From Chrysomallon squamiferum (lineage: Eukaryota; Animalia; Mollusca): a stretch of DNA of 64,000 nt. A program made the translations under genes and the position numbers. Below, in pieces: positions 1 through 64,000 of this stretch. The notes under the pieces were generated by a model. That model had not been told where the DNA came from and searched no databases. It saw only the letters and a list, made by a program, of their open reading frames with translations. Location: the NCBI GenBank assembly GCA_012295275.1, contig CM022671.1, forward strand, positions 31,806,001-31,870,000. The letters run 5' to 3'. Position 1 is the stretch's first letter, and each line of letters opens with the position of its first letter.

Positions 1-190
1 CATCATTATTGCAAAAAAACAAATGTATTATGTCTATTGTCATTTTGATGTTTAACAATTTAATATGCATATTTCGGAGTATGAATAAATGAAGAAACCA
101 ATATTTATTTTTATTTTTTATTATTAAAAAAAAAAAAAAAAAATTTATTAAATTTTATTTATTTATTTATTTATTTTATTATTATTATTA

Positions 191-243
<53 letters not shown>

Positions 244-847
244 TATTTTTAATTTATTTATTTTGGTAAAATAAGTAACAATGCTATTTTCTTTTATATA
301 AAATTGTATATAAGTATTTAAAAGAAAACAGTTTTGTTTTAATTTTTCAACAGCATCAGCATGGTAATTATTATTATTAATTTTATCTATTTATCATCAT
401 CATTATAAACATGATCATCATTTATATTTTATATATATATTATCATTATGTTTTTTCCTTGTTGTTTTTTTATTATTATTTTTTAAAATTATTTTTATTT
501 GTTTTAGTTTAACTTCAGTTTCAAAATTCATGTATGTTTCACAGATCCAGTTACATATTTTAATCCTTTCACACAAGTATTATGAATTATCTTTCTGACA
601 ATTTAAAGTGGCTTTAATGAGAAGTATTCAGGATTATTCTTGGATTATTTTTTAGCAATGCAATAAAAAAATAAATAATAATTTCTAATGATTAATTTGT
701 TTATATAGTTCAGATATATTATTTAAACTCGAATAATTTATATATGTGTAATGCTAGTTACTTGATTAATGGGTGGAAGCAAGTAATTCATTTTTTTTTT
801 TTTTGCACAGTTCCTATTTTCCAATTTATTATTGTTATTACTACTGC

Positions 848-890
<43 letters not shown>

Positions 891-3800
891 AACATTACTA
901 TTAATCTCTATACAAAATCTGCTGTAATTAAAATTTTTATCTGAATAGACCTAAACATTTTATAACTAATTTAAAAGTTCTTAATATATATATATATATA
1001 TAATTTTAAATGTGAAAAAAGAAAATATGATGTTAGCTCTTTATTTAAAATACATTGTGTATTAGACTTCTTTTCTATTTTCAGTAAAACTGCTACCTTT
1101 TTTCTTTTTCTTTTTAAATGTTAAATAAGATTTCACTAATTTTTGTATTTTCCTAACTTTCTTCCAGTACTTTAGTCACTGGATAGAGGTTAATGTTATC
1201 ATGTGTTTGAAATATAATCTCAAAAGTGGCTAAAGGTCTGAGACACAATCATTTGCATACAAAACATTATATCATGTACAAAATATTAATGTCATAGTAC
1301 TTGTACAATGAATTAATCTGGACTGCCTCAGAAAACTTGGTGTCCTGGTTCAAATCATGTTAGTGGTGGTTGTGTATAATTTATAAAAACTAGGTGAATG
1401 GTCTGATTTTGAAAAAAGGATGAGTATATTGATTTCAAAGTGATTTGTTAAATTAAAAACTGTTTATAATGAGCTGGTATCACAGTCATTTAAAATCAAA
1501 ATAAGTTTCTATTTTGTATTACAGATTTTAACCGTGTAATTAGTTTACACCATTGCTTCTTTTATTTATTTTATATATCAGTTTAAAATCAACTTACAAA
1601 GCCTGTGATTAGTTCATTTATTTTTGCTAAAAATCAAAGTTTGCCTTGCATTTGTGTGTGATCAAAATGTATGTGTCTTAAAAACCTGATATCATGTTAC
1701 TATTGGTCACAGAACATCAATGTTTAAAAAGTAATTTTGATATTTAATTATATTTATATTTTGTTTCCTGTTTTGTTTTTATATATATTTAATAAAATGG
1801 TACTTTATATTTTCATCTTTTGCATTGTATTTTAATTGTATTTAATTTTTTAAATTTTTTATTATTAGGGTTAGGTGGGGGATTTTCTTCTTATTATTAT
1901 TATTATCTACTACTACTACATACTACTACTACTGCTAACACCCTTTAATTATATTATTTTTTTATTATATAATTTTTTATTAATTTATTTTTTTATTTTT
2001 ATTTTTATCTTTTTAATTATATAGTTTTTGTGTTTTGGGAGGGTGAACAGGGGTTTCTGGTTATTTATTTTTTCTTTGTTGTTCACTTCACTAAACACAC
2101 TGATTGTATTTTATTCTGTAAAGTTTATAAGTTGTGAATAACTTTTTATTTTCATTGACGTGTTTAGAAACAAGATTTTTTAACAATCTAATTATTTTAT
2201 TCATACCTAAACCAGACATAGTTTTATATATTGTACACACATAATTTCACAAACACTAATACAAATTTCATTTTTAAAAATCACAATATTGCCTTGAACC
2301 AGAAACACTGCTAGTTTTGTAAACACAAAATAAAAAATTATGAAGCCTGCTTTGATGTTACAAGAATAGATTTAGATCTGGATATATGTAAGATACATTA
2401 AATGATGATTTTATTGTGTAAAAATAAATATATAAAAAAATAAATAATAATTTTAAAATTTGTAAAAGAGTAATTGATATATATTATTTTTTTTACTTTA
2501 TCTTGTTTTCAATATATATATATTTTATAAATTAAGAAAGAAAGATATTTTTTCATATATTTTTTTTTCATCGTCATGATTCAAATGTATGTCAGTAAAA
2601 AACATGAATGGAAACTATTTTTTTTACACATATCAAATAAGTTTGTGTATTATGCAGTTGTGTAAAAATGTTAACTGGTTAAAGACAATTAATATATTTT
2701 ATTTAATGTTGTTGTTTATTTCTTTATTATCACTCTGTATAACAGTAATATTTTCCCAGTCTGGCTTATGCTTAATAAATATGTTTGTGCTTTGCAGTTT
2801 TTAAAAAATCAATTCCAAACTGCTTGTCACAAATATATGTTTAGTACTCAGAAATTATTACTCCAGCATCTAATTTCTGTAAAATTATGATTTTTTCTAA
2901 ATACATGTCTGTAATAGTTAGAGATCCAATTACAGTTTCACTTATTTTATAATTTATTAATTTTTTTCTTTTGTTATCAACCCAGTTTCTGGACAGTTAA
3001 TTTCTCAATTTTAGAGTCTTATGTAAAAAGTGATATTGGAAATCTGCATTTTTTCATTTAAATTGACTGTCTTAGATTAAGTTCAAATCATAAATTGTTA
3101 GAAGCAATCAATATTCCCACTCCTCTCATGCACAGTCATATATACACTGGAAACTTTAATAATTATAATTATGATGAAAACAGACCAAAACAGATTCAAA
3201 AGTATACATAAATTGAGGAAATAAGTCCAGAAAAATAACCTTGTATTTTTCTGATATTTAACGGTAAATAAAAGGTATTTAGTGCATGATTAAATAAAAC
3301 CCTTCCCTTATTGGCATTTTTTCTCTCCCCTAATACACATTGTAGTCACAAACTCCAGCAACTCTTTAAACATTTCTGAGAATAAGAAATGAACTATTTG
3401 TAATTAAAAACTGGATAGTTCATTACAATTCTGAAAAAAATAAACATTAAAAAACAACATTAGTTTTAAAACAAAAATTGGTAGTGTTCTTGATAACTTA
3501 TAACTGAAATACAAAATTCTAGTTTTTTCATCTGATTATCCATCAGACTTAAAACAAAACATGTTTATTGTGAATATGGATTCATCAGAATTTATTCAGA
3601 TCAAAAACATATTTTAATTAAATCAAGAAAAAGTTAATTCAAAACATTTTTAAAAATAATTAATTGGATATAAAAATTAACATCACGTTTACAAAGATTT
3701 TTGTCTCCTTCATATTCATTAGTGAATATGGATGTCATCAGAATATACAAAACGATGCATAAATGTAGATTAATACTTCCTTTCTTCTGAAGTAACAATT

Positions 3801-4168
3801 CTTTAGTTACTTGTGCGTCCTGAATAAAAACAACTATAACATTTTTATGAAGTACATAATTAACTTGGATAAAAAATTAACATCAGGAAAGTTTATTGCA
3901 AATACAATGTAATCTACTTTAGAAAACAACATTTTACTATAAATAACTATAAAACAAACAAAAAACAGGGAATAAACCCAGAAGATTTTTCTTTTTCTGT
4001 TTAAATACATTCATAAAATAAAAAATGTTAAAATAAAATAACACAAAAAAATCCTCATCTGAATCTTGGGTTCATTTCCTATAATTACATTAAATGAAAT
4101 ATCAGAACAACTGCTAGAATTATTTATTGTTATTTCTAAACCATTAAAAGTGAAACAAAGAATGTTTG

Positions 4169-4403
4169 TTAAATTTCAACTGGAACCAGTTGGGGAGTTT
4201 TCTCATCCAGTAAGGCCTGTGGATCAATAGGCTGGACTCTAACTGGAACTTGGATCATTTCCTGCAGCTTCAAAGGACTGAGGTTGTTCAAGACCTCAAC
4301 ATTGTTTGTATGGTCAGAAACACTGTCTAGAAGCAGACTGAGAAAAAATAAAAGTTAATAATTAGTTGTAAAATATATTACAATCTGAAATAATAGATAT
4401 TGA

Positions 4404-4443
<40 letters not shown>

Positions 4444-7400
4444 TGGTTTTTTAGTAATTATTTTTGTGTAAGGAGATGACAACTCTTTTTCTTTTCATAT
4501 AATTTATTCCTTCTTTTTTTTTTCTCTTTTTTTTCCTGTTTTTATTGATATATCTTAAATTTCATGGTCAGAAAATTTGTAATTTTAATTTACTTTACTT
4601 TATTTTCTATTTTTATTTGTTTAAATTTTTTATTTTTTATTTACTTATTTATTTATTTTTTTTTTTGTTATTTATCATTATTATTATATCAATGGGTTAA
4701 GGTTTTTGTTATTATTTTTGAAAGAGAAATTAATGGGTTTTTGCATAGTTTAACTTTTCTAAAAAATTAATATTCATTAATACAAATAAATTAAAACGAA
4801 GAGAGAGAGGAAAAATAAAGAAGAGGAAGAATAAAACTATATTGGCCAAGAAACAAAAACAGCTAAACAATTATGCATTCATATATTTACAGTTCTTTTA
4901 ATTTTAAATAAAATAATAATTACATGTCATATTTATAATACATGAATCAATAAAATAAATATTAAGTCACTTGTTTCTGACAACTTTGATCTTACCTCAG
5001 ATCTCGGATTTTGTTCCTGGATTTCAGATAGTATCTGAATGAAGCAGCAGCAATGAGAGCCAAGACAGTGACACCAGACACAACAATCACAGCAATGATG
5101 ACAGCAGCAAGACCAGAATCAACTTGTGGGTTAACAAGAACCTGAATGGTAATCGGATGACTGTAAGCATTATCTCCATCCTTGATGATGAAAGATACAT
5201 TTGCTGAACCAGTGAAATTTGGAAGATGATGTAACCACAGCTGCTGCTTTGATATTGTACCAAACGATTCAGTCAGAATGGTACCAGAGATTCCTGCATC
5301 ATCTTGTTCTGAAGGTGGTGGAGTTAGTGAAAAGTTTAGAGTTGCTAACAGTTCTGGAAATTTCTGGATGTATGAAAGACTATCATTAGCATCTGCATCC
5401 ATCATCCAGAAAGTGCCTACAAGATGTTTTGTTTTATCATTTTTGAGTTTTACTTCCACCAGTTTTTTTTCTGCAGAATTCAACAAATGACTGTCACTGG
5501 AATTTTGGAAAAACAGAGTTGGAGCATCATTGACATTGTCCACTCTTATAGTGATAAATGCTGCAAGAGTGTGAGGCTTAGCACCTGGAACATGTATCAC
5601 CTCAGTAGCAGATATTTCTATTTCATCAACACCAGTGAAATCCTGTTGAGGCATGTACTGCAACATTCCTTCAAGAGAAACATTGGCTGTGCCGTGCTTG
5701 GGTTGAGTTTTTATAGCAAATATCAGCTCATCTCCTTCAGCATCAACAAATTCAATTGAAGCTTTCAGAATATTATCTTCTTTACCATCTACCTTTGTGG
5801 TGACAATAGAAGGAATGGAATTATGAAGTTCAGGTCTAATTTCTGCTATGATGAAATGTCTAGGAGAAGACAGATCTTGGGTACTTCGTTTTTGATAGTC
5901 AGGCTTCCCAAAGGATAATGGTGCTGATGTGAAAGCTTTTTCACATACCTGAACAATAAAACAGCTTGTTTAAAATTATACTAAATACTTTTTTAAAAAA
6001 AACAATGATATTATCTGAGATAATTCATAATTTAATTTATAACAAATATCTCAAAGTACGAGAACTGAAATAATGTTTGTATAAATAATAATTTTCAGAC
6101 ATTTTAATAAAATGATATTCATAGGTCATATTTATAATACAGGTAATAATAATAATAATAATAATAATATATTAAACAGCAAATACTCTTGTTTCAGTTT
6201 GCTAAACAGAAATGTGAATATTCATACGCCAATATTCAGTAATGACAACAATAACAATAATAACAATAATGCAATAATAATACAATAATAATAAAAATAA
6301 CAATAATAACAGTAATAACAATAATAGTAATAATAACAGTAACAATGATAATTAATAAATAAATAGAACAATTACTTCAGTATGAAATGATTCAGCAGTC
6401 AGGATGTTTTGGTTTTCTATACCACAAGGCTCCTGTATACTTCGCCATATCTGAGCATCTGCACATAAAATAATATAAAAATAATCTACTAACATGATGT
6501 AGCTTAATATAAACAGTACATTAACAAAATATAATATTATTATAATGAATAATATAACAAATATCTGTTTTATTGTCATCAATTATTATTAAATTTATTA
6601 TATAAATATTAGTTCTGTTTATATAAGAATAAAATAAAAATTTATAATATAGGATTCTTTTCAAAAATTCTTGGGGCTAGACATTTTCCAGGTTTTGAAA
6701 ATGAAAATTAGGATTTATGAAAACAGGTTGAAATATAATAAGTAGGTTATACAGATGTTCTACAGATAATTTTATATAGTTTTAATAATTTTCTGAATGA
6801 AATAAAGTTTGTGCACAGTAAAATATCAGAAAAATATAAAATTTCATTACCTCTGCTGCTCAAAAAAAAAAAAAAAAAAGGTTTTGGTTTCCAAGCTTTT
6901 CAATTTCAGAATTTGAGATAGATGATTTTAAACCTGCAATTTAAAAAAACTTACGGTTATCCCAGTATATAAGAGTAGGTTCAGATCCATGAGTTAAATT
7001 TTTTTTTCCAGTTGCTTTGTCACATTTATTTTCTTTTTCAGTCTGATCTGGGGAACTGGGGCAAGGTAAAACATTGGTTTTTGTATTGATACAAGTCTAA
7101 AAAACAAAACAAAATAGATCAATAGTATTTATATAAATTTATATACTATAAATAAATTTGTCATGTTTAACATCTATGTATGTTTACATGTATGTGAGTA
7201 TCTATGTATGTATATGTAAACTCATGATTGGCATCTTTGTGTATGTATCTATGCATGTTTTTGGTGAAAAATGAAACAGAATGTAAATATGCATGAAAAA
7301 AAAATTGTATCTGTGAGTATGAATGTTAAAAAAAAAAAAATGAAAAGGAATAAAAAAAAATGAAACAAAGAAGAAAAATGCAAAAAGAATAATAGAAAGG

Positions 7401-10400
7401 AAGGCAGAAAACTCACCTGTCATGGAGAAATCTTGACAGTTGTTCTGACGTCAGTTCTGGGTCAGCTATGTAAGGGAGATAACCTGCTGAAGCTGTTGAA
7501 CCATACAGGCTCTGTACATCTGACTTCTCTAGAACACCCACAGACAGACGACCATCATCAACTGAACAGAAAGAAAATTATTTCAGTAACAGAAAACAGA
7601 TGTGTCTTGAATTACAAAACATTTACAGTTAAATGCTAAATCTTAAAGTACAAAATAAAATTATGAACAAACTAAATTGTAAGTTCAAAATACAATTATG
7701 AAAAAACTAAATACAACTCAGAAATTAAAGGAACATATTTGTGCATTGTATATTAAAAGAAATTGCTATTACTAGTTATGTTGTTTTTGTAATTACCTTC
7801 AAAATCTAATTCAAGCTGTGGTTTTTCACTTGAACTGGTGGAATCATTTTCTTTTAATTCTCCTCTGGTATTGACAGTGAGGTGTGTTTTTCCTGACATC
7901 AGCAGTTTGTCTTTCACTCCTAAATTTTTAAAATTAATTTAAAATAAAAGATCAACACATATAAACAAAAAACAACAAACTTGAAATTAACTTTTTGAAA
8001 AATAATTTATAAAATAAATGTCTAAGTATTTGTACACAAATTCATTTTGATTCATTTGTAGAATTTCAAAATGCAGTAAAACAAATAAATACTTATTTTG
8101 TTATGATATTACAGATATAATGTAATGTAAACAGAGGAGAAAAATCAAATAACTTTTGAAAATCATCTGAAGCTATCAAACTATGAACTTTACGTTCCTG
8201 TTCAAACATTAGAACTAAGTAACAGAGTAAATTAATAATTATTTTTGAATGTCTCTGAGATACAGCATGCTTTTCCAAAGTAAAAACATCACAAGTGTCT
8301 ACCTAATGTTGTGTTATAGTTATGAGTTATACATATAAAAATATAAAAGTAAAGAAAACTAAATATGTAGAACCAAATACTGATAATAAAATCTAAACAT
8401 GAAGAACCAAATTCCAATAATAATCCAATAATAATAACTAAATTTGTAAAATCAAATACTGGCAATAAAAATTAAATATGTAGAACCATATATTGATAAT
8501 AAAAATAAACATGAAGATCCATATACTGATAATGAAAACTAACTGTAGATCCTCCATATGTTGCTATTAATCTGGACACTTACTTTTAATACATGATGGT
8601 TTTACATGGATCTCGCTGTACAAATGTGATCTGCTCATAGCATAAAGTGACTGGTATACACAGCGACCAGGCTCTAACATGAAGTGACTTTGTTTCTTTG
8701 GAGGTTTCTCTTTTTCGATGTTTGTCACTGTCCGTTCAAAGAAGTCTGCAAGTCCAGGATTCTTGTCAGAACCATCAAGTCTCATTTCACCATTCACAAT
8801 TCCAACATAACTCGTTTCTTTTTCACCAATTCTCACCAAAGGGAAAATGTCTTGTGTTTCACTGGAACTGCCAATTTTCCATTCTGAAAAATTATAAATT
8901 GTTCTTGATAATTATTTCAGTTTGTGTATGTGTGCATGCATGTAAGTATTTGTGTGTATATCTGTTTGTGCTTGTGTGTATTTCTGTGTATGTGTACAGA
9001 TATGGAGACAGCAATTATAATAGTGAAAAGGAAGATATGTAATCTTAAAGAGACAACTTATTAAAAACTTTGTATTACTCTAATTTTACTAAACATAAAT
9101 ATTACAAAATGAAAGATATTACTAAATATAAATTTTACAAAATGCATTTTGAGATCATTTGCAACGTTATATGAAAATTTCATTTTGAACAATATCATTT
9201 ATGAAAAAGGTATAAAGAAAAACCAAATACTGACCATAATATTCAGCACCTACAATACTATTATTATCCCATGCCAGTCCAATTCTGTCTGTGTACTCTG
9301 TTATCACAGCTGACTGATCAGTAAAATTTGAACTTTCAGAAAACAAGGACATGACTTTTGCATTACTTGTATCAGGTGGATTTATGTCCATTGTAAAGTT
9401 GCACGACTTCATGCTGCTTTGTCCAGCTCCATTTTGTACTTTAACATTCACAAAATATTTGTTCATATGAATTAGTTTACCATCAAGATTTCTGATAACT
9501 AAAGATTTGTTTGATGGAACAAATATGTCTGGCTGGATATCCTGTTTCCCTAAAGCTGTTCCAATGCTTACAAATGTAGAGACAATTCCACTGACATCTT
9601 CTCCAGCTTCCCATTTCACACTGACAGAGTTTTTGTTTCCTAGAAACTGAACTGCTTCATCTGAAGAATAATCAGGGTCCAAGCATTTTACATATTCAAT
9701 GTTTGGTGGAGAAGTGTCAACCAACACAGCATCTGACTTGGAATAGGTCACCAAGCCAGCATAGTTTTCAACTCTGATGTCAACAAAGTATGTAGAGAGT
9801 TTAAAATCTTGGAAAGCTTTGGAAGAGTTCACTTTTGTTTCATTAGTTTGAACATCATCACTGGCTGATGCCAGAGTGAGATTCTGAAGATCTAGTGTAA
9901 TTGGAACAATTCCTTCAGGAAGCTTGCATGTGTCTAGACAACTAGACTCACATGACTTGTCACATAAACGACAAAATGTAGAATATGCTTGAAAAGGTAC
10001 AATATTTGCAGTCTTATTCTTAGTGTCAGACAATCCAATTGATATCTTTTTAAGTCCACTTTCAAGATCATAAAATGGAGCTCCATAAACACACAGAGGT
10101 TTTTCGTGTTTTGGAATCCTGATACTTGTAATAAAAGCTTTAGTTTTAAATGGCTCAAATGGGTCAATAATTGGTGGAATGTAATGATGGATGTTCCAGG
10201 TAAAGATGTTCAAAGAAATGTCATTGTTCAGTACCAAACCATTAAATGATGCTTTCTCCAGCCCATTTAGAAAAAATGTCACATCCCAGCTGGACATCAA
10301 ATGAACAGTTTTGTTATACAGCATGAATTTGAATTCACTGCTTTCAGTCAGGTGATCTAATTCTAGTGTGTGAGCATGAAACTTGAATCTATCCTGGACC

Positions 10401-13400
10401 CAGATGTTTACTTCTTGTGCACTGTTTACACTGTCTGATAGTTTTATGGAAACACCAAAGTTAAAACCATGATTTACAAATGGAGTGCAGTCTGAGGAAT
10501 TATCAGAACATTGTGCAAATTTTGCAAGCAAAACATTCACAAACTGGGTCGGGTGAATGTAATTATCTTCAGACATGTAATTAATTCCTGTGAGAATATT
10601 TTTTCCCAGAGCTGGTTTTATATTCACAGAGTAATTTCCACCAGTCAGTTTTAAGTGTTTAAAAATCACTGCCCCTTTTTCTATCAGTTTCAAAGTGGAG
10701 TCATGTTGCATCACCAAATGAATTTGATCAGATTCCATAACCACACTGCCATTTGAAAATTCTTCATCATCAAGGAATTCAACTGCATCTGGAATAATGT
10801 AACTTTCACATTCAGTGTGACTTTTGTCATGTGAAACAATCAAGGTGGCTTGGATAGAATCGTTATTTCTCTGGAAATATACTGGATGTTTCCAGTCACT
10901 TCCTGAATGAACCGAGCCAGAACAAGGTGGGGATTCATCTAATTTAATTGGTTTTGACTGAACCAGAGTTTTAAGAGCAGCTGGGTTGTATGCCTCAACT
11001 GAAATATAGTATACCTGATTTACTTTTAGTAATATATCATTAAAAACAGTTTTATTATCGTGTTCCACATTTTGTCTTTCTATTTCTTTTCTTGTGTCAC
11101 TGATCACTGGTCCACCATCAGTGCACGGTTGTCCTTCTATAATCACAGTGTAAAATTCAATGCCACTTTCCTCATCTTCAAAACCATGAAGATAAACAAC
11201 AAGTTCGTTTGGTACATTTATATACATCACTTCTTCATCAACTGCTCCTTGTATCTGAATATTACCAGCTGTTGGCGGAGTTGTGTCAACAACAATGGAG
11301 TGACTTCCCATCAAGAGGCAGATACCAGACTCATCATGAGCAATAAGCAGAACGTAGTAAGAAGCACCATGTGAAAGTGAAAGATCAGTAAACATGTGCA
11401 TCTGGTCAAGACCCACACTAACAAAATCATGAACAATTGCTGAAATATTCATCTGCTTTACTTGACTACAAATAAACCTTTGGTTGTCATGGTGATGTGT
11501 GGAGATGCCAATATGGTATTCCCTTATACCAATGTCAGAGTAAACACCAGACCATGAAGCCTGCAGAAAATCAGTAGCTGACTGCACTGGTTGGCATTCT
11601 ACCACACCTGGAGTAAACTCCCCTGTAAACCCAACTCTTATACCATTGGAGTATGCTTCCTGGAAACTTCCAGCCATGCTGTATGCCCTCACTGTTATGT
11701 AGTAAGTTGTTGTCTTTTCTTTTAGTTTTAGATTGTGGAATGTGACAGACCTGTTCAACCCTACATTCTGGAAGTACATGATGTTTACTCTTGTGTCTGG
11801 AAACCTTCTGTCATTTCCAACAGCCACTTCAAAGTAACTGATCTTTTGAGATGGGTCAGCTGAACTGTCATAACCAAAACCATACCAGTTAGCAGACAGA
11901 GTATCATTGCTGTGTTGAAAGTTAATATCCTCTCCCAAGCCATCATTGACAAAACCAGGATTTGGTGGCTGGATGTGAACCATTACACCATCAGAGCGAC
12001 CAATGAGAGTCCTGTTCATTGCATCCACCACTCGAACAACATTGATGTATGTTTTCATGTTCTCCAAATGTAGTTCATCGTTGTAGAAGTTAAAACCTTT
12101 GTCTGGAATAGGATGAAAAGGCTGGATCACAGAACCAGAAATGTCTTCAACTGACCATTCCACTTTCAAAGCAGGACATGCCTGAGAAAATGACCAGTGC
12201 CCTTGCATCACTGACAGATCAGTTTGTATAGTTTGATCCTCTGGCTTTGCACCATCACTTACCAAAACATGAATATTAGGACTGATTGACAAGGCTTCTG
12301 AGGATGACAGAAGATAGAGACCTGCTTTGTTGTAGATCTTCATTGTGACAAAAACTGTTGTCCCTTCAACAAGATGCAAATTCTTTACTGTGATTATTCC
12401 ATTATTCAGATCAACTTTGACAAAATCCTTTACATCTGAAGCTCCTTTGATGCTTCCGATAGCTGCTTCATACCTGGAAATTGTACCAATAAATTCATGT
12501 TCATTAATTATATATACATAACTTTACTTATATTATTATTAACAGAAATATACATATACTCATACATACATACATACATACATACAAATAGACAGACTGA
12601 CAGATAGATAATAATGATAGATAAGTACTTGCTACTATCTGATAATAGCATTTTCTTGTGGTACCCAGATCATACAAATCTATTCAATGTTGAAACACCA
12701 GCACTATATTGAAAATGATAAAAACAACAGTATCCTGTAATTATGTACTTCATAAATAACTACATGATTTTAAAATCTACTACAATACCTGTCAATTCCA
12801 GACTCTTTATCTTTAAAGTCATGAACTGCAATATCAATATATGATGTTGGAATCTGGCATAATTGGTTCTGGAATCTATTAGCTTGTCCAAAGCTGGTAA
12901 TGATATAAATGTTGCCATTTTCTGGTGGAGTTCTGTCTATAATAATCTGTTTGCGTATTTCTGTTTTAAGATGGATTTTGTTCACTAATGTCAAAGTGAT
13001 AAAAAGTTTATCCATATTCTTCAGCAAGACGTCATTCATATCTCTCTTCCAAATTCTATGTAGTAGTGATACATCCTCACGTGATACAATGTCAGAAAGC
13101 AAAGGTTGGGTCCCTACATATATATACAACTCATTGACTGTACTTTCATCATCTCCAATGGATTCCCAAGAACATTTAACATTTGATTTCATTGGTGATA
13201 TAGCCTTGGTACATTCAAAGTTGTTTATGAATGGTTCTGTGGAATCATAGACAATTGGAGCTGTCCTTTTCTCAGCAATGTTGCCAGCCTTGTCAATGGC
13301 CCTGATAACCAGAAACCTGGTATCTCCAGAAACAACAGAACCTTTATTTATCTTCAGACCTTCTTCCATCCCATCAATACTTTTGAAATTATTCCTCTGA

Positions 13401-16400
13401 AATGGCATCTCATTCATTGCCCATTCACAGGTTACAATTCCAGTACTGTCTGTTGCATTCCAGTCTACACCAGCAGAAGATATATTTACATGATGGTAAT
13501 GGCACTGATCAAGAGACTGGTTATCTGCGTAGGAGAAAGAAATAGCTGGAGGAAAACTGTCAACTGTTATACCATCTGAAGAAGACACTACATAATTTCT
13601 GGGACAGTTGTTTCCAGTTCTTGCTCTAACAGATACATAATATTTAATCCCATCAAAATTTGTGTTGTGTATCTGAGCAAAGCCAGATGTGGAACTTGTG
13701 ACTGCTAGTCCATACACTGTGTATGAGAGGACATCAGTGAAGAAAGGCTGAGTGCCTATGGCCCATTCAAACCCAGATATTCCACAAGCTACACTCTCAA
13801 AACCAGAGAAAGACATAGCCAGTGATGACATGTCACGTTGATAATTTTCATCATGATACCCGTTTCTTCCATCAAATACTAGACCAGCCATATCACCTTT
13901 TATCACTCTGATTTTCTTGGACTCTACCTTTGAGATTAACTCTGCCCCATTGACAACTTCAACAAAAACAGAATAAAACTGGTTTCTGTTAGTAATGTCC
14001 AACTTAGAACTGTGAAACTTTGTGGATGTTTCTTTGCCAACAGATATGAAATCTGTGTTTTTCAAACAGTCATTGTTTTTCAACGCAAGACAAACTGATG
14101 ATCTGAGAATATTGCTCTCTCCATCCTTTGCTGTCCATGAAACGTGCAAAGCATCACCTTGTATATGAACAACTGTTTTTCTGTCATCATCCAGTTCTTC
14201 TTCTTCTCCTGGCATTGCTATTAGAACCTGAAAGAAAGGTATTTTCATAATCTCAATTATTTTTAATGTTTCCAACTGAAATAATAAAAATTAATACACT
14301 TTATATGCACGTGTTCGAACTGTTATTGCATGAATTAATTATATGAAATACTTTTGTGGATAATAATTTTATATTAAATTCTTGTTCACAATAATATTTC
14401 TTACATTTTTCAGCAGAGGTGGAGTAGTATCAACAATAACTCCCTGGGATTCAACTGCAGTTGACATCAAAGCATTATTAATTGCTGTCACATGGATGAA
14501 ATATCTAGCTCCATTTTGTAGAGACAGATGTGGAATCTGCAAATCTATTTTCATTGATGAATGTTTTCTTAAGTCTATTGAAGTGTACTCTTTATCCTTT
14601 GGTTTGAACTTGCTCTTTGATCCTCTTCGTTCTTCAAATATTTTATACCTGTATTCCTTGAGATTTGATTCAGAATCATCAAATTCCCATTTGAAATTAA
14701 GAACTGAGTTTTCAGACTGATATAACACCCTGGTGACTCCATCAAAATGAACAACTCTTGGTGCTGTTTCGTCAAGGATATAGCCATCAGTCTGTCTCAC
14801 AGTTTTCAGTCCAGCACCATTTGTTGCTTCCAGTTCAATTTTAACCCTGTCTCCATGTTTGGAGGCAATAGAATAATCAGTGAATGAAGTGTCTTGTCCA
14901 ACATTAAATGTTCCTCTGAGTTGCTCATTGACATAAACTCTAATCAAATAGTCTGCTATTTTGCTTTCAGGATCAAAGAATTTGTCCCAAACAGATTTCA
15001 CTGTAGCAGTCTCAGAGCTGTAGTCTAAATCCTCCATCTTGTTGTCACCATCGTGTATCCATCCAGCTACTGGTGATGTTTTATCAACCAATACTGTAAT
15101 TATTTTAAATGATTTTTCATATAAATATAATTTAGTTCAAATACTTTTTAAACATATTTTAATACTTTTTTAAAGTAAATATAAGGACATTTAAAAAAAA
15201 AAAATTATAAGCATAATTTAGTTTTAAAAATTGTTTATTTAAATATAGTACTTTTTAAATACTCTTTATATAAACATAATTTATTTTAAATACTTTTATG
15301 TCATTATAATTTATTTGAAATACTTCTTAAATCAATATCATTTATTTTAAATACATTTTTTATCAATATATTTTTAATAATTTTTTGAATAAATATAATA
15401 AATTTTAAATTCTTTTTTATTTAAATATAAATTATTTCAAATATATTTTATATAAAAATAATTTATTTATAAATAATTTTTATATAAATATATTTTAAAT
15501 ATTTGTTTTTACAATTTATTTTAAAAAATATTCATATAAATATATTTTAAAAACATTTTAAGATAAATATTTTTTATATAAATAAGAATTATTTGAAATA
15601 CCTCTTTATATAAATATAATTTCAATTCAATTTTGTATAAATGTAATGTATTTTAAATACATCTTAGATATAAACATGAGTAAATTTTAAATAAATATAA
15701 TTTATTCTAAATACTTTTTCTATATAAATATAAATTATTTCAAAAACTTTCTATATCAATATAATTCCTTTTACATAATATAATTTATATCAAACACTTT
15801 AATATAAATATATTATTACTTTATTTTCGATATAAAATATTTTAATACAAATATATATTATTTTAAATATTTTTGTATAAATATAAATTAGCTGAAATAC
15901 ATTTTAGTAAAACACAATTATTTTAAATGCTTTTTCATACAAAAATAATTTATTTGAACTCTTTTCAATATAAATTTAATTTAAATGCTTTTTATATAAA
16001 TACACATTATTTTAAATACTTCTATATAAATATAAATTTTTTGAAATACTTTCTTTATATAAACATAATGTATTTTAAATGCTTTTTTTATACAAAAATA
16101 GTTTATTTTAAATATTTTCTATATAATTTATACAATTTATTTTCAAATTTCAGTATAAATTATTTGAAAAACCTTTTCATATCACTTCAGTTCTATTTTA
16201 TTTATTTTATTTTAAATATTTCTTATATAGATATAATTTAATTTTTGTAATATAAATAAAATTTTAAATATCTTTTTAATATAAATATGAATATATTTTA
16301 AATGAATATAATTTATTCTATATTCTTTTTTGATATACAGATATATTATTTTAAATAATATTTTACATAAATATATTTTACTTTAAATATTGTTTATATA

Positions 16401-19400
16401 AATATAAATTATTTTAATTTCTTTTTTAAAAAATTTACATATTTTAAATACTTTTTATATAAATATATTTTAAATATTTTTAATTATATAAATGTCAATT
16501 TTAAATCCATTTTTTGTAAACATTTTTTAAATATATAATGTTCATGTTACATGTATTTTGTTCCCCTAAGTGATATCTCACCATTTGGTTCCATCCAAAG
16601 GTTGAACAAAAACCCCACCCTGCACTTCTCAGAGACTCATGGTTTGCTAACCTCACAGACAGTGTATGTGGTCAGTGATTAATGTACTAATCAACATTAA
16701 TTTAGATTTCCTTTATCATCTTCTATTTATTTCAATTTTTTCAATTTTTAATTTTTTAATTCTTTTTTAAATAAATAATTATGTTTTTGCATTATATTTT
16801 TCATATAAAAACATAATTATTTATTTACCTCCATCTGACACAGCTGTGACATTTTTCTGGTTCAGAGCTCTGTTGTAGACTATCACTGTAGAAAAGTATG
16901 AAGTGTTGTGCTGCAGCATAGCTGATGAACATGACATTTTCACATCACCAGGGAACACTGTGTATGGGACAATGTCATCAATGTTAGGTTTTGTACCTAC
17001 ACCCCACTGAAAGCTGTAAAAGATTTTTTTTAAATATACATTTGACAAATTTGTTACAAATTTGCATGACGTTTCTATCACAGATAATATCATAAAACAC
17101 AAAAATATATCTTTTTAGAGATTTATTAAGAATTAAGATAATTAAAAAAAAAGAACATGAAAATTTTATAGAGAGGTTTTTCTGAATTAATATTTATTAC
17201 AGCCAAAAACAAGTAAGCAATGATATCAAATTGATATCAATTTTACAAGCTATGATTGGCTAATGAGTAAAATAATAAAGGTTACAGTTTCTCTTTTTTC
17301 ACAATAAGTAAAGCAGATCTTGAGGTTCTAAAGTAAATGGAAAAAGGCCTTTGCAGAATAACAGATGTAATTACAAAAGTTGAAAATAGATGTCTGCATT
17401 ACATCAAAACTTGGTAATTCATTGTTACAGTAAAATAGATGTCTAGAACTGAATAAAACAATCAAGTGAAAATATATAGTATGTATATGTACACTTTGTC
17501 TTTAGCAGTCCTTCTTAAACTACAGTCAGCTTGCCTAATCCACATATCCATGGACATCTACAGGCTCATGATTCCAAAACACCCACAGATTCATGGATCC
17601 AGGACATCCAAGGATACATGGATCCAGGACATCCTCAGATACATGCATGCAAGACGTCCACAGAAACATGCATCCAAGACATCCACAGAAACATGGATTC
17701 AAGAATCAAACCAGGGATGCTAAACCTGTGGTTAATGATGTGCTGACTTTATTTCAGTGTTGTTTACAGTTACTTTAAATACCTTGCAATGCCAGATTCA
17801 GGATCAAAGAAGTCAATCCACTGTGCACAGATCCTCTGACTGTCTGCCTGATACTTGAAATCTACCTTGAGTTCATCACCATCATAAACATGTCCTACTA
17901 CTGGCGGTGTTCTGTCAATCAGTATCGGCTCATTTCCATGGGAAGCCATAACGAGATCAACTAAAATTATAAAATTATCTCTCAATTTTAAGACTACAAG
18001 TGATACAGCATGAGCTTAGTTTCATTAACTGTTAATGCACATCTAGTTATGTTTCTTACTATTTTTATGAATTTCATTGAACTCTTTTAATAGTGCTTAA
18101 TGAAGAAAATGTAAAATCTAAAACAGTTTTAAAGATAATAATTATCTTCTTTTCAGAAATCTACAGTGAAAAAAAGCAACAAAGTTTCATATGCATGGTG
18201 GGAATTATTGATTGTGAGAGAAAATATTATAAAATGTCATTTTAAGAACTAGTATCTACTTTTAGTATACAGACTGAAAACCAGATCTCATATGTAAAAT
18301 GAATAACAATTTGCATAAAATGAGATATGTTAAGAATAAAATAAATTAGTATTTGAAAATTAAAATTAGAAATTTGTTATAAAATCTGCTTTATAATGAA
18401 AATATATTTGTAACTGATTTCAAACTGAATCATGCTTTTAACCAATTTCAAACTGAATCACAATATTAATTGATTTCAAACTGCATTATATTTTTTACTG
18501 ATTTCAAATTGAACCATGATTTGGACTGATTCAAACTGAATAATACGTTTAGCCGATTTCAAACTGAACAATACTTTTAACTGATTTCAAACTGAACAAT
18601 ACTTTTAACTGATTTCAAACTGAATCATATTTTTAACTGAGTTCAAACTGGATCATATTTTTACTAAATGTGGTTTTTACCTCTGTTTACAGCTTGAAGT
18701 CTCACCCAAGCCTGAACTCCTGGTTTCAGCCTCAGATCTTCAATAACAAGGTAGGGGTTTTCTCGCTGCATAAAAGCATGACGAGTGTAAGGCCTGATCA
18801 TGACATCATACTTAGTTTTACCCAGACCAAAATCCACTCTGGCTATTCCTGAACCTGGGTCAGAAACATTATAGTAGACTCCCATCAGGTCAAAATCCTC
18901 ATCAAACAGCAGGTCACTGACTTCGTGAAAGACAGGGGGTGAAGTATCTATGGTGATAGGGGTGGAGTGACATACAGTTGTAACCAAAGCACCTCCATGG
19001 ATAACTCTGTTAATGGCTTGAGTGGTGACATAATATTTTCCATCTGGCAGAATCAGGTCTTTAGCAAAGCCGGTGTATGTCCACAGTTTGGGACTAGCCA
19101 TGTTAGAAAATGGATCCACAAATGTAGAAATATCACATGAACAAACGTTGGTACCTGCAGCCCATGTGTATCCCCATATACCACTTTCATCGTCATGGAA
19201 ACCATCCCAGTTAGCTGAAAGTTCAAAAAAATTACTTTGATTTAATTATAAATGGATATGCAAGAATAATAGGTTTAAAAATCTGAATGTAATTATTAAT
19301 AGTGAAATGTTTAGAATTTTTTTTATAACTGTTGAAATATAAGCTTGTTCAAATAAAAGCAAAAGCTGTTAAGCAATCATACTGAAATTTAAAAAACAAA

Positions 19401-21975
19401 AAAATTATAATCAGATTTTTATTTAGAGAATAAAAATTTTAAGAGTCAGTACATAAATATAGAGAGATAAACAGATACACGGTCAGATAGATAGAAAGAA
19501 TGAAAGACAGACAGACAGACAAACAGTTAGACAGATACAAATTCTGGATAAAGATTACTAGTATTATAATATATATTTATATTATATAAATAATTTAAAG
19601 AATAAATAAATAACTAAGTAAACATGGCTGACAATATCAAAATACCTGATATGTAATTATTAGACATGGAATATAATGTTTCCTGCAATGGTTTGTGACC
19701 ATTAAAAACTGTTTTGCTACCAGGCCCATCAGTTATTTTTCTGAAACATAATAAGTATTTTTTTAAATTCAAAAGCTTCTAAAAATAAATTCTTAAACAG
19801 TAAGTTATTGTTCAATTCTAAATCGCATATTTCTGTTTTATTGATGCTGAATAAAATATGTACTGAAAAAATCAAATTGGTGTTGTTGTTTTCACTTGTT
19901 TTGTTGTTGGTGGGGGTTTTTCTTCATTTTTTTTGTTTGTTTAATTTTTTTCATTTTTTTTTGTTTCTAATAAACCTCAGGTTTCAACATTATTTATTTA
20001 TATGTGAAAATTCCAAATTAATATAATAAAACATATATATAGTTTTAGTAAAAAAATTGAATAATAAAAATACAAGTGAAAATGATAATAATGAAGATTT
20101 ATCTTAAATTATTACAAAAAAAAGTCTTTTGAATGTAATGATTAAAAAAGCTTGTTAAAAATAAATGAAGGTTTAATTATTTCAAGGCTTTTATTATTCT
20201 TTGCACATTTTGAAAATAAAATATGTTTTACACATATTTAATATTTTAGTAGTAGCAGTAGTAGGAGCTTTAACTGATGTTGGTTGTAATAGTTGTAGAT
20301 ATGGTTGTAGCTGTAGGTGTTGGCTTAGGTATATGCATAGCAGTAGTGTTGCAATGGTCATAGCTGCAGTTCTTATAACTTTCTTCTTCTTCTTTTTCTT
20401 CTTCTTCTTCTTCTTCTTCGTATTATTATTATTATTATTATTATTTTTATTTTTATCATTATTGGTGCTGCTACTGTTTAGCAACAACTATTAACAAAAC
20501 AACTAATAACAGTGTAAATGTCCTTGCTAAACTAAAAAGCTTTACTAAAACTGAAAATATTAAACCCTCTACCTGTGATTTGGTTTCCAGGTAACTTCAG
20601 TGCATTTTCGAGTAACAGCAGCTCGACATCCATCATTTACTATCTCATCTTGAATCTTGTTTTCAACAAGTCCAGGTTCTGGTGGAGTAAAATCCACCAG
20701 AGTTCCTGTTGACAGAAGGTATCCATGGTAACCAAGTGCATTGTATATATGAGCATTGATGTAATATCTTGCTCCATGTTCCAGAGTTATGTTGTATTGT
20801 TTGTATGAGCTGTAGCCAATTCCAAGTCGTTCGTAATTCTGATATGATCCTCTAGCTCGAAGTTGTGAATTTGGTCCTTCTATAACTTCATGTAAATCAC
20901 AGGTCTCGGTATGTGTCTCGTAGTCAAAAGAAATACATTTCTTACCATAGTCTATGCATTTTCGAGCACACTGAACATCATTCCTTGTTTCTGTTGAATA
21001 GAACGGCTGAGCAGTCATCTTCCCAGACCTTGGAGGACTGAAATATTTTAGTTCATTGTTTACATCTGATCTGCTCCTAGTAACATTCAGATACAGTGGT
21101 TCATCATCCTTGATCTCTCGGCCATACTGACCTGGACTGTAGCCAACAGAGATATTGTGTATCTGCAGCAATGGGGAATCTTCAAACACTACAATTGTAG
21201 CACCTATCATGTTAGGATGACTTGTATACTCAAAGGATGCTTGCACTCTGCCATCTGGCAATGTATTGTCATACGTTTCAAGCTTACACTGAGCAAAGTT
21301 GCTTAATCCTTGACTGTTTGTAACCTTCACAGTCCAGTACAGAGGAATTCCATTTGGAAGATGCACAGGTGTCATTTGCACTTCCCCTCTTATCTTTGTC
21401 CATCCCATGACATTCTGACCACCTGGGTGATCTCCTATAGAATAATGGATGGTGAGATCACTACTCTCATCCTGAACAGGCACCTCTAAGCTGAAAGCAG
21501 GGTCTGTATGAGGTCTACCTTGCAGCTGTTTCACAAAGCAGCCTGAAGCAGAAGTGGCGTATCTTTTGTGTCTTTTACATGAAGAAGAACAGGTAGGAAA
21601 TTGTGGCTTAGAATCATCATTTCTGTAGCTGATCTTTTCAAAGATTCTGTGTCGGACACTTGGTGCAGTCCAGTGCCATATTGTTGTCTCAATATTGATA
21701 AAAAAAAGTATGCTCACATATGCTGTCAGCTTCAATTCAAGAGGGATCACTTCAATATCTAAAGCTTTTCTGAAAGAAATACAGACATATACTAATGACT
21801 TTATTTATTTCTATATCAGCTAATTATTATCATTCTTTATTTACTTTTCAATGATAAACTTCTTTACTTTTATTTACATGATAAGAATATATATAACATC
21901 TATTTTAGAAATGCATGGCAATGTATGAATGAGTAAAACATCACACACACACAGATCAAATCAACAACCATCAAA

Positions 21976-22010
<35 letters not shown>

Positions 22011-22561
22011 TAGATAGATAGATACACCTCAGAATTTCCACCAAATGATTGTTCAGCTCCTCCTTTAGTCCAGACAAAATAACATGAGTGAACTTGAAAT
22101 TCCTGCAGCCACCAAACTAGTTTACTGGGCAGCCACAGATGTATGTAGGACGTGCTTATTTACATTCTTTACACTGCACTTGTTGGTGGTGATGCTATAT
22201 ATTTTGCTTGAATTTAATGCTAGCTATGGCTTCTAAGACAAATGAGAGTGTCAGTCATGGTGTCAAATGTAAACACCAGTCCATATCAATCCAAGATAAA
22301 GTAGAACTGTTGACATCTACAGTACTGGTTCATCAACTGTTTATGATATAAAGAAGCAAGCTCTTGTATTTCATTTATTTATTTAATTTACATTTAATAT
22401 TTGTTTAATTTAAATTTCCTGCAGTCTGTGGTGTACTTTAGATGCATGTGTTGATGAATTATTATTATGTGACCACATTTGGTCCAGCAAAATGGTTAAT
22501 CCAGCAAGGCTTTGGAACCAAGAGTGCTGGCAAATTGGTGGTGTACAGCACACATATATTG

Positions 22562-22596
<35 letters not shown>

Positions 22597-22610
22597 TAAC
22601 TATATATGTA

Positions 22611-22651
<41 letters not shown>

Positions 22652-22674
22652 AGAGAGAGAAAAGAGAGAGAGAG

Positions 22675-22718
<44 letters not shown>

Positions 22719-25700
22719 CTAAAGAAGCCTGTTAAAACAGAAGCAGTCTTAGTTTTCATGCTCTAATTCTGAATGGAACTTATTAACTGTTGCGTTAACT
22801 GAGAATTATATAGAAAAGTCTCTTTGATTTTTCCCTATGTAGTGAAGAAAAGCTCTAATCATTATTATTTGGTAGTACTGAAAGTGTGTCAAGCTGTCAC
22901 ACAACAAATCTCTTATAATTTTTCTCCATTCTTGAACATCCTTTTATTTTACACTATATCAATACAAATTAATTGTGAATAATTATTAAAAGTGATTTAC
23001 GAAATCATACATACATTTCTTTAACAGGTAGTTTGCCATAATTCACTTCCAGTGACAGAGGAAAACGTGTTTTCATGATGTAACCAATAAGCCTGATGCC
23101 ACCCTCACCAATATAAAAAAATACTGATAAGGTAGCTTGAATTCTACCTGCCACCCATGGTGTAAACACAATCTGCAACAAATGAATAAACGAATGTATA
23201 AAATGTGTGTGCTTCTGTAAGTATGTGTGTGTATGTGAGTGTGCATGTGTAAGTGTAAGCTATGTATAGATGGAGGTTGTCTTGGTGAATATGTGTGTAT
23301 GTCTGGATGTGTCTCTGTGTGAGGGTGTGAGTATGGATTTGAGGGTGTGGGTATGAGTGTATGCATGTCTGTGTGAGGGGTGTGAGGGTGTGTGTGTGTG
23401 TGTGTGTGTGTATGTGCACATATCTGTGAATGTGTCTGTAAGTATTTGTATCTCTCTCATTATATATATACATATATCTTTAAGTTATTAAAAGAATATA
23501 TGATAAAGAGTTTAATATTTTATGAAGAAAACAAATATCTTACTCTAACTAAAGATTTAACACTTTCAGTCTTTGCAGTAAATGTTGTGCCTATAGCTCC
23601 TCCACCTGAAAACTCTGTTTAAAAAAATAAATCGGCATAAAAGTGGAGACCTTAATACATCATAATGCAATAATCCAAATTAAACAAAGTTCAGTGATTA
23701 GAACAAATATTTTGTGTGTAATTTACAAAATCTTACAAAATGTAATTTACTACATTGTTTACTAATAAATTATAAGTTCCTTTAATTCACAAATTGCTGT
23801 TCCATCAATTAATTCTCTAAAGTTATCATGCTGTCAATATTATTTATGTTCTTTCATAATCTTTCACGCAATAGATATATATATACACATACACACACAC
23901 ACATACATGTACATATACATATATGTACACATATATTTTAAACATCTAATAAACTGGATCAACTAAATTATATGAATATTTAGATTCCTTAAATAAAGTT
24001 AAATTAATCCTCCTTAGTAATATGAACATGTAAACTTGATTTATTGTGTTTTGAAAGAAAAAACATTTTAGATCTACACAGATCATGGATTATTCTGATA
24101 TAAAAACCAGTTTTGTAGGAGTTATGGCTCTTGAAGTTGCCAGATCTGCTGGAAGACATTTTGATAAGAGAGCATTAACATTTTCTTTACCAGCCAGGAG
24201 CATATTGTAACCACACTTTCCAAAGGTTGTAACTGCAGTTTTGTGATCCCCAAAATATAAATTTGCAGTACATTTGGTATATTTCTGGCTCCAAAAATAA
24301 AGGAAAATGGATTATTGAACACAAACAACAACTTCATTATTGACTTTATTTTGTTAAAAAAAGTAACATATTTAAGTTAGGGCAATTTATGAAATACATT
24401 TGACATCTGTGTCATAATTTAGGATCTTTAGAATGCATCTGAGTCAAAAACAGAAACCTACCCATTAAACTACCCTTGTTTATATATATGGCTGATTAAA
24501 GCATTGCTAACTGTGATTTAAGACTTGTTTTGTAATGAACTATCACAAATGTTACTTCATGCTGTCAAATAAGTAAGTAATGATAACTTACGTATTTTGA
24601 AAATGAATGGCCCCACTGGAAAACCTGCTAATGGAAATTTAAAGAATGGAATGTACATTTCTGATCTCTGTCCAGGTTTTGGATAAGCTCCTTCATCCTT
24701 CTTAAAATCAGGATTCTTAAGCTCCTCACTAAATTCAGCATATGGCTGTCTAGTCTGACTGTCCAGCTACAATTACAGTTTAAAAAAAAAAAAATATTAT
24801 TTATCTACATAAATATTCTGTTTAAACCTTTATACTTAGATAGTACATAGCATGTAAGCATGTGTGTGTGTCTGTTTGTATGTTTCTATATTTGTATGTA
24901 CATATGTATGTATATATATTTGTATATTTTTGTTTAAATAATTATTTTTTTAAATCAACCTTATTATTGAAGAAACTCAAAAAATATAACCTTAGATTAG
25001 AATACTGTAACAATTCAGCTTCATACATATAAATAAATCATGAAATTTATCACTACACCCACCTGATTCCTGATTGCATTTCGCATGTCATTAACCTGCT
25101 CAACTAAATCTCCACTATCCAGGTTGAGATTGGACACAAGATTTGACATGCCAGCCATGGATAAAGAGTCCAGATAATCTGTCTGCCTTTTCTCTCTTCC
25201 ATGTCCATTTAGTTTCCATGCAGTGTCAAAGGATTCATCTGTCATATGTAGCATTGTGTAGTTATCAATCTCAGGCCTGTCCAGTAATGTAGATCTTTTG
25301 GTTCTAAGATGTGCTGTGAAGAAAACTATAATTTATATTGTGGATATAATTACATGAAAAAATGTAAATATACCCTCCTAGATATGACATATTCACTAAC
25401 ATATTTACTAGACATTTGTTTGTGTATGCAAAGAAACTCACTTATACAGAGAAATTCATTGTTCAGTTTTTAAACCAGCAGTGAAAAGGGTTTTAAAATT
25501 GCGTTGTTATTGCAGTGTTGAGCCATCAGGCATGAAGCAGGTCAGTTCTGGGATTAATTACTCCAAAGCTAAAAGATAATTGGAAGGTGACAATACTAAT
25601 GAGTAATATTAATAATAAACAGACTAAGAATACAGAAAGTAAAATTAAAAAAAAAGAAAAGAAATTATTCTATTTTATTTGCAAGTATCATGTTCTTGTC

Positions 25701-28700
25701 TCAGCAAATGATGTTTTTAAAGATGGGCTTTTTGGGTGGACATGGTAGATATTATCACATTTTTTTTATTATATCCAAAATTGAAATTTTATACATTACC
25801 TCAAGCTTATATTTAAATAAATATGTAGAGAAAATACTTCTGTTATTAAAAAGCAAATGTAATTTCTTCCAGTAGCCTCTTATAAATAACCCATGTAATA
25901 AAGTCAAAAAGAATCTACAGCTTTAGGAACTATTGAGAAACATTTTTACCTTAACCGTGACACATAAGTGTAATAAGAAATATACACACCTGTATAATCA
26001 ACTTTCAAATGGTTGATGACTGGTATTCCAGGAAGACATAATCTACTATTACAGAGAAGAAGTTTTATAGATATCTCCACAGTTGGAACCTTGAATCTAA
26101 TGGTAGACTCTAACTTCAGAGAAAATCCAAACACTTTGATTCCAGATGAAAATAAGTCTTTGCTTCCTGTGAAAAAAAAACAAAAAACATTTCATTAATG
26201 TAATAGTACTGAATACAATATAAAAAAAAAAAAATAACACAAAACAATTAGCTAAAATATAATGTATTTTGTAACAACAAAGTTATAACATGGGTACAAA
26301 ATAACCTTTCTGGACACAGATGATATGGAACATCTTTTAGACCTGATAAAATTAGAACTGGCAGTTGAAATTAATTAATTTACATTAAACATTTTTAAAA
26401 ATTAATAATTACATTTTCTTGATACAGCCTGTGCTAATATTGATGTTAATATACTTCATTTAATATTTTAATTTTTATTTAATATTTTTTAAACTAACAA
26501 TCTGATTTTATTGGGTCAGCCTGCATTAATACACTTGTACCATTTATGCTCATACATTTCATTAGTCATTTGATTTACATTTAATTCTAGCAGGGCATGA
26601 TGCTTTTTTGACATGGGAAGTATATATTTCATTGCTCAAAGGTATTTTGTTGAATTAAATTGTGACTTATTTTGATCCAGAAAAAAATGATAATCTGGAA
26701 ATAATCAGTTTCATGGAAACTGGAAGTTTATTGGTTTAATGGATATAATGGAACCAAAACAAACTGAATGTGAAAATTAGTTATTGGCAAAATAATGACC
26801 CTGCTTGTAAGGCTAATATTTATGATTTTAATATTTATGACTTTCTCTATAACTTTTATATTATATGTAAGGCTAATAGTTATGACTTTTTCTTTAAGTC
26901 TTATGTTATATGTTATGTTACAGTTGTATTTTATAAGTTCAAGGTATATATGACGACATTTAGGTAATGTTTTGTATTTACACTAATGACTTTCTCTATT
27001 CATTTTATGTTATATTTACGATACATACGACTCAAAGTCAAGTTTTTAGAGTATCTGTCAGCAAACACTGACACAGTCAGTGCTGTGGGGTAAATCCGAT
27101 ATCCAGCTTTCAGACTAATAGATCTTCCAAAAACAGTAACTTTTGTCTCACAGACTACACCCAGACAGTCATCATCAGCACTACACATTTGACCTGACCC
27201 TTTAGATATGCCATTTCTAAAATATGGACAAGCTGAAAACAAGAGAAGAAGATATGATGAAATTTGGTTCTTTGACACCTCAGCACTTACCAGATATTAC
27301 AGACTTCTGTTTTGGCAAGTTTTGAAAATTAGGTTTTTAACCCTATAAGTGTCCCATACTGTCTGTGTTTTACTCACAACACTTTACTTAAATTTTATGG
27401 TAGGAATTAGTTAGTGAAATTATACATTTATATTTGGCAGAACTTTTTATCTCATGGAATCATTTAGAGGCAAAAACCTATTAGTTCAATAGGTTTTTAG
27501 CAAGTCTTGCTTAGTATTTAAATGTTTCCAAGACTCAAATATTTTATCAGTAAATGGTTATTTTTTATTTACTTTTGTTGAGCTAGTAATCTATTTAGAA
27601 ATTCCAAATGGTTGTTTCAGACTCCTCCTTATAAATTTAGATGTTAAAGATACAAGATTTGATATCACCATAAGATGTTCTATAGTTCATTAATGGACTC
27701 TTTGTCTGTAAATATTTTACTCTACAACCATTTTCAGTGTGTATGTATATACATAAACATATTATAAATATTAGAAAAAAGAAAAAAAACTATTTTTAGA
27801 GGGTTCATTATAGTCTAAATAAATATATTAACTATATGGACACTTATAAAACTTGTATGGGATTACTAAAAAAATCATTTTTTGAAAAAACATAAAAATA
27901 AATATATATTCTCTTTAAAATTTGATTTAAATCAAATATTATTAAGTTTTACACATTTTATTTTTATTTTTTAAATAAAGAAAATGATATATCATGGTTC
28001 TCATTGTGATGTTTGTGTTAGATTTTTTTCCAACTTTGAAAGGTTGATGCAGGTAAAATGGCCAAAAATATTTACAAGTACAGGAAGCATTTTCTGTTGA
28101 CCAAGTTTTATAATACTTACTAATAGAAGCTGAATTTTTTAACATAGAAAGAAAACCAAATTTTCCTCCAATAAAAGGCAATTTGAATTTTTTCATAAAT
28201 TTGCCCAAAAGTCCAGATGAGAAACCATTCACCAAACCAGCAAGTGGCTTTTTCAGAAGATTTTTCAATTTCGTCTTCATTAATTTCAGTCCATTGAATC
28301 TGCCTTTGAGAAAGTCTACACTGCCTATCATGTTCATGACATTCTTAAGAGAAAAACTGCCCATGTTAATTTTGTCAAAAAAGTTCTTCATGTGTCCACT
28401 GAAATTTTAATAATAACAAATAAAAATAAAAATAATATTAATAGTCATTTTCTAGAATGTGGAATATTCTGTGAATCAAAAAGCTAATCCATGTATATTT
28501 TCTAGAAAATACAAATCTTTTCATATATTGATATAAAATTATGAAACTGCTATGAAACATGTCAGTATTATTTTTGGAATCACTGATTAATTATTAGGGG
28601 TTTAAAATCAAGTTGGACTGCAGGTTTGTGTGCAACTTCTTCAAAACAGAACAAAGCAGGTTTCAGATTAAAGTGTACTTGTGGAGATATGAAGAATTGG

Positions 28701-31700
28701 GTTTTTTATTTGTTTTCTGCTGTCCAGTCTTAACAACAGAAATGTACAGTTTACATATATCTGTATTTTTGTAGTCGTGATATCATTAATACGAGGTAGA
28801 TATATTTGGTCTAATATTTATTCTAGTATGAAACAAAATATAGCTATTAGATTACTCTGTACACAGTGATGTTGAAATTCCAGTCATAACAGAGTAAAAT
28901 GGAGGTGTTCACATGCTTTGTAGCAGTTTCTACTGTGAAACTTTGTTGTTAGTGAAGACAGGTTGCCCAAAACAAAAAATATTAGCTTAGAAGTATAAAG
29001 AATTTTATTGGACTATTTATTCAAACTGCATGAGGTGTGCTGTAAATGACATGATATCACAATTACTACATACTGAGCAATCCACTGCATGATTTCATAT
29101 CACAAATGGTGCATTGATGTGTATACAAGATAATGGTCTATGTATAAAATCATTGATTCATAATGTCTCATTGTCAGTATAGCTCACCTTTGACACCTAA
29201 TTATTATTAATATAAAGATGCATCATTTTACTGATTCACTGGCTACTGAAGGATAATTGAATGTAATATAAATAGACAATGTAACTTACCCTAGATTGTT
29301 AAATATGTTGCCTAAATTTGGGGCCTTAATAGAGAAATCTCCAAACATTGAGAGAAATCCTTCAACTGAAGACATCAGAGACTTGGGAATGAAGTCAAGC
29401 TTTTGTATTTCTTTCATTATAAGACCAGATGCAAATTTTACTGCTGCTCTTCCCACCTTTTCTAAAAATGTTTTAAATCCTTCAAGTAATTTACCATTTT
29501 CAAATATCTGTCCAATATGTTTGATTGTGAAATCTTTACACTTCTGGGTCCATTTTGGGATTATTTTTAGAGAATCCAGAAATGGAGAAGGGTCAAGATA
29601 AAAACAACCACCGTTGTCATTGGTTTTCTTGCGCATGGCAACATGAATATGGCTGACACTGCAGTCATTGTTCCCTGCAGAAATGCCAATATTTTTACTG
29701 GCTTCAACATAAATACCATCACTGTCTTTTTCTGGATACTCAGTGTTTGGAATTATATTAGATATAATGATTTCATAGTTTGACAGATCAGACCCTACTG
29801 GCCTCAGAAGCAGAGAGCCATCCTTTTCTTTGAACACCATAGCATTCACTGGACAAGGTATCTGCAAAACATGAAACAGATTTCAGCTTTTAAATTTTTA
29901 TACTGTTTTAGATCATTAAAATATCACAAAGAAAAAAGAAATTATATATGGTAATGGAGTACATATGAAAATATGATTTCAGATATTTAAACATGCTTAA
30001 TTTTTGCAGTTTTGTATGTATGTATGTAGTAGTAAAATATTTTCATGAATTTTTCATTTTTTTGAGATACATGAATGCATGATCCATATATAGTATATTT
30101 ACATGTTAGGAGATGCATGCAAACATTTACATCTTTGGAGACATATGATGTATGTATATAATACATGCATGTTTATCCATGTATACAGTAAATTTACATG
30201 TTTTGAGATGCATGGAATGTATTTGTATACTGACATGTTTGAAGATGCATATTTACAATATGTGCTTTTGAATGCATGAATGTATGGATACAATATATTT
30301 ACATATGCTTTGAATGCATGAATGTATGTAAACAGCATATTTATATGTGCTTTGCAATGCACAAATGGATGTATACAGTAAATTTACATGTACATTGAAT
30401 GTATGAATGTATGTATACAGCATATTTGCATGTGCATTGCAATGCATGTGTAGAGCATATTTACATGTGCTTTGAGATATATGAATGCATGCATACAGTA
30501 TATTTAAATGTATTATATTTACATGTTTTTTTGAGATATATGAATGCATGCATATTTATATTGATTGGAGATACATGAGATTTAGATCTGTTTGCATATG
30601 CATCTATATGCATTTACATGTGTGTGTGTATATATATATATATATACAGTATATCCAAATATAACAATGTTTTTTGAAATATTTCCTGTGATAAAGACAA
30701 ACATGTTTGTAAACTAATTTAACTAATATTCTGAATATTTACTGTCCAATCCTTGTTGCTTTCCCAAATCAAGTCCACACCAGGTGTTGTGTATTTTTTA
30801 CAGGTGTCTGTTGGGTAGGTACCACAACCACATGTATCATCACATCCTTTTCTTTGACTAGGAAACTTTTCGTAGAATTTGTTGCCAAACAAAGCATGGA
30901 TTGTAGATTTAACTTTCTCAACTCTGAAAAGGAAAAGCACAAAGATACTTTCATTCATTTATATGAAGCTGTAAGACACAAAATGTATTTTGGGATTCAA
31001 CACGATATAATCATAGGTCTGCCATTCTAAGGGAGGAGGCAGGCAGAAACTGATCTCCAAATTAGGGTAAAACATAAACAAATGTTGAACTTCTCTTTAT
31101 CTGTGTAAAATTTGGACAATCAAATCCTTGGCCTCCTGCCTTTAACCCATGTACACAGCTGTTTTTGTTTGCTAAATGGGATAGTTTGTATTATTATTTG
31201 GAAACAAAAACAAATTCAGTTTAATAAATATTAAAAGTTAATTACATAAATAAATAAATAAATAAATAAAAATATATATGTATATATATTTTTTTAATTT
31301 AAACAATTTTAACACAGTGACAAATTTTAAATATTAAAAGACAGTGACAAAAACAAGAATATCTACGCTTCTTTAAATGCCTCAAAAGATGACTGCATCA
31401 TTTCTGTAGCAAGTTCTCGACTGTCAGATGCATCCTGAAATCTCTTTGGTGCTCGCTTTTGTATGTTTTTCAAATGTCCAACTAAAGTGTCCACATCTTT
31501 CTGTATATTGATCATCCCTTTTTGAACTGAATTACCCTAAAAAATAAGAACATTCTTTTAAGAAATCCAAATTTAAAACTATTGATAAATCCTTAGTAAT
31601 TCATGATTTACTGAAATCTCATTTTAAATTCAACTATAATTACCATTTAAAAGAGTTTGTTGTATTAAATTTCTAAAATCTGCAGCAGATTATATATAAC

Positions 31701-34700
31701 TTACAATCTGTCTTAATCCCTTTTTGAATCCAGCAACAAATCCTGCACTCCTTCGCTTTCTTGATTTTTCTTGTAACTTAAGACTGGCCAACTTCAACAT
31801 GGCAATCATATCTCCAATCTCCCCTCCATTTGACACCCATGTTGATTTGTCTCCTGTAAAATAAAAAAAATTCATTTACACTCTCTTGCACTTTAGAAAT
31901 ATTCACATACCCACATGCATGTATTCAGATATGCACACACGCATACAAACACATATACATACAGATATACACATACATATAAACATACACACATAAACCC
32001 ACATGCATAATGTTCATAACCATCTCTTTTGACTTTTACTTCCCACATTAACTATTTTATATATACCATTTCAAACCAATAAGTAAAAAATAAAATAAAA
32101 TAAAATGCTCATTTTAATTTCATTCTGATTTTCTATTCCATAATTTATTTTGAAATAAATATAAGAAAAACAATGATAACAAATAAGAAAATGAATCAAA
32201 GATTTAAGTTACACAATAACTGTTTGTTTCACCTTTTTGCAATGATGTTGTCTCCCGAATAATTGAATTAGATTTTAACACTCTTGCCATTCCTAACTGA
32301 TATCTGCAAGAGAAAGGACAGACAATGGGCAATATTTTTTGTATTTTAAAAAACATTGTAGTCTTTCATTCAAATAATTTATTAAAACAGAGCATTAAAC
32401 TATTAATATGAAATTAATGTAAGACATCTATCCAATCATATTATATTTTCTTTGTAATAAATTATTTTAATGATGAATGTATAGTGTGAACATGTGCATG
32501 CATGAATGAACATATGTGTGTTCAATAACTTTAATGAACATGTGTATTAATGACATCAGATTAATAAGGCAACAAAAATTTACTTTAGCCTTGTTTCCTC
32601 CAGTGCCCGGAATGACTGCTTTGGAGACTTAGCAATCTGATGCATTAGTTTTAAGGCATTATCAGTTGCGTCACTTATTTCTTTTTCAGCAAAAGGCAAT
32701 CCAACCATAGCAACATCAGCAATGTTCTGTAAATACATAATCTATCTGTATCTTGACATTCTTTCATTAATATGTGTCTTTATTTCAGACTCTTCTTTTT
32801 TCTTGTATGATTTTAAATTTTAATGAACTGATTAGAATTGTTCTCTCTCTTTCTCAGTAACATTCCATTCTCATCTGAATTCAAATTTAATTTGCAAAGC
32901 TTACTACTTAATATTACTGCAATCAATACATAATATTAAAAAACACTCAAATAAATAAAACAAAACCATACACACATACACACACATATATATATAAGCA
33001 AGCATTCATAAGCAAAAGAATCTATACAAAATTGTAATTTTCTATTAATGAAGGATATCAAGAAAATATTTGAAAACTATTTTAAATTGGTCCCCACTCT
33101 GATAAATGCAAATACCTTTCTATTTATAAATTTTTAAACCCTCATAAAATCTTTCAGTCTTCTTTCTAGTTTGAAATTATAATTTGACAGAGTGAAATTA
33201 GTAGAAAAGAAAATATTCTGAAAATGTTTTGATGAAATGTATTCATCTCAGGTCTTCTCATCATGAATAGAAATTTAGTTTTAACCTTTAAGCACTATAA
33301 GCTTTTAAAACAATCAGTACATACATTGTAAAAGTCCATGGCATCTGAATGAAGATCTTCTACAAGTGACTGTGCACTTTCAACTGTCTCCTTGAACTTT
33401 ATCATCCAAGGGAGACCACTGAACTGATTGGCAGTTCGTGTCAGGTTAAGTGCTGCATCCAGAGCTTTCTTGGTCAAGTTTGGAATTTCACTGGTAGCAT
33501 TGACAAATGGTTCAAACACACTTTTCCTTTTAAATTTGTTGTCAGTTTCTTTATCATCTGAAAACCTTTTTGTCCTGCTGGTTGATGAACTACCATTCTG
33601 AAACTGTTTGGCCATATCATTTGCAACATCAACCATTGGTTTCATCATCTTGTCAACCATCTGGTCAAAGGCACTGGAAATATCTTTCACTAGATTCACT
33701 GAAAAGTCCTGAAATAAATTAAGATTTGCAGATGTGCTTGCAATTTTGTTTGTAGATGTACTGGTTTTTGCAAAGTTAAAAATAAAGGTCCACAAATATT
33801 ACATGCTTTCAACTGAAGCGGTTTTAAAAGTAATTAACCAAAGAAGAGTTAGCAATATCTTAAAATCCAGATAATCCTTTATTTAGATAAAATAACAGTA
33901 ATTTTAAATTATAAACTTAAATAAATAAAATTAAATATTTTAGTATGATACCTTAAATATATTCATGTTGTATTCCAGTCGTCCTTTATAACAAACTTCT
34001 ATCAACAAGATATCAAAATGAAGATCCAGCATTCCTACATGGGCCTCAGCAAACAATTTATCATCTACATTGAGATCTACAAAACCACTCAATGGTCCTG
34101 GCAGAAGAAGAATAAAAACTTAGCTTAGTTTACTGAAAATTACTAATATATCATGACTGGAATAATTTCAACAAATATTTTACACAGATACCAAAAAAAT
34201 AATTTTCCATTACATACATACATACATACATATATACATACACACCCACACACAAAGAAATATCAGAGAACTGATTTTAAATGTGTTTTAATCTGTTTCA
34301 GTTAAATACAGTTTCATTTTTTACTAAATATTCATTGTTGTTTTTGTTTGTTTGTTTGTTGTTGTGTTTTTTCACTATTTTTTTATTTTATGTACAGATT
34401 AAGCTTTGGTACAGATAAATGGGCTGATACCTGTATGGAAAATAGACTATTTTTATGAACAGAAGAAATATCATTCCAGCAAGAAATGAAATCTTACGAA
34501 ATAATGCCCAAAGACGATTTTCAAATTTGACTCCAAAACTTGCTCCTATATTTGTAGACCCAATGACCTTTATCCACTCAAATGGTGTGATCTCCAGTTT
34601 GAATTCCAACAGAACTTTGTCCAAGAAACTTCGTTTGACCCTCATCACAGTGTGATAATTGTACTTGTTTCTGTCAGTATAAATTAATAACATGATAAAA

Positions 34701-37700
34701 GAAAAATAATTCTTAAACAAGACATTTTTTTGTTGTTGTTGTTTGTTGATTGTTTCTTAATTCTTTTTTATTTCTTGCTATTGCCTATTACTTTGGGTGC
34801 TAATATTTTCTAATGGAAAGGAGTTGCCTATTTTTATTATTATTTATTAATTATGAATTAAAAAAAAAGGTTAATTAGATGCTTTGTCAGATGCTTTCAC
34901 AAATGAAAGTTAAAAATGGCATTAATTTTCTCTTTTCCTTTCATTATTTCTTGTTTTTGGTTTCAGTTTTTCACTAGTTTTCTGTGAAGTCTTGTTTTAA
35001 ACAAAACTAAATAGACAATTCTTTGCTTGTCTAATGACATTACAGTGATAATATTTATTTTTAATATTTTGTTTTTATATAATATATATAAAACATTCTG
35101 ACCTCAGCAAGACATCATGGTGTGCAGCTGTAATTTCCTTCCCCTTTGGATGTTTTCTGTATTGTTCCCGAGCCATTTTTCTAACAGTTTCATCTTCATC
35201 AAACATTGCGCTTTCAAACAATGCCAGAGCACTCTGACAACAAACACCAACAAATGTAAATAAAATATTTAAAAAACACTCTAATGGCTTTCAGTTTTGA
35301 TCATAATATTGCCAACATGCATTTGTATATTAATAAACAATAGTTTATCAGGAACCAGAAAATCATTTTTTTTTTAAATAAGAGAGATATCCAATGATTA
35401 TCAGATTTAATACAAATTAGGGTACAAAGGGTTGCAGTGGTGCTACTGCTGTTGTTGTTGTTGTTGGCAGCAGTACAAAAACAAAATTATGAAGGGGATT
35501 TTATAAAAAAAAATATATATTTATAATAATATCTCTTGGTGCTTTTGTGTCATTTTTATCATCATTATCACATTATAATCATCAACATTATCATCATAAC
35601 AATGATATAACAATTATCATCATAATAATAATCATCATAATTATGTTCATAATAATCATCATGATTGTCAGTATCACCTTAATAATCATCATCATTATTA
35701 TTATCATAATCATCAGTACTATCATCATAACAATAATTATCACCATTTCACCATCATTATAATCATCACCTTAATATAATAACTGTCAGAAGTACTCATA
35801 TAGCAACATTATTCTACAGACATAATCAATCCACACTTATAAAAAACATTATTATGGTATAAAAACTGTAATGATCACAAGACAAACCTCTGTACAAGTA
35901 TAGTGTCTCAGTGCTGTTATGGCTGCCCTTTTCCATGCATGGTGAGCTGGGTTAGGATGGGTGTGGGAGATAATGTGAGGCAGAGAGCGTTTCAGTGCAG
36001 CATTGCCTAAACTGTGAATCAGAGTTGATCTTCCAAGGATGTACTCTTCTTCTTCATTTGTTATTTCAGTCAAAGGGACCGATCTTTTCACACGAATTGT
36101 AGCATTCACTGTTGTTACATATTAATTATTAAAACTCATACTGCTGCTTTACAGTTGATTTTATATTAAAAACAAGAACAATGATTCAAAGAAAAGTGTA
36201 ATAATATATATTTTTAATTAGCAGTTTTGCTGTAATTAGCTTTAAATATTTAAAAATAATAATTAAAAAAAAAAAAAAAAACATATGATTGTCAGACATT
36301 GGTAACTTTCAACTTAACCTATTGGAAGTAAATCTAGAATCTGTTTTATCAAGTAATTTTTTGGATGAGTTGAAAAACAAAAATGTGAAATCTTGACAAA
36401 TGTTTTTCATTTTTTTTTAAACTGTAATTTCAGCATGTTCCATTTTTGAAAAAACCCAGATACACAGCATTAATTCTATTTCATGGTAATCATATTTAAG
36501 ATATATTTAAACTGTTTACTAGATGTATTTTTGATTTTTACATAAAATAACAATTTTTGACGGTAAGATGGGTCCTGATTTTTGTTTGTTTGTTTATTTA
36601 TTTATTTATTTATTTATTTTTTTCTTACATTAATGAAAAATTTTTATTGAAAGAATATGTATAAATTCAGATTTAAAAAATAATACTGTTAGATAAAAAT
36701 GAAATGTAATTGATGTCTCACATATGAAAATGTAAATAAATAACTAAAAACAAGCTGCCCAGTATTTCTAAATTATTCACATATTTATAACATTTTAACA
36801 TAATTATGTCTAATTTATAAATAATATACTCTGTAACTTTCAGAGTAAACAAATACAGTAAACAAATCCACAAAGTAACTGCCATATTGTTTTATGAAAG
36901 ATTTCCCTGATGTAATGTTGGCACCATGACATCATTAGCACTCAAAAAAGAAAATAAATTACTAGCAATTTATTTATAGTGTCTTATTTTGTTTAGAAAA
37001 AACTCATAACCTGGAAATGTATAACATATATTTATGCTATTGCCTTTGCACACCAATCTATATAAGATAATTAGCAAATCCTTGCTGATCAGGTTTGGTT
37101 TTGAAATCTACATAGAACTTTCATTAATTATTTTAATTATTACTTTTTTAAATATAATTAATTTAAATGATTGTCAAGCCAGAATATTATTAACCTAAAT
37201 GATAGTCAAGACAGAATGTAATTAATTTAGATGATAGTCAAGACAGAATATAACTAATTTAAATGATAATCAAGACAGAACATAATTAATTTGTTTTTAC
37301 TGAAAGTTTAATTAAAGAGATTAGATTCATATCTGGAAATGTACACATAATGAAGACTTTAAAACTTACCCTGTTTGTGTTTGTGAATCCAGCTTTCAAT
37401 TTTTTCTACTATGCGTTCTGCCTCCAGTGTTCTTTCCTTGGCTAAGTTTTTAGCAAGTGAACCCAAAGCAAGACAAGCCCGCCGTTGTGTTAGTGTGAGA
37501 TTCATAGACCCTGGTTTCAAAACAAAAACAGCATTCAAATCATCATTCTGACATTATCTTCTTTTTTTTTTCCCTTTTTTTAAATAATATAATATATAAT
37601 TGTTTTTCTGTTTTTTTTTTTTTTTTTTGAGAGAGCTGTTTTTTTTGTAGTTAGGTATATATGATTTTTTTTTTTTTCATAAAAATACATATAATTTAAA

Positions 37701-40700
37701 TTGTAAAAAGTCTTCAGATAAAATTATTAAATTGTAGATGGTCATAATCAGTCATTATTTCATTTACTTTTAATCTATAAATTAAAGAAGTGGTTTGAAA
37801 AAATATTAAGTACAATTGGTAAATTAAAAATTAAATAAATTACAAAACAAATTTTATAAAAAATATAAATAAGCCAAAAGTAAAATACCTTACCATGTAA
37901 TGAATTATTTACACCCAGGCAAAACCGTTCAATAGCTTCTATAAAATCCTGTAAAATAATAATGTATGTATGTATGTATCTATCTATCTATCTTGGCACA
38001 GTCAGCACATTTTGAAATAAATTTCCTTCTCAAACTAATCAGCATATATAAATTTTTGAAAAAAAAACAACCTTGAAAAATAAATCTATTGATAACATTA
38101 ACAAAAATAAAAAATAAAAAATAAAAAAAATGCTAAAGGAGAAAATTTAAATAACTTGTTTCTACTGATCCATCTTAAAACTGTATGCTTTAGCATCTGT
38201 AACAACTCACCTGTGTTGGTTTCTTGATTACAATGCAGTGTACAAACACTCTTCTGATCTCATCCTCATCTGGTTCAGCAACATTCAGCACTTCTTTCAG
38301 AATAATCTGCTGGGACACAACATCACCTGCTCGAGCCACCAAATCAATGTACACACGTCGAGTTTCTTGACACCTCTCGTCTTTGGAACTGCAAGTTTTG
38401 TTTAGAGTTGACTCCACATGATCACGATAGTCTGATTCATAGAGACTCTGCAGCAAAATTCTAATGTTTTGAATGCATGAAGAACGATTTGCATCAGCTG
38501 CAAAGATCAAGCAGTAATTGAAATTAGAAAAGAAAAATATGATTTTAAATAATCTAAACCTGAATCATGGAGAATTTGCAGAAAAACCCTGATGTTTGGA
38601 ACACACAGCTGGAAAGTTCGAGCAGTAATTAAGATAAAATAAAAACAGTTTGAAATATATTATCATTAAGTCATTGCATTCAGAAAATAAGTTTGTTTTA
38701 TTATTTTTTACAGAGAAAAATATCACTGCAATGAAAAGATAACATTTTTACAAAATGGAAGTTACGACTACCTTAATATAACATCTATATGATGGACAAA
38801 TCAGTGTCTAACACTAATCAAGGTAGATGTTCTTAACAAGCTTTATAATCAAATTTAAGCAAAACTTTAATATACTCTGGTGGGTTTTTTTTTTAGTTAA
38901 TAACAGAAACAATGTGCTGAGAATGGATTAACAACCAAGATATGATGTAACTGATAATCTTACACATATATAAATAAATAATAATTTGCCAATTATTTCT
39001 AAATCATTAGTTATAATTTGGCTGATTTGTTAATAATGTATTCAGATATATTCAGTGTAAAGAGATATAAAGAAGATAAAAAGATGAAGATGAATACAGA
39101 TATAATAAGCTTTATGAAACATAAACATAAATATAAGAACTTACTAATGTCAGAGATGTTATGGACACATTCCATATTTTCTTCTATATGAGAAATAACT
39201 TCATTCAGTTGTTTCTTTTCTTCAGTCTGTAAAATCAATGTAAAGAAAATTTGTTTCATTATATGAACATTTAATATCATAAGACTTTGACAGAGAAGAA
39301 ATATCATATTGCAAATTATTTTGTATTTAGCTACAACATTACATTTTATTTTTCTTATTAATACAAGTAGTAAGTATGTGTAAATCTTGAATGTATCTCT
39401 GTTTTCAACTGTCTGTTAAGATATTTCCCATTTCAACTACTGTTCCACAAGTAATATATTGAAGACCATGATTTCCTGATTATTGAAATGTGCCAGTAGT
39501 CACTTAAAGTAACCCATGTATTGACAGCAGCACTCTCAGACTTTGTAAAATTTCAAAATGTTTATCAATATTCAAAATTATTTTGCAGTTTCATCTTACA
39601 TGATCAGTTTGGAGTGATCCAGGTATCAAACCATCAAAGGTTGCCCATTGATTTCCATGGTATCTGAAACAACATAACATTGTGTATAATATTTTTGCTT
39701 CATAATGGTCAGTATATATTATATAATCATAACTTTCTGTAACTTCTTAAATTAATTTTTAAACTATGCAAAAGTCATTTCCTTTTCACATCTCATTATA
39801 AACATAAGTTTGATCACTGATACAGAAGTGTTAAACAAAATACTGATTGTCAAGTAACTTCAAAATTTTTAACTCACCTCTTGCCATCCAGTTTTACATG
39901 GATTTTTGCTGATGCATGAATGTCTGGAAAATCTATAACAAAACAAATTAGCCAGAGAACATTATTGACTGAACCCAAACTGTTGGAAAAATCACTGTGT
40001 ACAGAGGAGAACAATTTTCCCTTGTTTAACTAGAAATTTGTTTTGTTTATTCTAGAGTTGTAAGAAATACACAGCATCAGTCAGTTAGGTGTGTCATGTC
40101 TGCAGTTGTGAAGGAGTAAATAAATTGATGAAATTAAAAATATATATACAACAGTGTTGCTATGAAAGATAATAGGTTGCCCAAAAACAATAAAATAATA
40201 TGAAATATAAAGAATTTTATTGGACATTTTATTTCTACTGCCACATATACACCTTTGAAACTTTCTTAAAGGATTATGTTAAGTTTGTACTGCAGTAGAA
40301 TAATGTAAATAGTCATATTTAGTATAATGTGGAGATTTCATTTTAACTGGTAAAGCACTGGATTTCTGAGTGAGGATTTCTAAGTGAGTTCTCAAAGGAA
40401 AATGAATTAAATGGAAGTTGAGTTAAACACATTCAAATTGTTTCTGTTACCTCCAGATGTATCAATTCTGTGAACAAATTCACCAGGTTCTGGTTTCCAA
40501 AAAAAAAAAAATACATAATACACACACACACACAACATTAGGCCTATCAATGACTGCATGTTTATTTGCCATTATTATTTTTATTATTATTATTATTGTT
40601 GTTGTTGTTGTTGTTGTTGTTATTGTGGTTGTTATTATATTTACTATCATTTTTATTTTTATATATTTATATTGTAGGGTCGCTATCAATATTAATATTT

Positions 40701-43484
40701 GTATTTTCCTATCAGTAATTCTGTATGTGAATATTTATTTTTTCAACATCCGATCAAAGGTTTACTGTTATGTCAAATATTACTGACTGCATTAAAACTG
40801 TCATAAAATTTTGTGATTAAATTTATTCAGAAAGGATAAATCTGTAAACACTTATATTTGTAATAATGTAATATTTTCATGAATGCCAGAAGTTTATAAA
40901 AATCAATGATTAATATAGTTACCTTGTTTTGTATCGTGGTTGTTTTTTCTTCAGTATAACAGAGTCATGTGCTGTTGCTGAATGGAGTGTGCCTTTGGTA
41001 TCATAATGCAGAATCTTATCGGAAAAAGAAAAGCAATTATAAATACTTTTAAATAATTAGTAAATACACCTTTTTCTCTCTTTTTTTTATTTTGTACCGA
41101 TCTTTTTAAAATATTTTTATTAACTTTTATCAGTTATTACTTGAATATGAGATTAATCAAACCTTCTCATAATATCGTTGACCTTGCTTATCACTGTAAT
41201 GAAGTCTCTTTAAGGTCATTCCAGTCAATGTTTTTGAAGCATCATATTGATGATCAAGTTCACCTGTAAAGAAAAGTTATTAAATTTCCAACAGACTATT
41301 AAAATTATTAAATTTCTAACATACTACTGAATTATTAAATTTTCAAAATACAACTAAAATTAATTTTCAAAAAACAACTAAAATTATTAAATGTCCAACA
41401 TACTACTATGATTATTGAATTTCCAACTATTAACTTCTGCTGTCACACTACAACTGAAAATAGTCAATCTTCAACAGAATAAAATTCAAATAAGGAAAAT
41501 ATTTTCTTTTTGCAACCAAGTTGAAGAAAGTTTACTTCTGATATTAATCTTCTGATGTTACTGTTATAACTGTAGCTGTAACTACTTTTACTTTTTTCTT
41601 TTCTACAATTATTTATGTTACTATTACTGATAAGTACAACAGCCAAAAAAAAAATATATAATATTAATTATCTCTCTCTCTACTATTTATTTCTTTGTCT
41701 CATACATTTACATCTCTTACTTGAGATATATATATGTATATATAAACAGGGCTCGAAACTCGTCTGGTGTATGGAGGCTCAAAAATCCCTTATTCATTTT
41801 GTAATATTCAGTGACCCTAATTTGTTTTTGAAAGCCCAAACAAAAAATATTCATATTTCAGCTTTTAGGTGAAGGGAAACGTGAACTTCATTGTTAGCTT
41901 TTGAAGTAAGATTTAAAAATATGCTTCGAAGAGTCATTTACATAAATATACCAACATATGTGATACTGAAATTCTTCTTTGTCGAACGCTCAGACAAGTA
42001 CTCAAGTGGTCTACAGTCATTCCGAATATCGTAAAAATTAATGTCATTAGTCTTTTCAATAGGCACCAAATTAACATACCAATGAAACAAATCTATTCAA
42101 AGAGAATAAGAAAAAGAATAAAGGAAAAAGAAATTGGAACACCTCGAAGCAGACGACAGAAGTTAAGACAATATTCGGGAAGGTTCGGATTTGACTGCGT
42201 GTTCGGCCGAGATGTTCCGAATGGTCACGAGCAGTTTTACGATACTGGGTCAGCCAGACTCAAGGTCAGCAACACTCGTAGAATTAATAATGGCTCTTCT
42301 GTTATAACTTATGGAAAAAAAAAAAATAATAAATACAAAAAAGTCGCCCAAATAATATTTTGGGGATACTAACATCCCAGTCGCCAAACGCATCAAAAGC
42401 TAACAATGAAGTTCACGTTTCCCTTCACCTAAAAGCCATTTCGAGCCCTATATATACTGTTATACACTCCCAAAAAAGAAACGCAAAATGGTTGATTTCT
42501 TAGTTAACTATTGTAAACTGACACATATGAATATGATGACATTTGGTGATTCAACATATAGCTTTTGTTACAGTCGCCAAAAAGCAGGTAACACAAAATA
42601 AAGGCTATGATCGTGTTTATTAGCCAAAACGTTCCCGCATGCAAACCACGTTACCGGTGCACGAGGTTTATAAAAATTCAAGGTTTTCGAATACTTCTGT
42701 TCGTTATTTTTGTTCTGACCCAACATCAAACAAATGCCACGAATGAGTGAACCGCAACGAAAGAACTGTCTGGTTTAGTGACGAGGCTTGATTTCTGTTT
42801 CGTCGAGCTGATAGAAGATGTCGAGTTACAGACGTCGTGGTGAACGTGTTGCTGCAAACTGAATACAGGAATCGGACAGATTTGGGGGTGGTAGTGTGAT
42901 GGTGTGGGCAGCAATCTCATACACTGGCAGGACCAACCTGGTTCACATCCAAGGCAACTTAACGGCAAAGAAATACCGAGATGAAATTTTGCAGCCACAT
43001 GTCGCTTATGAATAATGGTACAATGCGAGACCACATACAGCCAGACTCACAACATCGTACCTGCACAACAATAACATTCAGGGCCTGCCCTGGCCCTCTA
43101 AATCTCCGGATTTGAACCCTATAGAGCATTTATGGGACGATTTTGATAAACCCCTGAGGCAGCATCAACCACAGCCACAGAATCGTGCTCAGTTGGAATT
43201 ATTCCTTCAGACAGTGTGGGCCACCATTCCACAAGGTGTAATTCGTAATGTCATTACTGCCATGGGAAGGAGATGTCAGGCAGTGCTGGACTCCCTTGGT
43301 GGGCACACAAGGTATTGATATTATACTGTTACAACCTTGAACTTTAACCTTTTCAATATAATACCATCAATATTAATGAATTGCGAAAGTGTGTGTAAAA
43401 TGTGAACATTCTGCTGCTTTTTGTTGATCCATTAGATAGATATTCCCAATGTCAATACAATCTACTTCTGCGTTTCTTTTTTTT

Positions 43485-43581
<97 letters not shown>

Positions 43582-45889
43582 GAGAGAGAGAGACAGATGT
43601 TAACCAAAATGGTCGTTTTCAGTTGTGTTATACTTCCATTCATTCTCTTCCGAAAGCTGAAAAACAAAAAATTTATAATAATTTTAATTTGACATTCCAT
43701 TTGTTGCCAAAATAAGTATTCATTAAGATGGTTTTCTATCAGTTGTCCTTACAACATCAACCTTAGTCACTTATTTACATCATCAGTTTTTAACTGTGAC
43801 AATAAGAAATCAAAGAGAATGGATGATGGTTTATTTTTTTTATTTTTTTTTTTTAATATTATGGCAACTTTTAAATACTTTATTGAATCGTTAGAAATTT
43901 TTGGGTTGTTGTTGTTTTTTCCTACATTTCAGCAAAATCTTCATAAACTGGTTCTTTTGAGTATCACTTAATTAACGGCAAAGAATCGTCACGGAAGGAA
44001 GTTAGAAAATTCTTGACAAACTAAATATTGTGACAAGACTTAAACAATTTATCAAATTTTAAAACGTTTATTATTCATCATACTTTATTAGCAGAAAAGA
44101 TTGCTCAGCATGATATCTACATTAACATATCATCAAAGATACATTTCAAATTGCTTGCCCATTATTATCATCTGCTGTAGAGTTAATATCTACTTTTATT
44201 TTTATTCTCTTTAAAAATAATACAGTAAACCTCGCCTAAGTCGTCACTTTCGGGACCAAGATTTTTCTGACGACTTAGAGATATGATGAGTAATACTAAG
44301 TCGTCATAATGATGACTTACACGTAACTCGTCTTAACGACTACTTATACATGTTAGTAGGCAATATGACGACTTATCCTAGCGTCTTCTCTAATAAAAGC
44401 AGCCACAATAATACGCTGTCATCGGTGTTACACGTGTTCTGTGGTTCATATCTCTGGAGAATGTCCTTCAGGTTTCTATTTTCCAGTCAACTACTGCTGT
44501 ATTAACACCCCCAGATTCACCCTCTTTAAGCACTTTTCCAATTCCCCACCTTTCCTTAAAACGATCAGTCCAGCTGTCATTCAGTTTTTCACCATCCTTG
44601 TGACCAAGCTGCCTGGCAAAGCCTCGTGCTTTTTGAAGTAGCATTTCGCCATCGATACGAATTTCAGTTCTAGCAGCCATTTGTCGAAACCATTTAATTA
44701 GAGCGGAGTCGACATCTTCAAAAGCTCAACCTTCTCGATGGCCTCTTTAGATTTGTTGTGAGAGGAATCTTGAATTTCTCCGCCGTCAGACCCTTTTTCT
44801 CGCCAGGACTGACTTCACAATACTTAATTATTTCATATTTCTTCATATAAGGATTGGTATTAGCCGTCTCTTTCAGTTAGTCGCCATTTTGTACACTCAA
44901 AAAGTCACGAATATTTCCCAAATAATAATTTAATTCAACGCACCAATACACGAGGCAAGTCACGTGCATATCAATATCCAAAAGCACAGGGCTTGTTTAG
45001 ATCCGAGCCAATAGCGGGTTTAAACGAAACACTTTATTGTATGTACATAACAGTAGCTGCCGAGCGATTTCCCACAGACGACTTAGAGCTAGAAATTAAC
45101 TGCAGTTTATGTTACCTGGGACTAATCTTCAAGTGACGAGTTAGACAGGTATTTTTTATTGAAAATAATGTTACAAAAAATCGGGATTTTCGCTGAAGTG
45201 ACGCACTTTGACGACTTAAACGCAGACGATTTAGGCGAGGCTTACAGTAATAATAATAAAAACTTTATTACACATTTTTAGTTCTCTTTATTACTAGATA
45301 AATAAAACAATAATAAATATAAGGCCAGGATTAATTTATTTGTCACTTGATGGATCTACTGCTGATGCTTAAAATCTTGAAATGAAATATAAATGTAAAA
45401 AAGTGTTTTGGTCTTACAATTATATAAATAATATTATGATCAAATTCTTTTTTTTACAAAAAGAAAAATGTAAATTTTCAAATTGTCAAAAAAGTCATGG
45501 TTTAATTTTTACTTCCATGAACACAGATATGGTTGATACAATTTTGGAAAATAGGAATTATATTTACATCTCAAGCAACTGGGTTTATAAAAATTTCATT
45601 TGAAAGTAAACAAATCGGTAAATCTTAAATGAAAAAAAAGTCTAGCCTAATGAATGATCTATACATAACATTTTCATGATGGACTGAAATTTAAGAAACC
45701 AGAATATCAAAGCAAAATCGGATTCATATTCATAAAACAAAATAAATAATACATACTTTTACTTTGACAGAAAACAGACTGGCCAAAGCCTTTTTAATTA
45801 CGACAAGTTCCTTTTGGTCTTCTGGGTGAAAATGGACCAGATTAATTGATCCATCATCTGCAGTCTCAAACAGAAAACTGGGAGGAGGA

Positions 45890-45922
<33 letters not shown>

Positions 45923-45926
45923 TATA

Positions 45927-45970
<44 letters not shown>

Positions 45971-48640
45971 GTATATGTATATGTATATGTATGTTTCTGT
46001 TTTGTTTTAATATTCCATTACAGCTCATACAATAACTTTTGATATATATATATATATATATATATATACAGTGGTACCTAGACTTACGAGTTTAATGCGC
46101 TCCGTGACCGAGCTAGTATCTCAATTTGCTCGTATATCAAATCAATTTTCCCAACTGAAATTAACTGAAATACCATTAATCCATTCCAGCTTAGAAATTA
46201 TTTTAACGCCTTTGACTGGAGTTATAGTCTTTATTGACTCCTTCAGCTTCAGTTTAGTACATATCGTTGAAATACTACGATCGTACTAGCTTGTCAAGTC
46301 GACTATATGCACACCTTGCAATCGTAAGTCGAGGTGCCACAAATATATTTCTCGGTATATATATATATATCACCGAGAAATATATCAGCTATTGGTTGTC
46401 TAATCAAAGGTAAATATAACAAAATGATGTAGACTCTATATAAAAAATAAAATTAATTAAACAAAAGTGCATGTCTTCTGTCAGGACTGGTCATTTATAA
46501 AAGCACAATATTGCTCATATAAGATTCAAACTGATATGTAAAAAATGATATTTCATCTGGTCATACTCACTGTTTTGACAAGTCCCAGTTTTTTGGATTC
46601 TCTTGGACTAAAAAATTGAAAAACATTTATTGAGAATGTTTCTTTTTAAATGCAAATAGATATATGTATATAGACATGCACACAGAAAAACACCTATATA
46701 TAATAGACACACACACATTTTTTTGAGAGGGGTTGGGGGTATTTTTTCTTCTTTCTTTCTTTCTTCTCTCTTTTTCTCTCTATTAAATTTGTTTGTGTTT
46801 TTAATTTGTTTGGTTGATGTTTTTGAAATGAAATAATATTAGAAACAGCATCAATTAAATTAATTAAATTCAGTATTAATTAACTTACACAGTCCATCTG
46901 TTGTGAACTGGACAATGCTATCAACCTCCAAGGAATGCAGACGATGTCCTCTCTCTGTCTTGTTAACTGGACACACGTGAAACTGGGTAAAACCAAAAGA
47001 AACAGTAAACTTAATAAACATAGAATATAAGGAGAAATGCTGTACACTGTAACTCAGATATTAGAACACTGTGAAAATTCCATGTCAAATCACCCAGTGG
47101 TCTACCGCAATTGAAGATGGTAAGGTTAAAATTGTGGGGATAGTTTTCCAGTCCATCAATATCTAAAACAAAAACGTTTCAGCACCCTCCCATTTATCAG
47201 ACATCCGATATGTTAGTTTATTTCAACAGATTTTTGAAACCACATTCAACTTACACATGGACTATCCTAAGTTTTAATTTGTTTCATTGCAAAACTGAAT
47301 TTGCTGGCTCTGTTTTGTAATCGTGAATAATACTTTTGATAATGAATGACTTTGTAACTGAGATCTATCTCCTGCTATGATCTGTACACTGGAGTTGGAG
47401 TTCGAACGAACAAGCCACCGATCGTTCTCCTCTTTGGCAGGAAACATGTTCTCTTCCATTAACTCTGACCACACAGAAATAACTTCCATCAGTGAAGACT
47501 ACTGCGTGTCAACCATGTCGCTTGTACAGTCAGGGATCTTCTCGGTCTCAAACGGCAATTTTGAACAGCCAGTAAGAGTCCTATGTATAATCTAATCGCC
47601 CGGCCACTGTCTGTCGACTAACCCTAGGAGCAAAGACTTCACGGTGAGAAAACGAGTACCAGTCTTCAAGGGGCGTTGACACTCTGGATTTGTGATTCTT
47701 CCGATATAGAGAATCATCGGTCTCATGGGACCGAGATAAAGTGGATAGCAGCCTGCTGTACCATACTCACGGCTTGAATGTTCGTTTACGTTGTTCGGCA
47801 GTAATGTATGGATTTCCTATGGTGATTTTATTTTCATCGCTGTGGATGTGTGACATGAAGTCTAAATTATTTTTATACCCTAACATGGACGGGCATATTC
47901 TGTTGTTGTGTTTACACTCAGTGTTTTACAATGATTAGGTTTCATCTTGCTTTTCAGTCTTTCTGAAATTTCTGTAAAGTTTCTTTTTGCAATGGGTGTT
48001 ATTATGATGAAAAAAAAATGTAATGAAAATTCTTTGTGATTATAAGCTGCCTGACAAATAATACAACTGGGAGAAGATCTATTTTCACAACATTTGCTTC
48101 ATTAATAATTACAAGGTCTGCTCGAAATAGTCTGAGTATTTTAAATGCACATGTTAAAAAAAGATTGCTGGATGAATTCCCTTCATTCTTTTTTTTTTTT
48201 CTTTTGTTGTTGTTGTTCTTCTTCTTCTTTTCTTTTCTTGAGTGCTGTTTTTTCATTGAGGAATTTTTTATTATTTTTTTTCATTATGAGTTGAATTGTA
48301 TTATTATTATTATTATTATTATTGCTGGTTTGTTTGTTGTTGTTATTTTTTTGTTTGTTTTTTTCTTTTTGTTTTCTTTTTTAATTTACTTTATTATTTT
48401 ATACTATTTTTATTTTATCATTATTTTATAATTTTTATGATTTCTGAATGTATTAATAATATGATCCAATATGATCACATAAATTTTTTTTATATAAATT
48501 GTATGAATTTTTAAAATTTATTTTCTGGTTTTATTAATAAACGTGTGATTATATATTAATAAGATATTAATTAGGCTACTGAGCTGATACTTTTCAACAA
48601 TATAAAATATTTATCATATTTAAAAGAAATAAAAACAATG

Positions 48641-48674
<34 letters not shown>

Positions 48675-48699
48675 ACTACTACTACTACTACTACTACTG

Positions 48700-48743
<44 letters not shown>

Positions 48744-48975
48744 CAAATAAAATAAAATAAAAACAGCAAAACAAAACAACAGTAAAAGATAGATAAATAA
48801 GACGAGTCGAAACCTGCAGTTAACCTACCTTCAACACGGTGGTGATATTCTTCATACCAAATATATTGGAATTGGCGGAATACGTATAGTGGTGACTGAA
48901 ACCATCTTCAAAGAAAAATGCCACAAACTCTGGAACAAAAAGCAATATGCACACAAAGCATAAGCAATGCGCCAT
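4169..48975 (-). CDS. Gene A: giant (~4,850 aa, 47 exons) single-pass membrane protein; LLT/Vitellogenin_N + LECT2/M23-like + FN3-like repeats + PAN + cadherin-like + TM
   Basis: Hand-built exon chain in transcription order: 48829-48975, 46889-46982, 46571-46607, 45757-45877, 43605-43656, 41163-41263, 40923-41014, 40451-40497, 39878-39932, 39600-39663, 39145-39226, 38211-38497, 37894-37948, 37370-37510, 35888-36108, 35103-35233, 34498-34670, 33952-34097, 33325-33708, 32584-32726, 32233-32303, 31705-31853, 31367-31536, 30743-30923, 29290-29861, 28076-28398, 27029-27232, 25990-26166, 25063-25313, 24592-24766, 23544-23614, 23015-23172, 20573-21769, 19646-19740, 18681-19214, 17783-17960, 16829-17013, 14405-15093, 12789-14227, 9235-12473, 8584-8883, 7797-7919, 7417-7561, 6955-7096, 6376-6458, 4996-5948, 4169-4337. 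Intron phases match throughout, except a TG acceptor before exon 8 and a 1-nt shortfall in exon 44. Starts MAHCLCFVCILLFVPEFVAF (signal-like) and ends ...QLVPVEI*. Confidence 0.85.
4996..5948 (-). CDS. Gene A exon 46: cadherin-like/bacterial Ig (Big_9-type) domains + transmembrane helix
   Basis: KEDNILKASIEFVDAEGDELIFAIKTQPKHGTANVSLEGMLQYMPQQDFTGVDEIEISA...ITIRVDNVNDAP, then a second degenerate copy (DADANDSL...PNFTGSANVSFIIKD). These are followed by hydrophobic GLAAVIIAVIVVSGVTVLALIAAASF and basic RYYLKSRNK. Confidence 0.8.
8584..21560 (-). CDS. Gene A array of FN3/Ig-like repeats
   Basis: Recurrent unit D-x-T/S-P-P..G.V.DG...D.D.Q...W.GF.D.ESGI..Y...GT....DI...Y.V.V.A.N.AGL...SDG. Examples: IDRTPPVVGHVYDG...WIDFFDPESGIARFQWGVGT and VDKTSPVAGWIHDG...WDKFFDPESKI. 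Covers the ORF-track hits of 1070, 501, 393, 240 and 151 aa. Confidence 0.8.
15100..16540. repeat. Extremely AT-rich degenerate tandem repeat
   Basis: Recurring TATAAATATAATTTATTTTAAATACTTTTT-like units over ~1.4 kb, with very few G/C. Confidence 0.7.
17540..17705. repeat. Intronic minisatellite, 25-bp unit
   Basis: About 6 degenerate copies of CATGGATCCAGGACATCCACAGATA. Confidence 0.85.
18410..18665. repeat. Intronic minisatellite, 28-bp unit
   Basis: About 9 copies of CTGATTTCAAACTGAA(C/T)xATAxTTTTAA, abutting the exon 35 donor. Confidence 0.9.
20800..21020 (-). CDS. Gene A PAN/Apple domain within exon 33
   Basis: QCARKCIDYGKKCISFDYETHTETCDLHE matches the PAN core C-x3-C-xn-C-x-SF-x-Y-xn-C-x-L, followed by a Y..YER motif. 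Confidence 0.75.
22562..22714. repeat. Compound microsatellite (CA)n/(TA)n/(GA)n
   Basis: Read directly. Similar arrays: (ATT)n 178-241, (TTC)/(ATT) 20381-20445, (TA)/(TG) 43487-43578, (AAT)/(ATT) 45892-45970, (CTG)/(CTA)/(ATA) 48645-48740. Confidence 0.95.
29570..30860 (-). CDS. Gene A LECT2/peptidase-M23-like domain (exons 24-25)
   Basis: Spliced sequence RKGCDDTCGCGTY...TTPGVDL...IPCPVNAMV...VEASKNIG...SHIHVAM...LDPSPFL parallels LECT2 (R.CD..GCG.Y...H.GVD...APF.G...KG..IG...SHVH...DPT.YL). Confidence 0.7.
30060..30620. repeat. Degenerate tandem repeat
   Basis: Recurring CATATTTACATGTGCTTTG...ATGCATGAATGTATG...ATACAG units. Confidence 0.7.
35103..48975 (-). CDS. Gene A exons 1-16: signal peptide + large lipid transfer (Vitellogenin_N/MTP-like) module
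   Basis: LLT hallmark motifs appear in the expected order: FEDGFSHHYTYSA; FLFETADDGSINLVHFHPEDQKELVVIKKALASLF (cf. G.I..V....D....NIKKG..SLF); ENDHFG (cf. E.D..G); RRVYIDLVARAGD; LALGSLAK; LIHSLGNAA; RAAITALR; DEDETVR. Recognised by eye, no HMM run. Confidence 0.8.
37169..37291. repeat. Minisatellite, 32-bp unit
   Basis: About 4 copies of GATAGTCAAGACAGAATxTAATTAATTTAAAT. Confidence 0.8.
41747..42450. mobile_element. Non-autonomous hAT-like DNA transposon (MITE)
   Basis: Terminal inverted repeats CAGGGCTCGAAA / TTTCGAGCCCTA. A perfect 44-bp subterminal inverted repeat pairs 41861-41904 with 42393-42436. Flanks are TATATA-like and there is no credible transposase. Confidence 0.7.
42465..43488 (+). 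mobile_element. Decayed Tc1-family (DD34E) transposon
   Basis: Transposase C-terminal half is recognisable: FGGGSVMVWAAISYTGRTNLVHIQGNLTAKKYRDEILQPH...NARPHTAR...LPWPSKSPDLNPIEHLWD...RRCQAVLDSLGGHTRY*, with stops and deletions. Imperfect TIRs AAAAAAGAAACGCA / TGCGTTTCTTTTTT sit in a TA context. Confidence 0.9.
44223..45247 (-). mobile_element. Internally deleted Tigger/pogo transposon
   Basis: TA-flanked TIRs CAGTAAACCTCGCCTAAGTCGTC / GACGATTTAGGCGAGGCTTACAG. The minus ORF 44468-44680 encodes a CENP-B-type HTH (IDGEMLLQKARGFA...SWTDRFKERWGI...GES). Confidence 0.88.
46069..46342. mobile_element. Tigger-like MITE
   Basis: TIRs CAGTGGTACCTAGACTTACGA / TCGTAAGTCGAGGTGCCAC, inserted next to a (TA)n run. 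Its left ~120 bp is an inverted match to 50970-51072. Confidence 0.75.
47250..47800 (-). mobile_element. Highly decayed Tc1-like transposase remnant in gene A intron 1
   Basis: Minus-strand fragments VSRQTVAGRL (cf. VS..TV.RRL) and VVFTDGSYFCVVRVNGREHVSCQRGER (cf. V.FTDES.F....DGR..V.R..GER), interrupted by stops. Boundaries are approximate. Confidence 0.6.
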
Positions 48976-49583
48976 TGCTGACAGCTAGTAGGCACTTGAA
49001 ATCTTTTTTTTTTACCGATATATCTTTTAAATAACGCTTCTTAGTTTGTCAGAAAACATATAACTGGTTTTCTACCAGAAAGAAATTTCAACAACATAAT
49101 GGTTTAAAATAGACTGCAGACTGTTTCAATAAAACTTTCTTTTGAATCTTTTATTTTGAACACGTTGCCAAAATAAACGCTCATTTCAAACAGTACTGGT
49201 TGTCACATTCGATAATGAATCATATATATAACAAATGAATAATAAGAAAGAAAGAAAGAAAATAAATAAAAATCTACGAGATGACGCCCTGACGACGGTG
49301 CATTATCATTATAATCATAATCTTGCGTGAATAGTCATGTTTCGTATCAGCAATAACAATTTTTCAAATTAAGATAAATCAAAACTATGACCTTGTAGGT
49401 AAGTGGTTTAATATTAAATATACGGTTTCAATATATCTGAAACTAACAAAGCATGAGCCATTAAAAGTGTACAAACAGCTACTATTCAGAATTCGGAAAG
49501 ATAAAAAGAACAGAAAACAGTCTGTGAAATCTGTCGTCAATATAAACCAGGGAGGGGTTTAAGTCACCACTTAAGATTCGAAA
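48976..49583. promoter_or_regulatory. Putative bidirectional promoter / 5'UTRs between genes A and B
   Basis: 608 bp separate the divergent ATGs (48975 minus, 49584 plus). CpG is visibly more frequent than in the introns, and tandem TGACG half-sites lie at ~49282-49295. Transcription starts were not determined. Confidence 0.6.
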
Positions 49584-52500
49584 ATGTTCCGGTTAAAATT
49601 GAACGCTGTTTTATTCGTTATCATCTTTATAGATCAAGGTAAGACAAACATTTGAATACAGTTTATTTATTTATTTTTGTTTTGTTTTGTTTTTTCTTGA
49701 AAAAGATAACTGCATATGCTTCGCATTTCAAAATATTATTTTAAATATCGGGAATGTGCGTATCTAAATAAGATTCCCCCCCCCTTTTGTTATGCCTGTT
49801 TATTAGCCTTTATTCTTTTAACAAAACACTAACATTCAACTGTAATTTTTATTTTTTATTTTTTTTTTTTTTTTTATTATTATTATGATCTTTTTTTTCT
49901 CTCTCTCTTTTTTTTTTGACGACTGATGTTGATTACATTTACTGTGGCGTAAAATGCTTAATTTCTCTTTGATCACGTTTATTATTAATCTACACATTTT
50001 AGGATTGACTGTACAATATAGAGTTACTATAAATTCTACTAATATATCTGGAGCTGAAATCGACGCGTGTATGGATATAGAATTCCGTGGACCCTATAAA
50101 AACAGTGGATGGCATTGGAGTTATTGCAGTGGATGGCATTGGAGTTATTGCTGTGGACGGTATCGGAGTTATTGCTGTGGACGGTATCGGAGTTATTGCT
50201 GTGGATGGTTTTATCATCGATGCAGTTCTGAAAGAGAATGTATTACTCATCATTATGTAAGCTAGATATATCTTTGTAACTCACATTTTGATTAATTTTT
50301 ATCTTATTTTATTATCATATTTATTATAATTTACATTTTTAAATTTTTATATTTTATTTATTTATTTGTTTTATGTTCTTAAATAAATCACACTGGAAAA
50401 TCATCATACAAAATAATTGTTACATCCTTCTAATTTTATTCCTCAGCCTCTATTTTTATTATTTATATATTTATTTATCTATTTTGCCAAAGAAAGCATA
50501 ATATCTGTATCTAAAAACAAAGAAATTTAAAAATGTTTGTCCTTTAAATAAACTAACGTTATATTATGTTAAATTTATTATGAAAAGCAAAAACCAAATT
50601 AATGTGCAGTTTATTAATAATGATTTATTTATCTATAGTCATTAATTTATTAAAGCATCCACTCACAGAAAAACACGAGCGAGGTGTGAATGTAGTCAAC
50701 TTGGCTAGGCAGTACGAAAATAGTACTTCTACAATATGTACCATACTGAAACAGAAGGTGTTGATAAAAACTATAACTCCAGCAAAAGGCGTCAAAATAA
50801 TTTCTAAGCTGCAGTCCTCTGTCCATGAAAAGATGGAGAAACCCTAACCCTGTTCACTTTACAAAACCAATTTATTTCTTTACATTCTATTTTATTTTGT
50901 TTTTATAGATTATTTATAATTTTAAAAACATGTTTCAAAAAATTGAGGTATTTTTGGGGAAGCTTAAATGGTTTAATGATATTTCAGTAAATTTCAGTTG
51001 GGGAAAATGTATTTGATATATGAACAAACTGAGTTACAAGCTTGGCCACAGAATGACTTAAACTCGTAAGTCAAGATCAATGTACCACTGTAGATCCAAA
51101 ACTTGACCAGCTCATAACTATACTGGTATTAGAGAAACTGTAGAAAGCATGCACAATTTAAGTTTGTTTTTGAGTTCATGATTATTCTACTTAAAGTTCC
51201 ATTTATCCAATATACATTTAAAGTTCAGTTGGTTTGAGAGTCGTGCTGAACCCCCAACTGCCATCAGCTTTAGCAGCTTCTGCAAAATATCCTCCATAGC
51301 AAATGACGTTTTGTCATTCACATTTACAACAAAAACTACCTTTCATTACTCTGCCCCAACACTTTCTGAAGGAAAATACGTTCATATTTATCATCACACA
51401 TCGCATCAACCTGAGTAATATGTTCAAAGACTTGATTTCCCAGAAACATTGAGAACAACATCTCAAACCGGGATAACCTCATCATCAGACAACCCATTTA
51501 CAAAAGAATTAATCTATTAGCCAAAAACCTTGCTTAATTATTTTGATGAAGAAAAAAATTACTGATGGCTGAGCAGCTGACAATATAAAGGAACAATAAT
51601 CACAATTAAGATAAACTTTTTGATCATTCAAATTATATATTACTATTTAAAGATGTACCAGTCATTAGTAATATGTAGTTTAATCATCGAATACCAAGCT
51701 ATGTTTTACTTTTTAAGAAAGTTATTATGAAGAAGGGTTGCTTGATACATGTCACTTAGGTTAGCTGTTTTTTGTCACAATCTTTGTATATATCCTGGGG
51801 TATATATACATTCTATGAAAATAATCTATGCTGAAAACCACTTTCTCTGCCTTCAGGTAACAACAGATAAATTCATTATAATCTCTGTTATTTTCAAACA
51901 AATGCACTTACCTTCTATTAGTATTTTTACTATGGAGTGCAATAATTTAAACTTTGTGAAAATCATCATCATGTGTTTCCTTTGTCTTAAACTTCATTAC
52001 TTAGTTACCCAAGAATAGTAATGCAATTAGCTTCTGACAGATGGCAGCACTATTCACTGATTTTAGTTCTGAAGGTAATGGGGATGAATGTATCAACTAA
52101 CCTAGGATATCAACTAACCTGCCTCTCTCCTACAGTTTCAGTACAATAATTTAAAAAGCTGATTTAACTGAAAACAATAAAAATGACTGTCTCTAGGTTT
52201 TACTCATTTTAAATTATTCAGGTAGACACAGAGGATGTTGGACCTATCCTCAGCATTGGCTTGAAAATGAATAATAAAGGGGCAGTTCCTGATTGGCATA
52301 TCAATTATGTAAGTATAGTACATTTGCAATGAAAAATATTCATATATTTTAGTCACTGGCATATACTGTGTTCTCTGCGCCTAGAGGTGAATACAATTTT
52401 GGTGCCCCATTTAACCTACCCCTCAAATTAGTGTTTTATGACATATTATTCTCTGAAAAAAAGAATCAGTTACCACTTTTCTAGGCATAAAAAGAGACTC

Positions 52501-55500
52501 AATGTGAAAGAAACGAGGCTGTTATAGACAAGGTGTACATAATATCAACAGGCTTTTGTTTTGCTTTTTTTTTTAAATAATCTAATTTAAATTTGGATCC
52601 TTTTACTGCTGTGCACAGGAGCAACTGTCCCTTCTCCCTCTTTGCTACATGTCACAGTGCTAATGCCTAAAGGTCTTGTTATCATGTCTAGTGATTAAGA
52701 ACATTATGAAGGGATTGGTAAATTTTAAATTGTGGCAGTAATATATATATATAAAGGTTTTGCAGCATCTATGGAAACATTATAATATTTTACCAATTGG
52801 CCTATAATCTGGTCTAAAACTGAATAGACAAACTTTTATTTTGATTTATAATATCAGTAAATTAAATTTGAAGAAACAAGTAATGATGATGATAAGGATA
52901 AATTGAATTCTTCAAGAAAATATTGAAGTACTTGAAGACTATTTGAACACCAGAATCCATTTTTTAACAAGATCATCTTATTTGGTAATGTCTGTTTCAG
53001 GTTTATGTCTACAAGAATGGAACACAATACAACTTCCCCTGCTGTTGCTGGGTGAAAGAGACATCCATCTCAGCCAGTAAGTGAAATTAGAGCATTAAAT
53101 CTGTTTTGATATTAACATTGAAATGGTGAATTTTAAACAATTTCATAACATGTTCAGTAATAATTTTGAATATAAACAAAAATTAATTACTTGAAAATAA
53201 TTGTCATGAAGATATAATTTATATTCACAGATATTTAAAATGTAACTTTGATCAGGATTGGATTAATACAGTATAAAAAAATTGGATTAACTTCTAGTAA
53301 TAAAAACAATGAAAATTATTAATTTGTTTCTTCCTATGACCAACCAAAGCTTATAACAAAATATTACTTTGAAATATCAGGCATCAATTTAAAATGACAG
53401 TATCAATGAATATATTCTTTAGTGTACATTTGAACCAAAATTAAATATTTTTTTTCTGGAAATGCAAAATAACATTTACACAGCTAACTGATCTATAAAC
53501 TGTTGGATAATTAAAAAATATATATATTTTGGTTAAATGATTTTAGAAAAGAGTTAATTTTAAAAAGTGTCATTCAGTACTCAGAAAAAAAAGGCAAATA
53601 AACACACACAACTGTGCACACTCTTACACCACTTATTCACACATATACATGCACACACAACAACCAACATACACATACATACTTACACTCCATACACATA
53701 TACACACACAAATACTTTTAACATAAAACTCATGAACACTGTGTGACAACAATAGAAAGATTAGTCTTTATATGCCTGTTACACTACTATTTGTATCTGT
53801 ATCATTGTTGTTATTTTTAAAAATGTCAAAAATAAATGCCACATCTGTGCCAAGCAGAAGATGTTAATGCATTGACAGTGATAAAGGATATTATGGTTCA
53901 GTCTGTACAGGTGTTGATGAATGAATATATACTGGTTTACAATCTTATATAACCATTAATACTGGAAGAAAGATTTTGTACTATTTTCTCAACCACAGAC
54001 AATACAATATTTTTTTGCAGATGCAATCATATAAGCTATTAATGTTTCCATTATGTTTTTATTAATTGTGGTAATTATAGGATATATATTTTACTTATTT
54101 TGTCTTAAAAATAAATGGCATTGTCTGTACATGATGACTATACTGAATTTTATAAATATATATATATATATATATATATGTTTATTTTTTGTTTCTTTTT
54201 TTTGTTTGTTTCAGGCAATCACAGTATATATCACTGTGATAAAGACGTCTGCAGTTCCCGTGATGATGTAAGATCCAAACTTGAGTATTCTTTGTACACA
54301 CTGACAGACAATAGGACATGTTCAGGTGAATATCAGGACTTACTTTCATTATTTCTTAAAGAATTAGCTTCATATTTATGGAGTACCACACTCCATTTTC
54401 ATCAATTTACATCATCACCAGTTTAATTTCTTATGTACAATTTGAAAAATACTTACAAAATTCACATACAAGATCATTTCTTTATAAGAATACATGTACC
54501 AGATCATTTATATATAATAGAGGTACCAGATCATTTATATATAATACAGGTACCAGATCATTTATATATAATACAGATTCCAGGCTATTTATATAAATTA
54601 CAGATAACCAAAAAAAAGAAATAATAAGAATATAATTATAAAAATAATATTTATATAATATAGGTAATATACCTTTATATATATATAGTATCAGACCATT
54701 TATATATAATACTGGTATCAAACCATTTACATATAATGCAGGTACCAGGCCATGTATATATAATATAGTTAGCAGACCATTTATGTATAATACAGATACC
54801 AGACCATTTATATATAATACAGGTATCAGATCATTTATGTATAATACAGACTATTATATATAATATCGATACCAAAATATTTATGTATAATACAGGTACC
54901 AGAAGATTTATATAATAATATAAATAACAGATATTTATATACAATGCAAATACCAGACTATTTATATTTAATACAGGTACCAGATCATTTATATGTAATA
55001 AAGATACCATTGATCTGGCAAGTTTGAGACTGCAGGTAATCAGGAATTCCAGATTTTCTGATTTTCTATGCCATGGCTTAATACATACTTAAGATATAAA
55101 ATAAACAACAAAAAGTAAAGAATGTAGTTATATTTTAAAGATATACATTTTTACACTCTTAAAGCTTATATTTTGCAAGCTGGATAAAAGGTTGGTGTCT
55201 GCATATTAAATGAAATAATAAAGATAAACATGAGATTAAGATAAATTTAAAATTTAGTTTGCCAACAATACAACATTACTTTTAGATTACTTGTGTGACA
55301 ACATTCTTACAGCATCTATGTAACCATTAGAATATTTTAAAAATATATCTTCAAGATAATAGATAAAATTAATATAGTCAGATTAGGCAGAGATGGAAAT
55401 GATCACAGGAAAATGTGTTCAAAACATAAATTACGTTGAAATGGGATTTTAAAAATAAACATTAAGTAAAACAAGAGTTCCAGTTAAAAAGTCAGTGATA

Positions 55501-56721
55501 AGTAGGACATCGTCAGTTGTCATCTTAAATGTACATGTTTCAAACAACCAGTCAACAAAACTGTTAGTGAGAATGTGGTAAGAAGTAAGAAATTTCTTCC
55601 AAACCCTCACAGATAACAGTTAGGAGAATGGAATGGCCAAGCATTCTCAGTTTGTTTTTTGTTTAGAGGCAAAATACCTAATAGAAATTATGAGATTGCC
55701 CATCTAAAAAATCATCTGAATTATAGTTTTTAAATCTAAAACACAGAAATGAAACAAGAGAAAAGGTAATTAGCTGGTAGCATTGCATCAGTGAGTCTGA
55801 AAATTTTTTTTTTTTTCTTTGGAATCTGCACACTGCTGTGTGTTTTCATCTATCTGAAGCTTCCTCATAAGGAAAATGTACAACACACTCATGATAAATT
55901 AGTTACCTGTATCAAGGTTAATCAACAAAGTTTTACATTTTTAATATTGTTTGTAGCAACCTGTTCCTGGAACAAAAGATGGTGTTGGCCAGGAGACTGT
56001 TCTGATCACCTGGCATCATCCTGCAAGTGTAGAAGAGGTTTCAAGAAAGTGGAAGGACCAGGTTTCACTAAGTGTGACAGTGAGTTTCTACATGTACAAT
56101 TTCATTTAATAAGTGATATGTAACACCAACTGAAGTAATTTCAGCAGAAAGTTAAGTTTCCTACAACATGATATCTATGCAGGTCAGGTTAATACAGTTT
56201 CAATATGTTTGGATACAAGACTGAAATACAATAGGACTATGGGTAGAATGGTGAAGGGTATATCACAGCATCTGCTCTTCACTAAATAAAATCTATCTTA
56301 ATTCAGACTCCAGGATTCACATTAACGTGCTTTGATACCTGCATTTTTCTAATCTCATTATGAGCCAGCAATATGAAAAGTTGAAATCTAATAGTTTTGT
56401 ATTTTTCTTCTTGTTTTGTTTTCTATTGTTCTTTGTTGTTGTTGCTATTGCTGTTTGTTTTAGGATTTTTCTGAGGATTTTTTTGTACTTTCATTTTCTT
56501 TACTTACTTATTTATCAATTTGTTTGTTTTTTATTTTGTTTTTGTGGGCATATGTCTGACATGAAACAACTGGATGGTGGATGTAATAATTATTTTGCTG
56601 GGTATTTTAGGGTTTTTTAAAAAATTAAAAATTTATTTTCTTTTTGTTGTTGGTTCATTTATTTACTAATTTATTTATTTAGTTAGTTATCATTATCATT
56701 GATATTATTACTATTATTATA

Positions 56722-56756
<35 letters not shown>

Positions 56757-59700
56757 TATAATTTTAATTTTATTATAATTACAATGAAAAAATACAAATA
56801 ATATATATATATATATATATTTATATTTTATATCCAGTTTCAGCAGTGCCTGATTTGATGACATGTAACATAAAGATAGAAGATAAGAATGATCAGATTG
56901 TTACATCAACTCCTGGCAATGTCACTGGTTGTGAACATGAGACAAGCACCTACTCAAACATGCAGCCTAACAAGATGTTAAACTTCACCATTCTGGCATC
57001 CTTTGAAAACAAAACTGATCTAAGCAATTCAAAATTTAATTACATTGTTAAATCAGCCAACAATGCAGGAATTGTGAATGGAGTTGTCAACGTCTTTGTG
57101 GAAATGGTTAATGGTACAGTTTTTGTTAAATTACTTGAAAATGTTGTTGAAACTGTTAATGTTACATCCAGGAATGGAAATAGTTGTGTACATAGGGGAT
57201 GGCGTTATAATATTTTGTATTATTTGCCCACACTCTCCCCCCCACAAAAAAATAAATAATAATAATAATAAAAACAACTGCATTTTCAGATTACAAACGT
57301 TTTTCATGGAGGGGCTTATAGTATTCACTTCGTTAAAACCTACAGATGTTAAAATATCCCTAGTTCCTAAATCCTATTTTCAGCAGTGATTAAATTTTTT
57401 CTAAACATGTCTTTCCAATTGCTTACTTGCCTTTCAAAATTATCTTTGATGTCCTTTTTATTTACTTTCTCTGAAAGAAATATAATCATATGCACTTGTG
57501 TTGCAAAAGAGTTCTTAATTGTATTGATATTAATATATTGCTACAGAGAGTTTGCATTATTGATAATTGTAGAGAGTACATATCAGGCATGGGCAATCTT
57601 TTTCATGGCTCATCATTAAGCTGGCCAAAGTACTTATAAACATTTTTTTCCTTTTGAAAATAGTCATGCATTCAGAAAGTCAGATGGGCTGCTGTTTGCC
57701 CATGACTGGTGTAAATATTTATTCTGTGTCAAAATCTGTAGAATTTACTATTTTTTTATATTTAAGGCACACATAGCAAGGTAAACACAATAAATCTGAA
57801 AGGTGGTAGAGACTGCAGTGAACACATAAATAACACGAATCCTTCTACTCATCTTGACTGCAGTTTTTCTTTGGATATCAGCCAGAATTTAACAAATGGA
57901 GAAAGGTATTTTTTAAAGTATTTTTTACACAAATTTAGAGTACCTTTCCAACTTATTTAACATATCATGGGTTAGCATGCCAAATTTTCTTCTGATACAT
58001 TATAACAAGCTTTTATGTTAAACTGCCAAATTTTGTCATGCAAACAGTCTTTCTTTTCAGAACTCATTGTTTAAAAAGAAAAGAAAATTACTTTATAGGT
58101 ATTCATTTAAATATTGAAAGTCTATGTTAATTTTAATTCATCTTGATGAATGAATGTATCAATATCATAACTGCAATAAAAATAGAGTATTCATTTCCAG
58201 ACTGTGCACTGAATTTGTTGTGTCATCTGGTGGGTTTTTCAAGTACACAGACTTTGACAGAAATGAAACAGGAACAGAAATATTCACACCCCTGTCCAGT
58301 AAGAAGACTTTATGTCTAAACTACGATGATGTAAAACCTGAACACTGTTTAGCCAGTCAGTCTGTGCCATGTAAAAAGCTGCTGATTGGACTTGCCAGCA
58401 GAATAATGAAATCTGAAGAGGTCACTCTTTTTCTAGGAGAAGGATGGAAAGATCCATGGCCAGAAACAGGTTTGTCAAAACATGCATCAGGGCTTAAAAC
58501 TTTCATGCTGGAAGTACACGAAGTCAAATCAAAAGGGAAAGTATTAGAAGTTGATAAAGGAAGCATGAATCCTCCAATTAAATTTGAATTATTTGCTTCA
58601 CCTCTTGTCAATATAACATTTAAACTCCCAAAGGCCCCATCTTTGTATTGTATCATGCTTGAAGTGCATGATATTGCAGGCAATGTGAGATTTGCCAGAA
58701 GATTTGTCCTGTTTGACAACGAATCAAAAATTGAGGTTAATAACAGATTCCCTTTAAGAGTGACTTCTGCATCGAAATCTACTGAGTACAAATGGCAGAT
58801 CAATCATGGTTTGCTTTGTGTACAGTGGAAAGAGAGATATTACAATTCTTACTACATCCACAACAACCTCCTGGCTCCTATTACTCTAGACACTGCTAAT
58901 GGAATATCTGGTGTTTATGATCAGCAAACTGGCAGACTGCCTGTCAATGGAACCAAAAGTATCTATGGATTAACAGGTTTCATGTATTCCTATTCCTTAA
59001 ACAATGGCACATACACTCCAGAGAAATATGTGGTTGACTTTGAAAAGGAATCAATGTGTTTAAATCTAACTCTGTCAGATGGTGATACATACAACATCAT
59101 CATCACTGCTGAAGATATCATGGAAAACAAACTGAGTGAAAACGTGACTGTTCACATAGACAGAACAGTACCTGATATCAGTAACGTCTGGCTGGTTAGG
59201 AATAACAATGACAAACTCTACGTCCATCACAGCACTGACTTATCACACATGGTGCTGCAGTTTGAGGCAACAGATGCACACAGTGGTGTGTACTCAGTGG
59301 AATGGTTCCTGGGCACACAAAACAACACTGCCAATATTGGACAGGGAGCCCTGCCAGTGGTCAAACTTCCAGTTGGGGTAAGTTTCTTTTATAAACTTCA
59401 TTTTTCTTTATGTTAAATTAATGTGCTAAATATTGATTATTTTATTAAAAATATATATATCACATACATTCAAGTATACATATGTGTAGATGTCTGTATG
59501 TATATCTTTTTAAAGAAAACCATATAAACAATTATCAAAAATAATATTAAAAGTAAAGTAAAAATAAAAAGAAATTAACTGAATTATATTTTTTAATTTT
59601 ATATTCATTATGCATACATACACACACACACACATACATACATATATAATGTAGATACCCTGAATACTTTTTTAGACAAGCTGTAAAGATGACAGAGAGT

Positions 59701-62700
59701 GTTACTGTCCATCTGTTGGTCCTTGTGCCTTCTTCAACTACACTTTAAAACTGAACAGTCTCGTACACAACAACACACACATAGGAGACCATAACAGAGA
59801 TTACCACTTTTCACTAATTGCTACTAACATGGCCATGTTGAAGTCAGTGTATTACTTGGAGGTGCTCGTAGATGCATCACCACCAGTTCCTGGTGTCGTT
59901 CATGAAGGTTCACCAGATGGACCTGACATTGACTACACCAGTGAAGACTACATCAATGTCAAAATGCACGGCTTCATTGATCATGAAAGTGGGATAAGAT
60001 ATTACCTGGTTGCCTTAGCAGAGCAGTGTTTAACTCTGGAAGAGCTAACCAAACAAGAATCCCACAACACTTCTACTGTTTATAGAACAGACTCTCCAGT
60101 GATAAAAATACAGTTTCCAAACAGTGGTCTCTTCTACTCCTCTGTGGTTGCCTTTAATAATGCAATGGAACCGTCCACTGTTGTCTGTTCTGATGGAATC
60201 ACAAAGGATTCCACTCCTCCATTGATGGCAGACATCAAACTGAAAAATGGGAAAATGAAACAAGGCATCTGGTGTAAAAAGACTAAGACTTGGCTTGTCA
60301 ATGGGAATATGACTTTAACTGAATTACAGCAAACCAAAACTTGTCAGAAGAAATGTTTACATCTTGAAAACATGGGATATGCTGACTCCTTGCCTGTAGA
60401 AAACACAGAGTTAGACAATGATACATCTGATGATTTATGTCATAGATTACCAATACTGAAAAATGATTCTCTCATCTATCTTCCTTCTGATAAACTTTAC
60501 TTGGAATGGAAAACTGATGAGACTGACAGTCAGATCAGAGATTATTTGATAGGTATCGGTGATGACACATCTCAGATTGATTCACCACAAGTGATAAATT
60601 ATGAATCCACACATGGGAAAGAATTCTTTCATTTTCAACATACTGGACTGAGTAGAAGATCTTTATTCTACATCTTCTTGAAAACTGTGAACAAAGCTGG
60701 ACTGACATCATCCATTGTTCTTGGACCTGTGAAGATGGATGAAACACCCCCACAGGTGACAGAAAAACTGTATCCAAGAGTTGAAGGCAGCAGGGTGATT
60801 GTTAAATGGAACAACAACAGTATTATAGATCCCTGAAGAAAATGGCTATCATTTTACAGTACTCTACAGAGTTGGTAAGAATATTTCAATAAATTAAATG
60901 TGAATTTCTGAAGCTGACGTGAGTGTTTGTTTGAGGAGTTACAATGTTTGTGCTTAGAATATATCTCTTTATAAATGTGGGCTCTTGGGTTAGATACTGT
61001 TTTGGTTCTCATTTCATTTTTGTAAATTTATGCAAAATTTTGGGCTCATGGTTTTATGTATGCTATGAATACAATGTATGTCATTTGCCTCATGTGGGCT
61101 GGGTGTTTTTTGTTATAAATAAAATATATTTAATAATTTTTCATTTTTTTTCTTATGTGTAAATGGATTCTGCAATTATAATGTTATTAGTATATTTATT
61201 CCAGCTGTTGGTGTTGAATACATGACACCAATCCTTCAAACTCCCGAACGCTTACAGGGGCAGTGTCACAGGAAAGGATATGCAGGCTGTGTTCAGTATC
61301 CTCTGAAGTCATTACAAAAACATGACTCTGAACAAGGGCTTTCTTTTCACTTTGAATTGTACATCTACAACACAGCTGGCCATTTCTGCACAGTGAAAAC
61401 TGAGACTTTTACTCTCCCTTCTCAGTTCCCTCCAGGAAAAGCCACAGTATTTGATATAAATCCTTACCATAAAGAAACACTCGCAGATGTTGACTTTCAC
61501 AATGCTTCACAACAAACATGTGTCTACTGGACAGGCTTCTACCATCATCATAATGTCACATTTCAAGTTGGTATAGGACTCCAACCAAGCCTTGATGACA
61601 TTCTTCAGTTTGCTGAGGTGGATCTGAATCCAGTTTGTTTTAATTCCTCCAAGCTGAAACCTAATAAGAAATATTACACTTCAGTGAAAGCTGAGTCTTC
61701 TGGAGGTTCAACTGTTTCATCCTCTGATGGTTTCATCATAGTAGACATCACAGATTCTGAATATATTCTTGATGTCTTTGATGGATTCCCTTGCAGCAGT
61801 AAAAGCAGTCAGAAGCATCTGTTTTCACTGGTAAAGAACAACCAGCTTTATGGATTTAAAGCCAATCACTTGCAGGTTGGATTAGAATATACACTGTTCT
61901 TCACTGATGCTGAACTTGGACACAACATCACCACCATGGTCTCACATAATGCAGTGATTCTCAGAAATGATCTTGAAGAAAGTCATTCCTTATTGTTTGT
62001 ACCAACAGTCTCAAACCCTGAATTCCTGTTGGATAAACCAGTCTCAGACCAATCCATTACCAGTTATGGTTATGTGAGTCAGTGTGTTACTGATTCTGAT
62101 TTCCTACTGACTGGACTTCAGTATCCAATGCACTGGAAAGCAAGTGGCTTAGTGGAGCAACATGTTACATATTTCATTATATCTCTTGATCTTGACACAT
62201 GTAGCAACTCCTCCAAAGACTGTGTTAGTGAAATAGCCAGATCTACAGTCCATGGCACAGAAAGGAAATATGTGTGGAATCAGCTGTCACTTCCTACTAG
62301 ATCTTATGTCAAAGCCAATGTCCAGCCATGTTTTGAAGGTATCTGTATGAAGAAAAAGTCATCCAGTGGGTTACTGGTTGTTCAGAAACCACGTGTTACA
62401 GGTTTGCAAGCTACAGTTCTGTCAGTATCAACTAACTGTACCGATTTGTCAGTGACAATGGATGCTGTATGTGATTCATCAAACTCTGTCAGGATTTTCC
62501 AGTGGTACCTTGCCAAACATGAGTATGGTTATCAACAGTTAACATCAGTATACACCATCAGCAAACAAATAAGAGTTACAGAGGTAATTTTGTGCTGATT
62601 GTTTGTTTTGTAACAAAATTAATTTAAAAATGAAAAAAAAAAAAAAATGAAATTATAAAATGAAATTAATGAGGTGTCAAGGCATAATTAATTTTTGATG

Positions 62701-63571
62701 ATCACAATTATATCAACAAGAAAGCTAATTTTGTATTTACTTATTTCTTTTTAATTCATTTCTGCTTCAAGAACTTAGATAAGCAAGATAATTACAAATA
62801 TTGTCTTTGAAAGTATGTACTAATTATTATTTTTTTTAAAGGTTGTTGTGTTATTTTGTTAGGAAGAAAACTGCATTCATTTGATGGTGCACAGTTTTCA
62901 GGATCTGTTCATCTGTGCTAAAGTATTCTGCACATCAGGATTTTCAGACATAATTTGTACACCTGTAGGACTGGAACAAAATATCCACAGATATAAAACA
63001 CATGACATCTATGACATTGATTTAAATGATTTCAATGTTGATAAAGCTTCTAATCTGGTAAAAAGTCAGTATCTTGATAAGGACAGTTTGAAATATCTTC
63101 ATCACAAAGAGATCAATTTCGTGACAAGTGACACCATAATTGGAGCTGTGTTGACAAACTCTGCCAACAGGAATGTTACCTGGTACCTTACAACAAACAG
63201 TTCTCTTCCACTCGACTGTAATTCTGATGACACGTGTATCTCAAAGCTTCACACAGTCGGTGGTGTAGCAGACTTCAGAAGTGTACATTTACAAAACCAG
63301 AAACTTTACTTCATCTGTGCACACATCCAGGCCTCTGTTGTCACCAGAGAATTTACTGAAGAAAAACTGGAATCCTTTTCAGGCTGCAGCAATGGTTTTG
63401 TTGTAGATGATGATCCACCAGAACCAGGCCGGGTTGACATTGCAGGACAAAACAATGGGTTCATGATACAACAAACAACACTCTATGCAACTTGGAGAGG
63501 TTTCTCTGATGTTGAGAAATATCTCACAATTCCTTCTGCATCAGGAATTGCTGGTTATGACATTGCTGTTG
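49584..63571 (+). CDS. Gene B (5' part; continues past window): secreted/surface protein with PLAT/LH2 + EGF-like + FN3-like repeats
   Basis: Exons 49584-49638, 50003-50256, 52222-52308, 53001-53076, 54215-54325, 55957-56079, 56838-57113, 57767-57905, 58201-59377, 59676-60874, 61205-62583, 62863-63571. All are GT-AG with matching phases, apart from one extra C at 60831-60833. Starts MFRLKLNAVLFVIIFIDQG. Repeats such as VDASPPVPGVVHEG...MHGFIDHESGIRYY and VDDDPPEPGRV...WRGFSD match gene A's units. The last exon ends at a donor site, with no stop. Confidence 0.85.
50003..53076 (+). CDS. Gene B PLAT/LH2 domain (exons 2-4)
   Basis: YRVTINSTNISGAEIDACMDIEFRGPYKNSG ... VDTEDVGPILSIGLKMNNKGAVPDWHINY | VYVYKNGTQYNFPCCCWV follows the PLAT consensus Y.V.V.T....GAGTDA.V.I.L.G...S / D.G.I..I......G..P.W....V / Y.FPC..W. 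Confidence 0.85.
50104..50208 (+). repeat. Coding 24-bp tandem repeat (4 units + partial)
   Basis: AGTGGATGGCATTGGAGTTATTGC x2, TGTGGACGGTATCGGAGTTATTGC x2, then TGTGGATGG. Translates as SGWHWSYC SGWHWSYC CGRYRSYC CGRYRSYC CGW. Confidence 0.95.
50660..51090 (+). mobile_element. Tigger transposon fragment in gene B intron 2
   Basis: EKHERGVNVVNLARQYENSTSTICTILKQK...PAKGVKIISK...VHEKMEK resembles the Tigger N-terminal psq-type HTH. The right end ...CTCGTAAGTC...TACCACTG-TA matches the TIR family of 46069-46342. Confidence 0.75.
54460..55010. repeat. Intronic minisatellite, 27-bp unit
   Basis: Many copies of TACAGGTACCAGATCATTTATATATAA, with a degenerate interruption near 54610-54680. Confidence 0.9.
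55957..56079 (+). CDS. Gene B EGF-like exon (phase 1-1)
   Basis: TCSWNKRWCWPGDCSDHLASSCKCRRGFKKVEGPGFTKCD: six Cys with a C-x-C-x2-GF motif, in a symmetric phase-1 exon. Confidence 0.65.
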
Positions 63572-64000
63572 GTAAGAATTGATGAATTTAATATAATTTT
63601 AATAGTGTTTAGTATAGAAATTAAAAGTTTCTAAATGTCCTGTATAAGTTACAACACAATATGAAATTACCAGTATATTAATTTTTTTGATTTTTTAAGT
63701 TTGATTTTTGTTTATTTAATTTTTTAATTTTAACTTTTTTTATTTTGATTTTTTTTATTTGTAATAAAAGAGATTAAGAAATTTAAAAAATCTGATGCAG
63801 AAAATGGAATAATGAAATTTATTCATGTATCAGCTTTATCCTAATATCATAATCATTGTAAATCCTTAATTTTTTTTGGTATTTTAGATCATTATTTTTC
63901 TCTGATGTTTTCTTGACAAAACTTTTAGGCTAAATGTTCCCAAATCTGTTTTATAAAAAAAAAAAAATTTAATTTTTTTTTTATTGGTTAATTCAAGAAT

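Follow-up and report, generated by a model that had tools for sequence, protein, structure and literature searches.

A predicted membrane-anchored precursor with a vitellogenin/MTP-type LLT module in Chrysomallon squamiferum, probably from an undescribed LLTP subfamily

Can a lipid-transfer (LLT) module of the vitellogenin/MTP type form the head of a membrane-anchored, receptor-like protein? MTP, vitellogenin (Vtg), apoB, apolipophorin (apoLp), and apolipocrustacein (apoCr) are presented as soluble LLTPs in the accounts cited here (PMC6717300, PMC1783640, PMC10799875). The window, by which we mean the entire 64,000-nt stretch of the mollusc Chrysomallon squamiferum analyzed here (contig CM022671.1, positions 31,806,001 to 31,870,000), carries a gene on its minus strand (4169..48975), the strand of every feature described below. 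A 47-exon splice model predicts a type I membrane protein precursor of ~4,832 aa. The 16 mostly tiny, ORF-invisible exons of the original prediction proved exact in their coordinates: from the start ATG at 48975, exons 1-16 run to 35103, measure 37-287 nt, and are in the majority absent from the ORF track.

The splice model uses GT at all 46 donors and AG at 45 of 46 acceptors, with mutually compatible intron phases from exon 9 through exon 44. The exception is exon 8 (40497-40451; feature 40451..40499), placed by a gap-free homolog alignment, whose non-canonical TG acceptor (40498-40499) lies directly 3' of a T run; the 47-nt version of this exon agrees in length with an RNA contig to within 1 nt. 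In exon 44, both the splice model and the homolog alignment indicate a one-base frame slip at a run of nine A (6999..7007), which was bridged with X in the protein model. If genuine, this slip would terminate the protein upstream of the transmembrane (TM) helix, but residues downstream of it are conserved among homologs; the two irregularities both lie at homopolymers and are likely assembly errors. The earlier claim that one frame continues to a TM helix stands, with caveats at these two points. An alternative that skips exon 45 by using a weak donor further up in exon 44 would preserve the frame at the cost of conserved residues, and was rejected.

Do the LLT exons and the TM exon belong together, as was first proposed? 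An RNA contig links the LLT exons to exon 25, with exons 12 and 15 both on RNA contig X3 record 8, and exon 1 covered by RNA contigs of X1 and X4, whose alignment ends at the donor at 48829. Direct RNA linkage ends at exon 25-26, with none for exons 27-47, and from there the link comes from homologs. Residues 10-4733 align with Haliotis rubra P0001 in a single HSP at 41% identity (47.6% between the Haliotis ortholog and the window protein in the LLT region). Homolog P0122 (5,143 aa) runs from signal peptide through TM in a single ORF on one 16,087-nt Logan contig, and the contigs of single-ORF relatives hold both the LLT and the TM ends. Against a homolog-only profile the window protein scores 729 bits (best of 50 shuffles, 1.0); taken individually, 14 of exons 1-16 match that profile colinearly (E<0.05), all except exons 8 and 10. 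RNA up to exon 25 and homologs onward therefore support a single gene from LLT to TM.

The LLT head begins in exon 1 (48829..48975), where a hydrophobic stretch (aa 4-22) marks a predicted signal peptide (aa 1-~20) ahead of the first barrel strands, with RNA contigs covering the exon. An N-terminal beta-barrel (aa ~21-270, exons 1-10, 39600..48915), drawn from an ortholog model and fold alignment, is followed by an alpha-helical domain (aa ~275-575, exons 11-16, 35103..39226) with a furin-type site inside (36083-36094). The fold was modeled with AF2 on the Haliotis (abalone) ortholog rather than on the window protein itself (pLDDT 87.5). Its barrel is all-beta with a central helix and aligns with that of lipovitellin, apoB, and MTP; the first 11 Foldseek ranks and the first seven VIA ranks all go to MTP, lipovitellin, vitellogenin, or apoB. 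The best Foldseek match is MTP (E 7e-18), and VIA aligns 484 residues with lipovitellin (Z 21.6, rmsd 6.1), at an identity to solved LLTPs of only 10-15%. These models support the LLT barrel-plus-helical fold that had been read from the sequence.

Pfam Vitellogenin_N exceeds the gathering score in 3/6 full-length homologs and reaches E<=0.01 in 24/30 relatives, and four relatives match its barrel part; the window's single LLT exons, which are too short for Pfam, gave 0/6 matches. With phmmer against PDB sequences, the Haliotis ortholog matched EGF domains only. The barrel disulfide, described as a feature of MTP, lipovitellin, and apoB (PMC6717300), is absent, aa 21-270 containing one Cys. No vWD appeared in any Pfam scan of homologs or window exons, in agreement with the initial reading, and neither DUF1943 nor DUF1081 matched in those scans.

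What lies beyond the head? Predicted strands define a C-sheet-like amphipathic beta sheet (aa ~596-682, exons 17-18, 33952..34612) with an alternating hydrophobic face over 67 sequences. It is followed by a long amphipathic helix bundle (aa ~683-1000, exons 19-24, 30887..33708) that carries two more RxKR/RxRR sites and whose fold matches do not go beyond generic helical bundles; its resemblance to TTYH and pore-forming-toxin folds (Z 10-14) was likewise regarded as generic. Next comes a domain with a LECT2/M23 (LytM) fold (aa ~1001-1150, 29556..30886), assigned through a Haliotis asinina ortholog model that aligns 116 residues with human LECT2 (Z 13.2, rmsd 2.6); Pfam M23 is over cut-off in two relatives, and phmmer with the window M23 exon and P0164 as queries gave no match. 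The consensus metal motifs of M23 are HxxxD and HxH. The window domain shares the fold and retains HxH, but differs from LECT2/M23 in lying within a giant precursor and in having T for the first His of HxxxD; most members lack this His, and both motifs are complete in 9 of 49 segments.

A second helical region, a Cys-containing beta domain, and a helical linker (aa ~1165-1545, 25063..29555; with a SAP-like motif in the helical region of some relatives) lead to a long amphipathic beta sheet (aa ~1575-1722, 21631..24667), a candidate MTP-type A-sheet of six to seven long predicted strands with one hydrophobic face. The MTP cavity is described as formed by a C-sheet and an A-sheet, the latter having strands of double the length (PMC6717300), and the predicted strand lengths here match that pattern, those of the A-like sheet being longer. 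Both sheets are retained from Capsaspora to molluscs, which suggests a hydrophobic cargo. MTP_lip_bd matches weakly in two Mya paralogs, at the later sheet. In the search for its identity, profile A5 found no MTP match, and the sheet retrieved unnamed clusters only from the ESM Atlas (best 0.90). Comparison of the two sheets by hhalign gave a probability of 7%, and in whole-model fold searches for the A-sheet the M23 and helical parts filled the matches. A model containing both sheets was weak (pLDDT 67, pTM 0.42), and a complex of the LLT module with the A-like sheet, predicted without alignments, scored 0.06 and carries no weight here.

A PAN/apple domain (20821..21024; PF00024, E 3.7e-4, slightly under cut-off here and over it in relatives) precedes the stalk of ~15-18 FN3/Ig-like repeats of ~105 aa each (8765..20691), recognized by 18 self-profile matches and by fn3 in homologs. 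A possible GH16/ConA-like domain (10103-10930) interrupts this array, a weak lead from GH16/beta-glucanase similarity below cut-off (E 0.017-0.45). Big_9/cadherin-like domain(s) (5109..5822; PF17963, E 1e-8 on the window exon) precede the membrane, and in the alignment two EGF domains of the homologs are absent from the window copy. In all, ~60% of the chain is FN3/Ig/cadherin-like. Similar repeat arrays without LLT occur in the neighboring gene and in bacterial proteins. For the juxtamembrane domain, a GAIN/ZU5-like identity was considered and dropped, as Pfam lent it no support in 11 proteins.

The predicted TM helix (aa 4740-4758, 5040..5108; KD 2.95 over 19 aa) aligns with that of homologs and leaves a cytoplasmic tail of ~70 aa (exons 46-47, 4169..5039) with a PDZ-like hydrophobic end and no NPxY in the window copy. 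Across the family, tails appear receptor-like because NPx[YF] (17/52 versus 1.4 shuffled) and PDZ-like ends (14/52 versus 3.0) are enriched over shuffles, both counts being inflated by kinship of the sequences. Dileucine (6/52) and Yxx-phi (24/52) motifs were as frequent as in shuffles, and an excess of these was rejected.

Does the head remain attached to its anchor? The window protein contains seven R-x-[KR]-R sites where 0.72 are expected. One, RVKR (aa 586-589, 34631..34642), lies at the junction of alpha domain and C-sheet, where R-x-[KR]-R recurs in 45 of 46 distinct homolog segments. A juxtamembrane basic site (5883..5894) is reduced to KR in the window copy, without the P4 Arg, and is a full R-x-[KR]-R in 59 of 74 redundant homolog rows. 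In apoLp-II/I and apoCr, furin is documented to cut at RX(R/K)R (PMC1783640). Strong conservation of the furin-type sites makes it likely that the LLT head is severed from its anchor. The original suggestion of a tethered or shed LLTP therefore keeps its two elements, an LLT module and a predicted TM, but a covalent tether is disfavored; cleavage, followed by non-covalent retention or shedding, is the likelier outcome.

How does this protein compare with known systems? The large subunit of MTP (6i7s, 8eoj) has the same order of barrel, helical domain, and C-sheet and likewise no vWD. It is described, however, as a PDI-bound protein of ~900 aa that is not secreted (PMC6717300), whereas the window protein has sheets ~900 aa apart, furin-type sites, a 3,000-aa stalk, and a predicted TM, at 4,832 aa far from an LPD_N-only intracellular protein. 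Vitellogenin/lipovitellin (1lsh, 9enr) shares the LLT module, signal peptide, and proteolytic processing (the last two predicted here). Vitellogenins are recognized by LPD_N, DUF1943, and VWD (PMC10799875), of which the last two are absent from the homolog and window-exon scans; the barrel disulfide is also lacking, and M23, PAN, FN3, cadherin-like, and TM regions are extra.

Apolipophorin-II/I, apolipocrustacein, and apoB share the LLT module, long amphipathic helical regions, and the RX(R/K)R motif (PMC1783640). The apoLp-II/I and apoCr site is placed between motifs N19 and N20, at ~aa 725 (PMC1783640), and that of the window protein at the alpha/C junction, at ~aa 589. DUF1081, which with LPD_N forms the apolipophorin/apoB set, is absent from the same scans, as is vWD, whereas a predicted membrane anchor is present. 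A coral "vitellogenin-like" skeletal protein was set aside as having another architecture (Vg_N, VWD, and kinase; PMC4890752). Proteins of the same family and domain order, apart from the EGFs missing in the window copy, occur in Haliotis (XP_046568758), Branchiostoma (XP_078573992), and Capsaspora (KJE92161), under the automatic labels "uncharacterized" or "Vitellogenin domain-containing"; identity with the Haliotis protein is 41% over the full length.

We did not find this family described in the literature. Members occur in molluscs, amphioxus, hemichordates, echinoderms, Capsaspora, and a choanoflagellate, the last two indicating that it probably predates animals, and the order LLT, sheet, bundle, M23, sheet is conserved across holozoans. 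A search for shorter LLT-only relatives returned one fragment. The TM is a module that comes and goes at the C-terminus: 22 of the 41 long members have one, and the 19 without it (some being truncated models) imply that anchoring is not needed for the core role of the family. The family tree was made with a quick method, has long branches, and leaves out classical LLTPs, and therefore gives the family no position inside the superfamily. We regard the window protein as one of an LLTP subfamily that is undescribed and probably pre-animal, and that is predicted to be membrane-anchored in this species.

The explanation we lean towards, with slightly more confidence than doubt, is a cell-surface head that captures lipid or microbes. 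A single precursor of ~4,830 aa, with signal peptide, LLT module, long FN3-like stalk, and membrane anchor, would be cut by furin-type enzymes into chains that remain associated at the cell surface; the head, having captured its cargo, would then be endocytosed or shed. The C-sheet (aa 596-682) and the distant A-like sheet (aa 1575-1722) may come together as an MTP-type cavity, leaving the intervening helix bundle and LECT2 domain as a loop. The cargo would be lipid, uptake would proceed via tail motifs, and the window M23 domain would serve as a non-catalytic binding module.

A recognition receptor for innate immunity or feeding is a less probable but credible alternative, in which the LLT module would be a scaffold or opsonin, the LECT2/M23, PAN, and GH16-like domains would bind microbial glycans or peptidoglycan, and lipid would be secondary. 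Some amphioxus members do add sushi and C-type lectin domains at the C-terminal end, the M23 fold is complete in its motifs in some segments, a weak GH16/beta-glucanase similarity is present, the family occurs in microbe-eating unicellular holozoans, and immune roles are reported for Vtg and apoLp (PMC1783640). The first M23 His is nevertheless absent from the window copy and most members, the GH16 matches fall under cut-off, and the conserved amphipathic sheets suggest a hydrophobic cargo.

That the protein is an adhesion, mucus, or extracellular-matrix polyprotein, a rod of FN3/cadherin-like repeats under a degenerate, lipid-free LLT cap, seems improbable: the repeat share of the chain, the like arrays that occur without LLT, and the low identity to solved LLTPs favor it, but the domain order conserved across holozoans and the NPx[YF] enrichment, which points to endocytosis, do not. 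Two genes (a soluble LLT-M23 gene, then an FN3-TM receptor gene), or one truncated at exon 44 with a secreted product, would suit the end of direct RNA linkage at exon 26, the two frame irregularities, and the numerous database models that are fragments of one part only, but are very improbable given the compatible phases, the single HSP, the single-ORF contigs with both ends, the homopolymer position of the flaws, and the conserved post-slip residues.

Returning to the capture head, we offer a broader scenario only tentatively. The family may be a fourth, pre-animal LLTP branch, descended from an ancestral holozoan stalked capture protein whose MTP-type cavity was divided by the insertion of a LECT2 domain and an apolipoprotein-like bundle; the mollusc and amphioxus proteins would then have become endocytic lipid receptors processed by furin, a single chain acting as both carrier and receptor, and soluble LLTPs and LECT2 could be released modules. 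One published view holds that LLTPs had arisen from a Vtg-like gene by the time cnidarians and bilaterians split (PMC10799875). With a conserved family that carries the LLT module in Capsaspora and a choanoflagellate, is membrane-anchored in molluscs and amphioxus, and is fused to a LECT2-fold domain, the origin of the module would shift to before animals, lipoprotein carriers would gain a testable ancestor, and molluscs a candidate receptor for lipid uptake or microbe recognition. Capsaspora is reportedly genetically tractable, so function can be tested there; its member (KJE92161) has no TM and ends instead in a somatomedin-B-like C-terminus.

The AT-rich animal DNA of the window contains a long minus-strand gene, which we modeled as 47 exons (−) with the ATG at 48975, the stop at 4169 and 4,832 encoded aa; exon borders were set by eye, with tblastn of homologs as a guide. 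The 16 exons assigned to a large lipid transfer (LLT) module in the original prediction are exons 1–16 of this model. All 46 donors are GT and 45/46 acceptors are AG. Against a profile made from homologs only, the model scores 729 bits (maximum of 50 shuffles, 1.0), and exons 1–18 give 16 colinear matches at E<0.05. Exon 8 has a TG acceptor behind a T run, and exon 44 has a one-base frame slip within a 9-A run, read through with an X; homolog alignments support both readings, and we infer that these flaws are likely assembly errors.

For the LLT part of the spliced protein, orthologs served as proxies in Pfam scans. Vitellogenin_N was above cut-off in three of six full-length homologs and was listed at E≤0.01 in 24 of 30 additional relatives; four had matches to the barrel part. 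An AlphaFold model of Haliotis residues 21–682 (58 sequences, pLDDT 87.5) consists of a barrel with central helix, then a helical solenoid, then a sheet. Foldseek placed MTP, lipovitellin, bee vitellogenin and apoB at ranks 1–11 (E 7e-18 to 8e-7), with the first match thereafter at E 4e-4, and VIA returned the same proteins at ranks 1–7 (Z 17.7–21.6; next Z 14.7). With such proteins at the top of both searches, this ortholog model supports the predicted LLT module, although its identity to solved LLT proteins (LLTPs; MTP, lipovitellin, apoB) is only 10–15%. The barrel disulfide common to those three, as described in PMC6717300, is missing from the window protein. VWD, DUF1943 and DUF1081 had zero matches in all Pfam scans of homologs and window exons, in agreement with the earlier remark that no vWD was seen.

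By its predicted fold, the subfamily is placed in the LLTP superfamily, outside Vtg, APO and MTP. This subfamily is real, conserved and apparently undescribed; a full-text literature search, mostly of open-access papers, found no description of it, and subscription journals may contain an earlier mention.

The claim that a single frame runs from the LLT module to a transmembrane (TM) helix is supported, with the exon 8 acceptor and the slip in exon 44 as caveats. RNA carries it to exon 25: X3 record 8, a 3,494-nt contig from one of the RNA runs (all of a single study, with sequence up to ~5% away from the window), holds parts of exons 12, 15, 17, 19, 23, 24 and 25, spaced to match the intervening exons except at two places, where the spacing is off by 3 and 39 nt and stays in frame. 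By arithmetic rather than displayed alignment, its leftover length agrees to within 1 nt with that of exons 11 to 6, and the 270 nt past exon 25 match exon 26 in length. Beyond the reach of the RNA, we join exons 27–47 to the LLT part because phases are compatible, one HSP of a Haliotis rubra protein covers aa 10–4733 of the model (41% identity), and two homologs have both LLT and TM on single Logan contigs (P0122, 5,143 aa, 16,087 nt; P0124, 5,194 aa, 16,595 nt).

Among named organisms, the family occurs in gastropods, bivalves, a cephalopod, amphioxus, hemichordates and a crinoid; the named matches included no vertebrate, arthropod or nematode. In a quick tree, the window protein clusters with sequences from gastropods (SH-aLRT 100). 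The Capsaspora owczarzaki member (4,741 aa; Vitellogenin_N E 3e-16) keeps the same domain order over the stretch that starts at the helical LLT part and ends with the FN3 array, and that of Salpingoeca urceolata (1,180 aa) keeps it until the start of the M23 domain. Mollusc contamination would be an unlikely source of these two, because their identity is 21–24% and they fall apart from molluscs in the quick tree. A Logan sequence related to the Capsaspora protein contains the barrel. In a redundant set of 41 LLT-positive proteins with at least 4,000 aa, 22 have a TM helix; the C-terminus of others is formed by sushi/C-type lectin, EGF or somatomedin-B-like domains.

A second model (H. asinina 484–1678; 28 sequences, pLDDT 67, pTM 0.42) shows a C-like sheet, a long helix bundle and a compact beta domain, followed by further helices, a beta domain and a candidate A-like sheet, whose long strands number six to seven. 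For the compact domain, human LECT2 is a structural match (Z 13.2, rmsd 2.6, 116 aligned), as are LytM/M23 domains. HxxxD and HxH, which we take to be the M23 metal-motif consensus, are complete in 9/49 segments, and the HxxxD of the window copy is without its first His. The C-like and A-like sheets each have a single hydrophobic face, as seen in 67 and 54 sequences. In MTP, the cavity is built of a C-sheet and an A-sheet whose strands are twice as long (PMC6717300), from which we infer that the C-like and distant A-like sheets may form a split MTP-type cavity in this family. As to the identity of the A-sheet, MTP-type matches are weak (two Mya paralogs, E 0.007–0.017).

Exon 26 (~28150–28220, −) encodes an extracellular SAP-like motif, degenerate in the window copy and shared with the homologs P0160 (Pfam SAP E 1e-8), P0144 and P0210. 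In exon 19 (~33500–33620, −), a ~17-aa insertion with an additional RTKR site is found in none of the aligned homologs. Over exons 18–19 the X3 RNA contig is 39 nt shorter and contigs of runs X1 and X4 read through to ~33610, so the insertion may be a polymorphic indel.

After the A-like sheet come a PAN domain (−; Pfam) and FN3-like repeats (18 self-profile matches; profile made from 15 units) with a possible GH16/ConA-like insert (weak matches), then Big_9/cadherin-like domains, the TM and a 70-aa tail. Homologs have two EGFs, whereas the window protein has neither. The same FN3-like repeat occurs in 25 units in a hit from Candidatus Schekmanbacteria (P0012), and further bacterial/metagenomic matches likewise hold long arrays. 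In exons 42–46 (5826–8584, −), a basic juxtamembrane site directly precedes the conserved last beta-strand, a layout that we take to be reminiscent of GAIN/ZU5/SEA-type cleaved-but-held domains; Pfam gave no support for such a domain at this site.

R-x-[KR]-R sites number seven in the model vs 0.72 expected. One lies at the border of the LLT alpha-helical domain and the C-like sheet in 45/46 distinct segments, counting only those with the C-sheet motif located, and the juxtamembrane basic site occurs in 59 of 74 redundant rows, the window copy being reduced to KR. For apoLp-II/I and apoCr, cleavage by furin at RX(R/K)R has been documented (PMC1783640), at a position different from that of this family. 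Tails of TM-bearing relatives contain NPx[YF] in 17/52 (shuffles, 1.4) and PDZ-like ends in 14/52 (shuffles, 3.0), counts inflated by kinship. The window tail has the PDZ-like end and not NPx[YF], both being read by their presumed meanings. The most likely role, at slightly better than even odds, is that of a putative furin-processed surface protein that would capture lipids or lipid-bearing microbes.

Two transposase remnants are intronic, DDE_3 at 43016–43318 (+; E 1e-7) and Tc5-type HTH at 44468–44725 (−; E 1e-12), with very deep coverage in run X5. At 48994–49199, an X4 RNA contig goes 50 nt past 48996 unaligned with an AG adjacent, which suggests a 5' UTR exon further upstream. Head-to-head with the LLT gene, a neighbor gene runs from 52222 to 63582 (+) and past the window end; its exons include one with a weak PLAT-like match (E 0.17), a Cys-rich EGF-like one and large ones with the same FN3-like repeats, and it is best matched by proteins of amphioxus, sea star and mussel (24–40% identity).
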